Virus record (IMG/VR): IMGVR_UViG_3300029419_000277
DNA: 64,000 nucleotides
Direction: 5' to 3' (one strand)
Source: a virus
Part shown: positions 1 to 64,000 of the stretch, one piece after another
How the letters are laid out: each line of letters begins with the position of its first letter
Position numbering within the stretch: position 1 is the stretch's first letter
Notes under the pieces: generated by a model
What the model saw: the letters and a program-made list of their open reading frames with translations, nothing else
Database searches by the model: none
Told to the model about the DNA's origin: nothing
Position numbers and translations under genes: made by a program

Positions 1-46
1 CGACCTCAAAGTACATCAGAGCGTAAAATATTCACTTTTTTTCCTT

Positions 47-258
47 ATAAGTGATTAAGCTCACTTATTTCAGTTTGTAATGATTTTCAGTGATTATAAT
101 CACTTATTTTTACCAAATGATAGCATCACCCAAAACTCCGGGTGGCGTAAAAAGCTCACTTTTTCTAAGTGAACAAAATCACTTATTTCCAATAGCCATA
201 AGTGAGCTTAATCACTTATTTTTTACGTTCATAGGTGCAAAAGTGATTTTATTTACTT
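47..258. promoter_or_regulatory. Array of palindromic operator-like sites sharing the half-site TCACTTAT
   Basis: Read directly: ATAAGTGA-ttaagc-TCACTTAT at 47-68 and its exact reverse complement at 198-219; AGTGA-N6-TCACT at 89-104; TCACT-N6-AAGTGA at 156-172; extra half-sites at 179-186 and 241-258; AT-rich context at the window edge. Confidence 0.5.
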
Positions 259-377
259 GTTGAGTAGACTTGTCTGTATAGCTCCTGCCCACCCGGTCAC
301 CTTCCACCTTGCTGCCTTGCAAGCATCCTGGATTCTGACCCGATTGGCTGCCTTTTGCCGACTTCGCCACACACCCC

Positions 378-854
378 TCACAGCGCCCCACTGTCGCGTT
401 TAATTGGCGAGGCCGAGGAACTTTCCGCAGCGGACAATTCTTCGCCACACAGGGGCTTTGTGGGGCTTGGATTTTCGTCCAGAGCTTTCCCGTTTTCCAC
501 CAAAAACGGAATGTCCAGATCGAAACTCACAAGTTGCTGTCTGGGGACGCTTTTCCCCTCCAGACGATATGTATTGTTCCGGTTCCACCGCATGTCCCGG
601 TAGATCATCCGCACCAACGCCACGCACTTGATCTCGCAGCTGTTGCTCACAGTCAGCTTCGGTGTCTTATGAGCTCCTGCATCCTCAGCCGTACAGTTCT
701 GCACAGCTACCTGTTTTGCCTCTCGGTTGTACAGAAAGCGATAGTGGGTTGGCCAGCCTAATGCTTCCAACGTGCTGCGGAAGATTGTGATCCTTCCATC
801 CTCGACATTAAAAGTCAGACCCAGCATCCGCTGGTTCCATATTCTTTCGTTCAC
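378..854 (-). CDS. hypothetical protein (158 aa)
   Basis: Intact ORF; AGGAGG about 8 nt upstream of ATG at 854; no family recognised. Confidence 0.55.
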   Translation of the reverse strand: MNERIWNQRMLGLTFNVEDGRITIFRSTLEALGWPTHYRFLYNREAKQVAVQNCTAEDAGAHKTPKLTVSNSCEIKCVALVRMIYRDMRWNRNNTYRLEGKSVPRQQLVSFDLDIPFLVENGKALDENPSPTKPLCGEELSAAESSSASPIKRDSGAL

Positions 855-910
855 TACTCTCCCCTCCTTAAAAATGGGCGCACTTCCCCCTTGGAATCCT
901 GGTGGCCGTT

Positions 911-1603
911 TTAATCAAGCCCGGTGTCGGGGACGGTCTTACCCGTCAGCATCCCCACTGATACATAGCCATCCATTTGCTTAACTTCAGATTCTTTCAG
1001 ATGTTCTTCTACAGGTACGCCAAAAGTACCTGCAATATCATCTGGGTAAAATCCCTTTCTGGTATTTGCAGGCTTTGTCTCTTGCGCATTTTTCTGGTCT
1101 GTTTCATTTTTTCGCTTCTGGCCTTCATGGAAGATCTCCGGCACAAGCAGGTCAAAAACATACAGAGTTTCCCCTTCAAATGAAATTCTGTATCCAAGCA
1201 TCTTATACCGGCATTCGGTATCCCAGCCCATTTCCTTATACACCAGTTCTGAAAAAGGCTTGCAGGTCATCTTCCGGCTTTTACGTTTATCTGGCTTGGC
1301 GATGCACCAGCGCAGAGCGTCCTTGTCGTTTTCATCACAGCCGCGTACAACAATACGCTTCAAATCACTGTTGAACATGACGTGTACATAAACCACATCT
1401 TCCAGCCCGGTGATGCAGGCCGTGTTAAATGTGATGCTGTCCTTGCGGATCACGATCGCGGGGTCACGGAGATGTGCAAACAGCTCCTTCCGCACGACCT
1501 GGTATCCATCATAGGAAAATGTACTTTCTAATTCTTCCGCTCTTGCGTCTCTATCATTTTCTGCCTGCTCTTCCGGTGGCATGGCGTTCGTATTTTCATT
1601 CAT
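911..1603 (-). CDS. stand-alone paralog of the C-terminal domain of the adjacent large serine recombinase (230 aa)
   Basis: About 170 aa align by eye with the C-terminal region of the 1596..3428 product (GYQVVRKELFAHLRDPAIVI..FNTACI..EDVVYV vs GYEVVRAQYFATLQNPAMTI..FNTACL..EDVEYV; terminal YPDDIAGTFGVPV vs FPPEWAGTFGKPI). Start overlaps the upstream recombinase stop (1596-1603), suggesting one operon. Confidence 0.6.
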   Translation of the reverse strand: MNENTNAMPPEEQAENDRDARAEELESTFSYDGYQVVRKELFAHLRDPAIVIRKDSITFNTACITGLEDVVYVHVMFNSDLKRIVVRGCDENDKDALRWCIAKPDKRKSRKMTCKPFSELVYKEMGWDTECRYKMLGYRISFEGETLYVFDLLVPEIFHEGQKRKNETDQKNAQETKPANTRKGFYPDDIAGTFGVPVEEHLKESEVKQMDGYVSVGMLTGKTVPDTGLD

Positions 1604-3428
1604 CTGTGTCAGTCCATCCTTCCATTATTTTTTCCGCTTCATGGAGCAGAGCATTCAGGCCATCTGCGGTAAAAGTATTCATTTCTTCTATCTCTGCTGC
1701 CGGCCGGAGCACATCCCAGTTTCCTGCATAATGTTCCAGCTGCAAAATGCCAACCTGTGCAATACTTGTGATCGGTTTTCCAAAAGTACCTGCCCATTCT
1801 GGCGGGAAGATATAGATCGTCTGCTTGACGGTTTTTCCCTCTTCATCCTGTTCCTTGGATGGCAGGACAATTTCTTCCACCTTAACCATTTCCGGCTCAT
1901 CCAGTTCAAACAGCATCAGCTTGTCATCGTTCTGTCCCACGAGCTGCCCACGGAAACGGTATTTCAAACCTTCTTCCCATTCCATCATGTCAAAAAGGGC
2001 TTTTGCCAGACCGCGGCATCCGAGTGTACTGGCGCACCAGCGTCCCTCTTTCAGTCTGCCCCAGCGGATTGCGTTCGGATTATCCTTTTCGCATGGGCGA
2101 ATGGCAATGCAGCGGTCAACCGAATTCAGGAGCAGTTCTACATACTCCACATCTTCAAACTTTTTCAGGCAGGCTGTATTAAAACGCAACTTGCCATTGG
2201 AGATCGTCATAGCCGGATTCTGTAAAGTAGCAAAATACTGTGCCCGCACAACTTCATATCCGCTGAGGTCTAAACGGTTCATGACTTCTACCGTATCCTG
2301 CTGTTTTTCCCGCATGACGCTTTCAGATGCTTCCCGGTATTCTTCTGCCGAAAAGCCGGTCCAGTCCTTATCAAAAGGCACATATCCGCGTAAGATTCCA
2401 TCATCCACCACACTCAGGACTGGCAGTGGGCGATTTTTCTTTGTATAACTCCGGGATGCCCGCAGATGATTTGCCGCATTATAGACTTCCCTGGACACGA
2501 TTGCCTCATGATGATCTCTCTGCCGGTACTGCGTCCGGTCGTTATTGTTTTTCTTTGATTTATGCGTCAGGAAATTCGGTGTGAAGGTCTTCCTTGCCAA
2601 TACATCCCCACAATGGCGTTCATTAGCAATGACACCTGCAAGAGTGCCGGGATTCCACTCCGTATTCCCCAGTTTTGTCTTCCGGCCATATTCTGTCAGG
2701 AGTTCTGCAATCTCGGTGAATGAAAATCCATTCAGGTACAGATAGTAAATCACCTTTACCGTCTGTGCTTCGTCCTGATTCACCACAAGGCTGCCATCCT
2801 CGTCCTGGTCATATCCGAGCAGGGCCGGCGTAAGGAACAGTCCACGGCTGAACCTGCGGTCAATGGACCAGTTCATAATGATAGACTTGGAATGAGATTC
2901 TTCCTCTGCCACGGATGCCAAAATCGTCAGGATCATGCGCCCGTTACTGTCCAGTGTGTAGATGTTGTCCGCTTCAAATTTTACACCCACGGGCGGGTCA
3001 AGATTTTTCAGTGTTTCAATGACGGAAAGGCAGTCTACAATGTTTCTGGCGAATCGGGCGATGGACTTTGTGAGGATCAGGTCAATCTTTCCGGCCTTAC
3101 AGTCCTCGATCAGCTGTTGCATTCCTTTACGATGCTCCAATGATGTACCGCTGATGCCTTCATCATCATAGATTCCAACGAATTCCCATCCCGGCTGTGC
3201 CTTGATATAATCCGTGTAATAATTTTTCTGAAGTTCATACGAAGAAGTCTGTTCATCATTATCAGTGGAAACACGGACATATGCGGCAACACGACGGATA
3301 GAGGTGCTTTCTCCAAGCCCCTCCACAGTTTTTGCCGGGATAACTTCCAACTCAGAAGTATCCACGCCTTTATATCTGTCTCTGATTCTCTGCTTGCGGT
3401 CTGCCGCCTCTGCTCCACTGCTTATCAT
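1596..3428 (-). CDS. large serine recombinase (integrase) 1
   Basis: Resolvase/invertase-type N-terminal catalytic domain (RVAAYVRVSTDNDEQ...SYELQ, ...LILTKSIARFARN) followed by a long recombinase and zinc-ribbon-type C-terminal region; 610 aa. Confidence 0.9.
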   Translation of the reverse strand: MISSGAEAADRKQRIRDRYKGVDTSELEVIPAKTVEGLGESTSIRRVAAYVRVSTDNDEQTSSYELQKNYYTDYIKAQPGWEFVGIYDDEGISGTSLEHRKGMQQLIEDCKAGKIDLILTKSIARFARNIVDCLSVIETLKNLDPPVGVKFEADNIYTLDSNGRMILTILASVAEEESHSKSIIMNWSIDRRFSRGLFLTPALLGYDQDEDGSLVVNQDEAQTVKVIYYLYLNGFSFTEIAELLTEYGRKTKLGNTEWNPGTLAGVIANERHCGDVLARKTFTPNFLTHKSKKNNNDRTQYRQRDHHEAIVSREVYNAANHLRASRSYTKKNRPLPVLSVVDDGILRGYVPFDKDWTGFSAEEYREASESVMREKQQDTVEVMNRLDLSGYEVVRAQYFATLQNPAMTISNGKLRFNTACLKKFEDVEYVELLLNSVDRCIAIRPCEKDNPNAIRWGRLKEGRWCASTLGCRGLAKALFDMMEWEEGLKYRFRGQLVGQNDDKLMLFELDEPEMVKVEEIVLPSKEQDEEGKTVKQTIYIFPPEWAGTFGKPITSIAQVGILQLEHYAGNWDVLRPAAEIEEMNTFTADGLNALLHEAEKIMEGWTDTDE

Positions 3429-3438
3429 TTGCTTCCTC

Positions 3439-4419
3439 TCATTCCTCCGGCTTCATGCTCCAGTACCACTGTCGCATCTTCCGATAACTCCGGATGCCGA
3501 GTTCTTTCTTTGTATTTTCTGCTGTCCTGCGGCTGATACCTTCATCGCTCATCCGCATATAGATTTCTCTGGATCTCATGTCACCCCCGGAAAGCAGCTT
3601 CTTGATCAGATACGCCGCCTTCTCAGATTTTGACTCAAAAACTGGTGTTTCCGGCTCCGCTGATGGATCTGGCTTAATTTCACACTCCAGCCATTTGAAG
3701 CCCTGCTCCGCTGTTATCGAGAATTTGATTTCACCATCTGACGGAGCCAGACTGTTTTTTATCTGCCGCACAATGCGGATATCTGACTTTTCCGCATCCC
3801 GTTCTACTTGTAGAACGCTCCGGGCAGCGGCAACAACATCGATGCTGCCAAGGCTCCGGTAAAGACCCTTTGTTCCCTCTTTTTTATTAAGGTGTCCGAT
3901 CAGCACAATGGCACAGTCATACATAGATGCCCACATGCCAAGACGCTGCATCAGCCTTCTGGCTCTTCCTGCAATCTGGAGGTCGGAATCACTTCCAAGA
4001 TATGCCTGGATCGGATCGATAACTACCAGCCGCGGCCGGAATTCTATAATAGCCTGCCGGATGCGCTCATCATCCAGTGTCAAGCCACTGTATGTTTCTT
4101 CATTTATGAAGGCCACATTTCTGCAATCTGCCCCACATTTTTCAAGCCGAGGCTTAATGGTATCTGAAATGCCATCTTCTGAGCACTGGTAAATAGCCCT
4201 TTGCGGCATTCCGATGGTTTTACCATCTGGCAAGGTTCCTCCCTTAGACAGCTCGGCTATCAGGTGCATCATCATTGTGGATTTGCCATCACCGGGGTCA
4301 CCTTGCAGCAATGTGATCTTTCCAACTGCTATGAATGGATACCACAGCCAACGAACAGAAGTCGCCTGTACATCACTGTATAATGTAAGAATTCCTTTTT
4401 CTTCTTTGTTCGTCATCAT
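3439..4419 (-). CDS. RecA-like/AAA family P-loop ATPase with C-terminal HTH-like tail
   Basis: Walker A GDPGDGKST and Walker B-like LVVIDPIQ motifs; 326 aa. Family-level assignment only. Confidence 0.65.
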   Translation of the reverse strand: MMTNKEEKGILTLYSDVQATSVRWLWYPFIAVGKITLLQGDPGDGKSTMMMHLIAELSKGGTLPDGKTIGMPQRAIYQCSEDGISDTIKPRLEKCGADCRNVAFINEETYSGLTLDDERIRQAIIEFRPRLVVIDPIQAYLGSDSDLQIAGRARRLMQRLGMWASMYDCAIVLIGHLNKKEGTKGLYRSLGSIDVVAAARSVLQVERDAEKSDIRIVRQIKNSLAPSDGEIKFSITAEQGFKWLECEIKPDPSAEPETPVFESKSEKAAYLIKKLLSGGDMRSREIYMRMSDEGISRRTAENTKKELGIRSYRKMRQWYWSMKPEE

Positions 4420-4481
4420 CGTCCCTTTCTGTGTGCAGTCTTTTCTACATTTATATTATAGAGTATGTGTGGTGTTTTGAC

Positions 4482-4531
4482 TGCCACCCATCAGGTGGCA
4501 CATCATCGTTTTTGCCACCCAACAGGTGGCA
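4482..4531. promoter_or_regulatory. Two palindromic operators TGCCACC-N5-GGTGGCA in the divergent region between the AAA ATPase and XRE genes
   Basis: tgccacccatcaggtggca at 4482-4500 and tgccacccaacaggtggca at 4513-4531, read directly. Confidence 0.5.
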
Positions 4532-4599
4532 AAACAGCCTTAGACCACATAACAGATAGAGGTGTAGACCTTTGCGGCCTTAGAATTCCTGTAATCAAG

Positions 4600-4628
4600 T
4601 TGCTATGTATTTTTCTCTGCGGGATAAT
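4600..4628 (+). promoter_or_regulatory. sigma70-type promoter for the XRE gene (TTGCTA-17-GATAAT)
   Basis: -35 TTGCTA at 4600-4605, 17-nt spacer, -10 GATAAT at 4623-4628; AAGGAGG RBS then ATG at 4669. Confidence 0.5.
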
Positions 4629-4668
4629 CGTAACAGCCTTATGCGGGTACACATAAGGAGGAACATAC

Positions 4669-5010
4669 ATGGCATTAGATTATACTGCACTTGGAAAGCG
4701 TATCAGCACTTTCCGTAACGCATCCGGATTAACTCAGGAACAATTTTGCGAAAAATTGAATGTATCTCGCAAACACATCAGTCAGATTGAAGCGGCAATC
4801 AGCCGCCCCAGCCTTGAAACTCTGGTCGACATTGCTAATATTCTTAACATCTCAGCAGATGATCTTCTTGTAGACAGTTTGGCGCACTCCGCGTCCACTG
4901 CCGATTCCGAGATCCACCGTCTGCTTTTAGACTGTAATGCAATTGAGCAGGAGATTCTCACCCGGATGGTAAAGGAGATGAAAGCAATTTTATACGGCTT
5001 AGGAGTTTGA
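4669..5010 (+). CDS. XRE-family helix-turn-helix transcriptional regulator
   Basis: HTH_XRE signature LGKRISTFRNASGLTQEQFCEKLNVSRKHISQIE; 113 aa; strong RBS. Confidence 0.85.
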   Translation: MALDYTALGKRISTFRNASGLTQEQFCEKLNVSRKHISQIEAAISRPSLETLVDIANILNISADDLLVDSLAHSASTADSEIHRLLLDCNAIEQEILTRMVKEMKAILYGLGV

Positions 5011-5110
5011 TTTTATAACTTGTTGATCATATAACAAAAAAGCCCGCATAAGCCACAACTGCACTTTGGAACACACCGAAGTGCTGTCTGTGGTTTATGC
5101 GGGTAAGGAC

Positions 5111-5179
5111 AAAAAAAGAAGCCCACCAGCGGACCATGTAGGAATCTACACAGTGCGCCAGTGGGCTGGTATGTTTTAT
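5111..5179. terminator. bidirectional stem-loop between the convergent XRE and DUF4351-like genes
   Basis: GCCCAC...GTGGGC stem (5121-5166) flanked by an A-run on the left (5111-5118, a U-run for minus-strand RNA) and a T-run on the right (5172-5178). A second long imperfect stem lies at 5043-5103. Confidence 0.45.
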
Positions 5180-5373
5180 ACTGCTTCTGCTGGAATTTGG
5201 TTCATCTTCTCTTTAAATTCTTCCACAGTCATGTTCAAGTCCTCAGCAGCTTCTTCAAGGGTAATCTTGCCCTTTTTATAATACTTTACTGTCGTTCTAA
5301 GGTCGCCAATGTCGATGCCCTCAAGAATACTCTCATTTCTTAAATCTTCCATCTGCTTGCACACTTCGCTCAC
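5176..5373 (-). CDS. small protein resembling the C-terminal (DUF4351-like) tail of Rpn-family proteins
   Basis: 65 aa; KITLEEAAEDLNMTVEEFKEKM resembles GKLTYEEIAQATKLTVDEVKEL at the C-terminus of the adjacent 5467..6273 product. Confidence 0.5.
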   Translation of the reverse strand: MSEVCKQMEDLRNESILEGIDIGDLRTTVKYYKKGKITLEEAAEDLNMTVEEFKEKMNQIPAEAV

Positions 5374-5466
5374 TCTTTCAGTTTTTTAGACATCTGGTTT
5401 TCTCTGCCATCAATGGAAAAAGCATATCAATAGTTACACACTGCACCGGTAGGCGATGAGTTTCAA

Positions 5467-6273
5467 TTATGCACTTCTTCTCTCATCTAGTTCTTTTACC
5501 TCATCAACTGTGAGTTTCGTAGCTTGCGCTATTTCCTCATAAGTTAGCTTTCCAATCAACAGCAAGCTACGGGCTGTTTCCAGAGAGTTTTCTCTTGCAG
5601 CTTCATTTCTCATGTCTTCCATAACCTTGCACATAACCGCCACTCCTTTCTCATCTTCTTTGAAGTACTGTACTCGATTAGCTAATACTTCATAATACAT
5701 ATCTTTTGCACTTGTACAAGAAAAGTCATGCATCAGTTTTCCAAGTGCCGTTTCATTTTTGATTTGAGAGTTCACATATATAATATGCGATTCGTCACCA
5801 AATGATTCTCCTGTTTCTTTAATCATACGGTCAATATGATATATCGGAAGTCCTCTTTTAAGAACATCATTCTCTGTGATGAAAATCACATAAGTTTCAT
5901 TCAGGTATTCATACTGCTCGCCTGGTTCAGTAACATTCGCATCGATTATACCGCTGTTATACCTAGCTCGCTTAACACCAGCACCTTTATCATTTCGCTG
6001 AATTTCAATATTGTATACACGGTTTTCCCTATCCACTGCAAGAATATCCAACCGCACAGATTTTCCCTGTAAATTTTTAACGCTATACTGGCTATTGGAT
6101 TTTTTCACTTTCAGATCGTCTCGATTCAGAATAATCTGCAACAAAAATTCTGCACACTTTATATCTTCAAAGACTTTGCTCATGAAATCATCATCCAAAA
6201 GCCTAAAACCTCGCAATCTTTGAAGATCTTCTTCATGCTTTCGCTCGAAATCCAAATCTCTACACTTATTCAT
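5467..6273 (-). CDS. Rpn/YhgA-like (transposase_31 / PD-(D/E)XK) recombination-promoting nuclease family protein
   Basis: 268 aa; overall architecture and C-terminal DUF4351-like segment typical of the Rpn family; recognised by eye, not searched. Confidence 0.65.
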   Translation of the reverse strand: MNKCRDLDFERKHEEDLQRLRGFRLLDDDFMSKVFEDIKCAEFLLQIILNRDDLKVKKSNSQYSVKNLQGKSVRLDILAVDRENRVYNIEIQRNDKGAGVKRARYNSGIIDANVTEPGEQYEYLNETYVIFITENDVLKRGLPIYHIDRMIKETGESFGDESHIIYVNSQIKNETALGKLMHDFSCTSAKDMYYEVLANRVQYFKEDEKGVAVMCKVMEDMRNEAARENSLETARSLLLIGKLTYEEIAQATKLTVDEVKELDERRSA

Positions 6274-6422
6274 CGGATATCACCCTCTTTCAGGTTGTGA
6301 AGAATAAATCTCCCCATCAATATCTTACCATCAAAGCACGCTTATTTCAAGCGGTCATGCTCTTCTAAAAAAATAATCAACCCCATCAACGCCTTGGAAA
6401 TGATCACCTGTAAATTTTTTCA

Positions 6423-6827
6423 TTAATATTCACGCCGATGCAAACTCCTATATACATCCTCGATAAAACTCATGAACTCCACGCTGGCACACTTGATCAG
6501 ACATTTTCCATCCACGGCTTTCAGCTTTTCCATAACCATTTCTGCCAATGCATCCCCACGCCCTCTCATCTTCTGAGCAGCAAACACCACAGACTCATCG
6601 ATGAACGTAGCGTACTTTGCACCATCAATATTGCTTTGTACCGGCACGCCTTCGCCACTGTCAAGCCGGATCACTTTTGGCTCATACACAGACCTCACCT
6701 TTCTCAGTGCCTCTGCCGGCTCCATGCTCTGAAGATATAATTTCATAGCACCGGCCGCCACAATCTCATCAGCTGTTGCACCATATTTCTCTGCCAGCAT
6801 CCCAGCTACATCTTTCATTCCAAACAC
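6423..6827 (-). CDS. hypothetical protein (134 aa)
   Basis: Intact ORF in the accessory islet between recombinases; no family recognised. Confidence 0.55.
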   Translation of the reverse strand: MFGMKDVAGMLAEKYGATADEIVAAGAMKLYLQSMEPAEALRKVRSVYEPKVIRLDSGEGVPVQSNIDGAKYATFIDESVVFAAQKMRGRGDALAEMVMEKLKAVDGKCLIKCASVEFMSFIEDVYRSLHRREY

Positions 6828-6968
6828 TCCTCGCTATGTGTATTTTCTGTCGTATGTGTATTTCTCGCCACCCACAACATATAACAAGATTCTGCACATA
6901 GCAATCCTTACGGGTAAAAAAGGCCAGACAAAAAAAGCAGGCAAAATAGCAGCACAATAAAACCTTAA

Positions 6969-7019
6969 AAAACAAAAAAACCCTGCCAGATGCAGCCACA
7001 AAAGCCACACCCGGCAGGG
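6969..7019 (-). terminator. rho-independent terminator downstream of recombinase 2
   Basis: Minus-strand RNA forms CCCTGCC...GGCAGGG stem (plus 6981-6987 / 7013-7019) followed by UUUUUUUGUUUUUU (plus 6969-6980). Confidence 0.6.
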
Positions 7020-7034
7020 TCCTGTCTCCTTTCA

Positions 7035-9335
7035 TCACACCGCTTCTTCCCTCTCGCGCTTCGCTGCAGTTGTCAGGTATCTGCGGTACTGAATGCTGAA
7101 TCCGTACACCTTATAAGGAGCATCCACATAGACCACATTGCCGTCCATGTCACTCCGCTTATAACCCATGAAGCTGTCGAGCGTTCTGCGGTTGCCTTTT
7201 GAGGTCAGTGTCACACCGAAGTTTGTCTTATAGGTTGCCACATCCCCCTGCAGTACCCCGCTCTCAACAAAAGCACAGTAGATGCCTTTTTCAAAGTGAA
7301 GCATATCTGGTGCTTCTGCGATCCGCTCAGGAGTCAGCTTGAGCTTTCCGCTGGTGATGGCACGTTTCCGGCCTTCGATGGCATTTCCGTCCACATCCCG
7401 AAGCAGGGTTCCCTGTACATCCAGACCGTTGACTCTCAGCGGCATTCCGCCTGCATTGGTATCCGGCAGTTCTTTCAGGCAGGCAAGGAAGTATTCAAAG
7501 TTCTTTTTCATGATCGCCAGCACACCCTGTTCCTCCTCGATCGTCTGCCGTTCCTGTTGGAGTGTTTTCAGCCGTTCCTGCAGGTCGTTCACAAGTTCTG
7601 TATAAATCTGGGCTTCCGAGCCTTCCTCCGTTTCCGTCCCATAGAAGCTCACTCCGATGCTTCCCGGTGTCAGTCCGCTCCGGATGTCCAGGTCGATGTC
7701 GTCAATGGTCACTTCCCCGTTGGAAAGGGCTTCATTCAGTTCCACGTTCTGTTCCAGTGCAGCTTCCCGAAGCGCCGCCACCTGATGGCTGATGGCATCC
7801 TGCAGGCGTTCTTCCATCTCCTTGATCTGATTTTCCACCGTTGCCATCCTCTGCACCGAGATGCTGTTGTTATTCGCCAGCCGGACAGCCTGCTCATAGG
7901 CGTTGTCAAACATCGTCACGATCATGGAGGCATCACCGTGCTGTTCAAAGTCACGCTTCATGCTGTAGAGCAGTTCCATGAAACTCTGCTCCAGCGCACA
8001 CTCATGGTAGCGTTCTGAGGGGCAGCGCTTGTTTGCCGCTTCCTTTTCCTCATCCGACATGCAGCCTTTCTTGCTCCGGCAATACGCCTTCTGGTCGGGA
8101 GAACCGTTCTTCGGCGGCTCACCGTCCCGCTCCCCGACCTTACGCTTGCACCGCCAAACGGGATACGAATAGGTGTATTTTTCCAGATACTCTCCGGTAT
8201 CCTCACCAGTCGCCTTAAGACTCCGCTCATCGCTGTAACCATTTGCCACACCCGTGTAGGTTGTACGGAAGAATCCCTCCCCGCAGGGCTTTCCGGTATC
8301 CGGCCCATTCTCCAGGATCGCACCACAGCGCAGGTTTCCAAACGGAGAACCCTTAATGCTCTTTACCTTTTTCTTGCCGGGGCCTTTCGTCATATCTGCC
8401 CTCGGCTTCTCGAACAGCATGGTCTGCACTTTATCCCAAGTCACGCGGTCGATGATGCCCACATGATGGTTCTTCACATAGTACCGGGGTGCTTCGCCCT
8501 TGTTGATGCTGGAACGGTGGGTAAGGAAGTCTTTGGTAATGGTCTTCTGCATCTCGATGTCGCCCACATACTTCTCATTCCGCAGGACGATCAGGATCGA
8601 GCTGGCACTCCACTTCTTCCCGTTGACCGTAAATTTTTCCATCTGGTTCAGCTCCTGAGCGATCTTATTCGCCGTCTGGCCTTTCACGAAACGGTCAAAA
8701 ATGTAGCGGATGATCTCTGCCTGCTCCGGCACGATGACCCACTGCTTATTTTCCCCAAGCTCATATCCCAGCATCCGTTTCAGATTGATATGCGGGACAC
8801 CAGACTGGAACTTCTTCTGGATGCTCCATCGGATGTTATCGGAAATGGAACGGCTCTCATCCTGTGCCAGTGCAGAAAGGATCGTCAGGATCAGCTCACC
8901 TTTGGCGTCCAGCGTGTCGATGTTTTCTTTCTCGAAATAGATACCCACTGGCGGCTTCAGCTGCCGAAGCTCACGGGTACAGGTCAGGGAGTCAATGGTG
9001 TTTCGTGCGAATCGGGAAATGGACTTTGTAACGATGTAGTCCAGCTTTCCATTCATCGCATCTTTTATCATGCGGTTGAATTCTTCTCGATGTTCCCGGT
9101 TGGTACCAGATTTTGCTTCATCCGCGTAGATGCCGGCAAAGATCCAGCCGGGCTTCCGGGTGATGAGGTCTTTGTAGAATGCTTTCTGTGTCGTGTAGGA
9201 AGTCTGCTGACTCTCATCGCCGGTGGAAACACGGCAGTAAGCCGCCACACGGATGTTGGTCTGGCTTTTCAGCTGCCCGCCGTTCTGTACCGAGCGCACA
9301 CTGGCGGGGATCACATCCACTTTTTGTCTTGTCAT
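7035..9335 (-). CDS. large serine recombinase (integrase) 2
   Basis: 766 aa; N-terminal catalytic domain IRVAAYCRVSTGDESQ...SYTTQ, LDYIVTKSISRFARN; long C-terminal domain with coiled-coil and Cys-rich zinc-ribbon region. Confidence 0.9.
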   Translation of the reverse strand: MTRQKVDVIPASVRSVQNGGQLKSQTNIRVAAYCRVSTGDESQQTSYTTQKAFYKDLITRKPGWIFAGIYADEAKSGTNREHREEFNRMIKDAMNGKLDYIVTKSISRFARNTIDSLTCTRELRQLKPPVGIYFEKENIDTLDAKGELILTILSALAQDESRSISDNIRWSIQKKFQSGVPHINLKRMLGYELGENKQWVIVPEQAEIIRYIFDRFVKGQTANKIAQELNQMEKFTVNGKKWSASSILIVLRNEKYVGDIEMQKTITKDFLTHRSSINKGEAPRYYVKNHHVGIIDRVTWDKVQTMLFEKPRADMTKGPGKKKVKSIKGSPFGNLRCGAILENGPDTGKPCGEGFFRTTYTGVANGYSDERSLKATGEDTGEYLEKYTYSYPVWRCKRKVGERDGEPPKNGSPDQKAYCRSKKGCMSDEEKEAANKRCPSERYHECALEQSFMELLYSMKRDFEQHGDASMIVTMFDNAYEQAVRLANNNSISVQRMATVENQIKEMEERLQDAISHQVAALREAALEQNVELNEALSNGEVTIDDIDLDIRSGLTPGSIGVSFYGTETEEGSEAQIYTELVNDLQERLKTLQQERQTIEEEQGVLAIMKKNFEYFLACLKELPDTNAGGMPLRVNGLDVQGTLLRDVDGNAIEGRKRAITSGKLKLTPERIAEAPDMLHFEKGIYCAFVESGVLQGDVATYKTNFGVTLTSKGNRRTLDSFMGYKRSDMDGNVVYVDAPYKVYGFSIQYRRYLTTAAKREREEAV

Positions 9336-9369
9336 AATCTGCTCCTTTCTTCCAGCCTTGCAACTGGTC

Positions 9370-11730
9370 TTATCTTACATGCCTCTTCCGCTGGCTGCCG
9401 TCGCGCATCGTATGCCCGTCATAATAGCTTGCGGTATTGCGGTAATCTTCGATATTGGAATCCATCTCTACCTCGGTCTTGGTGTCATCGAACCAGTGTA
9501 CCGTAAACTTCAGCGGTGAATGAATCGTGATGGAGAGGAGGAATGCCTTGCAGTGTTCTTCGGTCACTTCATTCAGAAAGGCCACCGTACCATCCCGCCC
9601 CGCCGGGAGGTTCTTCATCCACTCGATTGCCTTTTCCCTTCGTTCATAGTCGTCCTCCAGTTCTTCCCAGTAGTCTTCCATATAGTCGAGCTGTTCGGTC
9701 AGTTTCTGCTCAGTGTCCGTGTCCTTCTGAATATCACACTCCAGTTTCTCAATGAGCTTTTTCTTCTCCTCAATAGAAGCAGGGTCAATCATCTCGTCAC
9801 CGAGAAGTTCCAGACGGGTCTGCATCACATCCACCTGACTTTTCAGGAGCCGGATCTTCTTACTGGTGCTTTCCACACTGGTGTGTGCGGCCGCTATCTG
9901 CTTTTTATAAAAAGCACGGTCGCGTTCCATAAAATCCAGCTTCTGAATGCTCTCCAGCCGTGCAAGCATCTGGCTTACAAAAGAATCTGCTTCCGGGGTG
10001 AAGTTGTCATACTGCTCTTTGAACCGGCCGCTCATGATGTCTGCCACAGCCACGTTGTCATGGATGGGCTTAAGCGTCAGCCGGAACCGCTCCAGAACTG
10101 CTTTACGGAAGGCTCGGACAACCTGTTCCTCGTATACTTTTTCTGCATGGCAGATACGTTTTCCTGTCGTCCGGCTGCTCGTCGGGCACCGCCAGATGGG
10201 ATAGTTCCCATTTCCGTTTGTCACATGGAAAAAGCGGCCGCACTCCCCGCAGATTAGTCTTTGGGAAAACGCTCTCGGCTTCTTGCCGGATCTTGTCCTG
10301 TTATATAAATCGCTGTTTACTTTTACAACTTCCTGTGCCTTTTCAAACAGGTCCTCGTCAACGATTGCCGGATGATGGTTCCGGACAAAATACTGAGGAA
10401 CTTCGCCTTTGTTGTCCCGGACTTCATGTGTCAGGTAATCCGATGTGAACTTCTTCTGGATAAGGACTGCACCCATGTACCGCTCGGCACGGACGATCCG
10501 CGTGATATTCCCGCCTGTCCATCCATCCAACAGATCACTGTTTAACTGCCCTTTCTTGGATTTTTTCTTTCTTACTCTCACTGCGTCGGTGACAGGAGCC
10601 GGAATCTTGTCCATGTTCAGTCCCCTTGCAATCTCCGTATAGGCTTTCCCTTCCACGACTTCATGGAAAATGCGCCGGACGACCCTGGCTTCTTCCTCAA
10701 CGATCTCAATATCTTTATACTCATATCCGCTCTCGGAGGTAACCATCTTCCCATTGTAGCGGTATCCGTACATGATCTTGTTTGGAACATCCCCCTTCGG
10801 AAAGCGCATCTTCTGCCCCAGCCGGATGTTGCTGGAAATGCTGCGGCTTTCTTCCTGTGCAATGGCTGCCAGTGTCGTAAGGATGAAGTCGCTGGTCGGG
10901 TCTGCCGTATCCAGATTTTCTTTCTCGAACAGAATCGTTACCCCGCAGTCATGCAGGACATCCAGTGCACTCATAAAGTCAGCCGTGTTTCGGGCAAATC
11001 GTGATATGGACTTGCACACAATGCGGTCGATCTTCCCGTCCTTACAATGACGCATCAGTCGGCGGAATCCGGTTCTCTTTTCCTTGGAAGTGCCGGAGAT
11101 GCCGTAATCGGAGTACACACCGACTGCATTCCATGCCGGATTATTTTCAATCAGCTGGTTAAAGTATTTTTCCTGCGTTTCATAGGAGTTCTCCTGGTCG
11201 CTCATGTCCGTAGAAACGCGGATGTAAGCTGCCACATTAAGGGTTCCGGCTTTCTTTTTGGTAGCCCGGAAGGTCGCCGTCGAAACGAACTTGTTATCCT
11301 GCGGTTCTTCCGGTGTGAAGAGCTTCGTAAACTCACTCTCCATACTGCTCTGCAGCCGTTCTGCAATGTCAGGCTCTGCCATGACCTTTTTGGCATCCAG
11401 AGCCTTCTGGATAAGAGCTGTGATACCGGCGTCCACGATGTCTTTTGATTTTTGGGGTGTCTGTTTTTTATCTGATGCGTTTTTTGGTTTTTGTTGAGTA
11501 GACTTGCCCTGGTGCGTGTCAGTCGGTGGTAAAAAAGAAGCTGTGACAGCCTCCGCACTTTGACGGACATCTGCCACAGCTTCCACAGGTTTCTTTTTCC
11601 CAAGAGCGGCTTCCAGTAAAGCCGAGACATCCACAGCAGATGCATTTACTCTCTTCTGCTGTTTCTGCTGTACTGTATTCTTCACAGTCTTTTTCTGCAG
11701 ATTTGCAAGGAAATCCGTACCAGTACTCAT
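9370..11730 (-). CDS. large serine recombinase (integrase) 3 with a ~165-aa K/Q/A-rich N-terminal extension
   Basis: 786 aa; catalytic domain LNVAAYIRVSTDMSDQENSYETQ, IDRIVCKSISRFARN starts near residue 170; AAGGAG 7 nt upstream of the ATG at 11730 supports the long form. Confidence 0.85.
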   Translation of the reverse strand: MSTGTDFLANLQKKTVKNTVQQKQQKRVNASAVDVSALLEAALGKKKPVEAVADVRQSAEAVTASFLPPTDTHQGKSTQQKPKNASDKKQTPQKSKDIVDAGITALIQKALDAKKVMAEPDIAERLQSSMESEFTKLFTPEEPQDNKFVSTATFRATKKKAGTLNVAAYIRVSTDMSDQENSYETQEKYFNQLIENNPAWNAVGVYSDYGISGTSKEKRTGFRRLMRHCKDGKIDRIVCKSISRFARNTADFMSALDVLHDCGVTILFEKENLDTADPTSDFILTTLAAIAQEESRSISSNIRLGQKMRFPKGDVPNKIMYGYRYNGKMVTSESGYEYKDIEIVEEEARVVRRIFHEVVEGKAYTEIARGLNMDKIPAPVTDAVRVRKKKSKKGQLNSDLLDGWTGGNITRIVRAERYMGAVLIQKKFTSDYLTHEVRDNKGEVPQYFVRNHHPAIVDEDLFEKAQEVVKVNSDLYNRTRSGKKPRAFSQRLICGECGRFFHVTNGNGNYPIWRCPTSSRTTGKRICHAEKVYEEQVVRAFRKAVLERFRLTLKPIHDNVAVADIMSGRFKEQYDNFTPEADSFVSQMLARLESIQKLDFMERDRAFYKKQIAAAHTSVESTSKKIRLLKSQVDVMQTRLELLGDEMIDPASIEEKKKLIEKLECDIQKDTDTEQKLTEQLDYMEDYWEELEDDYERREKAIEWMKNLPAGRDGTVAFLNEVTEEHCKAFLLSITIHSPLKFTVHWFDDTKTEVEMDSNIEDYRNTASYYDGHTMRDGSQRKRHVR

Positions 11731-11776
11731 AGTTTTCGCTCCTTTCCTGCCCGTTTTCTTCTCTTTGGGCAGTCAC

Positions 11777-11805
11777 ATATTCCCTCTGTTTCGTGATATT
11801 ATCAA
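11777..11805 (-). promoter_or_regulatory. candidate sigma70 promoter for recombinase 3 (TTGATA-17-GAATAT on the minus strand)
   Basis: Reverse complement of 11800-11805 is TTGATA; reverse complement of 11777-11782 is GAATAT; the spacer is 17 nt. Confidence 0.4.
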
Positions 11806-11900
11806 GTAATTTCGGCGCAGAAAGACGGAGAATAATCTGGGAGATTATTGTCTTATCTGCACGATATGTACGCCCCGCCCGGTAAGGACGGGGAGTGTTT

Positions 11901-13370
11901 TTAGATACGGGCCGCAAAGTCAAGTGCGATCCACCCTGCACCGGATTTCAGCTTGCCCCAGCCCTTCGCAGAACCAGCACCGGCAGATTCTGCCACGATA
12001 GTAAACACGCCTTTCCCGGTGTAATAACCGGTCTTACCGTAATTCGTGCCCGGTCCCTTGCGGATGTTGAGGTCTTTAATGGATACACGCACAGTATACG
12101 GGACTGAAGACTCCGGTTCCGGGTAGACGGTCTTACCCGCCGGGTCAAAAACATAATAGCCCGGATTCTTATCTGCACACTGTTTTGCATAGGTGAGGTC
12201 GTGGAACGCACTTTTCTGGGAAGCGGCATTCTGCCAGCTCTTACGGACACGGTACCAGCCGGAAATAGTGGTGCTTTCAGAATCCTTTACCGCATCATAC
12301 TGCGTCAGGTTCCAACGCTCGATGATATTGCAAAGGTTCTGAACATAGGTGTGGCTGGTAGCATAACCACCATCCTTGATGATCTGTGCCGCTTTCTTGT
12401 AATCGGTACAGCCTGCCAGACCCTCATAGCGTTTCCTGCTGCCACTCATCGCTCCGAGCAGATATGCTGCATGGTCGGCAATGGAGTCTTCCACACAGGC
12501 GTACTTGCGGAAGTCAGCAGTGATCGTCACATAGCTGCCATCGGTATTCTGCTCCTGCGTTTTCTTAGGATAGACAGACTTGCCATCCCAACTGCTGCCG
12601 CTCCAGCTGTTCCCGGAAAGCGAGGTCTTCATGCCGAAGCAGTTATTGGCATTTTGTGCCAGCTCAGATTTACCGTAGCCGGATTCCAGAATGAACTGTG
12701 CCATCGACACGCAGGCAAGGATGCCAGTGGTTTTCTGGTTCGCAGTAAACAGCGGGCCAATCTTTGCCACTGCCTCTGCTTCCGAGAGATTTTTCAGCGA
12801 AGAAGCCTGCATGCCAGATGAGGATGAACCGCCCAGTGCTGCAGTTACCCTTGCGGCCAGATCACCCAGGCGGGCATACAGCCAGTTTCCAGGGCAGCTT
12901 TTATTCGCAAACCAGCGGTGAACGGTCAGCACCATTTCATCTGCCGCCGGAGCATAGTTGAGTGTCTTATTTTTATCACCCAGCCACAGGAGCTTCTTCT
13001 TCCCGTTACGCTTGCAGATATCAATGCAGAGCTTGACCAGAGAGTCATATACGGCACTGTTCATGGCATACGGCTCATTCATGTCGCTGGCGCATTCGAT
13101 GGTGACCGCCCTCTGGTCATTGGCATTGCTGGACGAACACCAGCTGCGGTTCTTTTCTTTGACACAAAGCGACACACGGCCGTCTGTGCCGATGCCGTAG
13201 TTGCAGCTTGCCTGACGGCTTGTGCTGGTGAAACAGCCGCAGATGCTTTCCGCAGAAAGCTGACCGACCACACAATGCGGTGTGATGCGGTCGATGCTGT
13301 GTGTCCTCTGCCCGGAATGGTTCGGGGAGAGCTTAGTGTGAACAACGAGTGGACTATTGGTATATCCCAT
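11901..13370 (-). CDS. bifunctional endolysin: N-acetylmuramoyl-L-alanine amidase (Amidase_2/PGRP) + glucosaminidase + C-terminal wall-binding module
   Basis: 489 aa; amidase_2 motifs (HCVVGQ...AVTIE...HRWF..KSCPG), glucosaminidase motif ILESGYGKSELAQNANNCFGMK, C-terminal ~50-aa module GWYRVRKSWQNAASQKSAFHDL. Confidence 0.8.
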   Translation of the reverse strand: MGYTNSPLVVHTKLSPNHSGQRTHSIDRITPHCVVGQLSAESICGCFTSTSRQASCNYGIGTDGRVSLCVKEKNRSWCSSSNANDQRAVTIECASDMNEPYAMNSAVYDSLVKLCIDICKRNGKKKLLWLGDKNKTLNYAPAADEMVLTVHRWFANKSCPGNWLYARLGDLAARVTAALGGSSSSGMQASSLKNLSEAEAVAKIGPLFTANQKTTGILACVSMAQFILESGYGKSELAQNANNCFGMKTSLSGNSWSGSSWDGKSVYPKKTQEQNTDGSYVTITADFRKYACVEDSIADHAAYLLGAMSGSRKRYEGLAGCTDYKKAAQIIKDGGYATSHTYVQNLCNIIERWNLTQYDAVKDSESTTISGWYRVRKSWQNAASQKSAFHDLTYAKQCADKNPGYYVFDPAGKTVYPEPESSVPYTVRVSIKDLNIRKGPGTNYGKTGYYTGKGVFTIVAESAGAGSAKGWGKLKSGAGWIALDFAARI

Positions 13371-13440
13371 AATGATTTCCTCCTGCTAAAAAAATTGAGG
13401 TCCAGATCACTCTGAACCTCGTACTGTGGTTATTCTGTTG

Positions 13441-14145
13441 TTACGGAATCAGCAGTTTCATGCCGACCCGGATGGCATTGGAAGTCAGACCATTCAGCAC
13501 ACGGATATCTGCACAGCGGCTGCCGCTTCCCAGTTCCTTATCTGCGATTTTCCAGAGATTATCACCGGGAACAACGGTATAGATTCTGCCAGCTGTGAAC
13601 GCATAGGTGTCCGCACTGTTCAGGACATATGCGACACCGGCCTCTGCTTCGGCACATTTGATCTTCAGCCAGCCATCACAGAACTGCACGACTTCCACAA
13701 GGGCATTCTTCTTGTAGACCGCTACGACCTCTGCATCCAGACTCGGCTTTTTGCGGATGTTCATGAGGGTCTTGAGCTTGCCGTAGGCAATGGTCGCCGG
13801 AAGCTCCTCCGCAGTCGGGAACTCATTCTCATCCACTTCGTCTTCAGCTTCTTTCTCCGCCGGGATATCTTCCACAGGGGTTGTGGTTTCCGGCTTATCT
13901 TCCGGGATATCGTCCACGACTGCTTTCTCCTCGTTCTCATCTGCACCAGTATCCGGGACAGCCTCTTCCGGATAGATCACGTTGCCGTCATTGTCGAACA
14001 CTCGGCTGCCGGGGTTCTCATCACACTTGGCTTTTGCATTCGCCAGCAGACGGTACGCGCCAAACTGGGATGCCTCATCTTCCCAGACTTCTCGCACACG
14101 GTAATAACCGGTCGTCAGTTTTGCGGGATACTCTTTCTTACTCAT
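13441..14145 (-). CDS. LysM-domain cell-wall-binding protein sharing the endolysin C-terminal module (no catalytic domain)
   Basis: 234 aa; N-terminal YYRVREVWEDEASQFGAYRLL module homologous to the endolysin C-terminus, acidic E-rich linker, C-terminal LysM (YTVVPGDNLWKIADKELGSGSRCADIRVLNGL); AGGAGG 8 nt upstream of the ATG. Confidence 0.7.
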   Translation of the reverse strand: MSKKEYPAKLTTGYYRVREVWEDEASQFGAYRLLANAKAKCDENPGSRVFDNDGNVIYPEEAVPDTGADENEEKAVVDDIPEDKPETTTPVEDIPAEKEAEDEVDENEFPTAEELPATIAYGKLKTLMNIRKKPSLDAEVVAVYKKNALVEVVQFCDGWLKIKCAEAEAGVAYVLNSADTYAFTAGRIYTVVPGDNLWKIADKELGSGSRCADIRVLNGLTSNAIRVGMKLLIP

Positions 14146-14198
14146 GGTTCATTCCTCCTAAAATTTGAGGGAGAGGCTGTTACACCTCTCCCCATTGA

Positions 14199-14642
14199 TC
14201 AATCGTCCTTATTCTCTCTTTCTTCCTTCAGCTGTGCCAGCATCTCCTTGAGCTTCTCCGGCACGGGAAGACCGATAACGGCTGCGTTTTCGAGGCAGCT
14301 CAGGCCTTCATTCGCCAAATAAAAGAACACCACTGCTGTACGGATGGCCGCTCCATTCTGGAGGATCTGTGTGTCGATGATGTTGGCAATACCAACCAGC
14401 ACAAAGATACACACCTTCTTGGCGATGCCCTTAAAGCCAACTTCAGAAGAAAGCTCATGCTTGATCGCTGCCGCCAGCACCCCGGTGAAGTAGTCACAGA
14501 CCACGAACACCACCAGTGCATACAAAAAGCCGTCAAACCCGCCAAAGAACCAGCCCAGGAAACCACCCAGACCTGCGAACATCCATTCAATCTTGTCGAT
14601 CACATTCTGCATAATCTTGTCCTTTCCTGCCCATTTGGGCAT
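14199..14642 (-). CDS. holin (phage_holin_4_1 / TcdE-like family)
   Basis: 147 aa; three TM segments; GIANIIDTQIL...RTAVVFFYLANEGLSCLENAAVIGLPVP typical of this holin family; sits beside the endolysin. Confidence 0.8.
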   Translation of the reverse strand: MPKWAGKDKIMQNVIDKIEWMFAGLGGFLGWFFGGFDGFLYALVVFVVCDYFTGVLAAAIKHELSSEVGFKGIAKKVCIFVLVGIANIIDTQILQNGAAIRTAVVFFYLANEGLSCLENAAVIGLPVPEKLKEMLAQLKEERENKDD

Positions 14643-14740
14643 AAAAATAGACGGTCAATGCCGCCTTGTGTATACTCCTTCTATAATGAACACCGTTTCA
14701 CAGGCATTTGGGAGGTATGTCTGTCAGGGACGGTGGAAAT

Positions 14741-17047
14741 TTAATAGAATTTATTGTCCAATCCAATAAACTCAATCTCACGGAACTCATTCGGATTCTT
14801 CTTCATGATCCAATCAATATAGGTAGAAATAATCATGGCACAGATAAAGTACCCGACTGCATTGTAATGACCGCCACGTTTCTGCTGATAGAGAAAGCCA
14901 GAATTATACAAAGCTGTTCCATAGGTATACAGATCAACCAGATAGACGCTCTTAAATATTCCTGCAATCTCCCGAACTGCCGAATTGTAGCCAGCATTTT
15001 CTACAGATTTTAATGGATCAGTCAGAATAAAAATTTTAGCTTTCGGCTGCATTTCCTGAATCTTCTGAATGATCTTTCCGTAATTGCCATAATAGGTGTC
15101 TGGATTCTGTGTGTAGTCGCCGAGATTGATATCTTCCACCGTACCAATCTTGTACTTTCGATTGTTTTCATTTTGTCCAAGACCGATAATATAAGCCTCG
15201 CACTTATGATTTCCATCAAAGCACTCCGTTGCAAGCGAACTGGAAAGGAACGTATCACAACGCAGTCCACCCTTAGACCAGTTGTAATAGGTATTCCCGG
15301 TCATTCTAGCAAGATACTGTCCCCAGGAATATTCAAACAAATCCTTCCCTCCTGTGGTGCCATCGGCTTTTTTGTATACTGCTTCTCCGCTTGCAAGGCT
15401 GTCACCAATGCAGCCCACATGACGAAATACGGTCATTAAACCAGCATCATTTCGAATCCGTTCCAGAGGATTATCTGAGAGATTCAAGCCTAACAGATCA
15501 TTGATTCCTGCTGTCAGTCTTTTTTGGATATCTTTTTCCAATTTGTCTTTTGTGATTGCTTCATCAGCAATTTTCTGCGTAGTAATTGCAGCATCTTGTA
15601 CCTTTCCGGTAGATACGACCGTATCCATAAACCAAATCTTGGCAAAATCTTTTAAATTTTCTTTATACATGGTCAGGCGGATATACGCAGTACCCTTGGG
15701 GCAGATAAAATCCGTGTAGCTTAAAATACCACCCTTTTCCTGATTGTACTTCAATCCTGAAATATACTTTTTGTCCTGATCATAAAAAGCAAGACCTGAA
15801 ACATCAGTGGAAGCTGTACTCATACTTGCGCGTAAAAGGCATTTACTTCCACCATACGGGAACGGCAGATAGTCCTCTGTTGCAAAATAGGTGTTTGTTC
15901 CCGGTGTATAAGTCCGCAAATCACCCTTCGCACGTGCAATATACAAATCCGGTGTCAAAACAATCTCCAGCGGGATTTCCAAAAAGGCAGCATTTTTCAC
16001 CTGCACAGCGTTGTCACACAGTTTCTCTGATGTTATCGCTTCATCCGCGAGATTATCCGTTTCAACACTTTTTTCTGCCAATTTTTCATGTGTTACCGCA
16101 CGATCCACCAGATGCCCCACTGAGATTCTATAATCATCCAACCAGATACCCACGCCATTGAGATTGTCCTGCCCCATACAGCTCATGCGTATATAAGCAG
16201 TTCCATCTGGGCAGAAAATTCTGCGAAATGCCAGTTTCTTAGTTTCCCGATTGTAATCGCTTCCGCTGATAAATTTCTTATTTGCATCATAAAATGCAAT
16301 ACCTGATTTATCGCTTTCAACTGTGGACATGGCAGAATATACTTGAAGCCAGCAGCCTCCATATGGAAACGGAATATAATCCAACGTGGCAAAATAAACA
16401 TTTGAGCCCTGAGAGAAATTATCTAGCCCACCATATTTTCTCGAAATATACTTATCTGCAGTCCAAACCAGTTCTGGAGTAATGTCCAAGAACGACAGGC
16501 GGCTTCCATTTACTGCACCTTTCAAAATACCCTTGCCACTTCCAATTGCTCGAATATGGGAACCGACAGAACCGTATTTCGTTCCCTCTTCATCTACTCT
16601 TGCATCCACAACCTCTGCTGCATAGTCCTTATCCTTGTCAGTCGAAGCAGACACATTAGCATCCAGTCGCTTGTCCAACGTATCCATACGGCTGTTCAGC
16701 TCTGCCTTGTTGCTATTAGTAAGGCTTTCAGCAGAATTCACCCGACTGTTCATGTTGGATTCTGCGGTATCCACATACTGGATGAGACGTGCTTCTGTAT
16801 CTTCCATTTCCTTGACAGCCTCTGCGATCTGCGCACTATAAAGACTGTATTGCATCCAGTAAATTTCATCCGAGATTGCAGTACCGACCGGCACAGGTCT
16901 TCTGCTGATATAGCTCTCACCGGACGCCTTATCCAGAACGATACTGAGTTCTTCGTATTCCTTATTGATATCCCATACACCATCGTGTTTCGGAACAATT
17001 CTTCTTCCAATAAATTTAGACATAGGATTCTCCCTTCTGCCGGACAA
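14741..17047 (-). CDS. tail fibre / receptor-binding protein with tandem ~110-aa repeat domains and a C-terminal SGNH/GDSL hydrolase domain
   Basis: 768 aa; N-terminal anchor (GRRIVPKHDGVWDINKEYE) paralogous to the next gene; two internal repeats (..YFATLDYIPFPYGG.. / ..YFATEDYLPFPYGG..); GDSL block VGCIGDSLASGE. Confidence 0.7.
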   Translation of the reverse strand: MSGRRENPMSKFIGRRIVPKHDGVWDINKEYEELSIVLDKASGESYISRRPVPVGTAISDEIYWMQYSLYSAQIAEAVKEMEDTEARLIQYVDTAESNMNSRVNSAESLTNSNKAELNSRMDTLDKRLDANVSASTDKDKDYAAEVVDARVDEEGTKYGSVGSHIRAIGSGKGILKGAVNGSRLSFLDITPELVWTADKYISRKYGGLDNFSQGSNVYFATLDYIPFPYGGCWLQVYSAMSTVESDKSGIAFYDANKKFISGSDYNRETKKLAFRRIFCPDGTAYIRMSCMGQDNLNGVGIWLDDYRISVGHLVDRAVTHEKLAEKSVETDNLADEAITSEKLCDNAVQVKNAAFLEIPLEIVLTPDLYIARAKGDLRTYTPGTNTYFATEDYLPFPYGGSKCLLRASMSTASTDVSGLAFYDQDKKYISGLKYNQEKGGILSYTDFICPKGTAYIRLTMYKENLKDFAKIWFMDTVVSTGKVQDAAITTQKIADEAITKDKLEKDIQKRLTAGINDLLGLNLSDNPLERIRNDAGLMTVFRHVGCIGDSLASGEAVYKKADGTTGGKDLFEYSWGQYLARMTGNTYYNWSKGGLRCDTFLSSSLATECFDGNHKCEAYIIGLGQNENNRKYKIGTVEDINLGDYTQNPDTYYGNYGKIIQKIQEMQPKAKIFILTDPLKSVENAGYNSAVREIAGIFKSVYLVDLYTYGTALYNSGFLYQQKRGGHYNAVGYFICAMIISTYIDWIMKKNPNEFREIEFIGLDNKFY

Positions 17048-17183
17048 TTCCGGCTACAACTACTATCGGTTCATCCAGCAGATTGGGAGGCCCTGTCTTG
17101 GGAAAATCAAGGGTTACATAGTACCCCCCCCCGAATTTTCTGACGATTCATCATATTGTTTCCTTTCCCGGCATAATGCCGTT

Positions 17184-20100
17184 TTATTTGCTGTCTTCCG
17201 TCAGCCATGCACGGATCTGGCAGTAATAGCCGTCTGCCCATGCCTGATAGCCTCTTCCGGACGGGTGGATGCTGTTGGTCAGCGTCCGGCTGGTTTCCGT
17301 GAATCGGTTCGTCACCGGCTTATCCGAATACGGAAATGCCAGACGGCGGTCCGTGCGAAGACCGTGGGCAAAACAGGTCACGTTTTTGCGATACTTGCCA
17401 GCATCAAATGCCTTGATCAGTGCAAGGTTCAGCGTGTTGATGCTCATATGGAAGATACCCATGCTGGAACCGCACTGATAAGAATAATCCGAGCCGGGAC
17501 CACAAAGACCGATACCGATCTTGCAGTTCGGGAAGCCCGTTTCCTTATCCAGCAGCGCATCGATGAACTGCTTCGCCTGATCCACGAACTTCTGCACCTC
17601 TGCTTCCGTGCGGTACAGTGTAGTGCCCTGTGACACATCATTGGTGCCAAGTGCGATCAGAAAGTAATCGATGCCCTCATAGCCGTTGGTCTCGCAGTAT
17701 TTCTGGAAATCCAGACGGCCTTTGATCTTGTCCCAGAACGCATTCGTTTTGCCGGCGTAATCCGTATCTGCCAGATACCGGGCAAAGGTCCAGCTGCCGC
17801 GTCCTTCGTGCTTGCCGCCAGACGGTCCTCTCGTTCCCAGCTGGTGGATCACGCAGTCATTATCCTCTGCCAGCAGACGGTACACTTCCGTTGCCACAGA
17901 ACCATTGTCCACGAGAGAGTCTCCACAGATGCAGATATTCTTCGTGAGCTTGTCCTTCAGCTTATGGTGAACCCTGACCTGGACAGGTTTGGACGATACC
18001 GTATGGCAGTCATCTTCATCCAGACGGCAGACGGTCAGTGCAAAATCCGTACTGTCCTTCGTCGGCGTGTAGTTCATGCAGTACTCGTTCCGGGTCAGGC
18101 TCGGTGCATTCGTGCCTCTGGCGAGCACATACAGATTTTCCTTGCCATCGTGGCGGGAAAGACAGTCAAAGAAGATGGAAAGCTGGCGTCCCTCCATGCA
18201 GTCCCAGTGGGACGGGGTCACGATGTCATCCTCTACAGCCGGAGTAATGGCTTTCTGCACATAATCCGTGATACGCTTCGGGATGAAAGATGCCGCGTTA
18301 TCTGCGAAGAGATCACCCGCTTTGTATTCCTTACCGCCCACAATGAACTTCACATCCGGGTGAATGTGCGGATTATACAGCTTGCTCTGATACCAGGATG
18401 CAATATAGAAACCATTCGTGCCCAGCTTGCGGAACAGGCTGGTATCGTACAGGTTGATGGTTCTCGTGCCAGCATCATAAGCAAGGATGCGCATCGGCAT
18501 ACCAAATGTCGAGCTGGGTGTGTTAAATGCCATCTCTACCGGATCGCCTGCCATGATCCACTCATAGTGGAACGTATCCGGAACACCCAGACACTTGGTA
18601 CTGACCTGGATCGTACCGGCATCCTGGTCAATGGTAATACCGCCGCTTGCCAGATACATATGGCGGGAATCCTTACCGGCAAGATCCGTGCGGAGCTGCT
18701 GAAAGCGGTCCTCATACTTCTTTTCGATATAGGAATCACGCCGTTCTTCATCGAAAAGCTCACCAGCCTTATAAGTCGTGCCATCCAGCACAATGCTGAA
18801 AGAGGAACCCATGTGCGGATACCAGAAATGGTTTTCATACCATGCAGCGATATAGTAGCCGTTTACTCCCAATGCCCGGAACTGTGCAGTGTTGTAAAGA
18901 TTGATCTGATCTATGGACGAGTCATAGGCAAGGATCAGCATGTGATGCTTTTCTGCTTCCGTACTATCCAACATCGGTACCGGCTCCTCACTAGCACTGA
19001 TCCAGTAGTAAGCACCGTTATCGACAACCGCCAGGATACGTTTCGTGACCTGAATGGTGCGGTTGACCGTATCGATCGCAAACTGGCCTGTAGCGAGGAA
19101 CATCTTTGCTGAACGGTACTTGTGCCAGGTCATCGCAGTATTCGCAATCTTGGCTGGATTGCCATAATCAATCCCGTTGATGACTGTACCGCTGCTCGAA
19201 GGAGCTGCGTACACCACATTCCAGTCAAAAAAGACCGCAAACACAAAGCGGCCCTTTGTGAATAGATCGCCCCAGCTATCGCCGCTTGTATTTTCCACCT
19301 TAATGACAGGGACTTCTGTCTTTTCTCCCGTCTCGTTTGCGGATGCTTCCGCACCATCATAGTAGATCGCCCACCATTTTCCCACTACTGCAAAGTCAAA
19401 CGAGGTACTGTTTTCCGCCACCAGTTTCGTCTGCTCGTACTGTATACCATTTGTACGGCGGCAGACATACACACTCTTTCCCTCCGGGAATGTGACTGTC
19501 ACCTTGCTGCCCGTGAACCTGATATCCACGCTGCCGTTCATCCACTGCCAGCCTGTTGCGTAATTTGACAGCAATCTCATCGGGAGCATATTGTCATAGA
19601 GGTACACCGAGAGCTTCGAGAACAGCTTTTCATTGGTGGTGACAGAGATGAAACGGGTATTCGGAAGCAGTGTGATCACATAGTTGTCATAGACCTTGCC
19701 GCTCTCTGCCCGGAAACAGCCACCGAGGAACTTACGGTCCATGTCATAGCAGACCACGTTGTTATAGTCATCCCGGCCGCTCATATAGCCGAACTGACCG
19801 TCCACCAGAATCGCATCACCGCTGACCGGGACCATGTGCGCCACGCGCCAGCTTTCCGAAGCTACAAGGTTGCCGTTCTGGTTTGCGTAACCATTTTTGA
19901 TCACCCAGTTCTTCATGATATTCTGCATGGAACGCACCCTGCCGACCGCACGGATATTGTCACCGGCTGTGGGATAAGTCTTTCCCTCATCATCCACACG
20001 GGCATCTACAAGCTCCTGTGCATAGTTGGCATTTTTATCTGTAGATGCCTTGACGTTGGCATTGATCTGGGCTTTCAGCGTTTCTGCAGTCTTATCCATC

Positions 20101-20489
20101 TCGGACTTACTGGCCGCAACCGCACTGTTTGCGGCATCGACCTTCTGGGTGATATCCGCTACATCCTGTGCGGTCATCTTGCGCAAGGCTGCCACATCTG
20201 ATGCAGTATCTGTACGAAGCTGCTCTACATCTGCCGCAGTATCCTTGCGGAACTGCTCCACTTCTTCTGCCGTATTCTGACGGTACAGAGCCATCTGTTC
20301 CGAGAACCGGGAACACATCGCCCAGTATTCCTCCTGTGACAGAAGCGTTCCGGCCGGTACAGGTTTCCGGCTCATATAGCTGTCGCCTGTGGATTCCTCA
20401 TACACAATGGTAAGAGGCTCATATTCTTTTGCTTTGTCCCAGACACCATCATGGCGAGGGACGATTCGGTTTCCGATATATTCCGACAT
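17184..20489 (-). CDS. tail fibre / receptor-binding protein 2 with tandem repeat domains and SGNH/GDSL hydrolase domain
   Basis: 1101 aa; N-terminus GNRIVPRHDGVWDKAKEYE shared with the 14741..17047 product; two ~115-aa internal repeats (..ILAYDSSIDQINLYNTAQFRALGVNGYYIAAWY.. / ..ILAYDAGTRTINLYDTSLFRKLGTNGFYIASWY..); GDSL block ICICGDSLVDNG...ALGTND. Confidence 0.7.
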   Translation of the reverse strand: MSEYIGNRIVPRHDGVWDKAKEYEPLTIVYEESTGDSYMSRKPVPAGTLLSQEEYWAMCSRFSEQMALYRQNTAEEVEQFRKDTAADVEQLRTDTASDVAALRKMTAQDVADITQKVDAANSAVAASKSEMDKTAETLKAQINANVKASTDKNANYAQELVDARVDDEGKTYPTAGDNIRAVGRVRSMQNIMKNWVIKNGYANQNGNLVASESWRVAHMVPVSGDAILVDGQFGYMSGRDDYNNVVCYDMDRKFLGGCFRAESGKVYDNYVITLLPNTRFISVTTNEKLFSKLSVYLYDNMLPMRLLSNYATGWQWMNGSVDIRFTGSKVTVTFPEGKSVYVCRRTNGIQYEQTKLVAENSTSFDFAVVGKWWAIYYDGAEASANETGEKTEVPVIKVENTSGDSWGDLFTKGRFVFAVFFDWNVVYAAPSSSGTVINGIDYGNPAKIANTAMTWHKYRSAKMFLATGQFAIDTVNRTIQVTKRILAVVDNGAYYWISASEEPVPMLDSTEAEKHHMLILAYDSSIDQINLYNTAQFRALGVNGYYIAAWYENHFWYPHMGSSFSIVLDGTTYKAGELFDEERRDSYIEKKYEDRFQQLRTDLAGKDSRHMYLASGGITIDQDAGTIQVSTKCLGVPDTFHYEWIMAGDPVEMAFNTPSSTFGMPMRILAYDAGTRTINLYDTSLFRKLGTNGFYIASWYQSKLYNPHIHPDVKFIVGGKEYKAGDLFADNAASFIPKRITDYVQKAITPAVEDDIVTPSHWDCMEGRQLSIFFDCLSRHDGKENLYVLARGTNAPSLTRNEYCMNYTPTKDSTDFALTVCRLDEDDCHTVSSKPVQVRVHHKLKDKLTKNICICGDSLVDNGSVATEVYRLLAEDNDCVIHQLGTRGPSGGKHEGRGSWTFARYLADTDYAGKTNAFWDKIKGRLDFQKYCETNGYEGIDYFLIALGTNDVSQGTTLYRTEAEVQKFVDQAKQFIDALLDKETGFPNCKIGIGLCGPGSDYSYQCGSSMGIFHMSINTLNLALIKAFDAGKYRKNVTCFAHGLRTDRRLAFPYSDKPVTNRFTETSRTLTNSIHPSGRGYQAWADGYYCQIRAWLTEDSK

Positions 20490-20511
20490 ATTTTCCCCTT
20501 TCCCGGCTCTA

Positions 20512-21180
20512 TCAGCCGTTTGTAAACTCTACGATCAGCCGTCCGTCACCGCCCATTGAGAAGATGAGCTTCAGACCGTCTTCAGTGGTGAAAGCAAGAT
20601 AGCCGTCATCCGTAACCGTACAGTTCAAAAGATTTTCAATGAATTTCTGGATGGTGCTGGATTCCGACTTGTCACTGAAACCGAGTCCATCCTCCGACAC
20701 AACAGCAAAATAGCCAGCATCCGTGATATACACTTCCAGCAGTCCCTGACGGATGGCTTCCACAACACCGGCGTAGGTATAAGTGGCGATCTTGCCGTTG
20801 TTGATGGCTGCCCGCTCCACCTTCAATGTGAGGGAAAACGAACCAAGAACATCCCCCGCTGTGCTGAGCATAACAACATCCAGCGGAAACCGCCCGGCCT
20901 GCGCCGTCATGAAGGTCGTGATTGTAAAGACGACCGCCCCATTTTCAACAAACACAAGGTCGGATGCCGTCTCGCTGGTGTAATGAAAGATCGTGCCGTC
21001 CGGTCTGGTACCGGAACAGGCAACGATACAGTCCTGCGGTACAGAATACTGTACCGAGTTGTTATACAGGACACATCTGACTTTCCGTGCCCTGTTATCA
21101 TACTGTTTGACCGGGACTGTCACCGGGATCAGATTCTCCGTCAGTGACAGCTCCACTTCCTGATAAATGCTTGTGATCAT
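20512..21180 (-). CDS. tail or baseplate component, family not recognised
   Basis: 222 aa; placed between Tal and tail fibres; start overlaps the Tal stop. Confidence 0.45.
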   Translation of the reverse strand: MITSIYQEVELSLTENLIPVTVPVKQYDNRARKVRCVLYNNSVQYSVPQDCIVACSGTRPDGTIFHYTSETASDLVFVENGAVVFTITTFMTAQAGRFPLDVVMLSTAGDVLGSFSLTLKVERAAINNGKIATYTYAGVVEAIRQGLLEVYITDAGYFAVVSEDGLGFSDKSESSTIQKFIENLLNCTVTDDGYLAFTTEDGLKLIFSMGGDGRLIVEFTNG

Positions 21181-23144
21181 TACGCACTCCCTCCTTCCTG
21201 ATCCGTCTTCTTGTCATCTGTTTCTTCTTTGTTTTCCGTATCCTTATCTTCACCACCCGGCTTTTCGATATCTGGTGTTTCTGGCTCGGTCGGTGTGGTC
21301 GGCTCGGTCGGTTCCGTCGGCTCATAGCCAATGGTCTGCCACCGTTCTCCATCCCAGAGCTTTAACCGAAGGTTCTTCTTATCGACCCAGAGCGTATCTG
21401 CTGCCGGGGCCTCCGGTGCGGTTTCCGATACCGGGATACTCGGCTGGTACTTTTCATCCAGTTCTTTTTCAACCTCTTCCGACAGCTTCTTCGCCACACT
21501 GTATCTCTCGTCCAACTCCTTTTGCAGATCTTCTGAGATTTCCGTAAGGGTGCCATACCGCTGATCCAGTTCCTCATACAGCTCTTTGGACAGCTTTTTG
21601 GCAGTTTCGTACCGCTGATCGAGTGTTTTCTGAAGCTCGGCAGAGATAGAGGTCGCTGTTTTGTACCGCTCATCCAGTTCCTTCAGCAGCTCCTCGGAAA
21701 GCTCCGTGGCTTTCTTGTAGCGGTCATCCAGTTCCTTGAGGGTTTGTTCCAGCAGGATCGCCGTCCTGACTGCCGTGTCATCCGACTCCCAGCCATAGCC
21801 CCACGTTTTACCGCCATCCGTGGATACAAACAGCCCGGCAGAGCTGTTCTTCCATGCGACCGTGGACTGTTTCAAAGTCGCCGCATTGAATGCATAACGG
21901 GTCGTGTTTCCCTTGCTGTCCGTCTCATTTTTATAATGTAGTCCAAACAGCGCAGCAAAAAGCGTACCGTCATAAATGATGGATGCCGTGATTCCACCGA
22001 CCTGCTCTCCCACTGCTGTCTCCGCACGGACTGCCGTATCGTAGGCAATCGTTGCTGTATTCCGGATGCTGTTGAGCGAACCAGTCAGAGAAGAATTCCG
22101 GCTGCTGACCGTGGAGTTCGACAGCGTAATGCTGTTATAGCGTTCCAGCAGCGCATCATACTCGGTTTCGGTGACTTTGGAACTGACCTCAATGCCCAGC
22201 TTTGAGATATACACATGGACCGTATCACAAAGGGAGACACGCTCTGCTTCCACGATGTCCTCATACCCCGGCGTATTCCAGAGCTGTAAAAAGTCGATCT
22301 TGATGTCGATCTCCGGCTCCGTTAAGTCCGTGGTGTCGATATAGTTCTGTGCGTATTCCCGGAGTGCCGCTTCACTCGGCTTTTCCTGAAAATTGCTGGT
22401 ACAGTCCAGCACGGTAACCTTCTGGTAAGGAATTGACCGTTTGCTTTGCAGCACCACCTTCTCCGGCAGTTCCATAACCGCCTGGGTTTCATTGTCCACC
22501 CAGTACGGATGCACACCAGTGATCGTGTTCTCGATGGATTTCTCCATCTTGAAGTCTGTCAGGTTCTTCCCGTAGATGATGTGGACATTGTGATCCGCAC
22601 CTCTGGTTTTATGAAACTTGACCGTGTAGCGATCCCACTCAAATTCACCGCCGAAGGTATCCAGCACGGAAGCATCCATGCCACCCAGACAGTTACGGAA
22701 GGACGATGGAACGCCCAGCGTAAAAGTTGCACTGGAGTCCACATCCGTCCAGACATCGAAAGGGCAGTCAGAAGCAGCGTGGCTTTTCAGCCCCTGCATT
22801 GCTCCCGCACACCCAGTCACTGAGAACGGGGAAACTGTGATGAAGTTCAGCTGGTAGGAAATGTGCCGAGCCTGAACTTCCAGCTTTCCATCTATCGGGG
22901 TCGTGATCTTGTAGATGCGGAACGGCTGAGACTGCATGGTATCGGATGGCTTGGCAAGGATGATATTCCCCTCCTCCAGCATCTCTGCATGGATGCCATC
23001 TGCCGGACAGACCAGCTTCAGTTCATAGCTTCCGTTTCTCTTTTCCGTTACGGTACAAGACTGTGCATCTGCCAGCTTTCCAATACCGTTATGATTGAAC
23101 TTCATCTCTGTTGATGCATATAAACATGGGATCACTGGCTGCAC
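21180..23144 (-). CDS. tail-associated (Tal-like) minor structural protein / tail endopeptidase-family protein with C-terminal coiled-coil repeats
   Basis: 654 aa; N-terminal region typical of siphovirus Tal / phage minor structural protein; six near-tandem ~21-aa repeats LKELDERYKTAT..; P/T/E-rich tail. Confidence 0.7.
   Translation of the reverse strand: MQPVIPCLYASTEMKFNHNGIGKLADAQSCTVTEKRNGSYELKLVCPADGIHAEMLEEGNIILAKPSDTMQSQPFRIYKITTPIDGKLEVQARHISYQLNFITVSPFSVTGCAGAMQGLKSHAASDCPFDVWTDVDSSATFTLGVPSSFRNCLGGMDASVLDTFGGEFEWDRYTVKFHKTRGADHNVHIIYGKNLTDFKMEKSIENTITGVHPYWVDNETQAVMELPEKVVLQSKRSIPYQKVTVLDCTSNFQEKPSEAALREYAQNYIDTTDLTEPEIDIKIDFLQLWNTPGYEDIVEAERVSLCDTVHVYISKLGIEVSSKVTETEYDALLERYNSITLSNSTVSSRNSSLTGSLNSIRNTATIAYDTAVRAETAVGEQVGGITASIIYDGTLFAALFGLHYKNETDSKGNTTRYAFNAATLKQSTVAWKNSSAGLFVSTDGGKTWGYGWESDDTAVRTAILLEQTLKELDDRYKKATELSEELLKELDERYKTATSISAELQKTLDQRYETAKKLSKELYEELDQRYGTLTEISEDLQKELDERYSVAKKLSEEVEKELDEKYQPSIPVSETAPEAPAADTLWVDKKNLRLKLWDGERWQTIGYEPTEPTEPTTPTEPETPDIEKPGGEDKDTENKEETDDKKTDQEGGSA
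21440..21750 (-). repeat. tandem ~63-bp coding repeats (coiled-coil repeats of Tal)
   Basis: Repeated ctcatccagttcct / gtaccgctgatc units visible in the DNA; encodes (K/E)ELD(E/Q)RY(K/E)TA(T/K).LS(E/K)EL six times. Confidence 0.6.
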
Positions 23145-23151
23145 CTCCCTC

Positions 23152-23934
23152 TTACAGCGTCCACCAGCGTGGAGTCACCTCCACCGCCGTGATGCCGCCT
23201 GTCCATGCGATTTGTGTCTTTCCCTCCGGCAGTTCCGGGAAATCATCCGAAAGGATGGTCTCATTGCAGAAGCCGGAAGCGTTGTAAGCGTTGTGCGTTT
23301 CACAGTTGAGCAGCACGTAGTCCTTGATGCTGTGGATGGTGATCTTCTCCTCACCCACATACAGTTCGCCGCCAGAATCCCCGTAGATCTTGAAGATAGG
23401 CTGTGCCGGAAAAGCGAAGGGGTTCTTTAAGGTCGACCTGCCATCCAGCCGGATCACCCTCTGCCCATCCACGCTCCAACGCTGGGGCTTACAGTTGAAT
23501 GTCAGCTCCATCTCAGCGGCTTTCTGGGCTGTCACATCAAATTCCAGGGCGTCCTTGCAGACTGCCATCCGGAAGAAATCCGGGTCGTAGGTGTCCTGCA
23601 ATTTCTGATACCCGATCGGAGATAACAGCCATGCCTTGACCGCTGCGGTCTTGGCAGGCAGACCGTTGAAGAAAAATGCCTTATACTTGATATCCACGTT
23701 CTGATACCTACGCCTGCCTGTCCTTGCATTCTCGGTGATGATGTCCCCGTTCCTGCCGGGTACGGAGGTGCTCTCCACATCCGCAGCCGGGGAATCATAC
23801 ACACCGGGACCAGACAAATATAAAAGGTAGTCCTTGCTGGACTTCCCGGCAAAGGACAGATACTGTCTGGCATATCTGCCTTTGAGCTGAAACTGTGATA
23901 CTGTCTGCTTTGGGGTGTTATAGCCCATACGCAT
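23152..23934 (-). CDS. distal tail protein (Dit), siphovirus tail family
   Basis: 260 aa; position immediately downstream of the tape measure and upstream of Tal; Sipho_tail-like. Confidence 0.65.
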   Translation of the reverse strand: MRMGYNTPKQTVSQFQLKGRYARQYLSFAGKSSKDYLLYLSGPGVYDSPAADVESTSVPGRNGDIITENARTGRRRYQNVDIKYKAFFFNGLPAKTAAVKAWLLSPIGYQKLQDTYDPDFFRMAVCKDALEFDVTAQKAAEMELTFNCKPQRWSVDGQRVIRLDGRSTLKNPFAFPAQPIFKIYGDSGGELYVGEEKITIHSIKDYVLLNCETHNAYNASGFCNETILSDDFPELPEGKTQIAWTGGITAVEVTPRWWTL

Positions 23935-23942
23935 CTCCTCCT

Positions 23943-26900
23943 TTACTTGAAGACCGAATCATCCTCGTGGATCATGCCGTTGATCTTATCGGCAACGGTC
24001 TGTGCGAGTTCATCATCGTTCCGGGCATTGTAGCCGTTGACCGTGATATATACGCCACCAAGGTTGGTCGTCCGGGTGGTACCGCCTCCGGCCAGAGCCG
24101 CCTGCGGGAAGTTCCAGCCAGAGCCATCGAAGTGCGGCAGGGTCAGTTCCGGCAGACTGAAGGAACTGATGCCCTCCATACCCTGCTGCACCTTTGCTGC
24201 CATCGACCTGATCTGGCTGATTAGTCCGCCCTCGCCTTTCTTGATGCCGCCGGAAAGCAGCTTCATAAAGTCTGGCATATAGGTGTCCGCATCTGCCAGA
24301 GGTCCTTCATCCGGCACAGAGAAGTGCAGGAACGAACGGATACCGCTTGCCACACTCTTGACCGCACTGCCGACCCAGCTCACACCCTTTTTGATGCCTC
24401 CTGCAATACCGCCAACGATATCCTTGCCCCAGCTGACTGCCGAGGAAGCCACGTTCTTGATACCGCCCCAGATGGACGATGCCACGTTGCCGATGGCAGA
24501 AGCCGCATTGGAGATACCGTTCTTGATGGCATTTACTCCATTCGAGAATACCGAAGTGACCTTGTTCCAGATATTCGTGACTCCTTCCCGGAAGCCATCG
24601 CAGTTTTTCCAGAGAGCGGTCAGTCCAAGACCGATGCCGCCAACGGCTGCCACTGCGATACCTGCAGGACCCGCCAGGCCAGCAAGTGCTGTGCCTGCGG
24701 ATGCGAGGAAACCACCTGCGGAGCTTGCTACGCCTGCAAGAGCCGTACCCGCACCTGCCGCCAGACCAGATACGGCCGTGCCAACCGAGCCGAACAGTCC
24801 TGCGATTGCGGAGCCGGCAGAACCAGCAATTCCGCCCAATGTGGAACCCACACCAGACAGAAGCCCAGAAAGACTGCCGCCTAAGCCACCGATCTTCGTC
24901 ACTACACCGGAAAGCAGCCCGCCCAGATTCGACAGGATTCCCCCACCGCTGGAGCTAAGGCTTCCCAGCTTCGAGATAATGCCAGTGATGCCTTCTCCGA
25001 GGCCGCCCATCTTGGAAGTCAACCCGGAGATCAGGTTGCCAAAGTTCGACACGATCTGACCGCCATCTGCACTGCCGATTTTCGACAGGAAACTGCCGAT
25101 GTTGGACAGCAGGCCGCCGCCGTTCTCTGTGCCGAGAACATTGCCGAGGTTCTGCATCGTACTTCCAAGGTTTCCGATGGTGTTCTTCATGGAACCGAGC
25201 TTGTCCACAAGCCCCGTGACCGTATTGACCGTGTCACCGACCTTGCTGATGCCGTTGCCGAGGCTCTTTAAGAAATCCGAGTTGAAGGTATCGCCAAGGC
25301 TGCGGATCGCATTCCCAAGGGAACTGGTCTGAGAACTCAGCTCTCCGATGGATGTTTTCATATCCGCAAAGCCCTGCTTCACCTCATCGCTCATATTTCC
25401 GACAGCGGCTTTTGTAATCCCCTGCAGGTCCGTCCAGAGCTGCTGGAACTGGGTCTTCACCCCGGAAAGCCCGGACATCAGCTGAGACTGGATACCGCTT
25501 CCCACATCCCTTGCAGCACTACCGATACCGCTCTGACTTTTCTTGATCGTAGTAGCAAAACTGCCGACCACGGAATCCATCCAGTCGCCCAGAGAATCTA
25601 CCGGGGTCGTAAGGTTGTTGCTCATAGACCCGGCAAGTCCCTGCACGGCTTTCACCACCGACTTGACATTTTTTTTAATGCCGGTCGCCAGCAGCTTCAT
25701 GAAGTCGGGCATATAGGTATCTGCATCAGACAGAGGTCCTTCATCTGGTACAGAGAAATGCAGCAGACTTCTGACCCTGCTTGCGACATTTTCCGCCGCT
25801 GCGATCACGGAACCGGCCGCTGCCCGGACACCTGCCGCCATCTGGGAACAGATATCTGCGCCCCAGCGGTATGCAGAAGAAGCAATCGAACCGAGCGAGT
25901 TAAAACTGCTCCTGATACTTGCAACACCGGAAGAAACCGTGCTGCGCAGGCTGGACATTGCCGAAGACACCGTGGACTTGATGCTGTTGAAGGCAGAGGT
26001 CGTGGTGGATTTCAGTGTGTTCCAGCCGCTTGTGGCCGTACTGCGAACTGCGGATACAGAGGAAGTTGTAAGACTCTTGATGCTGTTCCATGCAGTCGTG
26101 ATGACCGTCTTGATACCATTCCAGCTGGTGTTCGTCAGAGTTTTCACTGCGTTCCATGCGCTTGTCATGGAAGATTTGACAGAAGCAGTTGCCGAAGTAG
26201 TCAGAGACTTGATTCCATTCCATGCTGTGGTGATAACACTCTTGATACCGTTCCAGCTGGTCGTTGTCAGCGACTTTACCGCACTCCATGCACTGGTCAT
26301 GGAAGATTTGACAGCTGCTGTCGCAGAGGTCACATTGGATTTCACCGCCGCAAAGCTGGTCTGGATGGTGGTCTTGATGCTGTTCCATGTGCTCGTGGTA
26401 CTGGTTGTAATGGAACTCCATGCGGATCTCATCGCGGCACTCACACCTGCCGTTCCGGTCTTCACCGTCTGGCTGATGGCCGCCCAGCTCTTACTGTATG
26501 CCTGCTCCACTCCCCTCATGGAGTTGGTGATGGAAGTAGACAGCGTGGTGGACAGATTCTCTGCCGCCGCAGTTACAAGGCTGGTGTTGGTCGTGATGCC
26601 GTTTGCCAGTCCCTGCATGAAGTCCGGCATCCAGCTTTCCATATCTGCCAGAGGCCCCTCATCCGGCACAGAGAAGTGCAGGAAAGAGCGGATACGGTCC
26701 GCCACTCCCGATACGGCGCTTGCCACATCCTGAATCCTCGACTGGATACCGGACACAATGTTGCCGATCATGTCCGAGCCCCACGAGAATGCCTGTCCAG
26801 CCAGACCCTTGATAAAGGAAACTGCACTGTTAAAGCCGTTCGTGATGGTGGACTTAATACCGGAAATGGTAGAGGAAATCCCGGATTTCATCGAGTTAAA

Positions 26901-29852
26901 AGCTGTGGTCGCCGCGCTCTTGATGCTGTTACTGAGGGACGAAACCGTAGACTTCATGGCATTCCAGCCGGAAGAAACCACCGATTTGATACCATTTACC
27001 ACACCGGAGATTTTGCTGCTGATGGCGCTCCAGATGGAAGAAACCGTGGACTGGATTGCTGAAAGGACAGTCGAAATGACCGTCTTGATTGCATTCCATG
27101 CCGTACTCATCCGGGTCTGAATGCCAGTCAGCAGCGGAGACAGGAACGATACAATAGCGTTCCATACAGTTGTCACCGCGGTCTGGATTGCAGTTAGCAC
27201 CGTAGATATGGCTGTCTGGATCGCGGACCAAACCGTAGAGAAAGTCGTCTGCAATCCAGTCAGGATCGGAGTCACAAAGGCGACGATGGCGTTCCAGATG
27301 GAAGTGATCTTCGTCTGGATCGCAGTCAGTGCTGCACCGATCAGGATCTGAATTGCCTGCCAGATGGTTTCAAACAGATATTTGAACGCATCCAACAGAG
27401 GTTTCATGGTGTTGTAGATGCCATTCCACACCGAAGTGATCGTCGTGCTGATGGTGTTCATGACCGTAGAAATCGCAGTCGAGATCGCCGTCCACACAGT
27501 TGTCACCGTGGTATGGATCGTATTCAACACAGAAGAAACGGCTGTGGAAATGGCAGTCCAGATGGTGCTGAAGGTCGTCTGGATACTCGTAAGGACAGTC
27601 GTAAAGAAGCTCGAAACTGCAGTGAACACAGTCGTTGCCACACTCTGGATAGCAGAAACTGTGTTTGAAAAGAAGCTGCTGATTCCGCTCCACACGGTCT
27701 CAAAGAAGCTCTTGATACTGTCCCAGACCGTCTGCCAGTCTGTCCCAAACAGACCGAGGAACACATCCAGTGCGCTCTTTAGTGCGGTAAGCGTCGTGGA
27801 GAATACAGACTTCACACCTTCCCAGATGCTGGCGAAGATTTCCTTTACCGCTTTCCATGCACCGCTCCAATTGCCGGAGAACACATTGGAAAAGACATCG
27901 AACAGACCGAGCAGCGTATCCAGAACCGTACTCAATACCGTAGCCATAATCTGGAATGCTCCCTCGAACAGCGGTGCAAGCACCTGACAGAAGCCATCCC
28001 AGACGGCTTTCAGTACCTCAGTGACATCCTTAAAATCAAAGCCCAGCCCGTTGATCCGCTGTGTCAGCTGGTCGCAGAAGCCTTTCACCTTGGAAACAAT
28101 GTCGTTCCAGATGCCGGTAATGGCAGTGCGGAACTCCTCGTTGGTGTTCCAGAGGTTCATGAACGCCGCCACCAGCGTACCGATGACCGCCACCACTGCT
28201 ACGACCGGCCCGGACAGACCACCCAGAACCACACCCAGCTTGCTGAACACACCGCTGGCACTGCCCACATGGGTGATGAGAAGCCGGACACCCTTTGCAA
28301 GAGAACTGAATCCCCGCATCGCTGTGCCGACGGTCGATATGGTCTTGCCCAGCACAATAAGCAACGGACCAATGGATGCCGCCAGAAGTCCGATCTTGAT
28401 GATCGTTTCCCTGGTGCTTTCATCCATGCTGTTCAGCTTGTCCACGAACTGCTGCACGGCAGATACGATCTTGCGGATGGTGGGCATCAGGATATCGCCA
28501 AAAGAAATAGCCAGCTCCTCCAGCTGAGATTTCAGGATGGTAAGCTGACCATTTAAATTGTCCTGCATGGTTTCTGCCATGCTCTCGGATGCGCCGTCAC
28601 AATTTTCAATGGCACCACGCAGTTTGTTGATGTCCGTCTCGCTGGAATTCATCAGGGCAAGGAAACCGGACATCGCATTCTTGCCGACCAGTGCCTCTGC
28701 ATTGGATGCTTTTTCAGATTCGGTCAAGCCGGAGAATGCTACACGGCAGTCTGCGAGGATATCGTTCAGGCTCCTCATACTGCCATCTGCATTGCTGGTG
28801 GCAATCGTAACCTCACCGATGTTCTTGCCTGCAAAGGTCACTTCACCGGAAAGGTTGTTCATGATGGTACGAAGGGACGTACCAGCCTGCGAAGCCTTGA
28901 TACCACTATTTGCCATAAGTCCGATGGCTTCTGCGGTATCCTCTGCCGAGAACCCCAGCGCACCGGCAATAGGCGCACAGTACTTGAACGTCTCGCCCAT
29001 CATGGAGACGTTGGTGTTCGCATTGGAGGAAGCGGCTGCGAGGATATCGGCAAAATGCCCAGAATCCGCAGCGGATAAGCCGAACGCGGTAAGGGCATCG
29101 GTAACAATATCTGAAGTCGTAGCGAGGTCTTCACCCGAAGCGGCCGCGAGGTTCATGACGCCCTCGATGCCGTTCAGCATGTCAGAAGTCTTCCATCCGG
29201 CCATGGCCATGTATTCCATCGCCGAAGCTGCCTCGGATGCAGAGAACTTGGTCTTTGCACCCATCTCACGGGCTTTCGCACGGAGCTGGTCAAAGTCATC
29301 CCCGGTCGCACCGGAAATGGCAGAGACCTTACTCATCTCGGAATCAAAATCGGCTGCGGTCTTCACTGCGGCAGTGCCAAGACCCGTCACAGCGGCAGTC
29401 ACCGGAAGGAACTTCTTGCCTACATTCTCCACAGAAGATCCGATGTTCTGGAGCTTTTCTCCAGCTTCATCGATCTTGGCAAGCGTCGCATTGGTAGTAG
29501 CCGCCTGATCCTGTAAGGATCGCAGATTCTGTTCGGTCTCCACGATCTCACGCTGAAGAGCATCGTACTGCTGCTGGGTGATCTCACCGTTGGCAAGCTG
29601 CTCATTAGCCTGCTGTGCGGCAGTTTTCAAAGTTGCCAGCTTTTCCTTAGTGGCTTCAATGGCATCCTTCAGCATCTTCTGCTTCTGGACGACCAGTTCT
29701 GTATTGGAAGGGTCCAGTTTCAGGAGTTTGTTGACATCCTTCAGTCCGGACTGCGTCCCCTTGATTGATTTGTTTACACTTTCCAGTGCTTTGGAGAGCT
29801 TTGTGGTATCGCCGCCGATCTCAACGGTGATGCCCTGGATTCTGGATGCCAT
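23943..29852 (-). CDS. tail tape measure protein (TP901 family), 1969 aa
   Basis: TP901-type tape-measure core (FDSEMSKVSAISGATGDDFDQLRAKAREMGAKTKFSASEAASAMEYMAMAGW); start assigned to MASRIQGITVEIGGDTTKL at 29852 because GAGGAGGTG lies 9 nt upstream (the ORF track begins at a GTG at 29897); huge low-complexity T/S/A-rich repeat region; three copies of an HFSVPDEGPL..D..YMPDFM motif. Confidence 0.85.
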   Translation of the reverse strand: MASRIQGITVEIGGDTTKLSKALESVNKSIKGTQSGLKDVNKLLKLDPSNTELVVQKQKMLKDAIEATKEKLATLKTAAQQANEQLANGEITQQQYDALQREIVETEQNLRSLQDQAATTNATLAKIDEAGEKLQNIGSSVENVGKKFLPVTAAVTGLGTAAVKTAADFDSEMSKVSAISGATGDDFDQLRAKAREMGAKTKFSASEAASAMEYMAMAGWKTSDMLNGIEGVMNLAAASGEDLATTSDIVTDALTAFGLSAADSGHFADILAAASSNANTNVSMMGETFKYCAPIAGALGFSAEDTAEAIGLMANSGIKASQAGTSLRTIMNNLSGEVTFAGKNIGEVTIATSNADGSMRSLNDILADCRVAFSGLTESEKASNAEALVGKNAMSGFLALMNSSETDINKLRGAIENCDGASESMAETMQDNLNGQLTILKSQLEELAISFGDILMPTIRKIVSAVQQFVDKLNSMDESTRETIIKIGLLAASIGPLLIVLGKTISTVGTAMRGFSSLAKGVRLLITHVGSASGVFSKLGVVLGGLSGPVVAVVAVIGTLVAAFMNLWNTNEEFRTAITGIWNDIVSKVKGFCDQLTQRINGLGFDFKDVTEVLKAVWDGFCQVLAPLFEGAFQIMATVLSTVLDTLLGLFDVFSNVFSGNWSGAWKAVKEIFASIWEGVKSVFSTTLTALKSALDVFLGLFGTDWQTVWDSIKSFFETVWSGISSFFSNTVSAIQSVATTVFTAVSSFFTTVLTSIQTTFSTIWTAISTAVSSVLNTIHTTVTTVWTAISTAISTVMNTISTTITSVWNGIYNTMKPLLDAFKYLFETIWQAIQILIGAALTAIQTKITSIWNAIVAFVTPILTGLQTTFSTVWSAIQTAISTVLTAIQTAVTTVWNAIVSFLSPLLTGIQTRMSTAWNAIKTVISTVLSAIQSTVSSIWSAISSKISGVVNGIKSVVSSGWNAMKSTVSSLSNSIKSAATTAFNSMKSGISSTISGIKSTITNGFNSAVSFIKGLAGQAFSWGSDMIGNIVSGIQSRIQDVASAVSGVADRIRSFLHFSVPDEGPLADMESWMPDFMQGLANGITTNTSLVTAAAENLSTTLSTSITNSMRGVEQAYSKSWAAISQTVKTGTAGVSAAMRSAWSSITTSTTSTWNSIKTTIQTSFAAVKSNVTSATAAVKSSMTSAWSAVKSLTTTSWNGIKSVITTAWNGIKSLTTSATASVKSSMTSAWNAVKTLTNTSWNGIKTVITTAWNSIKSLTTSSVSAVRSTATSGWNTLKSTTTSAFNSIKSTVSSAMSSLRSTVSSGVASIRSSFNSLGSIASSAYRWGADICSQMAAGVRAAAGSVIAAAENVASRVRSLLHFSVPDEGPLSDADTYMPDFMKLLATGIKKNVKSVVKAVQGLAGSMSNNLTTPVDSLGDWMDSVVGSFATTIKKSQSGIGSAARDVGSGIQSQLMSGLSGVKTQFQQLWTDLQGITKAAVGNMSDEVKQGFADMKTSIGELSSQTSSLGNAIRSLGDTFNSDFLKSLGNGISKVGDTVNTVTGLVDKLGSMKNTIGNLGSTMQNLGNVLGTENGGGLLSNIGSFLSKIGSADGGQIVSNFGNLISGLTSKMGGLGEGITGIISKLGSLSSSGGGILSNLGGLLSGVVTKIGGLGGSLSGLLSGVGSTLGGIAGSAGSAIAGLFGSVGTAVSGLAAGAGTALAGVASSAGGFLASAGTALAGLAGPAGIAVAAVGGIGLGLTALWKNCDGFREGVTNIWNKVTSVFSNGVNAIKNGISNAASAIGNVASSIWGGIKNVASSAVSWGKDIVGGIAGGIKKGVSWVGSAVKSVASGIRSFLHFSVPDEGPLADADTYMPDFMKLLSGGIKKGEGGLISQIRSMAAKVQQGMEGISSFSLPELTLPHFDGSGWNFPQAALAGGGTTRTTNLGGVYITVNGYNARNDDELAQTVADKINGMIHEDDSVFK

Positions 29853-29995
29853 TTGCGTAACCACCTCCTCGCAGGCATGAAAAAAGCCCATCTGCACGAA
29901 GCAGACAGGCTAAAGGAAAAAATGCTATTAGCTGTGTATCAAAGTCATCCTTTCAGCATACAATATATTTATCAGTAAATTTATCGACTAACCGG

Positions 29996-30024
29996 TTGAT
30001 ATTTTTGCAAACGTGTGCTATAAT
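29996..30024 (+). promoter_or_regulatory. consensus-like sigma70 promoter (TTGATA-17-TATAAT) for the toxin-antitoxin operon
   Basis: -35 TTGATA at 29996-30001, 17-nt spacer, -10 TATAAT at 30019-30024; AGGAG at 30037-30041; ATG at 30051. Confidence 0.6.
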
Positions 30025-30050
30025 GCAATCAAAGAAAGGAGTTGACGATT

Positions 30051-30374
30051 ATGGCTTCTGTTATGAGTGCTATTACCAACACTGTTCCAATCACCCAATT
30101 CAACCGTGGTCTTGCCGGAAAAATATTTGAAGATGTCAAGCAGTGCGGTGCCAAGGTTGTTATGAAAAACAATGCTGCCGAATGCGTTCTCATCTCCCCG
30201 GACGAATATGTCCGTTTAATGGATGAATTAAATGATGCTCGTCTGCTGGCTGTTGCTTCTGAACGTATGGCACACTTTGATCCCACCTCTTTGATTTCTG
30301 AGGAAGAAATGAACCGCCGTCTCGGTGTTACAGAAGACGATCTCGCCGGTTTTGACGAGGTAGAAATCGAATGA
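30051..30374 (+). CDS. type II antitoxin, Phd/YefM family
   Basis: 107 aa from ATG 30051 (the TTG at 30042 in the ORF track is too close to the RBS); Phd/YefM-like fold signature; 4-nt ATGA overlap with the downstream toxin. Confidence 0.8.
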   Translation: MASVMSAITNTVPITQFNRGLAGKIFEDVKQCGAKVVMKNNAAECVLISPDEYVRLMDELNDARLLAVASERMAHFDPTSLISEEEMNRRLGVTEDDLAGFDEVEIE

Positions 30375-30706
30375 GCTGGAAAGTTGAATACCTCCCTGAA
30401 GCAGAAAAAGACCTCAAAGGTTTAGATGGTAGCCAGCGCAATCTTGTTCTGAAAGCCATCAAAAAAGTTCAGCAAAATCCACTGCCTGTTGATGAACAGG
30501 GCTACGGCAAACCGCTCGGCAATCACAACAGCACTAACCTTGCAGGACTTCTGAAAATCAAACTCCGCTCTGCGGGTCTGCGCATTGTCTATCAGCTTCG
30601 ACGTACTGAGACATCTATGATGATTATTGTCATTGGAGTCCGTGCTGATGAAGAAGTGTACGAACTTGCCCAGAAGAGAGTTCTGAAGCACGAAAAGTCC
30701 GATTGA
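30371..30706 (+). CDS. type II toxin, RelE/ParE family
   Basis: 111 aa; RelE/ParE-like motifs (..LLKIKLRSAGLRIVYQL...MMIIVIGVRADEEVY); translationally coupled to the antitoxin. Confidence 0.8.
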   Translation: MSWKVEYLPEAEKDLKGLDGSQRNLVLKAIKKVQQNPLPVDEQGYGKPLGNHNSTNLAGLLKIKLRSAGLRIVYQLRRTETSMMIIVIGVRADEEVYELAQKRVLKHEKSD

Positions 30707-30805
30707 CTTTTTCTGCCTAATCGACTATACTTTGATGATGATCAGGTTTCGGTAACCTTGCGAGGTCCGAGACCGGGAAGATGACCTTCGGGCCACCTTC
30801 TTTCT

Positions 30806-30836
30806 CCCCCAGTTGTGCACGGCTGGGGGATTTTTT
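30806..30836 (+). terminator. rho-independent terminator after the TA operon
   Basis: CCCCCAG (30806-30812) / CTGGGGG (30823-30829) stem followed by TTTTTT (30831-30836). Confidence 0.6.
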
Positions 30837-30903
30837 ATACCCATTGCCAGACGATTGTGCTTATTTCATTCACAATATAAGCACGTTCGTCTGTTTTTTC
30901 GCC

Positions 30904-31445
30904 TTAGAACCGGTCAAAGTCCTCCTGCGATGCCAGTTCCTTATACGGATACTCGTCGTTCTGCCGCTCCGTAAACATATCATTGACCAACCCGATGGTC
31001 AGCAGGTCGAGGTCGGCGATGCTGATACCGAGCTGTACACAGCGCAGCAGAAAGAGCGGGGTGGTCATTTCCCGCTCACTTTTTCGAGGTTTTTTCTGGA
31101 TTCCACCTCCGTCTGCACGTTCAGACCCCACAGTTCGATCAGCTGGGGCAGGATCTGGTAGATGGAGAAGGTGTTGAACTGGTCCAGAAACTCCTCCGGG
31201 CTGTCCGGCACCTTTGCCGGGTCCGCATGACGAGCCATCAGCCATGCCAGGTCCTCGAACATCTCCAGACTGAACAGGTCGAGGTTGGAATTGTCCTCAT
31301 CGTTCTCCCCCACGCTCTTTTCCAGCTGGCGCAGGTCTTTATAAATGTCACGGCCAAACTTGATGCGGTACAGGCGCGGCACGGCGGCACTTGCCTTAAA
31401 AGTGACTTCCTTGCCATCGATCTCGATTTTCTTCGTAACTGCCAT
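30904..31445 (-). CDS. tail assembly chaperone GT fusion produced by programmed -1 frameshift
   Basis: The -1 frame ORF 30904..31245 overlaps the 3' end of G; slippery heptamers A_AAA_AAC (plus 31089-31095) and G_AAA_AAG (plus 31079-31085) lie just before the G stop. The -1 frame reads ..QKKPRKSEREMTTPLFLL.., continuing the ORF. Confidence 0.5.
31065..31445 (-). CDS. tail assembly chaperone (gpG-like)
   Basis: 126 aa from ATG 31445 (GGAGG 8 nt upstream; the ORF-track Met at 31469 lacks an RBS); acidic protein immediately upstream of the tape-measure region. Confidence 0.7.
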   Translation of the reverse strand: MAVTKKIEIDGKEVTFKASAAVPRLYRIKFGRDIYKDLRQLEKSVGENDEDNSNLDLFSLEMFEDLAWLMARHADPAKVPDSPEEFLDQFNTFSIYQILPQLIELWGLNVQTEVESRKNLEKVSGK

Positions 31446-31477
31446 AATCGTAATCCTCCAAAATTTCATGTAAAATT

Positions 31478-31497
31478 GGCAGAGCCGAAGCCCTGCC
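31478..31497 (-). promoter_or_regulatory. UUCG-tetraloop hairpin (copy 1) between the SPFH gene and the chaperone gene
   Basis: ggcagagccgaagccctgcc; minus-strand RNA forms GGCAGGGC-UUCG-GCUCUGCC. The same 18-nt core recurs at 32368-32385. Confidence 0.55.
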
Positions 31498-31511
31498 GTA
31501 TATCGTGTTTC

Positions 31512-32342
31512 TTACTCTGCCGGGTCAATGCTCACCAGTGCATTACCGCCGCTCACAGTAGGCAGCTTACCATCCCACTTCTGGATCTTCTGGTACTCGA
31601 TCAGCGTATCGGACAGGCTTTCTGCCAGTTTGCGGTTTGCCTCTGCCTGTGCTTCTGCGGCAATGGAAGTCTTCTGGGCTTCCGCCTCTGCATTGGTGAT
31701 TGCCACCTGCTTATCCGCTTCTGCCTTGGCAATGGCGGCTTCATTCTCGATCTTCTGCTTATCTGCATTCTGCTGTGCAATGGACTTCTGCTGGATGGCT
31801 TCGTTATAAGCATCCTCGAAATTCATGTCGTTGATGACGACCTTGTTCACAAACACAACGTCCTCACCATATTTCTGCACAAGGGATTCTGCCAGCTTCT
31901 GTTGTGCCAGAGGCTCAATCTTGGTGCGGTTTGTCACCTCATTGGGGCCAAGTTCAGCCATCGCAGACTTGATGGCAGATGCCACCAGCTCATCACCAAC
32001 CAGATTCTTGATGTCGGACACATTCGCATACAGCCATGCACTCTTCTCAGGAAGCACCTGATAGGTCACGATCACATCAGCGGCATACACAGGGGTCTTG
32101 TCGGAGGCTTCGCCCCAGACCTGCGCTTCGATGTGCTTATCCTGCTGCTTGTTGTTGACCTTGTGGATGCTCTGCACAAAGGGAATGCAGAAGTTGAGCT
32201 TGCCGCTCTGAATGGTGGTTTTCTGGATCTGACCGAAGCTGGTCTTCACGCCCGTGTAACCGGTGGGGATGATGTGGAACGAGCAGACAGCCAGCACCAG
32301 AACGATGATCACTGCGAACAAAGGAAAAAACTTCTTCATAAT
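31512..32342 (-). CDS. SPFH/band-7 (stomatin/prohibitin/HflK-C-like) membrane protein
   Basis: 276 aa from ATG 32342 (AAGAGG RBS); N-terminal TM helix (MKKFFPLFAVIIVLVLAV) then IIPTGYTGVKTSFGQI... SPFH core and Ala/Glu/Gln-rich coiled-coil tail; the upstream ORF-track extension lacks an RBS. Confidence 0.8.
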   Translation of the reverse strand: MMKKFFPLFAVIIVLVLAVCSFHIIPTGYTGVKTSFGQIQKTTIQSGKLNFCIPFVQSIHKVNNKQQDKHIEAQVWGEASDKTPVYAADVIVTYQVLPEKSAWLYANVSDIKNLVGDELVASAIKSAMAELGPNEVTNRTKIEPLAQQKLAESLVQKYGEDVVFVNKVVINDMNFEDAYNEAIQQKSIAQQNADKQKIENEAAIAKAEADKQVAITNAEAEAQKTSIAAEAQAEANRKLAESLSDTLIEYQKIQKWDGKLPTVSGGNALVSIDPAE

Positions 32343-32367
32343 CGTATACCTCTTTATAATAATGTAA

Positions 32368-32385
32368 GCAGAGCCGAAGCCCTGC
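32368..32385 (-). promoter_or_regulatory. UUCG-tetraloop hairpin (copy 2) between the major tail gene and the SPFH gene
   Basis: gcagagccgaagccctgc, identical core to 31478-31497; lies 17 nt after the major tail protein stop. Confidence 0.55.
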
Positions 32386-32401
32386 AGTGTGTGTCGGTCA
32401 C

Positions 32402-33016
32402 TTAGCCCTGCGGCTCCTCGGTGTGACTGGTGTCTTCGGTGTCCACAGCTTCTGCCTGCGGCTCGTAGACCGCATCGTACCATTTGTTATAGACATCATC
32501 GGTGGTGTTAGTACCGGTCTTTGCCTTGACATAACCGTTTGCCAGAGGGGTTGCCTGCAGGTTCAGAGTGTCCGTCTTGACTTCCTTACTGTCCTCATTG
32601 GTCTCACCCTCGATGGACGGACGGCTTGCCACACAGTTGTACAGCACATGACGGATGTGGCGCTGGTCGCCATCGAACTCAAACAGGAAGGCGAAATGCT
32701 CCAGTTCCACATTGGCGTTCTCAGCAAGCACGCCGTTGCCATCCAGCTCCTCGTGCATGATGTCCGTGAGGAAGCTCTCCGGGATCAGTGCGATTTCCAG
32801 ATCACCCTCGTAGCCGGAGTTGTTATTCACGACATAGTAGGCGATATTGTCCGCATAAAACGGCTCGATCTCGCCATTGGCATCCATCGAAAGACTGACT
32901 GCACCGGGGATGCGGACCGGCTTCGCATAGGTGACACTGCCATCTTCGTCAAAGGTCGCCTTTGCATAATGGCAGTTTTTCAGGCCAAATTTGACCTTAT
33001 TGCTTTTCTTCGACAT
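32402..33016 (-). CDS. major tail protein (TP901-1/phi13-like family)
   Basis: 204 aa; MSKKSNKVKFGLKNCHYAKATFDEDG... typical N-terminus of this major tail family; position between tail completion genes and chaperones. Confidence 0.75.
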   Translation of the reverse strand: MSKKSNKVKFGLKNCHYAKATFDEDGSVTYAKPVRIPGAVSLSMDANGEIEPFYADNIAYYVVNNNSGYEGDLEIALIPESFLTDIMHEELDGNGVLAENANVELEHFAFLFEFDGDQRHIRHVLYNCVASRPSIEGETNEDSKEVKTDTLNLQATPLANGYVKAKTGTNTTDDVYNKWYDAVYEPQAEAVDTEDTSHTEEPQG

Positions 33017-33050
33017 AGTGTTCCTCCCATAAAAATATCCTGCATGAGCA

Positions 33051-33368
33051 TCACACAGTCAGCTCATACAGGACTTCATACATTTTTTCGGTTTCGATCC
33101 AGACCTCGCTTTTCTCATAGTAGAGTTCGTGTGCGGTCAGGACTTCTTCAATAGTTGCTTCCATATCCGGGTCTTTGTAATCGGTGTACACCTCGATGTC
33201 CAGCCGGTTGAAATGGTGGTACACAAGGTTATCTGCGCCGAAATTCTCGGCTTTCGGATACAGGAAGCAGATAAACGGTGGATCAGGACTCTCCCCTTCT
33301 GCGAAATGGTCATACGCATAAGGAAGCCCCATTTCCTCCACCAGAGCTTTTACTTCTTCGTGGGTCAT
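33051..33368 (-). CDS. tail completion / tail terminator-like protein (hypothetical)
   Basis: 105 aa; acidic; conserved position just upstream of the major tail gene. Confidence 0.45.
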   Translation of the reverse strand: MTHEEVKALVEEMGLPYAYDHFAEGESPDPPFICFLYPKAENFGADNLVYHHFNRLDIEVYTDYKDPDMEATIEEVLTAHELYYEKSEVWIETEKMYEVLYELTV

Positions 33369-33378
33369 TGGTTTCTCC

Positions 33379-33756
33379 TCACTTCAGTGCCTTTTCGATA
33401 AGGGACTGGAGCTGCTCGATACCGGCCTGTTCTGCCGGAGCAATATGGGGTCTTCCTGCCACACGACCGCCGCCGCGCTTGGCATGACCCTTTTCCAGCA
33501 GATGTGCCAGCTGGTAGCGGTTCTTGGAATGCACCACCATCTGAAGGCTCTGGCTGGATTCCGACTGTTTGGTCGCTACCCAGCTTTCCTTGTACCGCCC
33601 GGTTCTGGACGGTGCGCCGGACTGAATCTGCTCCTTGACGGTCTTGGCAGATTTACGGACAGCTTTCTTGACCTCGGTGGAGGCAAGGGTCGCATACTCT
33701 TTCAAGCCCTCATTGATGGCATCTGCCATTTCATCGATGTTGACAGTTCTGCTCAT
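33379..33756 (-). CDS. HK97 gp10-family tail-component protein
   Basis: 125 aa; HK97_gp10-like sequence features and position. Confidence 0.6.
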   Translation of the reverse strand: MSRTVNIDEMADAINEGLKEYATLASTEVKKAVRKSAKTVKEQIQSGAPSRTGRYKESWVATKQSESSQSLQMVVHSKNRYQLAHLLEKGHAKRGGGRVAGRPHIAPAEQAGIEQLQSLIEKALK

Positions 33757-34087
33757 CCGGCTGCCTCCTTTCCAAACGGCAATGAATCTTCAGCGTTTTC
33801 TTCTGGAAATTCATCGGGTCAACGGATTCGATATTGTAGAGCTGCTCCCGGAAACGGATGCGGTAGCCAGTGGAAGTCAGGCCTCTCGTCTCACTGCACC
33901 AGCGGACCGTGAACACCACACTCTTCTGCTCGGCTATGACCTCACCCTCTTCTTCCTGCGCCTGATAGGTCGAAGCGTAGGCAAAGCAGGTGAAATATTT
34001 CTCCCATGTGTTCCGATGGTTTCCGACCTTATCGGTCACGACCGTGCTTTTCTCGATCGTGATCCGCTCATTCAGCTTCTCGATCAT
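33731..34087 (-). CDS. head-tail adaptor / head closure protein (SPP1 gp16-like)
   Basis: 118 aa; family-typical size and position. Confidence 0.55.
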   Translation of the reverse strand: MIEKLNERITIEKSTVVTDKVGNHRNTWEKYFTCFAYASTYQAQEEEGEVIAEQKSVVFTVRWCSETRGLTSTGYRIRFREQLYNIESVDPMNFQKKTLKIHCRLERRQPDEQNCQHR

Positions 34088-34425
34088 CAGAACACCCCCT
34101 CCCTCACAGCAAACAGAATGGAACGAAGCGTCAGCATCAGCTGGTGATGGTCGGCTTCGTCCCGGTGCTCATAGAGATACCCCAGTGCATACAGAATCGC
34201 CACACGGCAGGTGCTGCGCAGGGCTTCCAGTTCCCTTGTGGGCTGTACTCCGTTCTCGGCATCCCGATCAGCGGCATTGACTGCCTCCCACTGGTCTTCC
34301 GAAAGACGGCCCACGTCCTTGCACATCTGCTCCGCAGAAGATAAAAGGATGCCGATCAGGGCATCCTCATCACTGCTGTCCACGCGGAGATAGGTCTTCG
34401 CTTCGTAAAGCGGGATCAGTGCCAT
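34087..34425 (-). CDS. head-tail connector protein (gp6-like / phage_connect_1)
   Basis: 112 aa; ALIPLYEAKTYLRVDSSDEDALIGILLSSAEQ.. typical of QLRG-family connectors; directly downstream of the capsid gene. Confidence 0.6.
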   Translation of the reverse strand: MALIPLYEAKTYLRVDSSDEDALIGILLSSAEQMCKDVGRLSEDQWEAVNAADRDAENGVQPTRELEALRSTCRVAILYALGYLYEHRDEADHHQLMLTLRSILFAVREGVF

Positions 34426-34451
34426 AACCGGCTCCTCCTTTCCTGGCTTTC

Positions 34452-35657
34452 TTAGCCCTGCGGTGCCATCTGCAGAAGCTGTACGGCTTCCGGCAGGATC
34501 AGCTTGCCATCCACACGCTGGGTGGTCAGGAAGCCGACCTGATCAGTACGGGCATACAGCTCGTTCAGACGGCGGAAGGTGCGGTTCTGGCGGTCAGCCA
34601 CCCAGTAGTAGCTGTAATCGCCAAAGGCCATGACTTTGCTGCCACCCTTGATCTCCGGCATGAAGGCGGAAGTCTTCAGCGGACGATTCAGCAGGGTATC
34701 CGGCTTGCCGATCTCCAGACCCGGCTTCCAGATATAGTTGCCGTTGTTGTCCTTGATGGTCATCAGCTGCAGCACCAGGGCTTCGTTGCAGAGGAACTGT
34801 GCCTTCTTGCGGTACGGAGCCTTCAGTGCGTAGTAGAGCTTGAAGATCTCATCAAAAGAGACAGCATCCTTCTGCGCAGCGGTCACACCGACCTTGGCAC
34901 CGCCAGTCTCAGCCAGCAGACCCAGAGGCTTGCCCACACCGTCACCGGTGATAAAGGCGCGCTCCTCTGCGTTGCCCATACGCACACCGAAACGGCGGGC
35001 GATATAGGTGGCGAGGTCGAATGCGGAATCGTTCAGAAGCTCATTGGAGATCTTAATCATAGTGCCCAGCTTGTACGCAGACAGCATGGTCTGACCGAAG
35101 GTGGTATCGCTCTCCGGGATCTCCTCACCCTCATCGATCCAGCTTGCCTCGCCGGTATCTTCCGCGATGGGGATCTTACGAGTGCCAGAGCTGGTACGGA
35201 TGACGGTCGCCATACCACGGAAGATGTTGTTCTCTTCCAGTGCCTCTACCAGCTTCTTCTCGAACTCGTCGGGAACGGTAAAGCCGCCCTCGGTGTCCTC
35301 ACCCACAGACAGGGCATTGCGGACTTCTCCGTAATGGCCGCGGTTGCGGATCATGTTCCAGAAGTTCTCGGCATACTCGGCAGTGGCGGTCGGCTTGACA
35401 TCCTTCTTGGCACCGTTCTTCGGGTCCGCGTGGACAGGACTGGAAGTCGGTGCGGACAGCTGTGCCTCGATCTGTGCCTGCTGCTCCAGACGCTCGATCT
35501 CTGCACCCAGGTCCTTGACCTCCTGTGCCATCTTGTTGTACTGCTCCACGGCCTCAGCATTTACCAGACCGTTCTCGCCGCGGTTCTTCTCCAGAAAGTC
35601 CTTGGTCTGCTCCCAGAGAGTGTTGCGCTTGGTGCGCAGTTCCAGAATCTTACTCAT
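34452..35657 (-). CDS. major capsid protein, HK97 family
   Basis: 401 aa; N-terminal coiled-coil delta-domain-like region (ILELRTKRNTLWEQTKDFLEK...) and HK97-fold body; placed after the protease. Confidence 0.85.
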   Translation of the reverse strand: MSKILELRTKRNTLWEQTKDFLEKNRGENGLVNAEAVEQYNKMAQEVKDLGAEIERLEQQAQIEAQLSAPTSSPVHADPKNGAKKDVKPTATAEYAENFWNMIRNRGHYGEVRNALSVGEDTEGGFTVPDEFEKKLVEALEENNIFRGMATVIRTSSGTRKIPIAEDTGEASWIDEGEEIPESDTTFGQTMLSAYKLGTMIKISNELLNDSAFDLATYIARRFGVRMGNAEERAFITGDGVGKPLGLLAETGGAKVGVTAAQKDAVSFDEIFKLYYALKAPYRKKAQFLCNEALVLQLMTIKDNNGNYIWKPGLEIGKPDTLLNRPLKTSAFMPEIKGGSKVMAFGDYSYYWVADRQNRTFRRLNELYARTDQVGFLTTQRVDGKLILPEAVQLLQMAPQG

Positions 35658-35714
35658 AGTGTTTGTCCTCCATAGATTGATTTGTGGTGATATGAAAAAC
35701 AGCCTGAATGCACA

Positions 35715-36614
35715 TCACTTCATGCACTCAAGCTGTCTCATCAGGATATTGTAGGGGATGCTGCCATCCTCGGTCTTGCCGTCCATGTCAAGGACAGGGC
35801 CGGAATTAGCAGGCGGTTCTGCCGGAGGGGTCGGCTCTGCGGACAGTTTCGGGTCAGCAGGCGGCTCCTTCGGCTCAGTGTGTTTCTGACCCACATCTTC
35901 CGGTTTCACACCCAGACGGTTCAGGACGATTAAATCCATCTGACGGCTGGAGAAAAGGTGCCCTGCCGTATCCTTCTGGAACGGCTTCTTTTCTTCGCTC
36001 TCGCCCGATTCACTGTCGGGGTCTTCTTCCGGATTCTCCGGGTCTGCCGGGTCACTGTCCGGCTCCTCCTCTTTCTTTGCAAAGAGGATCTCGTCTGCAA
36101 AGCCCAGCTCCACCGCCTTCTTCGCATTCATCCAGGTCTCATTGCTCATGAGGTTGGCGATACGGGCGTGGCTGAGGCCGCTCTTCGCTGCGTAGGCATT
36201 GATGATACTTTCCTTGACTTCGGTCAGCACCTCGATGGCCTTTTCCATGTCCTTGGTGTTGCCCATTGCAACAGTGCTGGGGTCATGGATCATCAGCATG
36301 GCAACAGGACTCATCTGGACAGTATCACCAGCCATTGCCACAACGGATGCAGCAGATGCCGCAATCGCATCGATCTTGACCGTGATGCTGCCCTTGTAAT
36401 CCTTAAGCATGGTATAGATCTCGGCAGCGGCGAACACATTGCCGCCCGGAGAGTTGATCCAGACGGTCACATCCCCCTCGCCGGATTCCAGCTCATCCCG
36501 GAACATCTCCGGCGTGATCTCATCACCCCAGAATGATTCCTCATCAATGGGACCTTCCAGCCGGAGGATTCTGGTATCATCACTGTTTTTGATCCAGTTC
36601 CAGAATTTCTTCAT
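35715..36614 (-). CDS. ClpP-like prohead maturation protease (S14 family) with acidic C-terminal scaffold-like region
   Basis: 299 aa; ClpP motifs (VWINSPGGNVFAAAEIY...IDAIAASAASVVAMAG...MIHDP). Confidence 0.85.
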   Translation of the reverse strand: MKKFWNWIKNSDDTRILRLEGPIDEESFWGDEITPEMFRDELESGEGDVTVWINSPGGNVFAAAEIYTMLKDYKGSITVKIDAIAASAASVVAMAGDTVQMSPVAMLMIHDPSTVAMGNTKDMEKAIEVLTEVKESIINAYAAKSGLSHARIANLMSNETWMNAKKAVELGFADEILFAKKEEEPDSDPADPENPEEDPDSESGESEEKKPFQKDTAGHLFSSRQMDLIVLNRLGVKPEDVGQKHTEPKEPPADPKLSAEPTPPAEPPANSGPVLDMDGKTEDGSIPYNILMRQLECMK

Positions 36615-38008
36615 CGGGTTCTCCTTCCATTTTTTCGTGGCTTACTCTCACTCAGCCGATTATCGCTGTCAGGTTCTTCTTCCGGGTCGAGCTGTGTTTC
36701 TTTCGGCTGGTTCTGCTGGCCTGCGGCAGCTTTATTCTGCTGTGCCACTCCTGCATCTTTCAGCTTCACATAGCCGCCGTTCAGGTAGTAGTCGTCACCG
36801 CCCTCCTCTGCCGGGATGAGGTCCATGTTCTCCAGACGATGCACATCATTCGGAGAGAGGAAGCCGTTGCTGATGCCGGTCGCATAACCGTTCATCCGGC
36901 TCTGGTAATCGCCACGGAGCAGACCATCCACATTGAATTTCGGGAAGTAGGTATCCTGCTCCTCTTCCAGTAGCAGATCTTTGATGATGCCCTGCTCGAT
37001 GCGGACAAGCCACGGGGTCAGGGAATGCATCACGAAGTTCAGCGACTGGTATTCAATGTTGGAGAAGGTCGCCCTGGACAAATCGGCTACCAGATGCGGA
37101 GGCACACGGAAGATACGGCAGATCTCCGTCACGGAAAACTGCTTCGTTTCCAAAAACTGGCTGTCCTCCGGTGGCAGGGAGATTGGTTTGTAGGCCATGC
37201 CCTCTTCCAGCACAGCCACACGATGGGCATTGGCTGCACCGCCATATGCTGCCTCCCAGCTATCCCGGATACGGTTCGGGTCTTTCACAACGCCGGGATG
37301 TTCCAGCACACCGCTTGGCTGTGCGCCGTTCTTGAAGAAGGACGAGCCATACTTGTCCACCGCAATGGATGTGCCGAGGCTGTTCTTCATCATGGCGATC
37401 GGTGAGAAACCGATCAGACCATTGAAGCCCAGTCCCGGCACATGGAAGATCTCGTCCCGGCGGAAGTAGAGGTCTTTGTTCTGTTCACCCGGAACTTCAT
37501 CCGTGTATGCGTGGTAGATATAGTAGAGCTCGCCACTCTCATCTCGGTCGACTTCAACATTTTCCGGTAAAAGCGGATACAGACCCAGTACCGTGTTCTT
37601 GCCATCCCGGACGATCTGTGCATAGGCATTGCCCCAGAGGAGCAGATGGGTCATCAGAGTTTCCCAGAAGACAAAGGATGTCATTTCCGGGTTAGGCTGG
37701 CGATACAGAATCTTATACAGCGGATGATCCCGTGCCTTTTCCTTATTGCCGTTATCGTCTGTTACCCGGTAGAGATGCAGCGGCAGTGCCGCAATGGACT
37801 CTGCCAGCAGACGGACACAGGCATACACAGTCGGGATCTGCATGGCGGCTTTCTCATCCACCTGCTCCCCGGCATTGGAACGGCCAAACACAAAGGTCTG
37901 CCCGGAATCACGGACGTTATCCGTGACCTTCGGCAGACCTTCTTTTGGCTGTTCTGTTTTAGGAGAATCCCTTGGGTTCTCAAACCCCATCCATTCCCAG
38001 AATCCCAT
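36611..38008 (-). CDS. portal protein, HK97 family
   Basis: 465 aa; portal-family length and motifs; 4-nt overlap with the protease gene. Confidence 0.85.
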   Translation of the reverse strand: MGFWEWMGFENPRDSPKTEQPKEGLPKVTDNVRDSGQTFVFGRSNAGEQVDEKAAMQIPTVYACVRLLAESIAALPLHLYRVTDDNGNKEKARDHPLYKILYRQPNPEMTSFVFWETLMTHLLLWGNAYAQIVRDGKNTVLGLYPLLPENVEVDRDESGELYYIYHAYTDEVPGEQNKDLYFRRDEIFHVPGLGFNGLIGFSPIAMMKNSLGTSIAVDKYGSSFFKNGAQPSGVLEHPGVVKDPNRIRDSWEAAYGGAANAHRVAVLEEGMAYKPISLPPEDSQFLETKQFSVTEICRIFRVPPHLVADLSRATFSNIEYQSLNFVMHSLTPWLVRIEQGIIKDLLLEEEQDTYFPKFNVDGLLRGDYQSRMNGYATGISNGFLSPNDVHRLENMDLIPAEEGGDDYYLNGGYVKLKDAGVAQQNKAAAGQQNQPKETQLDPEEEPDSDNRLSESKPRKNGRRTR

Positions 38009-38238
38009 TAAGCCTTATCTCCTTTCTCCAGTTCCGGCAGGCCGGCAAGGCTGGTACCAAAGGACGCAACACCTGCCACAATAGCCGCGCTGCCAACTGC
38101 AACCCAGTCCACAGTGCCGCCGGGCATCTGTGTCACGACCAGAGCCGCACCAGTCTGGAACATCGTCTTTGCAGCACGGATGCCGGCTGCCTTCCACCAT
38201 TCTGCACTCATCAGATACTTCATTGTGTTTTCCTCCAA
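38008..38238 (-). CDS. small membrane protein (two predicted TM helices), possible holin-like protein
   Basis: 76 aa; hydrophobic segments AAGIRAAKTMFQTGAALVVTQ and WVAVGSAAIVAGVASFGTSLAGL; between terminase and portal. Confidence 0.45.
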   Translation of the reverse strand: MEENTMKYLMSAEWWKAAGIRAAKTMFQTGAALVVTQMPGGTVDWVAVGSAAIVAGVASFGTSLAGLPELEKGDKA

Positions 38239-38247
38239 ATCTTCATA

Positions 38248-39873
38248 TCAAAAAACGATCATGTCACGTTCGTCGTAGACGCTTCCCTGCTGCTGTCCTT
38301 CGTTTCGGATGCAGCGGTCCAGTGCCATGATTGCAGCGACGATACCATCGATCTTCTCCGGCGACTTCGCCTTGGTCGGCTTGATGTTGCCAGCCGGGTC
38401 GGTATCCACGACCACATTCCCTGCCATCCATGCCATAACAGGATTGCCGCCGTGGATGATCCTGCCTTCCATCAGGAGCTTGTAGAACTCCTTGGTAGGC
38501 GGGCTCATATCTTTGAAGCCCTGACCGAAAGGCACAACTGTGAATCCCATCCCCTCAAGGTTCTGGGTCATCTGCACGGCTCCCCATCGGTCAAAGGCAA
38601 TCTCCCGAATGTGATAGGTCTTACCCAGCTCCTCAATGACCTTCTCAATGAACCCGTAGTGAATCACATTTCCCTCGGTCGCCATCAAGTAGCCCTGCTG
38701 ATACCAGACATCATACGGAACGGATGCCCTGCGCACACGCTGGGGGATCGTATCCTCCGGTATCCAGAAAAATGGAAGCATGATGTATTTCTCTTCCGGG
38801 ATTCTAGGCGGGAACATCAGCACAAAAGCCGTGATGTCTCCGGTGCTGGACAAGTCCAGCCCTCCATAACAGTCACGGCCCTTGAGGGCTTCCATATCAA
38901 TAGGCTGGTTGCCGAGGTTGTAGATGTGTTCCGGGATGAACCGGGTCAGCGAGGACACCCACATATTCAGACGAAGCTGCTTGAATACATTCTCCTCCGC
39001 CGGGTTGTCCAGTGCTTCCTGATACGCATCCCGGACACGCTGGATCTGAATGGTCTGCCCCAATGAGGGATTTGCCTTATACCAGTTGGCTTCATCATGC
39101 CAGTCATCCTCATCTGTCAGTCCATAGACCACAGGATAAAAGGTGTGGTCGATCTTACGTCCAGCCAGCAGGTCAAGGGCTTTCATGTGGAGCTCGTAGC
39201 AGATGCTCTCCTTGTCCGTGCCGGCCGTGGTGATCAGGAAGAACAGCGGCTGCTCACGGGCATCACCGGAACCTTTGGTAAGGACATCGTAGAGTTTTCG
39301 GTTTGGCTGGGCATGAACCTCATCCAGCACCAGACCTGACACGTTCAGACCGTGCTTCGTACCAACTTCGGCAGACAGAACCTGATAAAATCCTGCGTTC
39401 CCGTAGTTCACGATGCGCTTGGTGGCTGCCATGATCTTGCACCGTTTCAAAAGTGCCGGGGTCATCTGCACCATCTGGTGGGCAACATCAAAAACAATGG
39501 ATGCCTGCTGGCGGTCAGCGGCAGCGCCATAGACTTCGGCAGACGGCTCGTTATCGGCAAAAAGCAGATACAAAGCCACCGCAGCGGCAAGCTCGGACTT
39601 GCCGTTCTTCTTGCCGATTTCGACATAAGCCGTGCGAAACTGACGGTTTCCTCTCTCGTCCACGATACCGAACACATCCCGGATGATCTGCTCCTGCCAA
39701 GGAAGCAGCCAGAACCGCTTGCCCGCCCACTTGCCTTTGGTATGACGCAGGTTTTCGATAAAAGTCACTGCCCGGTCTGCTTTTGCGGCATCGTAATGGC
39801 AGGTCGGAAGCATGAACCGGCTGGGTTTGTAGTCCTTCAGTTTCGGATAGTTTTTCGGTCTGCACTCTGCCAT
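38248..39873 (-). CDS. terL: terminase large subunit (Terminase_1 family)
   Basis: 541 aa; ATPase Walker motifs and C-terminal nuclease region typical of TerL; immediately downstream of the small subunit. Confidence 0.9.
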   Translation of the reverse strand: MAECRPKNYPKLKDYKPSRFMLPTCHYDAAKADRAVTFIENLRHTKGKWAGKRFWLLPWQEQIIRDVFGIVDERGNRQFRTAYVEIGKKNGKSELAAAVALYLLFADNEPSAEVYGAAADRQQASIVFDVAHQMVQMTPALLKRCKIMAATKRIVNYGNAGFYQVLSAEVGTKHGLNVSGLVLDEVHAQPNRKLYDVLTKGSGDAREQPLFFLITTAGTDKESICYELHMKALDLLAGRKIDHTFYPVVYGLTDEDDWHDEANWYKANPSLGQTIQIQRVRDAYQEALDNPAEENVFKQLRLNMWVSSLTRFIPEHIYNLGNQPIDMEALKGRDCYGGLDLSSTGDITAFVLMFPPRIPEEKYIMLPFFWIPEDTIPQRVRRASVPYDVWYQQGYLMATEGNVIHYGFIEKVIEELGKTYHIREIAFDRWGAVQMTQNLEGMGFTVVPFGQGFKDMSPPTKEFYKLLMEGRIIHGGNPVMAWMAGNVVVDTDPAGNIKPTKAKSPEKIDGIVAAIMALDRCIRNEGQQQGSVYDERDMIVF

Positions 39874-40367
39874 CAGCTTCCACCTCCTCCCAGCAGATTC
39901 TCCATCTCATCAGCTGCATCCGCAGGACCGCCGTCCGCAGGACCGCCGTCCGAAGCAATGATCCGGCTTCGGGAGGACGGGGTCAGACCGAACTGCTCTG
40001 CAAACTTGTTCATGATCTTCAGATAGGTCTGGGCGATGGACACCTGCGGCACCTGCTGCCAGTACCCGGACGGGGTCTTGACGATAGTGCCGTGCTGGGT
40101 GATGAACTCCTCTGCCTCCTTCCATCGGGCATACGCCTGACAGTAACCGGCAAAGGCCGCCATGTCCACTTCGGTCAGGATGCCGATGGCTTCCATCTGT
40201 TTGGCAAGTCTACGCCACTCTTTCTTTGCTTCCGGCTCCAGCCACTTCGGACAGGCCGGTGCTTTCTTATTGGGCTTCGGTTCGCTGGTGTTCAGCGGAT
40301 GCTTGCCCGGATTACCTTCCAGTTCCTTCATGGCGGTCGGCTTTGGTTTTCTGCCTCTGGTAGCCAT
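39873..40367 (-). CDS. terS: terminase small subunit, P27 family
   Basis: Start at MATRGRKPKPTAMKELEGNPGKHPLN (ATG 40367, AAAGGAGGAG upstream); P27-family signature; the ORF-track N-terminal extension is read-through of upstream non-coding DNA. Confidence 0.75.
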   Translation of the reverse strand: MATRGRKPKPTAMKELEGNPGKHPLNTSEPKPNKKAPACPKWLEPEAKKEWRRLAKQMEAIGILTEVDMAAFAGYCQAYARWKEAEEFITQHGTIVKTPSGYWQQVPQVSIAQTYLKIMNKFAEQFGLTPSSRSRIIASDGGPADGGPADAADEMENLLGGGGS

Positions 40368-40558
40368 TGGCATCTCCTCCTTTCTGCAAAAATGGGTAAA
40401 GAAAAAGGACCTCCAAAGAAGTCCTCGAAATATCATTTTCCTAAACAGGAAACTTTTCTGTATAATTAACAAATAGTTTCCCATTTCGGCAACTTTATAT
40501 AAAACACATCGGATACGAGGCACAGCCCCTTTTCGGGGCGTGTACCTTTTGGGTGCTG

Positions 40559-40936
40559 TTAGGCGTTGGGGTTGGCTTCCTTCCAAGCCTCGTATTCATC
40601 GACCAGCTCCGCTTCCTCGATGACCTGCCAGACGCTGCAGAAGCGGCTTCTCTGCTGCTCGATCTCCGCTTCCGTCCAGTCTTCCGGCTTGCGGCTCATG
40701 TCGTGGTAGGCGTCCATCTCCGCTTTCGTCCGGAAGAAAAGGATCTGCTTCAGCTTCAGCGTTTCCTCATTGTTACGCAGGCTGTACCGCCTGCCTTCTG
40801 CCGCCCTGCAAAGGCTTCCGAGGTCGCTGCAGCTGAGGGTCATGTCCTGCTTGAAGGCGATCTCGATGCCAATCAGCTTCTTCTCGGTGTCGGCTCCCTG
40901 AATGTTCTTAAGGTAGGTTTTTGCTTTGTTCGTCAT
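40559..40936 (-). CDS. hypothetical early protein (125 aa)
   Basis: Start at MTNKAKTYLKN with GGAGGA 8 nt upstream; preceded by promoter-leader cassette A. Confidence 0.55.
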   Translation of the reverse strand: MTNKAKTYLKNIQGADTEKKLIGIEIAFKQDMTLSCSDLGSLCRAAEGRRYSLRNNEETLKLKQILFFRTKAEMDAYHDMSRKPEDWTEAEIEQQRSRFCSVWQVIEEAELVDEYEAWKEANPNA

Positions 40937-40994
40937 GGTCTGTATCCTCCGTGTGTTTTGTTTTCCGTAGGGCTTTCCCCTTCGTTGTGACTGT

Positions 40995-41023
40995 ATATTA
41001 CCGTCACTGCCCGGACATAGCAA
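40995..41023 (-). promoter_or_regulatory. early promoter-leader cassette copy A (TTGCTA-17-TAATAT on the minus strand)
   Basis: Reverse complement of 41018-41023 is TTGCTA and of 40995-41000 is TAATAT, 17-nt spacer; conserved leader acagtcacaacgaaggggaaagccc..acggaggatacagaccATG. Confidence 0.6.
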
Positions 41024-41135
41024 GCGGCTATGCTGCACGATCATACACACCTCTTTTTGTCGGATTTATGTGTATTTCCACACTGGAAGAATCCACCACT
41101 ACGAGCAAAAGCCCCCGAAAGAGCTCTGCCCTTTT

Positions 41136-41420
41136 TCAGTGTGCGTTCCTGATGCACCACTCGATTGCGTGACCGGCATCCGTATAGGTCTCATCGGAAA
41201 TCTTCAGAAGTTCCAGCCGGCATTCAATCGGTGACCAGCCTTCCTCCGGGTCTTCCACAAAGCCGTATACCGCTCCCTCCAGCATGCCATTCCAGTTCAT
41301 CTGGGCAACCAGAACCCGGTCACTGAACTGCATGATGCTATCGTAGCAAGGTCTGAGCCGGTCGTAGAAGCTCTCGATGCTGATGTTGTCCTCCGGGAAG
41401 TCGATCAAATGCTTTTTCAT
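41136..41420 (-). CDS. hypothetical early protein (94 aa)
   Basis: Intact ORF downstream of cassette B with an AGGA-type RBS. Confidence 0.5.
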   Translation of the reverse strand: MKKHLIDFPEDNISIESFYDRLRPCYDSIMQFSDRVLVAQMNWNGMLEGAVYGFVEDPEEGWSPIECRLELLKISDETYTDAGHAIEWCIRNAH

Positions 41421-41477
41421 GGTGAATTCCTCCGTGTTTTCGTTTTTTCCTTGGGGCTTTTCCCTTTCGGTATGTGC

Positions 41478-41506
41478 ATATTACCGTCAGGTGCAGCAGA
41501 TAGCAA
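41478..41506 (-). promoter_or_regulatory. early promoter-leader cassette copy B
   Basis: atatta at 41478-41483 and tagcaa at 41501-41506 (minus strand TTGCTA-17-TAATAT); conserved core GTATGTGCATATTACCGTCAGGTGC..ATAGCAAGCGGCTAAAGTACACGATC. Confidence 0.6.
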
Positions 41507-41555
41507 GCGGCTAAAGTACACGATCTTCTGCCCGGAATACCAAGCAGAATGTACA

Positions 41556-41762
41556 TCACTCTGCATCCTGTTCCATGAGTTCCACAATGGTATCGTAGAA
41601 GAACTGCGGGTCATATGCCAGCGGTTCCCGTCCGGCTTCCTTATCCATCCTGATCTGGTCTTCCACCATATCCTCGGCATCCTCCAGCGTAAAGGCATCC
41701 TTATCGCTGTCATCCATGTGGTTGTAGATTTCCACGATGACATCCATCATCCGCTCTTCCAT
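41556..41762 (-). CDS. small acidic early protein (68 aa)
   Basis: Start at MEERMMDVIVEIYNHMDDSDKD (AAGGAG 6 nt upstream); D/E-rich. Confidence 0.5.
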   Translation of the reverse strand: MEERMMDVIVEIYNHMDDSDKDAFTLEDAEDMVEDQIRMDKEAGREPLAYDPQFFYDTIVELMEQDAE

Positions 41763-41890
41763 GTGCTTCTCCTTTCTGGCGCATCCACGCCGCCACATCT
41801 GCCCCTGTGTTGGACGTTGTCGGTTCATTCGGATCGTTTTGCCACCCGTGGCACAAGCCCCTGTGTGGGGCTGTGTCGGGGGCTGTCGGT

Positions 41891-42082
41891 TTATCTGGTC
41901 ATCCGTCCCAGCAGGTAGGCTTCTTCCATTGCTTTCTGGATGCCCCAGACCGGAACCTCAATGAAGTCCTCGCTGTCATTGTCGTGGGCTTCGAGGTCGC
42001 CCCGGCTGTCTACCGCTGCCATCAGGCGCTTGGCGATCTCCAGCAGGGCTTTTTCCTCTTCCTTGGTGATGTTCTTCTTCAT
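41891..42082 (-). CDS. small early protein (63 aa)
   Basis: Intact ORF preceded by cassette C. Confidence 0.5.
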   Translation of the reverse strand: MKKNITKEEEKALLEIAKRLMAAVDSRGDLEAHDNDSEDFIEVPVWGIQKAMEEAYLLGRMTR

Positions 42083-42126
42083 GGTGGTTTCCTCCGTTTT
42101 TCTTGGTTTTCCGTTTCGGTATGTGC

Positions 42127-42155
42127 ATATTACCGTCTATGTCACACACTATCAA
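42127..42155 (-). promoter_or_regulatory. early promoter-leader cassette copy C (TTGATA-17-TAATAT)
   Basis: atatta 42127-42132; tatcaa 42150-42155; 17-nt spacer. Confidence 0.6.
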
Positions 42156-42252
42156 GCGGCTATACTACACAAATATGTTCCCCCGGAACTGTGCGTATTA
42201 CGGCAGAAGAAAAGGGCCGCCGTTTCCGGCAAGCCCCATGTGTTTCTCTGGC

Positions 42253-42702
42253 TTAGTAGTCTTCATCGTCCTCGTAATCTTCCTCTTCGTCCCAGTCATC
42301 TTCCTCTTCATCCCAGCTGTCATCCTGGTCTTCTTCCTCATCTTTGAAGTCCCACATATCTTCAGTCGGCTGGTTTCTAAGGTCTGGGTTCTGCTCGACA
42401 TAGTCAGCAACCGCTCCGCAAAGGATGTCCAGAACCTTTTCGTAGGCTTCCTCGCTGTAGACTGCCCAGGCATCTGCAGTCAGCTTTGCGATTTTGTCGT
42501 TGCCCTTGACTCCAAGGAACCGCCCTGCAGGGTTGCAGGTTTCCTTGCCGTAGCCGATGCCCAGCTGGTCGCCATCGTTGTAAAAGCGGTATCCGATGCG
42601 GCTCATTGCCCTTACCAGCTCCCCTGCGAGGCTGTCTGCCTTGCCCGTCTCCGGTACCAGTTCCTTGAAAAGTTTATTGATGCGTTCTTCGTTCTTCGTC
42701 AT
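42253..42702 (-). CDS. early protein with a poly-acidic C-terminal tail (150 aa)
   Basis: Start at MTKNEERINKLFKELV (GGAGGA upstream); C-terminus DEEEDQDDSWDEEEDDWDEEEDYEDDEDY. The ORF-track prefix MTVIYSHRKGK is a translation of the promoter cassette. Confidence 0.55.
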   Translation of the reverse strand: MTKNEERINKLFKELVPETGKADSLAGELVRAMSRIGYRFYNDGDQLGIGYGKETCNPAGRFLGVKGNDKIAKLTADAWAVYSEEAYEKVLDILCGAVADYVEQNPDLRNQPTEDMWDFKDEEEDQDDSWDEEEDDWDEEEDYEDDEDY

Positions 42703-42746
42703 TGTCGTATCCTCCGTTTTTGTTGTTTTCCCCTTTCGGTGACTGT

Positions 42747-42775
42747 ATATTACCGTCACCTCGGAGCACTATCAA
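42747..42775 (-). promoter_or_regulatory. early promoter-leader cassette copy D
   Basis: atatta 42747-42752; tatcaa 42770-42775; 17-nt spacer; conserved leader. Confidence 0.6.
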
Positions 42776-42904
42776 GCGGCTAAACTACACGATCATTTGA
42801 CCCTGTAATTGTCATATTTATGTGCTTCTCATGCCAGCTTTCGGAAGACAGACACGAGCAAAAGGCTGGTCATTTCCAGCCCCTTGCGCCTGTCGGTCTT
42901 GCCT

Positions 42905-43165
42905 TTAGCGGATGATTTCAAGGTAGCTTACGTTGCCCCAGCAGTCCGTCCCCTTGAAGCGGATGCGCTTGTCGTTCTCCCTGTCGAGGGTGAATTTCCG
43001 CAGGAGCTTCATCTTCTGGATGCGGTTCAGAAGGTCCTTGCCGTTCTTCGCATCCTCAACGGCATCCCTGATCTCGACCACCGCGCTGTCGCTTCCGTAC
43101 CAGAGGTTGCTGAGTGCCTCTGGAATTCCGTTTGCAAGGTAAAGGCTGATTTTTGTGTAGGTCAT
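42905..43165 (-). CDS. hypothetical early protein (86 aa)
   Basis: Intact ORF. Confidence 0.45.
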   Translation of the reverse strand: MTYTKISLYLANGIPEALSNLWYGSDSAVVEIRDAVEDAKNGKDLLNRIQKMKLLRKFTLDRENDKRIRFKGTDCWGNVSYLEIIR

Positions 43166-43176
43166 GTTTTTTCTCC

Positions 43177-43383
43177 TCAGAATGTCATCGTTTCCAGAAT
43201 CTCATCCATGCCTGTCTCCCAGTCATGGCAGCTAAGTTCGATTTTGCTGTACATCTCTGCGCTGTCCGGCTCATCGAAAAGCCGGAAGCATTCTCTTGCC
43301 AGCTCCTCGCTGGTGTGCTGCTGGATTTCATCCGGCTGTCCATCCAGCCGTGTAAAGATAATCTCGTAAGTGTAGCGTTCCAT
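43177..43383 (-). CDS. small acidic early protein (68 aa)
   Basis: Intact ORF immediately downstream of cassette E. Confidence 0.5.
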   Translation of the reverse strand: MERYTYEIIFTRLDGQPDEIQQHTSEELARECFRLFDEPDSAEMYSKIELSCHDWETGMDEILETMTF

Positions 43384-43413
43384 GTTCTTTGCCCCTTTCG
43401 TTTTGGTAGCTGT

Positions 43414-43442
43414 ATATTACCGTCACTGCCGGACACTATCAA
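43414..43442 (-). promoter_or_regulatory. early promoter-leader cassette copy E
   Basis: atatta 43414-43419; tatcaa 43437-43442; 17-nt spacer. Confidence 0.6.
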
Positions 43443-43523
43443 GCGGCTAAAGTACACGATCATCTGCGCCCTGAACTGGTGGATTTATGTGTTTATCCGG
43501 GGAAGTTTCCCTCCCCGTTTTTC

Positions 43524-43700
43524 TTAGCTGAACATCTCTGCCGTGTCATCGTCGATCCAGAGGTGCATGCCGTCTGCTTCCATGATTGCGTGGTCTTCAT
43601 GAACCTCGGTGATGATTCCTTCCCGGCTTCCGCTACCATCGAATTCGTTCCAGTGCCATGTTGTCTTTCTTCCTTTTTTCCATGTTCTCCAATCATCCAT
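43524..43700 (-). CDS. small acidic early protein (58 aa)
   Basis: Start MDDWRTWKKGRK with AGGAGG 8 nt upstream; the ORF-track prefix derives from cassette F. Confidence 0.45.
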   Translation of the reverse strand: MDDWRTWKKGRKTTWHWNEFDGSGSREGIITEVHEDHAIMEADGMHLWIDDDTAEMFS

Positions 43701-43731
43701 TCTGCTGTCCTCCTTTGCTTTTTGTAGCTGT

Positions 43732-43760
43732 ATATTACCGTCACTGCCCTGTGATAGCAA
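43732..43760 (-). promoter_or_regulatory. early promoter-leader cassette copy F (diverged upstream half)
   Basis: atatta 43732-43737; tagcaa 43755-43760; 17-nt spacer; upstream part reads ATAGCAAGGCCAT as in copy H. Confidence 0.55.
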
Positions 43761-43830
43761 GGCCATAAAACCTCATATTATCAACGATCTTCGTCCCTCA
43801 TGTTTGGTACATATATGACCCCTGATTGAC

Positions 43831-43859
43831 TTGCTATATATGTGTTTCTGCGGCATTAT
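43831..43859 (+). promoter_or_regulatory. plus-strand promoter (TTGCTA-17-CATTAT) with a cassette-like leader, divergent from copy F
   Basis: TTGCTA 43831-43836; CATTAT 43854-43859; leader acacacaacgaaagcaaag...aaacggaggacaaaaaccATG resembles the minus-strand leaders. Confidence 0.5.
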
Positions 43860-43908
43860 ACACACAACGAAAGCAAAGAAAACCAAACCAAAAACGGAGG
43901 ACAAAAAC

Positions 43909-44161
43909 CATGAAAAAGACCATTACAGAAGTTGAAAACGCAATCGAAAACCGCATCGCAGAACTTGAAGAAGAATACGAGCTGGACATTTACGACCGCA
44001 ACGACATTCGGGAAGAAGAATACCAGAAAGCCGGATGGCGGCACGACCCTTTCCCAGAGGAGCTTGAGGAAGAGGACGAAGAAGAGGAAGAGGATTGGCA
44101 CTACCACAGCATGGAGGAACGACTGAACGAGGTCGGCATGAGCATGAGGGATTTCTTCTAA
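43909..44161 (+). CDS. small highly acidic protein (84 aa)
   Basis: Start MKKTITEVEN (GGAGGA RBS); ELEEEDEEEEEDWHY stretch; one of very few plus-strand genes. Confidence 0.55.
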
Positions 44162-44279
44162 GGAATCCCAAGAGGCTCCCCAGCAGAGGCTGGGGCTCTG
44201 CCTCGTATCCCCCGTTTTGGTTTGGTATGATACACAAAACCGCTGCCAGATGTTTGTGTACATTATGGCGGCGGTTTTC

Positions 44280-44308
44280 CTTGCTATCGTTGCTTTCCAG
44301 AGGTAATA
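44280..44308 (+). promoter_or_regulatory. plus-strand copy of the early promoter (TTGCTA-17-TAATAT) pointing antisense to the 44360..44551 gene
   Basis: TTGCTA 44280-44285, spacer tcgttgctttccagagg, TAATAT 44303-44308, then leader acagtaaac...; a GC-rich hairpin lies at 44320-44346. Confidence 0.45.
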
Positions 44309-44359
44309 TACAGTAAACTGGAAGGGGGTTCTCATTCTTTTGAGGCCCCCATTTTCCGT

Positions 44360-44551
44360 CTAATCGGCTTCGCCCTGTATTGCCTGATGCATCACCCTGC
44401 GGTTATGCGCTCTGGCTTTCTTTTTCAGATCCCTTTTCCATCTGCGGATGGTCACCGCCTTGCAGTGGTTTCTCGACCATTCGTATTCATCCAGAACGTA
44501 TCTGCCGCCGTGTTCCCTCTCGCCATAAGCCGGCATCTTTCTGTGTCCCAT
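44360..44551 (-). CDS. small basic protein (63 aa)
   Basis: AGGAGGAG RBS 4-6 nt upstream of the ATG at 44551; K/R-rich. Confidence 0.5.
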   Translation of the reverse strand: MGHRKMPAYGEREHGGRYVLDEYEWSRNHCKAVTIRRWKRDLKKKARAHNRRVMHQAIQGEAD

Positions 44552-44573
44552 AGGCTCCTCCTGTTAAACTAAG

Positions 44574-44608
44574 CCCTCCCGGTCTTTTCTGGCCGAGAGG
44601 GTATTTTT
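44574..44608 (+). terminator. rho-independent terminator on the plus strand
   Basis: ccctcccggtc (44574-44584) / ggccgagaggg (44591-44601) stem, ttttct loop, then TATTTTT (44602-44608). Confidence 0.55.
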
Positions 44609-44622
44609 CTGATTGTGGTATC

Positions 44623-44994
44623 TTATTCCGGCTTCGTTCCGTCATCCATCTGGATGACTGCCATATGCCCGAACATGCTGACGAATACCTCCGGCACCCA
44701 GAAGCGTTGCCTGAATTTCTGGATGAGGTCCTGGGGCAGCTCTGCGAAATCTTCCTCTCCCAATCCGCAGATGAAGAAGTTTCCCTTGATGGGCTGCTCC
44801 AGCTCCGGAATGTACCGGCTGAACGGCTTCTCAGTGAACATCCCATTGTCGTCCGTTACCAGTGCCACGGCATCCGCTTCCCACGGGTACGTGGCTGTGA
44901 TGCGGTCGCAGTCGAGGATGCGGTAGAACTCTTTCAGGGAGTTTTCAATGTCAACCACCTGCGGATGCTCCATCGGTTTGATCAGAAGAACTTT
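44623..44994 (-). CDS. DUF3846 domain protein
   Basis: 123 aa from MKVLLIKPMEHPQVVDIENSLKEFYRIL...; pattern typical of DUF3846 proteins of ICE/phage anti-restriction regions (recalled, not searched); ATGA overlap with the upstream gene. Confidence 0.55.
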   Translation of the reverse strand, partial: KVLLIKPMEHPQVVDIENSLKEFYRILDCDRITATYPWEADAVALVTDDNGMFTEKPFSRYIPELEQPIKGNFFICGLGEEDFAELPQDLIQKFRQRFWVPEVFVSMFGHMAVIQMDDGTKPE

Positions 44995-45461
44995 CATTCG
45001 ACCCAGCCCCCTTTCACGATTGCCCAGTCTGCAAGCTGCATCTTCTGCTGTCCGCCCCATGCAATATCCTCTAACGCTTCCTCCGTTCCGCAGCGGTTGC
45101 AGATCTGGATGTCCGCCCTTCGGCTGAGTGCCTGCTGCTGATGGTCGTAACAGTCCGGCTTTGCTCCGCACCTGGGGCAATGTGGGCCGGTCTGTCGCGT
45201 TTTACCAAGACGGTCAAGCGACACCTTGACCTCGGCTTCCAAAGCCACACGGTGGCAACTGTCCGCGCCGTAGGCAACGTTCAGATGGCTTCCGGTGTCC
45301 CAGCTCACCAAGATGTTTCCGGCATCATCGACCCCGTTGCAGGTTCCCTGCGTTCCGATGGGCGGTGCCTGCCTGTCATCCATCTCATCGAGGACGATCC
45401 GACATCCGACCGGGAACTCTTTTCTCAGCTTCTCGACCGTTTTCTTATCTGCGAAATTCAT
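44994..45461 (-). CDS. DUF4314-like domain protein with C-terminal zinc ribbon
   Basis: 155 aa; MNFADKKTVEKLRKEFPVGCRIVLDEMDDRQAPPIGTQGTCNGVDDAGNILVSWDTGS; CPRCG..CNRCG. Confidence 0.5.
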   Translation of the reverse strand: MNFADKKTVEKLRKEFPVGCRIVLDEMDDRQAPPIGTQGTCNGVDDAGNILVSWDTGSHLNVAYGADSCHRVALEAEVKVSLDRLGKTRQTGPHCPRCGAKPDCYDHQQQALSRRADIQICNRCGTEEALEDIAWGGQQKMQLADWAIVKGGWVE

Positions 45462-45937
45462 GCCTGCACCTCCTCGATCATCCGCTGGGCGGCATCCTTA
45501 TCCATGCATTCCTTCAGCGCACTTTCGAGGATGTGCATCGGGAAGTGGAATGCCTTGTAGCCGTCATGCAGAACTTTGTAGTAATACCGGCTCGGTGCGC
45601 GGTGCCCGAAGTCGTTCTCCATGATGTAGACCATTGCGGTCACCATCTCCGGCTCTGCCCTTTCCCGGAGCAGTTCGATGTTCAGATCTTCCTTGCGGTA
45701 GTAGTTCGGGTAGCCCTCATAGAGGTCGAGGTTTCCTTCGTCTCTTTCCGAGATCTCCCACACCAGAACCGGCGTGTTCTTCTTCGGGTTCGGTGCGATG
45801 GTGGCGCAGCCGCGGAACAAAAGCTCCCAGCCGGCCAGCACCGCCTGCCCTGCAATTTTTGCATCCGGGCATCGGTCTGCCATCTGCTCCACCGACAGGT
45901 TGCTGCCGTAGGCGATGTAATATTTCTTGTTCTTCAT
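45458..45937 (-). CDS. gamma-glutamyl cyclotransferase-like (GGCT/AIG2 fold) protein 1
   Basis: 159 aa from MKNKKYYIAYGSNLSVEQMADRCP; YxAYGSNL motif and downstream LYEGYP with candidate catalytic Glu. Confidence 0.7.
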   Translation of the reverse strand: MKNKKYYIAYGSNLSVEQMADRCPDAKIAGQAVLAGWELLFRGCATIAPNPKKNTPVLVWEISERDEGNLDLYEGYPNYYRKEDLNIELLRERAEPEMVTAMVYIMENDFGHRAPSRYYYKVLHDGYKAFHFPMHILESALKECMDKDAAQRMIEEVQA

Positions 45938-46067
45938 TTGAATCTCTCCCTTCGGTTTTCTCCGCTCTTGTCTGGCGGTATGGTATATATCACTCTTCTG
46001 CCCTGATTTATCAAGGCCGATGAGCATCATATACTGCACAATGTTTTTTGCTTTTGATCGTGTACTC

Positions 46068-46589
46068 TTACATCATCTGCCGCTTCTTCAGATACCGGAT
46101 GGCTTCCGCCCTTCCGATACTGGCTGCCAGTCCACGCTTCAGTGTGTCCTGCGGAAACTCCCAGTCGCTGTATCCGCCCTGCAGCAGTTCAAAATACTCG
46201 GCATCCGGGCATCCAAGCCGCCGGTCCTCGTGCATCACATAAGCGATGCAGGGCTTTGCCTTTTTCATGCGGTTCCCGTTCAGGTTCCAGACCGGAAGCT
46301 GGAACTGCTTCTTGTAGTAGTATCGTGGGCAGCCCTCGTACCGGTCCAGCAGGAGTTCATCGTATTCCGAGAGTTTCCAGACCACCGCAGGTACGCTTTC
46401 ATTGGCATCCTGCTCGATGGTGGCATAGCAGCCGGTCTTGCTCTTTTTGAACAGAAGCCGGTAGCCCTTGATCTCGGTCGTGCCGACCACCACAGCGTAG
46501 GGGCATCTCTTTCCCATCCGCTCCATGTCGAGGTTGCTTCCGTAGGCAAGATAATATCTGGATGGGACTCGGCTGATCAACTCAAACAT
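46068..46589 (-). CDS. gamma-glutamyl cyclotransferase-like (GGCT/AIG2 fold) protein 2
   Basis: 173 aa from MFELISRVPSRYYLAYGSNLDMERMGKRCP; LDRYEGCPRYY; paralog of the previous gene. Confidence 0.7.
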   Translation of the reverse strand: MFELISRVPSRYYLAYGSNLDMERMGKRCPYAVVVGTTEIKGYRLLFKKSKTGCYATIEQDANESVPAVVWKLSEYDELLLDRYEGCPRYYYKKQFQLPVWNLNGNRMKKAKPCIAYVMHEDRRLGCPDAEYFELLQGGYSDWEFPQDTLKRGLAASIGRAEAIRYLKKRQMM

Positions 46590-46818
46590 CTGCCTCACCG
46601 TCCTCCCTGCCAGTGAATTCCACGCCCTGGAAATCCTCTGTCCCAAGCTCGATCTGGCTGTCCTGCCACCAGTCCTCTGCCACACGCTGTGCTTCCTCCA
46701 CGGTCGGCTCTTTCATCTCGGATTCATAAATGGTCACCGTTCTCTGGTAGGTCTCGGTGATGGTCACCTTAAAGGTTCTGCCACCCGGTGTGTTTTCATT
46801 TTTTAACGTGCTTTTCAT
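46582..46818 (-). CDS. small hypothetical protein (78 aa)
   Basis: Intact ORF between the amidoligase-like and GGCT-like genes. Confidence 0.45.
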   Translation of the reverse strand: MKSTLKNENTPGGRTFKVTITETYQRTVTIYESEMKEPTVEEAQRVAEDWWQDSQIELGTEDFQGVEFTGREDGEADV

Positions 46819-46885
46819 AGACCTGCACCTCCTTCTACCACCTCAAGGGCGGTTGCCCGCCCAAAAGGTGCCCGTGCATCCCGGC

Positions 46886-47824
46886 TTATTTGTTCCGCCA
46901 GGATGCGTTGCCCTCCATGTTCCGCAGAAGGATTTCCCTTGCCGTTGCAAATTCATCCCCGATGAATCCCAGCCTCAGCATCCAGCACCGCATCGCATAC
47001 TTTTCATTGTCGGTCTGCTGGGGCTTTGGGCTTGCCGTCCTGACCATCTTGGCAAGCTGGCTCATTGCGAGGCAAAGCTGGATATAGGCTTTCATCTCAC
47101 CGGCGTGCAGTCCGTTGCGCTTTCCGTCCGCTGGGTCTGCGAATTGGAAAAGGCGGAATTCAATGGTCCCTTTTGTAAAGGTGGCATGGAGGTTCAGCAT
47201 ATGGTACCGGCTTGAATTGTAGTGGGCATTCCGGTTTTCCCAGCTGGAACCGTTGCCTTCGTACCAAATGTCTTCCAGCTTGCGCATGGTGGTCGGCTTC
47301 TCGCGGTTCAGCCGGTCGAGGAAGCGATGGTTGACCACCTGGCAATATTGTCCGGTGCGCCCTGCATCGATTCGGATGGCTCTGCCGATCTGCTGTTCGT
47401 GCGCCGCCATGATATTCACAAGGTTGCGGATGGTCTTTGCGGTGTGGTCGCCTTTGCCGATGTGGATGTGAACCCCGCATCCGCGGCTTGGGCCGCTCTT
47501 TGCGCCTGCCTTTCGGAGCAGCCGGATAATCTCCTGCAAGGTTTCGATGTCGTCGTAGGTGAGGATCGGGGTGACCAGTTCGCATTTTTCTGCGTCCGGT
47601 CCGTAGATGCTCACATCCCTCTGGAATTTCCAAACCCTGCCCTGCTGGTCCTTGCAAGCCCAGCTGTAATATCCGTACTCGCCGGCGGCGTTCCATGCTC
47701 TGGTTCCGAAGTACTCGGCGACCTTTCTTGCCGCTTTTTCTCTGGTGATGTTGTTCATCTCGATCTCAACTCCGATGGTCTGGTTCTTCATGGCTTCAAT
47801 CTGCTCTCTTGTTTTATCGTTCAT
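46886..47824 (-). CDS. putative amidoligase-like (Amidoligase_2-type) protein
   Basis: 312 aa from MNDKTREQIEAMKNQ (AAAGGAGAA RBS); GCGVHIHIG His-rich motif; C-terminal NEKYAMRCWMLRLGF shared with the 48057..49244 product; family assignment from memory. Confidence 0.45.
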   Translation of the reverse strand: MNDKTREQIEAMKNQTIGVEIEMNNITREKAARKVAEYFGTRAWNAAGEYGYYSWACKDQQGRVWKFQRDVSIYGPDAEKCELVTPILTYDDIETLQEIIRLLRKAGAKSGPSRGCGVHIHIGKGDHTAKTIRNLVNIMAAHEQQIGRAIRIDAGRTGQYCQVVNHRFLDRLNREKPTTMRKLEDIWYEGNGSSWENRNAHYNSSRYHMLNLHATFTKGTIEFRLFQFADPADGKRNGLHAGEMKAYIQLCLAMSQLAKMVRTASPKPQQTDNEKYAMRCWMLRLGFIGDEFATAREILLRNMEGNASWRNK

Positions 47825-47871
47825 GGTATGTTCTCCTTTGTTTTTTCCTTGTTTTCCCTTTCGGTATGTGC

Positions 47872-47900
47872 ATATTACCGTCAGGTGCGGATAATAGCAA
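47872..47900 (-). promoter_or_regulatory. early promoter-leader cassette copy G
   Basis: atatta 47872-47877; tagcaa 47895-47900; 17-nt spacer; leader as in copy B. Confidence 0.6.
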
Positions 47901-48056
47901 GGATATAAAAGAACATATATTCGACAAATATAAGGCAGAATGATCGTGTACATTTCTGCAGTTTATCCGCTTGATAATGTACATTTTCAGAGCTAATATC
48001 GGTATAATGGAAGAGGGTCTCGCATATTTTCCGGCCCCCATTGGGGGCTTGGGAGC

Positions 48057-49244
48057 TTACGCTCCCGCCTCCAGCATCTGCGCCGTGTCCGCCCCACAGT
48101 CGGGCTGTGTCGGCTGGTTTTCTTCCTGTTCGACCGTTTCCCCTGTGGCAGGATTGCCGTTCTGTGCGGCTTGTTTCGCGGCTTTCAGGGCATCCCGCTT
48201 TGCCTTTTCCCTTGCAAGGAACTTCTGTGCTTCCTCATCCGTGCGGAAAGCCGCATGGCCAGAAAGGTTCTCCATGAGGATCTTGCGTGTTTCCTTGAAA
48301 TCCGGACCGTTCATGCCCAGCCGCAGGAGCCATGTGCGGAGTGCGTATTTCTCATTCTCATCGTTGACATCCTTTGCTTGGATGCGCTTCTGGCTGATAG
48401 CCTGCTGGTTCATCAGCACCGCCAGCTGTGCGAAAGCCGTCAGGTGTTCGTGGTCCGGTGCAGTCGGGAAACCGGTGAAGATGATCTTCTCGGTGGTGAT
48501 CTTCAAGCCTTCCAGTGCAGCACCATGTTCAGTCTCATAGTCGCTGACCGCGTTGATGAAGTTCATGATGGCAAAGGTGCAGCTATCGTCCTTCAGCTTC
48601 TCGACCAGCCCCTCTTCCACATGGAAGTGTCCGCCAGTCGCCTTGCCGATGAGCTTGCCGCGGCTGTAAAGAAGGTTGACCAGGTTGCGGAGAGTCACAC
48701 CATTGTGCTGGCTGACCGGGAATGCAAGTTCCAAGTCCAGCGGCACTTCTTCCGGCTGGTCTTCTGTCTCCTGCCATTCCTCAACTTCTTGCACTTCTGT
48801 TTCCGGCTCATCCTCTGTGGCATCATCCTCAGCCGTATTGTCCGGCTCCGATGCGTCCTCGGCCTCTGCTTCCGCAGGTTCATCTTCTGCGGTATCTGCA
48901 TCTTCGAGTTCCTGCTCGTCCATAACCTCCGGCTCTGCTTCGGTATCTTCGGTCACAGAATCCTCTTCCAAATGGTCGGTCGGCTCCGTGTTTTCCATCT
49001 GGTCATCCGTGCTCTCAATGCTCTCGCCACCGCGGATCAGACCCTCATTCAGCAGGGTCGTCAGCAGCTCGGCATCTGCATTCTCCGGCTCGACCAGAAG
49101 GTTGCCATCCCGGTCGATGGTGTAGCTCCCGATGTCGTAAGAATACAGAGGTGCTTTGGTATAGTAAGGGTGGATGCCGGTCAGCTCCTCAATGCGTTTT
49201 GCGAGGGTCTTGCGCTCGGCTACGTTCAGTTCAAATTTCAACAT
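48057..49244 (-). CDS. amidoligase-like paralog with a ~100-aa poly-acidic insertion
   Basis: 395 aa; GGHFHVEEG and NEKYALRTWLLRLGMNGPDFKETRKILMENLSGHAAFR match the 46886..47824 product; central D/E/T-rich region. Confidence 0.45.
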   Translation of the reverse strand: MLKFELNVAERKTLAKRIEELTGIHPYYTKAPLYSYDIGSYTIDRDGNLLVEPENADAELLTTLLNEGLIRGGESIESTDDQMENTEPTDHLEEDSVTEDTEAEPEVMDEQELEDADTAEDEPAEAEAEDASEPDNTAEDDATEDEPETEVQEVEEWQETEDQPEEVPLDLELAFPVSQHNGVTLRNLVNLLYSRGKLIGKATGGHFHVEEGLVEKLKDDSCTFAIMNFINAVSDYETEHGAALEGLKITTEKIIFTGFPTAPDHEHLTAFAQLAVLMNQQAISQKRIQAKDVNDENEKYALRTWLLRLGMNGPDFKETRKILMENLSGHAAFRTDEEAQKFLAREKAKRDALKAAKQAAQNGNPATGETVEQEENQPTQPDCGADTAQMLEAGA

Positions 49245-49305
49245 AATTCATCGCTCCTTCTCGTTCATTTGTTTTTGTGCATCCCGATGTTCTTTTCGGT
49301 AGCAC

Positions 49306-49335
49306 ATATATCGCTCTAAACCGGATGAATAGCAA
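49306..49335 (-). promoter_or_regulatory. early promoter-leader cassette copy H (degenerate, 18-nt spacer)
   Basis: tagcaa 49330-49335; atatat 49306-49311; upstream ATAGCAAGGCCAT as in copy F; leader accgaaaagaacatcgggatgcac..gagaaggagcgatgaattATG. Confidence 0.45.
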
Positions 49336-49467
49336 GGCCATTTCCCGATATTCTTCATGTTCGACCATTTACACAAGGGACTGCGAAATCTGTTGTGTAA
49401 ATAGGACCAATATGTAAGCCCACCATATCACCAGGTCGATTTCTACCTAGTAATATAGCGGGCCAGT

Positions 49468-51726
49468 TTATTCTTCCGGACCTGCGCACCAAGCGATGCC
49501 AGCCAGAACAAAAAATGCGTTGGCTAAACAAATGCCGTTGCCCCAGATACGGTACTCTGCCGAATCCGTATACGGGTCAGCCAGCCATTTCCGGATCTGC
49601 TTCTCCGTTTTCGGCTTCTTGGCATGGGTCACGATCTTGCGATGCGTTTCAAACACATCCGCCCAGAACGCCAGATCTTCTTCGGTCGGATCTTCCGTTC
49701 CAAGATCTCTGCACCACCAGTCCGGAAAGCCCTGCAGTCTGGCGCACTCGGTCGGTGTCAGACGGCGTACAGTGTAAGTCACAGGTGCGGGCTGTGCTTC
49801 CGGATTGTCGATGACCAGACGGTCATTGAAAGCATCCTGCCCGTTGAAGCCGCTGGGATGCGCCCCGGTTGCCACCGTTCCCATGACACCCTCGTTCAGA
49901 TGCGGCACCGGTGCGATGGTGGTCGGGTCTTTGTAATCCCGCGCCATCAGGGTCGGTGCGACTTCTTTTGCCACCTGCATATAGGAGCCGGTGGTCATGG
50001 CATACACATCCTCCGGTGCACAGACCGCATGGCGGTCAGTGGCATCCAGTGTAAAGCAGACATCCTCATTGACGCCATCCCCCTGCGGACCGTTCTCATC
50101 CTTGCGGCCGATCATGTTGCCCTGCAGAACGAAGGTCTGCATCTGATCACTCCGGGTCGCCATCAAAGCGCCGGACTTGCCATGCAGGTCGATCAGCTCA
50201 TTGCGCTGGTTCACATGGAAGGCAGTCACCTCTTCCGGCTGTGCCACAAAGGTCTGCTGCTTCATCCCCGGCTCTGCTGCCAGTGCCGCTGACTTCTCTC
50301 CTAGATCCCGGACTTCATCCCTCTGATTCTGGGTAAAGGCGACCGGCTCTACCACACAGATACCACCCTGATTACAGGTCGGGTCGCCACCACTGCGGTC
50401 CAGTGTCCGGGATGTCTCCGCTTCATAGAAACCGCTGTGCGGATTGTCGGACATCATGGAATGACTGGCTTTAGAGCAGACACCATAACATTTCGGAACG
50501 AACAGTGTCTGATCATTGTTGCAGCCGAGGGTAGCTGACTTTTCTTCCTGCCAGATGGCTCCCTTGCCGCCGCCTTCACACCCGGAACGGATCTTCAGTG
50601 TGACTGCCGGGGAGTTTTCAACTTCTTTCACCGGACTTTCCACTGGATTTTCAACAGCGTCCATGACCATCGGGACATTACCGCCGCCTGTACCGCACCG
50701 GCTTGTCAGTGTCTGTACCTTACCATCCTCGGAAATCTTCACCCGACTGTCAGCAGGATGATTCTCCAGTGCGATGGCAGCAGGCACGACACCAGCCCGG
50801 AGGGTCGGTGACCGCTCTTCCTCGTATCCAATGCTTCTGGCATCTGCGGAATGCTCGGTACAGAAACCGGCGGCTTCCAGAACACAGGGCTGATGCCCAT
50901 GCTCCTCTGCCCGGAGGGTTCCGGTCACATCCTGGGAAACATCCATCTGCTTACCGCCCTGGTCGTTCAGACAGATTCGTCCTCCTGCTCCGCTGAAGCC
51001 TGCCTCTCCAGTGCCGCTTTCAGCACCGGCGGCAGCTCTTTGCCACGCACGGAAGCCCTCCGCAGAATACCGAGACACGCCTTCGGACTCAAATAATATC
51101 TTTGGGGCACTCTGGTCTGCAAAATCTGCGACAAGGTAGATGCGTTTTCTTCTTTGGGGAACGCCCCACCATTGTGCATCAAGAACTCGATATGCGACGC
51201 TCCATCCGTCTCCCACATAGTAGTCGGCGTCTGGCCATCCTTTCTTCTCAGGCGCAGGCACCGTGGCGGCCGGTTCTTTAACACCGATGACGGCTTCGAG
51301 GACTGCTTTGAAGTCCTGTCCTTTGTTTGAGGAAAAGGCCCCTGGCACATTCTCCCACACGATAAATCTTGGTTTTTCTCCATTGGTCTTACACCTCATT
51401 TCCTTCACGATTCGGATTGCTTCGTAAAACAGACTGGACCGTGAACCATCCAGACCGTCCCGCTTACCGGCGATGGACATATCCTGACAGGGACTGCCAA
51501 AGGTGATGATGTCCACTGGCGGCAGGTCCGCACCGCTGATGGCAGATACATCTCCGTAATGCTTCACCTGCGGCAGACGCTTCGTCGTGACCCGGATGGC
51601 AAACGGCTCGATCTCACTGCTCCACACAGGAGTGATCTGCCCGGTTAAAAGACCGCCCAATGGAAAACCCCCGGAGCCATCGAAGAGGCTGCCGAGGGTC
51701 AAAGTCTTATTCTGTTCTGTGCTCAT
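49468..51726 (-). CDS. DNA (cytosine-5)-methyltransferase with an extended variable region (possibly multispecific)
   Basis: 752 aa; motifs I (LFDGSGG), IV (GSPCQDMS), VI (ENVPG), VIII (QRRKR), then ~380 aa of variable region before RRLTPTECARLQGFPDWW (IX/X). Confidence 0.85.
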   Translation of the reverse strand: MSTEQNKTLTLGSLFDGSGGFPLGGLLTGQITPVWSSEIEPFAIRVTTKRLPQVKHYGDVSAISGADLPPVDIITFGSPCQDMSIAGKRDGLDGSRSSLFYEAIRIVKEMRCKTNGEKPRFIVWENVPGAFSSNKGQDFKAVLEAVIGVKEPAATVPAPEKKGWPDADYYVGDGWSVAYRVLDAQWWGVPQRRKRIYLVADFADQSAPKILFESEGVSRYSAEGFRAWQRAAAGAESGTGEAGFSGAGGRICLNDQGGKQMDVSQDVTGTLRAEEHGHQPCVLEAAGFCTEHSADARSIGYEEERSPTLRAGVVPAAIALENHPADSRVKISEDGKVQTLTSRCGTGGGNVPMVMDAVENPVESPVKEVENSPAVTLKIRSGCEGGGKGAIWQEEKSATLGCNNDQTLFVPKCYGVCSKASHSMMSDNPHSGFYEAETSRTLDRSGGDPTCNQGGICVVEPVAFTQNQRDEVRDLGEKSAALAAEPGMKQQTFVAQPEEVTAFHVNQRNELIDLHGKSGALMATRSDQMQTFVLQGNMIGRKDENGPQGDGVNEDVCFTLDATDRHAVCAPEDVYAMTTGSYMQVAKEVAPTLMARDYKDPTTIAPVPHLNEGVMGTVATGAHPSGFNGQDAFNDRLVIDNPEAQPAPVTYTVRRLTPTECARLQGFPDWWCRDLGTEDPTEEDLAFWADVFETHRKIVTHAKKPKTEKQIRKWLADPYTDSAEYRIWGNGICLANAFFVLAGIAWCAGPEE

Positions 51727-52496
51727 GCGGAAGCCTCCTCTCCGAGCATCTGCTCATTTGCTTTCCGGTAAAAATCTCTGGACACTTCAAATCCATAGCT
51801 GTTGCGCCCCAGTTCTCTTGCTGCTCTCAGCGTGGAGCCGCTGCCGGCGCAGGGGTCAATGACCACATCGCCCTCATCTGTAAAGGTCTCGATCAGTCGT
51901 TTCAGCACAGAGATCGGCTTCTGGGAGGGATGGATCTTCGGATATTCCTTGCCATCCCGCTTCCAGTCAAACCAGTTGAAGATCATGTGGGGCTTTCCGT
52001 CCTCACCGAGATTGCGGAACTTCGGGAGCTTGCCCCGATACAGAACCAGCGCATACTCCGTTGCACCTACGATCTTCATGTTGGCCTTTAAGACCTGCGG
52101 ACTGTAGTTCTTGCAGAACACCAGCGGGATATAATTCTTGAAGCCGTATTTTTCCGCTTCGGTGATCACCTTCGGGATCTGCTGGAACGCACAGAACACG
52201 ATCATGCACGGCGCATCCTTCTCTCCTGTGCCGGGTTCTTTCTTCAGCAGGCGGTTGCAGAAGTGGAAATACTCTGCAATGTTGAACGTGAAGTCGGTAT
52301 TGAACGCCGCCTTCCTCGCCTTTCTGCTCTCCCCGTTTTTGTTGTCGCCATCCACATACCAGTCCGGCCGGCTGGCGTAGAAGTCCGTACCGATGTTGTA
52401 CGGAATATCTGCGATCACCAGCTGTGCCTTGGGGATGTTATAGGACTTGAAGTTCTGGAAGTTGTCGTGGATGAGGACGCATTTCACATCAGGCAT
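51723..52496 (-). CDS. N6-adenine/N4-cytosine DNA methyltransferase (beta-class)
   Basis: 257 aa; DIPY (DPPY-type) motif then HPSQKP and VIDPCAGSGST. Confidence 0.8.
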   Translation of the reverse strand: MPDVKCVLIHDNFQNFKSYNIPKAQLVIADIPYNIGTDFYASRPDWYVDGDNKNGESRKARKAAFNTDFTFNIAEYFHFCNRLLKKEPGTGEKDAPCMIVFCAFQQIPKVITEAEKYGFKNYIPLVFCKNYSPQVLKANMKIVGATEYALVLYRGKLPKFRNLGEDGKPHMIFNWFDWKRDGKEYPKIHPSQKPISVLKRLIETFTDEGDVVIDPCAGSGSTLRAARELGRNSYGFEVSRDFYRKANEQMLGEEASA

Positions 52497-53757
52497 CGGT
52501 ATCCTCGCTTTCCGGCTCGAAGGTCGCTACTTCCTCGAACTTCAGTTTCTGGCCGTCACGGATGACATACACATCATCGAAGTGACCATCATTGTGTTCG
52601 ATGTACCGCTTCACGATTACATCCACAAACTTCGGGTCCAGCTCGATACCCCGGCACACACGGTCGGTCTCTTCACAGGCGATCAGGGTCGAGCCGCTTC
52701 CAAGGAACGGATCAAGGACGATGCCGTTGGTCATGGTTGAATTGCGGATCGGATAGCTCATCAGACCGATGGGCTTCATGGTCGGATGGTCCTTGTTGGA
52801 CTTCGGCCGGTCATACTCCCAGATGGTCGTCTGCTTGCGGTCGGAATACCACTGGTGCTTCCCCTTCTGCTTCCAGCCGTAGAGACACGGTTCGTGCTGC
52901 CACTGGTAAGGACTGCGGCCCAGCACCAGCGCATTCTTCTTCCAGATACAGCACCCGGACAGGTAGAACCCGGCATCCTTGAATGCCTTTCTAAAGTTCA
53001 GCCCTTCCGTATCTGCATGGAAGATGTAGATGGAACCGTCGTCTGAAAGATGGTCGTGCATCTGCTGGAACGCTGCCAGCAGGAACTGGTAGAATTCCGA
53101 ATCGCCCATATTGTCATTCATGATCTTACCGGCAGTCTCTTCCACATCCACGTTATAAGGGGGATCGGAAAGGACCAGATTTGCCTTGGTTCCGTCCATC
53201 AGGGTGTCGTAGCATTCTGCTTTGGTGGAATCACCGCACAGAACGATGTGCTTTCCCAGATGCCAGAGGTCACCATCTTTGGAAAAGCATGGCTGCTTCA
53301 GCTCGGATTCCACATCGAAGTCATCTTCCTTGACCTCTTTGCTGTGGACTTTGTTGAACAGCGTCTCAATCTCCGGCGGCTCAAAGCCGGTCTTACCAAG
53401 GTCGAAGTTGGAATCCTCGATGTCCTTCAAAAGATCAGCCAGCAGAGAATCATCCCATGCACCCGTAATCTTATTGAGCGCAATGTTCAGGGCTTTCTCC
53501 CTGGTCTTGTCGATGTCCACCACCGCACAAGGCACTTCGGTGTAGCCCAGCTCCATCGCTACGGTCAATCTCTGGTGGCCGCCGATGATTGTCATATCGG
53601 CATTGACCACCAAAGGATCTGCGAACCCGAACTCCGTGATGGAGTTCTTGATCTTCTCGTACTCTTTATCCCCCGGCTTCAGCTTCTTCCGGGGATTGTA
53701 TGCGGCCGGCTTGAGTACGGACACCGGCAGCATCTTCAGTTCAGCAGTCGCTTTCAT
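52489..53757 (-). CDS. ParB-like nuclease domain fused to an N6/N4 DNA methyltransferase
   Basis: 422 aa from MKATAELKMLPVSVLKPAAYNPR (AGGAGGAG RBS); ParB/Srx N-domain; SDPPYNV, HPTMKP, VLDPFLGSGST. Confidence 0.8.
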   Translation of the reverse strand: MKATAELKMLPVSVLKPAAYNPRKKLKPGDKEYEKIKNSITEFGFADPLVVNADMTIIGGHQRLTVAMELGYTEVPCAVVDIDKTREKALNIALNKITGAWDDSLLADLLKDIEDSNFDLGKTGFEPPEIETLFNKVHSKEVKEDDFDVESELKQPCFSKDGDLWHLGKHIVLCGDSTKAECYDTLMDGTKANLVLSDPPYNVDVEETAGKIMNDNMGDSEFYQFLLAAFQQMHDHLSDDGSIYIFHADTEGLNFRKAFKDAGFYLSGCCIWKKNALVLGRSPYQWQHEPCLYGWKQKGKHQWYSDRKQTTIWEYDRPKSNKDHPTMKPIGLMSYPIRNSTMTNGIVLDPFLGSGSTLIACEETDRVCRGIELDPKFVDVIVKRYIEHNDGHFDDVYVIRDGQKLKFEEVATFEPESEDTDA

Positions 53758-53779
53758 GTAGGCTCCTCCTAATTCAGAT

Positions 53780-53998
53780 TCACATGCGCATGACCCCGGA
53801 GAAGGGCACGAAAAAGGAGCCGAACAAAAAGCCCGACTCCATTTCATCTCCATCTTCCTGCGGCTGTTCAGCCATCTCGCACCATTCCGGTTTTTCCCCG
53901 TTCACAGATGCCAGCACCTTATCTTCCGCATCGTCAATCGCATGTACACAGATACCCCCGGTGTTGAACATCGGAAACATACCGATAATCTTACTCAT
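53780..53998 (-). CDS. small hypothetical protein (72 aa)
   Basis: Start MSKIIGMF with GAAGGGAG 9 nt upstream. Confidence 0.45.
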   Translation of the reverse strand: MSKIIGMFPMFNTGGICVHAIDDAEDKVLASVNGEKPEWCEMAEQPQEDGDEMESGFLFGSFFVPFSGVMRM

Positions 53999-54485
53999 CC
54001 TCATCCACTCCCTTCATCCCGTATCGATAATCCCAGTAACAATTCAGACTGCAAAACTTCCGCTGCCGTTTTCCTTCATCTACGGCATGGAACTCCCTTC
54101 CACAGTTTTTACAGACCGCGATCCGAAAAGACTTATGCTGCCTGTAATATTCCTCCCGGCAAGCTGGAGAACAGAACCGTCTCCGACCACTGTTCCCTCT
54201 CTGCACGAGAATCCGTCCGCACACTGGACAGCGCCGTTCCCCCGACCCATCCGGTGGCTGTAACTGGCAGCTCCCCGTTTCCGGCAGGCCCAGTTCCCGG
54301 CAGTAATCCGTGACCTGTTCCAAAGAAAGCCCGGTGTTTTCTGCGATCTCCACACATCCAAACCCGGCAAGCCGCTGGCTTCGGACTTCTTCTCTCTCCG
54401 GGCGGTACTCATAGCCCTCAAACACACAGTCCAGCCGGACACCGTTCTTTACCACATCACGCTCTATGTTCAGCGGTCCTTCCAT
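53991..54485 (-). CDS. sigma-70 region-4-like HTH protein with two C-terminal zinc ribbons
   Basis: 164 aa; HTH RLAGFGCVEIAENTGLSLEQVTDYCRELGL; zinc ribbons CPVCGR..RRRFCSPAC and CKNCGREF..RKFCSLNC. Confidence 0.5.
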   Translation of the reverse strand: MEGPLNIERDVVKNGVRLDCVFEGYEYRPEREEVRSQRLAGFGCVEIAENTGLSLEQVTDYCRELGLPETGSCQLQPPDGSGERRCPVCGRILVQRGNSGRRRFCSPACREEYYRQHKSFRIAVCKNCGREFHAVDEGKRQRKFCSLNCYWDYRYGMKGVDEDE

Positions 54486-54777
54486 TTGCATCGCCCTCCT
54501 TCCAGCGTCCTTTGTTTGCACAGGCACGGCTGCAATATTTCCGTTCCAGACCATACTGGTGCCGGTAGGAAAACTCCCTGCCGCACACCGGACAGATCTT
54601 TGACCGCACGGTCTTCCAGTTCTCTGGTTTCGGGTGGGTGTTGTTCCACCGTGACCGGCATTCCGGTGAGCAGAACTTCCGTGGTCTGCCTTTATGGTTT
54701 GGTACGATTGCCGTACCGCACTGAGGGCAGAAGGAAAAAGCCATGTCCCTGATCATCTCAGCCGTGTAATCTTCCAT
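54457..54777 (-). CDS. tandem zinc-ribbon protein (same CxxCG...RKFCSxxC motif)
   Basis: 106 aa; CPQCG..RPRKFCSPECR and CPVCGREF..RKYCSRAC. Confidence 0.5.
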   Translation of the reverse strand: MEDYTAEMIRDMAFSFCPQCGTAIVPNHKGRPRKFCSPECRSRWNNTHPKPENWKTVRSKICPVCGREFSYRHQYGLERKYCSRACANKGRWKEGDANGRTAEHRA

Positions 54778-55177
54778 CTGCCCTCACCTCACTCTCATTT
54801 TTCGCCGTTTCTTCGGCGGTTTCTTAGAAAAATCTCATAATTCATGCGAAAAGCGGCGAAGTGGAAATCGGCACTGCCCCGCCAAGTTGGATCGTTGTTG
54901 CGGCGGCCGATTCCCGCTCGCCCCTGCTCCTCCCGGAACAAGCTAAAATGTGCGAAAGCTCCCTGTTTACGAGAGGTTTCACACACTTTGGTTCATTTCG
55001 GGGAAAAAGAATGGCACCGGAACGAAAGCTCCGATGCCTGTACATTTTCCTGTTTCATTTTGCGCCGTTATTCCTCTGACCCCCGGCCTATGAATTTTGC
55101 GGTTTTTCACGCAAAAGGGGCCACCGGTCTCCGTGTGACTTCACTGTAGAGAAGTGACCCCGGCCCCGGTGGGGGTG

Positions 55178-55537
55178 TCAGTAGGTGTAGGTCGGGTTGA
55201 TGTCCTCGGTCAGCGTCTTCTTATCGTGGCAGCTCTTACAGAGCGACTGCCAGTTGTTCTGGTCCCAGAAAAGTTTCTGGTCACCACGGTGCGGAATGAT
55301 GTGATCCACCACCGTTGCCCGGACGTACTTGCCTTGCTTGGCACACTGCACACAGAGCGGATGTGCTTCCAGATACGACTTTCTGGCTTTCTGCCACCGT
55401 CTGTTGTATCCACGCTTCGCTGCCGGACGGGTGACTTCCGGGTGGAGAGGCAGGTGCTTCTCACAGTAGAGCCGGCCGGCTTCCACCAGCTCCGGGCAGC
55501 CGGGATGACGGCACGGTGTCTTTGGTCTGTACGGCAT
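55178..55537 (-). CDS. HNH endonuclease
   Basis: 119 aa; CVQC..DHIIPHRGD..LFWDQNNWQSLCKSCHDKKT. Confidence 0.8.
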   Translation of the reverse strand: MPYRPKTPCRHPGCPELVEAGRLYCEKHLPLHPEVTRPAAKRGYNRRWQKARKSYLEAHPLCVQCAKQGKYVRATVVDHIIPHRGDQKLFWDQNNWQSLCKSCHDKKTLTEDINPTYTY

Positions 55538-55540
55538 GGG

Positions 55541-56608
55541 TCAGTCCTCCCACGGAAGACCAGCCTTGCCGAAGTGACCGTAAGCACAGACCTTGTTGTA
55601 ATCTACATCCAGCAGTCCCAGCCGCTTGATGATACCCTGCGGGGTCAGGTCGTAGCTGTCATGGACGTAGGCTTCGATGAAGTCAAGGGACTGGTGATCC
55701 GTACCGAAGCACTCCACCAACACACCCACCGGCTGTACCACACCAATGGCGTAGGCCAGCTGGACTTCACACTTGTCAGCGTAGCCCGCCTGCACGATGT
55801 CCTTTGCAATCTTCCGTGCCATGTAAGCTGCGGAGCGATCTACCTTGGTGGGGTCTTTCCCACTCAGCGCACCACCGCCCATGCGACCGATGCCACCGTA
55901 GGTATCGCACGCCAGCTTCCGGCCAGTCACACCACAGTCGGCATAGCTGCCGCCCAGCACGAAACGACCGGTCGGATTAACCAGCTTCGTGAAGTCACCA
56001 TCCAGACCGTACTCGCAGGCGGCCAGCACCATCATGGATTCGATGATATGCCGGAAGTCGCTGACCTCCACATCCGGGCTGTGCTGCACGGAGCAGAGGA
56101 AGGTGGTGATTCGGCCGGTGTCGTAATCGTAGCTGACCTGCGCCTTGGCATCTGCTCGGAACATCTTGGACGGATGGTTCTTCAGCAGCTGCAGGAACTT
56201 GGTGGCAACCATGTACGGGATTGGCATCTGCTCTGCTGTCTCGTTGGTGGCGTAGCCATACATGATGCCCTGGTCACCGGCACCGCCCTTGTCCACACCC
56301 AGTGCAATGTCCGGGGACTGCTTGTCCACCAGAATGCCGATGCGAAGAAGCTCGGTCAGGTTCCACCCCAGCTTTTCGGCGCCGATGCGATTGAACACAT
56401 CATGGACGATCTGGTTGTAGTTTGGCCGGTAGTCGGTGGTGACCTCGCCGGCAATAAAGAGCTGGCTCTTTTTCAGCAGACACTCGATCGCCACACGGGC
56501 GTGCCCGTCATGCTGAAGAATGTCGGTCACAATAGCATCTGCGATCTGGTCACAGATCTTATCAGGATGGCCATTGCTGACCTGTTCACAGGTGATAATC
56601 TTACTCAT
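55541..56608 (-). CDS. metK: S-adenosylmethionine synthetase (methionine adenosyltransferase)
   Basis: 355 aa; GHPDKICDQIADAI, GAGDQGIMYGYA, DTYGGIGRMGGGALSGKDPTKVDRSAAYMARKIAKD motifs. Confidence 0.85.
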   Translation of the reverse strand: MSKIITCEQVSNGHPDKICDQIADAIVTDILQHDGHARVAIECLLKKSQLFIAGEVTTDYRPNYNQIVHDVFNRIGAEKLGWNLTELLRIGILVDKQSPDIALGVDKGGAGDQGIMYGYATNETAEQMPIPYMVATKFLQLLKNHPSKMFRADAKAQVSYDYDTGRITTFLCSVQHSPDVEVSDFRHIIESMMVLAACEYGLDGDFTKLVNPTGRFVLGGSYADCGVTGRKLACDTYGGIGRMGGGALSGKDPTKVDRSAAYMARKIAKDIVQAGYADKCEVQLAYAIGVVQPVGVLVECFGTDHQSLDFIEAYVHDSYDLTPQGIIKRLGLLDVDYNKVCAYGHFGKAGLPWED

Positions 56609-56728
56609 GTTCTGTCCTCTCTTTCATGTATCACAAAGCAGGCCGCCTTTGCCCTTGCCCACAAATAGGCTCCCACAAAAGCGGCCTGCGATGTTCCATT
56701 GTGTAGTTCCAATGTGTCCTCTGAATCT

Positions 56729-57085
56729 GTTGCTGGTGTGTTGCTGGCGCTTTCCTCACAAAGCGAGGTGTCCAGTCCCCAAAAATATTGATTTTACGCA
56801 CTTTTCAGGGGTGTTAAGATCTATATTTTTTCTTTTGTTGCTATTGTTGCTAGTAAAAAGTAAATAGTATATAAAAGAAAATAATATAAATAAAATAGGG
56901 TTTTCACTCGCAACACTCGCAACAGCACCGAAAGCCCTTGATTTTCCTACGTTTTTCTGTTGCTGGGGCGTTGCTGCTGTTGCTGGTAACGTGACTCCGA
57001 AGCCGTGTGTTGCTGGAATTTTGGCAGGAACTTATGAAAATCAAAAACAATAGATTTCACTGTGTTCTTCCAGCAACAGCCGCAA
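56729..57085. repeat. iteron array (GTTGCTGG and variants, direct and inverted) with an AT-rich tract: putative replication origin
   Basis: GTTGCTGG at 56729, 56740, 56959, 56979, 57009; GTTGCTGC at 56970; TTGCTA x2 at 56838-56853; inverted CCAGCAAC / CGCAAC at 56909-56930 and 57070-57088; 80-bp AT-rich stretch 56820-56900; lies between metK and the primase gene. Confidence 0.5.
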
Positions 57086-57114
57086 CAAATCCGTCCGTAC
57101 CTTGAATTTCAAGC

Positions 57115-59526
57115 TCATGATGTCAATGGTGCAAAGTCCTCTTTTGATTCTTCACTTGCCGTGAACGCCACATCCAGGACCATCGGAGTCGTACTGCTGG
57201 AGGCACCGTCATTCGGACGCTTTCTTGCAGTCTTGTACCGCTTTTCAATCTCCTGGTTTAGATTCTTGGCTACCTCTGCCCGGTAGCCATTCTCTCCACA
57301 CCACTCTTTGTAGCGTGTGTAAACTGCACCGCGCCGAAGCTCACACCCTTCCTTTTCTTCAATGCATTCATCAAAAAACTGACCCATCTTATCTGAGAAT
57401 ATCTGATAGTCCGTTGTTGCCTGAACGACAGAATCCGGCATGGCAAGTCCCTGACTGCGGAACAGCTTATAGCCTTCGAGCATCCAGTTCAGAATGCCGG
57501 ACATATTTTCCGGTTTAGCAAAAGTGGACTTTAGATCCTTATCCTGTTCATTTTCTTCAAAATGCCGGTCAAACGGAATGATTTTGATTCGGCCAGACTC
57601 AAACAGCGTAAGGTCTGTGATATTCGGACGATGGTTCGTGTTGATGAAAATTTTGAAGTTCGGTCGGAACTCAAAACTGTTCTCATGCAGATACCGGGCT
57701 GTGATCGTATCGTTACCGGTCAGTCGTTTGGTAAGAGCTGCATCCAGAGTGATCTTTTTCTCCGGCTCGGAGATGTTTACAAAACGAGAGCCGGCAAGCC
57801 GGGCGATTTCCTCAGACGGTCCTCCGCTCTGGCTGTTAAACTTCGCCTGCAGCATGGTCGGATCTGCATTTTTACCGTACTCGCCCATAATACGCAGAAT
57901 ACTCTCCATTGTGGTACCCTTACCGTTTCTGGATGTCGGACCGTACAGAATAAACAAGCACTCCATGCGGGTGTCACCAGTCAACGAGTATCCGATAGCC
58001 TTCTGAAGATAGTCTGCTCTGGCCTTATCCCCCTGCATGATCTCCGTGATGAACGTCCGCCAGCGAGGGCAGTCGGCATCCGGGGCATATATCACAGGGG
58101 ACACTTTTGTGAGAAAATCCTCCGGGCGGTGTTCCCGGAATTCCATCGTCCGCAGATCCAGTGTTCCATTTTTGCAGTTGAACAGATAGATATCCTGATC
58201 GTACTGCTTCATGGACAGTGGGAATACGGACTTCGCGTCTTTCAGCATCGTGTCACGGTGCTTGCGTTGCTGGAGTTTCCGGACGCGGTCGATGAACCGC
58301 TTTCTGACATCCTCTTCTGTAATCTTCAATGCAAACAGATACAGCTTATCTGCCAGATATTTCGCAAGCTCTGCCACCTTAAGGTTCTCCATATCTGGCT
58401 GCCAGACAACTCCATCATAGACAAACCAGATGCCGCGTTCACTGTTGTACCGTGCGATAGGCTTGAAAAAATCGGCGAACATGTTGCCCAAACCGATCTC
58501 ATCCCTGCCGTAGCGCGGATTCGTGTGCGGAGCCATTTCTTCCAGCGACAGCGTGAGCTTGCTGATGTCCGGTGGCCGCTCCGCCTCTTTATCATCAGAG
58601 TCAAGATTTGCAAACTCCTCATCCACAATGTCCTGCGCGTTGACAGGAATGTAAACGGAAGCGCAGGTATTGACCGTGTTACGGATAGAGATTGCACCGT
58701 AGGTCGAACCAGCCTGTTTGCGATCCCACTTCGGGCGCATCAAGCCCGATGTACGGAAGATGCGGTCCATCTGCTCCTCATCACAGCCGCACCAGAATGC
58801 CAGGATAGACAAGAGTGCCATATCTGCATCCGACTGGCTGCCGTAGAGGTCTTCCCACTCACCGGCAAAGAGCTTTTTGAACTTTTCAGAGTTACTGGCC
58901 TCGTTAGCGTGTGTGATGACAGCCTCATCCTCCAGATACGAATGGTGCTGAAAATGAGTCTGCTGTACCTGTTTGTTCCGCTTCATGAGCGTATCGAGCA
59001 GTGTGGTCATCGCCGTTTCATCGTTGGGAATTTCACCTGTGCGGTAAACATCTCCCGTTACGGTGACGAAGCGGTTTGTCGCACCGGGCATATACACTTC
59101 CAGACCTTTGCCACGGTTGTTGATGTAGTAGACCGTCTTGTCGTAGACGTAGTCTTCTGGCACATGGAAGAATCCACGCAGACCTTTGCCGGACGGTGAC
59201 TTCTCTACATACGCTGTAGGAAAGATTGAAAGTACAGTGTCTGCTGTGTCATTCAGCGTCCCGTCCTCACGGATACAGTGGTCGATGTCAAAAGCTCCGA
59301 TACCACTGCCCACAGCAATGCCGATGCCGTCATAGCCGCCCATTGCATAAGTGACAAGCGTAGTCTTGAAATCTGCAAAGGTGCGGAGATCATTGATCCT
59401 GGCTCTATCACCATTCGCCGGGTTATACGGCATCTTGGTCTTCTGACCGTTTCGCTTTTCAAATTTCCAGACACAAAACCGGCAGGAGGTCTTCAGCTCC
59501 GCCGGGATATTTTTGATATCCACCAT
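57115..59526 (-). CDS. primase-helicase: N-terminal prim-pol domain fused to a P4/D5-type SF3 helicase
   Basis: 803 aa; prim-pol DxD (IGAFDIDHC); Walker A GPTSRNGKGTT; P4-family C-terminal region. Confidence 0.85.
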   Translation of the reverse strand: MVDIKNIPAELKTSCRFCVWKFEKRNGQKTKMPYNPANGDRARINDLRTFADFKTTLVTYAMGGYDGIGIAVGSGIGAFDIDHCIREDGTLNDTADTVLSIFPTAYVEKSPSGKGLRGFFHVPEDYVYDKTVYYINNRGKGLEVYMPGATNRFVTVTGDVYRTGEIPNDETAMTTLLDTLMKRNKQVQQTHFQHHSYLEDEAVITHANEASNSEKFKKLFAGEWEDLYGSQSDADMALLSILAFWCGCDEEQMDRIFRTSGLMRPKWDRKQAGSTYGAISIRNTVNTCASVYIPVNAQDIVDEEFANLDSDDKEAERPPDISKLTLSLEEMAPHTNPRYGRDEIGLGNMFADFFKPIARYNSERGIWFVYDGVVWQPDMENLKVAELAKYLADKLYLFALKITEEDVRKRFIDRVRKLQQRKHRDTMLKDAKSVFPLSMKQYDQDIYLFNCKNGTLDLRTMEFREHRPEDFLTKVSPVIYAPDADCPRWRTFITEIMQGDKARADYLQKAIGYSLTGDTRMECLFILYGPTSRNGKGTTMESILRIMGEYGKNADPTMLQAKFNSQSGGPSEEIARLAGSRFVNISEPEKKITLDAALTKRLTGNDTITARYLHENSFEFRPNFKIFINTNHRPNITDLTLFESGRIKIIPFDRHFEENEQDKDLKSTFAKPENMSGILNWMLEGYKLFRSQGLAMPDSVVQATTDYQIFSDKMGQFFDECIEEKEGCELRRGAVYTRYKEWCGENGYRAEVAKNLNQEIEKRYKTARKRPNDGASSSTTPMVLDVAFTASEESKEDFAPLTS

Positions 59527-59531
59527 AGCGG

Positions 59532-60182
59532 TTAGACCTCCTTCCTGCCGTGTACAGCGTTGCTGCCGTAATTGGCATTGCTGCCGCGCACAGCATTTTC
59601 GTCTGTATTTTGTTTGTTTTTCTTAGTACTGTGCATATCAAACTGCCTTGCCACAGCCTGTTCAATCTCCTGCTTTTTCTCAGCAGAGATCACCCTGCAA
59701 AGGCGTCCAAACAGTGCCGACTGGTCGATCGTTGTGATCTGCTCGACCAGCAAAATGGAATCCTCCAGTCGTTCCGCTCTGAGCATCTCACAATGTGCTT
59801 CTGTCAGCACGATATGTGTTGGCAGGTCGAGCTTTTTCATCTTGCTCGTAAGCGGAATAACTGTGAAGGTCTGCGAATAACGGTTCGCAATATCGTTTGT
59901 CAGGATCAGCACCGGACGGTTCCCACTCTGCACACAGGTGCCATAATGGTTACCAAGTTCTGCAAACCAGATCTCATACTGCTTCGGGATTCTGGTCGTC
60001 GGCCAGTTGTAAGCGGGGAAGCTGTCATAAGTTGTGTGGCTGCTTTCCTGCTGCTTTTCGGTGCTGTGGTTATGCGTGGCGGCGCTTTTATGCTTGGTGC
60101 AGCCACGCTTGTTGATGTACTTGTTCACATGGATCTTCCTGCCGCGCGGCAGAATCCGTGCGTTGCTTTTCTTTCTCCCCAT
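59532..60182 (-). CDS. MazF/PemK/EndoA-family endoribonuclease-like protein with a basic N-terminal extension
   Basis: 216 aa from MGRKKSN (GAGGTGA RBS); core EIWFAELGNHYGTCVQSGNRPVLILTNDIANRYSQTFTVIPLTSKMKKLDLPTHIVL..SILLVEQITTIDQSAL closely parallels Bacillus EndoA/NdoA. Confidence 0.65.
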   Translation of the reverse strand: MGRKKSNARILPRGRKIHVNKYINKRGCTKHKSAATHNHSTEKQQESSHTTYDSFPAYNWPTTRIPKQYEIWFAELGNHYGTCVQSGNRPVLILTNDIANRYSQTFTVIPLTSKMKKLDLPTHIVLTEAHCEMLRAERLEDSILLVEQITTIDQSALFGRLCRVISAEKKQEIEQAVARQFDMHSTKKNKQNTDENAVRGSNANYGSNAVHGRKEV

Positions 60183-60382
60183 TCTGGGTTTCACCTCTTC
60201 TCTCCTGATACAAAAACAGCCGTCCGGAATCCGAATCCGTGACGGCACAACATGTAAAAAGCGGATAAAAATTCTGGGCAGCTTTCGCTCCCAGCACTCT
60301 TATCCACTCCCGGTTTTATCTTATTTTCCTAGTATAAAGTATAGCAAAAAGCCGATGTACGCATAAGAATCAATTTTCCTAA

Positions 60383-60853
60383 TTAACTGCTGTTTTTCCT
60401 AAAAAAGCCCTCTTTTTCCAGATTTACTACAAATTCTTTGAAGCCTTTTCCCTTGTAATAATCTGCCCTGCTTTTTCCAAAAGAACAGCCGTTGGAATCC
60501 TTCATCGACTTCAATGGAATACGCTCAAAATAGAACTGTCTGACTGCTACCCTCGCATCAGAATCAGACACCCGGCTCAGAGCCAGTTCCATAATACGAA
60601 GCTGTGTGCTCTGCTTGTCGTATTCCCTTTTGCACTCCGTATACATCTCTTTCTTGATGCCGCGCTCCAAATCGGAGATGGCCGCTGCCTGTTCCTGTTT
60701 GATCTCGGCCAGCATCTTCTCCTTTTCCGCAATGTCTGCCTTGAGTTTTTCATAACCGCTACAGGCATCTTTTGCTATGGCTTCATGCCGTTTATCCGGC
60801 TGAAAACTCCACTTAATCGGTCTTCCCACATTCTCCCCTCCTGTGTCTGTCAT
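60383..60853 (-). CDS. hypothetical protein, possible ArpU/RinA-like regulator
   Basis: 156 aa; C-terminal region with HTH-like character; low confidence. Confidence 0.35.
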   Translation of the reverse strand: MTDTGGENVGRPIKWSFQPDKRHEAIAKDACSGYEKLKADIAEKEKMLAEIKQEQAAAISDLERGIKKEMYTECKREYDKQSTQLRIMELALSRVSDSDARVAVRQFYFERIPLKSMKDSNGCSFGKSRADYYKGKGFKEFVVNLEKEGFFRKNSS

Positions 60854-61355
60854 GCAAGCGGATCACATCCGCAATCCCCTGCAATGCAGTTTCTTTCTCT
60901 CGCTCCACCACCCGGCGGCTTAAAGTTCTCCCATCCATACCAGTGATCTCCGACTGCTTTCTGCCGTCCACAAAGAGCTGCTCTGCCACAATCCGTGTAC
61001 ACCCCCGAAGACTGCGCAGTCCAACCTCGAACAGCTCGATATCTTCACAGACCTTGTAATAGGGTTCCAGAAACTGCTCAGTGCGCTGGGTCTGAACTTC
61101 CCGGTTCATGGATGCCAGCACCTTGTCACAGTTCAGCACGGTGCGCTCCACCGGATTCGATGTACCGCTGGTCTGCACGCGCTCGGATTCCTCATGTGCG
61201 CCCTGCGACAGCTTGTAGATGATCTCGTCCTTAGTGTAAAACCAGGACCGGGAATCCTCGTACTGCTGCCGGAGCATATCCCGCCTGTGTACCAGCAGCC
61301 TGTAGGAATCAGCCAGTTCCTTTGCCTGTTCCATATACTCCATCTCGTCTGCCAT
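60813..61355 (-). CDS. sigma-70-like (region 4) transcription regulator
   Basis: 180 aa; C-terminal RIVAEQLFVDGRKQSEITGMDGRTLSRRVVEREKETAL resembles sigma region 4. Confidence 0.45.
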   Translation of the reverse strand: MADEMEYMEQAKELADSYRLLVHRRDMLRQQYEDSRSWFYTKDEIIYKLSQGAHEESERVQTSGTSNPVERTVLNCDKVLASMNREVQTQRTEQFLEPYYKVCEDIELFEVGLRSLRGCTRIVAEQLFVDGRKQSEITGMDGRTLSRRVVEREKETALQGIADVIRLHDRHRRGECGKTD

Positions 61356-61388
61356 ACTGCACCTCCTGTTCTGGTCTGCTTATTTTTA

Positions 61389-61769
61389 TCACGTAATGTC
61401 ACCTAACGCCCGGATGTGCTCCGGAGTCAGAGCAGCACCGGCTTCCGTGAGCAGCTTCACGAGCTTTTTCATCTCTCGCTCCGCTTTCCGGCGCAGGTTT
61501 TCTGCCCTCCTCTTTCTACGCTCCACGGCTTCAACCTTCACTCTTGCCTGCACACCTGAAATGAGTGTGCAGGCATCCAGATCCGTCAGCGTGTTGTACC
61601 AGTTGGAGTGAAAGAAACCTTCCAGCCTCTTTTTCTCAAACTGCGCATCCCGGTTGTTCGGATGGTCCTCCAGACGGAACAGTACAGTTTTATAATCCTT
61701 GACAGCCTGCATGATGATTGCATTCGCCAGATTCTCGTAGCATTCCAGATTGTCTGCTGCCATTCCCAT
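61389..61769 (-). CDS. hypothetical protein (126 aa)
   Basis: Intact ORF; basic, coiled-coil-like C-terminus. Confidence 0.45.
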   Translation of the reverse strand: MGMAADNLECYENLANAIIMQAVKDYKTVLFRLEDHPNNRDAQFEKKRLEGFFHSNWYNTLTDLDACTLISGVQARVKVEAVERRKRRAENLRRKAEREMKKLVKLLTEAGAALTPEHIRALGDIT

Positions 61770-62530
61770 CAGTCGTTCACCCTGCCCTTTCCTGAATCAT
61801 TCTCTTTTGTGTCGTACCACGGTGCCGGCACCTTCTGTCCATCCAATCCATACTTAAACATATAGATGGAATACCATGCTACCTCATACATGCAGTCGAT
61901 CAGTTTGCGGTTCGGCTCCGGCATCAGAGCTGCATTCCGCACAAACAGGTCAACAAAGTTTTCTTCCCTGTCTGTCACCAGACGGTGCTCCTTCGCATCG
62001 ATCAGGATTTCAGCAAAGCGATAGCACTTTCTCTTGTTCTGCTGAATCCAATCGAAACGCCAGGTAACCGCATCCAGAATCGTCTGTTTGGTATCCTCCG
62101 CCGTCAGCTTCGGTGCATCCGGGTGTTTGCCTGCCGCCACTGCTTTCGCATAGCATTCCTCCGCACGGTCTTCCGCACAGAAACGCTTGTGAAACTGAAG
62201 CTCGTAGGCTTTTGCCTGACACATGAGCAGTTCGATCTCATGCTCATAGGCTTCCTTCGCCAGCATATCCTGTGTAACTCGCAGGTCAGAGGTCTTACGG
62301 GCGGGTGTTTCCCCGAAGATCGCACAGAGCAGGCCGGTGCCACTGTACGGACGGAACATCGCATACGGTGTGAAAAATCCGTCACTGTCGCGCTTCCGCT
62401 TGCCGGTCTGCACATGCGGTGCAGTCTTGTAGTGATATCGGTCCGTGTCCATAACACTGGAGCTGCGCTTTCTCTCTGCGGCGCGGTCCTTTGCATTCAG
62501 AAATTTGTAATTGCTCGTATTCTTTTCCAT
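61769..62530 (-). CDS. hypothetical protein (253 aa)
   Basis: Intact ORF directly downstream of the SNF2 gene. Confidence 0.45.
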   Translation of the reverse strand: MEKNTSNYKFLNAKDRAAERKRSSSVMDTDRYHYKTAPHVQTGKRKRDSDGFFTPYAMFRPYSGTGLLCAIFGETPARKTSDLRVTQDMLAKEAYEHEIELLMCQAKAYELQFHKRFCAEDRAEECYAKAVAAGKHPDAPKLTAEDTKQTILDAVTWRFDWIQQNKRKCYRFAEILIDAKEHRLVTDREENFVDLFVRNAALMPEPNRKLIDCMYEVAWYSIYMFKYGLDGQKVPAPWYDTKENDSGKGRVND

Positions 62531-62539
62531 AATCTTCTC

Positions 62540-63922
62540 CTACTCCTCCAGCCGTGCTCTGACGGCAGATATCAGCTTTTCCTGTGTCATGTCCTTCTGC
62601 TCCAGCGCAGCCATGACATCCTCGTCTACTGTGTTTTTCGTGATGATGTGGTGAATGGTCACCACATGGGTCTGTCCCTGCCGCCAAAGCCGGGCATTGG
62701 TCTGCTGATACAACTCCAAAGACCAGGTCAGCCCAAACCAGATCAGGATGTGTCCGCCCTGCTGGATGTTCAGACCATGTCCGGCCGATGCAGGGTGGAT
62801 CAGTGCGACCGGGATGTTCCCGGCATTCCAGTCCTTGATGTCAGTGCTGCTCTTGATGTCCCGAACTTTGATTTTCAGCTTCGACAGATGGCTGATGATA
62901 CGCTCCCTGTCATGCTTAAACCAATAAGCTACCAGCACCGGCTGTCCGTTGGCGGCTTCGATCAGGTCTTCGAGAGCTTCCAGCTTGTGGTCGTGAATGA
63001 CTCTCGCCTTGCCATTCTCGTCATATACCGCGCCATTGCTCATCTGCAACAGCTTCCCTGTCAGTGATGCAGCATTGGCAGCGTCTATGTCACCGTCTTT
63101 CAGCGGAATCAAAAGATCCTGCCGGAGCATATCGTAGAGTTCCCTTTCCTGCGTGTTCATCTCAACTTCATACCTTGTAGGTACACAATCCGGCATATTG
63201 AGATAATCCAGAGCCTTCATAGAAATCGTGATGTCAGAGATCCGCTGGTAGATCATCTCCTCTGCTCCCTGTCTGGGTACATACTGGAACACGATTCCTG
63301 TTGCCGGGTTCATCGACCCAGCCTTAAAGTAGGCTTCCCGGTAGCGGCCGATAAACTTTCCAAGGCGCTCCCCGCCATCCAGAATCCCAATCTCTGCCCA
63401 CAAATCCATAAGGCCGTTGGAAGAAGGTGTGCCGGTCAGACCAACCCACCGCTTCACAAACGGGCGGACTTTTCGCAGGAACTTAAAACGCTGGGACTGA
63501 TAGTTTTTGAACGATGACAGCTCATCGATCACAACCATGCCAAAATCCCAGCGCATGCCATTTTTCTCGTAATACTCCACCAACCACTTGATGTTCTCCC
63601 GATTGACAATGTAGATCATCGCCGGGTGGTGGACTGCCGCAATCCGGGTCTTAACATCTCCAACAATAACGGAAATGTCCAGACCTTTCAGATGGTCCCA
63701 TTTCTCGATTTCTGCCGGCCATGTGTCACGGGCAACTCGCAGCGGTGCGATGATGAGGACCTTGTTGACCTCAAAAGTCTCAAGCATAAGGTCTTTGATG
63801 GCAGAAAGTGTAATAACGGTCTTTCCTTAACCCAAGCCCATATCCAAGAAAAGTGCTGCAATCGGGTGCGTTTTAATATACTCGGTGCAGTAACTCTGAT
63901 AATCGTGTGGAATGAACTTCAT
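62540..63922 (-). pseudogene. SNF2-family helicase interrupted by an in-frame TAA inside the Walker A motif (DMGLG-stop-GKT)
   Basis: Hand translation: ATG at 63922 (GGAGGAGGTGA RBS) gives MKFIPHDYQSYCTEYIKTHPIAALFLDMGLG, then TAA at 63827-63829, then in the same frame GKTVITLSAIKDLMLETF... continuing into the 415-aa ORF with motifs II (VIDELSS), III (LTGTPSSN), V and VI. Removing the 6 nt TAAGGA would restore canonical GLGKT. Confidence 0.55.
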
Positions 63923-64000
63923 AGCGGCATCACCTCCTCCCGGCATCCTGTGCCCGTGTTTCCGGCTCATCGCTTTGTGTATCTCCCTGCGGCAGCGTAA

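Follow-up and report, generated by a model that had tools for sequence, protein, structure and literature searches.

Why would a phage carry three DNA methyltransferase (MTase) genes, an S-adenosylmethionine (SAM) synthetase gene, and an HNH nuclease gene side by side? Such a block is present in IMG/VR record IMGVR_UViG_3300029419_000277, of which 64,000 nucleotides (the window) were analysed. The source is a temperate phage from the human gut. A preliminary description had read the block as an anti-restriction unit, and the five genes that it named were all found where it had placed them, on the minus strand, with strong domain matches (Table 1). This reading stood in part: the methylases, metK, and the predicted multiple target-recognition domains (TRDs) of the cytosine methylase were upheld, whereas the role given to the HNH protein, the shared transcript, and the defence against SAM depletion were not.

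Table 1. Coordinates of the methylation block and neighbouring features in the window
Feature	Coordinates	Strand	Basis
C5 cytosine MTase, 752 aa, one catalytic core	49468..51726	-	PF00145, E = 1e-41
C5 variable region, aa 203-650 (448 aa), nine TL-centred cassettes	49777..51120	-	Cassette definition, homologue indels
Cassette M9	49909-50013	-	TL-centred unit
Cassette M8	50014-50121	-	TL-centred unit
Cassette M7	50122-50238	-	TL-centred unit
Cassette M6	50239-50346	-	TL-centred unit
Cassette M5	50347-50493	-	TL-centred unit
Cassette M4	50494-50610	-	TL-centred unit
Cassette M3	50653-50760	-	TL-centred unit
Cassette M2	50761-50865	-	TL-centred unit
Cassette M1	50866-50973	-	TL-centred unit
N6_N4_Mtase, 257 aa, beta-class	51723..52496	-	PF01555, E = 8e-25
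ParB_N + N6_N4_Mtase fusion	52489..53757 (ORF to 53853)	-	PF02195 + PF01555
Small ORF, 72-74 aa	53780..54004	-	72 aa in calls on identical metagenome contigs
Second zinc-ribbon protein, 187-aa ORF	53991..54554	-	phrog_2308, E = 3e-23
106-aa protein, two CxxC...(R/K)(K/R)(F/Y)CS zinc-ribbon units	54457..54777	-	phrog_2308, E = 8e-18
Terminator-like hairpin followed by a T-run, downstream of HNH	55013..55038	-	11-bp stem, 7 G-C pairs
HNH endonuclease, 119 aa	55178..55537	-	PF01844, E = 5e-10
metK, 355-aa class I SAM synthetase, compact phage type	55541..56608	-	Pfam N, M, and C domains

By sequence comparison, the block is not new: it is a module conserved in a phage lineage already known. It is collinear with regions of Evtepia phage NatCom_11697 (Ca. 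Heliusvirales) and Streptococcus agalactiae phage phiStag1, mostly at 55-83% protein identity. Prophages of the Phi1207.3/phiStag1 type (S. pyogenes, S. agalactiae) share with the phage studied here three serine recombinases and the gene order primase/D5 - SNF2 - metK - HNH - small DNA-binding protein - ParB_N-MTase - C5-MTase - DUF4314 - TerS(P27) - TerL - portal - ClpP - capsid; both features already appear in a table of the 2014 paper on Phi1207.3 (PMC4260502). The phage genome combines a P27-type TerS with a head module of the HK97 type. Its proteins share 55-77% identity with those of phiStag1 (MetK 58%, HNH 56%, ParB-MTase 69%, TerS 66%, TerL 77%). NatCom_11697 is fully collinear from SNF2 to TerL, including MazF, metK-HNH, ParB-MTase, C5-MTase, an acidic protein, amidoligase, GGCT, and DUF4314 (SNF2 56%, MazF 35%, MetK 61%, HNH 66%, ParB-MTase 68%, amidoligase 58%, TerS 71%, TerL 83%). 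The Phi1207.3 and phiStag1 records list no counterpart of the 257-aa beta-class MTase or of the amidoligase/GGCT genes, and their hosts are streptococci rather than gut Clostridia. C5-MTase and MetK are the commonest auxiliary genes of Ca. Heliusvirales, found in 67% and 58.9% of genomes, respectively, and read as anti-restriction-modification functions (de Jonge et al. 2024, PMC11283538); methylase architecture lay outside the analysis in that work. In gut-phage records of this group metK is annotated as 'peptidase'. We consider it fairly probable (about 0.62 for the explanation as a whole) that the block is the DNA-methylation segment of a module located between replication and terminase genes in a widespread lineage of temperate tailed Firmicutes phages (Ca. 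Heliusvirales-type in the gut, Phi1207.3/phiStag1-type in streptococci), combining methylation by a modular C5 enzyme and its partners with SAM supply by MetK and an HNH protein acting in packaging.

The three methylases are real and look catalytically intact, with complete domains and motifs, and, as had been claimed, they appear to be orphans: no restriction enzyme was recognised in the flanking genes with Pfam, PHROGs, and PADLOC. The C5 enzyme contains motifs I-VI (aa 10-142), VIII (176-202), and IX (652-671), with the residues FDGSGG (15-20), PCQ (79-81), ENV (125-127), QRRKR (191-195), RLTPTEC (655-661), and GNG (729-731), and matches the PADLOC 'orphan methyltransferase' (oMTase) model PDLC03715 (E = 2e-279). 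The ParB-MTase (phrog_498, E = 1e-187; 68-69% identity to the phiStag1 and NatCom_11697 orthologues) carries GGHQR, DPPY, and FLGSG; its start is most likely at 53757 (422 aa, GGAGG 7 nt upstream), where homologues and gene calls on identical metagenome contigs place it. In the 257-aa enzyme DIPY (aa 30-33) precedes GSGST (218-222). In both amino-MTases motif IV (DPPY or DIPY) comes first and motif I (FxGSG) second, the order of the beta class. The nearest solved structures of the 257-aa enzyme and of the MTase domain in the ParB fusion are 5HEK/5HFJ, an adenine MTase, and both are probably N6-adenine enzymes. The 257-aa protein has no separate orthologue in phiStag1 or NatCom_11697, where its sole match is the MTase domain of their ParB-MTase. 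Its gene shares 8 nt with the end of the ParB-MTase gene and 4 nt with the beginning of the C5 gene, so the three genes look like one operon. M.EcoGII, M.CsaIII, and M.BceSVII, promiscuous adenine MTases, are likewise orphan prophage-borne amino-MTases, presumably silent in the lysogen and protecting DNA that is exported (PMC3526280, PMC5778455). M.EcoGII is also of the beta class, but the paper describing it reports no additional domains, unlike the ParB_N fusion, and does not mention ParB (PMC5778455).

The one unusual part of the block is the cytosine methylase with nine swappable predicted recognition cassettes. The interval between its motifs VIII and IX comprises about 450 aa, compared with about 100 aa in M.HhaI, and the variable region behaves like an array of exchangeable target-recognition modules. 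Several observations lend real support to the earlier suggestion of multiple TRDs. Homologues of 706-825 aa with about 90% identity differ by clean indels of 30-40-aa cassettes; cassette order is shuffled (non-collinear) in 47 of 139 distant relatives; and M8 is similar to one unit of the MTase from Bacillus phage SPbeta, its C-terminal TL/TV unit (z = 4.7, 0/500 shuffles). M8 is the only cassette with significant similarity to SPbeta units, M3 being marginal, and core identity to M.SPbetaI is no more than 24%. Direct repeats of 12 nt bracket M7 exactly 117 nt apart, matching a 39-aa indel. The variable region had no match in PDB, and its AlphaFold model has a pLDDT of 29. Related sequences form 3890 clusters at 50% identity. 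Relatives contain further TL cassettes of other types; a median of only 46% of their variable regions matches the cassettes and linkers of this enzyme. In relatives, M1-M2 (52), M2-M3 (36), and M4-M5 (34) are frequent neighbours, so a 'cassette' may in some cases be only half of a larger TRD, and there may be fewer than nine functional units. The same slot holds a 432-aa protein in NatCom_11697 and shorter enzymes of 388-426 aa in Phi1207.3/phiStag1-type prophages, while other Ca. Heliusvirales members have long enzymes with many cassettes, in sets that differ from this one. The characterised Bacillus phage enzymes have two to five specificities (five in M.phiBssHII), whereas this enzyme has nine cassettes and some of its relatives have still more. 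These enzymes, studied in the Trautner laboratory (M.SPRI, M.Phi3TI, M.SPbetaI, M.H2I, M.phiBssHII), are likewise phage-borne orphans with one catalytic core; their enlarged VIII-IX region is a tandem array of modules that are each built around T-L/V and can be added or removed (PMC12707154).

The metK gene had been described as full and lacking a recognisable S-box leader, and both points were confirmed. All three S-AdoMet synthetase domains are present, and the motifs GHPDK, GAGDQG, DAK, DTYGG, and GKDPTKVDRS are intact. Residues 4-354 match E. coli MetK (E = 3e-92), but some loops are shortened and about 14 aa are missing at the C-terminus; the protein belongs to phrog_1569 (E = 2e-133) and shares 58-61% identity with its phiStag1 and NatCom_11697 counterparts. 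Searches for an S-box and for other Rfam families were negative both in the whole window at gathering thresholds and in 54500-57300 at E <= 10. Self-methylation with a local SAM supply is already the published explanation of the same block: MetK was suggested in 2014 as a possible source of methyl groups for the C5 methylase (PMC4260502), and its feeding of phage methylases as an anti-restriction measure was proposed both then and in 2024 (PMC11283538).

The HNH gene starts 3 nt past the metK stop codon, and the pair is kept in the streptococcal and gut phages examined, all with P27-type terminases. The protein (phrog_144, E = 1e-38) has two CxxC pairs and an HNH core, and its sole PDB relative is the GVE2 phage HNH 5H0M, aligned over the full length (residues 1-110 to 1-124). 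Because of this likeness and the place beside metK in relatives, the protein is more likely a packaging (terminase-associated) cofactor than the anti-restriction component first supposed. Unlike HNH proteins of the GVE2 and HK97 gp74 type, which are similarly small and share the two CxxC pairs and the HNH core, it is coupled to metK and encoded upstream of terS at a distance of 14.6 kb. The metK-HNH pair is separated from the methylase genes by a 400-nt spacer. The hairpin between them is strong (dG -25.2 kcal/mol, z = -4.56, 0/200 shuffles as stable), so the proposed single transcription unit for metK and the methylases is left unsupported.

Under the preferred explanation, three translationally coupled methylases would modify replicated phage DNA before packaging during lytic growth, so that progeny DNA would be safe from many restriction systems by the time it enters another host. 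The C5 enzyme would widen this protection by serving nine TL-centred cassettes with one catalytic core, the cassettes acting as tandem TRDs do in the multispecific methylases of Bacillus phages, and being gained, lost, and reshuffled between phage variants. MetK, free of host-type S-box control, would raise the SAM supply for the methylation load, and the adjoining HNH could act as a nicking cofactor of the P27-type terminase. Prophage methylases silent in lysogens and acting on exit, and multi-TRD Bacillus phage enzymes, are known (PMC12707154, PMC5778455, PMC3526280).

Two alternatives concern the methylases. The C5 variable region could instead be one large DNA-binding scaffold of repeated beta-hairpin-like units with a single, relaxed, or non-specific cytosine specificity, a possible but doubtful reading. 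The preferred cassette adjacencies, the lack of significant similarity to SPbeta units in eight of nine cassettes, and the existence of promiscuous prophage methylases for adenine (M.EcoGII, M.CsaIII, M.BceSVII) would fit it; the clean gain and loss of single cassettes in near-identical natural variants, the permuted order, hard to square with one cooperative fold, and the own TL core of every unit, as in tandem TRDs of Bacillus phage enzymes, point to separate modules. It is rather improbable that the methylases serve the DNA transactions of the phage (a packaging mark or replication timing, cf. P1 Dmt and pac sites) and not restriction evasion. The block is located just upstream of the packaging genes and conserved with them, the ParB_N fusion suggests loading at particular DNA places, and P1 requires Dam-type methylation at pac (PMC12707154). 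However, no part of the module varies more than the C5 slot, with a core only 29-30% identical to phiStag1 (29%) and NatCom_11697 against 55-83% for neighbours, and cassette shuffling agrees with an arms race against varied restriction systems of hosts rather than with a fixed internal signal.

The other alternatives concern metK and its partner. That metK is mainly a lysogenic-conversion gene affecting SAM pools, aggregation, and biofilm, with an incidental link to the methylases, seems unlikely. Deletion and complementation of the endonuclease-metK region of S. agalactiae prophage 12/111phiA altered aggregation, glycocalyx, and biofilm (PMC8223999), an effect suggestive of lysogenic expression, and the hairpin isolates metK-HNH from the methylases; but metK adjoins methylase genes in the lineages examined, is followed by HNH after 3 nt, and occupies, unlike a typical moron, the replication-to-packaging region, where every gene has the same orientation. 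An HNH acting as a homing or selfish endonuclease mobilising metK, or as a nuclease against host or competitor DNA, is quite improbable: metK-HNH is a tight travelling pair in many phages, but the PADLOC matches to ZorE and PtuB HNH domains are marginal (E about 2e-4), the best matches are small phage HNHs and the GVE2 protein, and the ORFs tested from the methylases to terS included no second HNH. Least credible is that MetK offsets SAM depletion by a host defence, as earlier suggested, or by the SAM lyase of a competing phage. It follows a general logic of contested SAM pools, but the literature consulted describes phage-encoded SAM degradation and inhibition of host MetK instead, as with T3 SAMase (PMC12707154; bioRxiv 10.1101/2023.02.27.530186), and no host defence acting by SAM depletion; nothing in the window pointed to such a system. 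Moreover, restriction by BREX and Type I systems depends on SAM (PMC12707154), so any effect of additional SAM would rather be in their favour.

Small proteins are also encoded between the hairpin and the ParB-MTase gene. The small ORF upstream of the ParB-MTase had no family match in Pfam or PHROGs. The 106-aa protein has no more than weak zinc-ribbon matches in Pfam and is 31-38% identical to the proteins at the same position in phiStag1 and NatCom_11697. The second zinc-ribbon protein probably starts at 54485 (164 aa), as called on identical contigs, and shares 35% identity with the phiStag1 'HTH' protein.

All long ORFs of the window lie on the minus strand. They encode an HK97-type capsid protein, a ClpP-like protease, portal, TerL and a P27-family TerS, as well as tail proteins, a lysin, three large serine recombinases and the replication proteins SNF2 helicase and primase-polymerase/D5 helicase, with a MazF/PemK-like protein encoded among the latter. 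Since head, packaging, tail, lysin, recombinase and replication genes are all present, the window is a temperate tailed phage or prophage. An identical C5-MTase was found on at least 24 contigs; the three displayed are ENA metagenome assemblies, one of them named human gut, and one index block with a contig of 0.2–1 Mb suggests a prophage inside a chromosome. The genes named in the preliminary description, which proposed an anti-restriction block, were all found at the positions given there.

Coordinates of the features discussed in the text (positions in the window)
Feature	Position	Strand	Remark
Large serine recombinase	1596-3428	-	Resolvase and Recombinase domains, left end
AAA_25 ATPase	3439-4419	-	Between recombinases
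PD-(D/E)XK transposase-family protein	5467-6273	-	Between recombinases
Large serine recombinase	7035-9335	-	Resolvase and Recombinase domains, left end
Large serine recombinase	9370-11730	-	Resolvase and Recombinase domains, left end
Tail-region protein	14741-17047	-	768 aa
Tail-region protein	17184-20489	-	1101 aa
Cluster between C5-MTase and terminase genes	44994-49244	-	
Amidoligase	46886-47953	-	Amidoligase_2
Acidic protein	48057-49244	-	395 aa
C5-MTase	49468-51726	-	752 aa
Beta-class MTase		-	257 aa
ParB_N-MTase ORF	52489-53853	-	Start set at 53757, 422 aa
Terminator-like hairpin	53816-53840	-	10-bp stem, then T-run
Terminator-like hairpin	55013-55038		11-bp stem, then T-run
HNH nuclease	55178-55537	-	
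metK	55541-56608	-	355 aa
Spacer, primase/helicase stop codon to metK	56609-57114		
Six exact CCAGCAACA copies	56728-57078		One inverted
AT-rich stretch	~56840-56900		
MazF-like ORF	59532-60248	-	238 aa

The block is a further member of a published phage module that extends from replication to packaging genes. In the Streptococcus agalactiae phage phiStag1 (phiStag1_20280_6_181), the gene order from the replication side is SF3 helicase, VRR-NUC, SNF2, metK, HNH, a small DNA-binding protein, ParB-type MTase, dcm, Nmad4, DUF4314, TerS (P27), TerL and portal. Identities to the window proteins are 58% for MetK, 56% for HNH, 69% for ParB-MTase, 66% for TerS, 77% for TerL, 55% for portal and 57% for SNF2. 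The gene table of the streptococcal prophage Phi1207.3 has the same order and, as in the window, three serine recombinases; its authors suggested MetK as a possible source of methyl groups for the C5 methylase (PMC4260502). In the Evtepia phage NatCom_11697 (Ca. Heliusvirales), the gene order follows that of the window all the way from SNF2 to TerL, with MazF, the metK-HNH pair, ParB-MTase, the C5 slot, the acidic protein, amidoligase, GGCT and DUF4314 among the shared genes; TerL is 83% and MetK 61% identical. Across the conserved genes, identities to the Phi1207.3/Heliusvirales-type module are 55%–83%. The view that the window is not Heliusvirales-like, based on best TerL matches to streptococcal Javan phages, was overturned by the NatCom_11697 TerL and the full collinearity. 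Among Heliusvirales genomes, 67% encode C5-MTase and 58.9% encode MetK, and both have been tied to evasion of restriction-modification (PMC11283538). Since the block is known from Phi1207.3, phiStag1 and Heliusvirales, the main interpretation of the preliminary description is reasonable but already published; what it observed was correct, while its reading held in part.

The metK product is predicted from its domains and motifs to be a class I S-adenosylmethionine synthetase. It contains the three domains PF00438, PF02772 and PF02773, aligns to residues 5–369 of Escherichia coli MetK (E = 3e-92) and retains the motifs GHPDK, GAGDQG, DAK, DTYGG and GKDPTKVDRS. It is shorter than a 384-aa host-type enzyme only because some loops carry small deletions and the C terminus lacks about 14 aa. 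PHROGs treats this compact type as a separate family (phrog_1569), which was found in 129 deposited phage records, 90 being streptococcal. Helicobacter pylori prophages were dropped from the list of metK carriers because metK there is a chromosomal gene flanking the insertion site. The absence of an S-box leader was confirmed: the whole window gave no match to any Rfam family at gathering thresholds, and none of six weak matches obtained at E ≤ 10 in positions 54500-57300 was a SAM riboswitch. Protection by MetK against SAM-depleting host defenses, which had also been proposed, found no support; the literature consulted describes SAM degradation by phage-encoded enzymes and inhibition of MetK. 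BREX and Type I systems require SAM to restrict (PMC12707154), and no phage MetK demonstrated as an anti-defense factor was found in the literature.

Upstream of metK, the spacer contains six of the seven exact copies of CCAGCAACA present in the window, arranged around the AT-rich stretch. They look like iterons with an unwinding element, making this array a candidate replication origin or operator array. In NatCom records, the metK orthologue is labeled "peptidase" (for example, at 8998-10044 in PV036427), which looks like an annotation error. Two phage records, NatCom_11393 (6982-7611) and Javan105 (5981-6649), carry a 260-aa "hypothetical protein" directly upstream of ParB-MTase; it is weakly MetK-like (25%–27% identity over ~270 aa, E ~1e-10) and perhaps represents a MetK derivative, truncated or diverged, that occupies a similar slot.

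The HNH gene starts 3 nt past the metK stop codon, and the metK-HNH pair is recurrent in streptococcal and gut phages. Although it had been counted among the anti-restriction genes, a packaging role is likelier. Among PHROGs, this nuclease best matches a family of small phage HNH proteins (E = 1e-38), its sole solved relative, the GVE2 phage HNH (5H0M), aligned over the full length, and the zinc-binding CxxC pairs and HNH fold fit the terminase-associated type represented by GVE2 HNH and HK97 gp74. Both of these proteins work with terminase; nucleases of this type stimulate terminase cleavage and are encoded beside terS/terL in HK97-like cos phages. The window encodes an HK97-type head and P27 TerS, but its HNH gene lies apart from terS; the tested ORFs upstream of terS contained no second HNH. 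Judging from these matches, HNH probably has no part in the anti-restriction function.

The placement of metK in the same leftward transcription unit as the methylase genes is uncertain. The 400-nt spacer after HNH contains a strong terminator-like hairpin with a dG of -25.2 kcal/mol (z = -4.6). The corresponding interval of phiStag1, from HNH to the following gene, showed no terminator-like hairpin; therefore, this putative transcript boundary is not a conserved feature. Another hairpin of this kind in the window falls inside a small ORF that immediately precedes the likely ParB-MTase start. Support for this start comes from homologues, from gene calls made independently and from a GGAGG sequence located 7 nt ahead of it. 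The ParB-MTase gene overlaps that of the 257-aa MTase by 8 nt, the latter overlaps the C5-MTase gene by 4 nt, and the three genes look translationally coupled.

Both amino-MTases are assigned from motif order to the beta class, in which motif IV (D/S-P-P-Y/F) is N-terminal to motif I (FxGxG): DPPY (230-233) precedes FLGSG (383-387) in ParB-MTase, and DIPY (30-33) precedes GSGST (218-222) in the 257-aa enzyme. Their nearest solved structure is the adenine MTase 5HEK/5HFJ. Fusion of ParB_N to an MTase is a recognized architecture (phrog_498; Wolbachia WO prophage; Phi1207.3 orf32). M.EcoGII was dropped as an example of such a fusion, since the paper describes a 349-aa enzyme with no additional domains and never mentions ParB (PMC5778455). 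The catalytic motifs on which the anti-restriction proposal hinged are retained in MetK, the amino-MTases and the C5 enzyme. The methylases also appear to be orphans, as had been stated: their neighbors are zinc-ribbon proteins, a small ORF, the acidic protein and amidoligase, among which Pfam, PHROGs and PADLOC revealed no REase domain and thus no cognate restriction enzyme was recognized. The alternative is that unannotated small ORFs encode a novel REase fold, which may be the case.

The C5-MTase has a single catalytic core with motifs I, IV, VI, VIII, IX and X; FDGSGG, PCQ, ENV, QRRKR, RLTPTEC and GNG each occur once, in core positions. Motifs VIII and IX are separated by a variable region of 448 aa (aa 203-650); its length is ~180 aa in M.SPbetaI and ~100 aa in M.HhaI. 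The region contains nine TL/AL-centered units of 35–49 aa, hereafter cassettes M1–M9, built as hydrophobic strand, loop, (S/P/x)-T/A-L, loop and hydrophobic strand. In an ungapped window scan, M6 and M7 were the only clear paralogues and M1 and M9 were weakly alike, while BLASTP of the variable region against itself found nothing. Low mutual similarity of the units is expected if they recognize different targets.

More than 8000 close homologues were found, and the ~90%-identical proteins range from 706 to 825 aa. These variants differ by clean insertions or deletions of 30–40 aa, and most inserts have their own T-L/I-type motif. In the case of the 39-aa M7 indel, 12-nt direct repeats located exactly 117 nt apart bracket M7 in the DNA, which suggests that M7 was gained or lost by recombination between cassette boundaries. 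A search of the variable region alone against 1.84 billion representatives (E ≤ 1e-3) yielded 3890 related clusters at 50% identity. The order of cassettes differs in 47 of the 139 representatives with three or more recognizable cassettes. Among 25 full-length representatives, the cassettes and linkers of the window protein account for a median of only 46% of the variable region; in the three displayed, the rest shows TL-type units of other kinds. The nine cassettes, clean indels and permuted order support the suggestion that the long variable region holds multiple target-recognition domains (TRDs). Some relatives have additional segments inserted within or next to the array without a match in the window protein, namely an ~80-aa insert, helix-turn-helix-like by eye, at aa ~420-500 of P0239 and an ~240-aa insert after motif VIII at aa ~172-413 of P0130.

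Similarity to units of the SPbeta methylase was seen in two cassettes. M8 (NEDVCFTLDATDRHAV) significantly resembles the C-terminal TL/TV unit of the SPbeta methylase (NGEPAFTVNTIDRHGV; z = 4.7, 0 of 500 shuffles) and, equally, the corresponding element of phiStag1 Dcm. M3 is marginally similar to the other SPbeta unit (z = 2.9), and the remaining seven cassettes show no similarity. Searched by itself against PDB sequences, the variable region had no match at E ≤ 10. The AlphaFold2 model of the C5 enzyme was unusable (mean pLDDT 29.4, pTM 0.25): the 28-sequence alignment was too shallow because it contained only near-identical homologues. The family is catalogued, since the PADLOC "orphan methyltransferase" model (719 positions) matches the enzyme at 2e-279, and no architecture analysis or specificity measurement for multi-cassette C5-MTases of gut phages was found in the literature.

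Multispecific C5-MTases of Bacillus phages have an enlarged VIII–IX region with tandem, non-overlapping TRDs containing T-L/V cores, a layout matched by the cassettes of the window enzyme. Their TRD modules can be removed, added or reordered, which is matched here by comparative rather than experimental evidence. The multi-cassette enzyme is a credible extension of this design. In the strongest form of this reading, to which we assign a probability of about 0.35, the 752-aa enzyme and its 700–970-aa relatives would be hyper-multispecific, with nine or more exchangeable TRD cassettes recognizing one target each and thus exceeding any characterized methylase, and shuffling in the population would lead to the unusually broad host range of Heliusvirales-type phages. 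Multispecificity to some degree is more probable than not, while nine or more independent specificities can be proposed only tentatively. The number of targets could be smaller than that of the units: the adjacencies M1-M2, M2-M3 and M4-M5 are frequent among relatives, so some units may be halves of larger TRDs.

During lytic growth, the three coupled methylases would modify progeny DNA ahead of packaging, with the multi-cassette C5 enzyme covering many cytosine targets simultaneously. MetK, free of S-box feedback, would support the SAM demand, and HNH would assist the P27-type terminase. Of this scheme, the analysis shows the gene identities, intact motifs, orphan status, lack of a riboswitch, synteny and modular cassettes, and we infer expression timing, enzyme activities and biological effect. 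It agrees with what has been published on phage methylases, described as silent in lysogens and active on exit from the cell (PMC12707154, PMC3526280, PMC5778455). Heliusvirales-type phages form the viral cluster with the highest prevalence in the human gut; they are reported to infect a wide range of hosts and to have CRISPR spacer matches for <4% of their vOTUs. Should every cassette function in target recognition, the family would amount to a naturally occurring combinatorial collection of m5C specificities, which could help explain both properties. It would also provide ready parts for engineering methylase specificity and carrying DNA past the restriction barriers of hard-to-transform gut Firmicutes. 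The multi-cassette C5 methylase is the one part meriting experiments; otherwise, the block adds one member to the published module.

The cluster between the C5-MTase and terminase genes encodes the acidic protein, Amidoligase_2, a DpnD/PcfM-like 78-aa protein, two gamma-glutamyl cyclotransferases (GGACT) and DUF4314; gene calls of an identical contig place a DUF3846 protein beside DUF4314. The amidoligase, GGCT and DUF4314 genes of NatCom_11697 are collinear with this cluster. The acidic protein and amidoligase have a common ~80-aa C-terminal domain (NEKYA[LM]R.W[LM]LRLG...), and both match phrog_2443. The counterpart of this domain in NatCom_11393 and Javan105 is found inside a small gene right after C5-MTase, annotated in Javan105 as "virulence-related protein."

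In the MazF-like ORF, the PemK/MazF toxin domain is confined to aa 89-203, and the N-terminal part may result from over-extension of the ORF. No antitoxin was identified for this gene, which has a MazF-like counterpart at the same position in NatCom_11697. At the left end of the window, genes for a PD-(D/E)XK transposase-family protein and an AAA_25 ATPase are located between the serine recombinases. Two tail-region proteins end in GDSL lipase/acylhydrolase domains and could be receptor-modifying or depolymerase-type tail enzymes.
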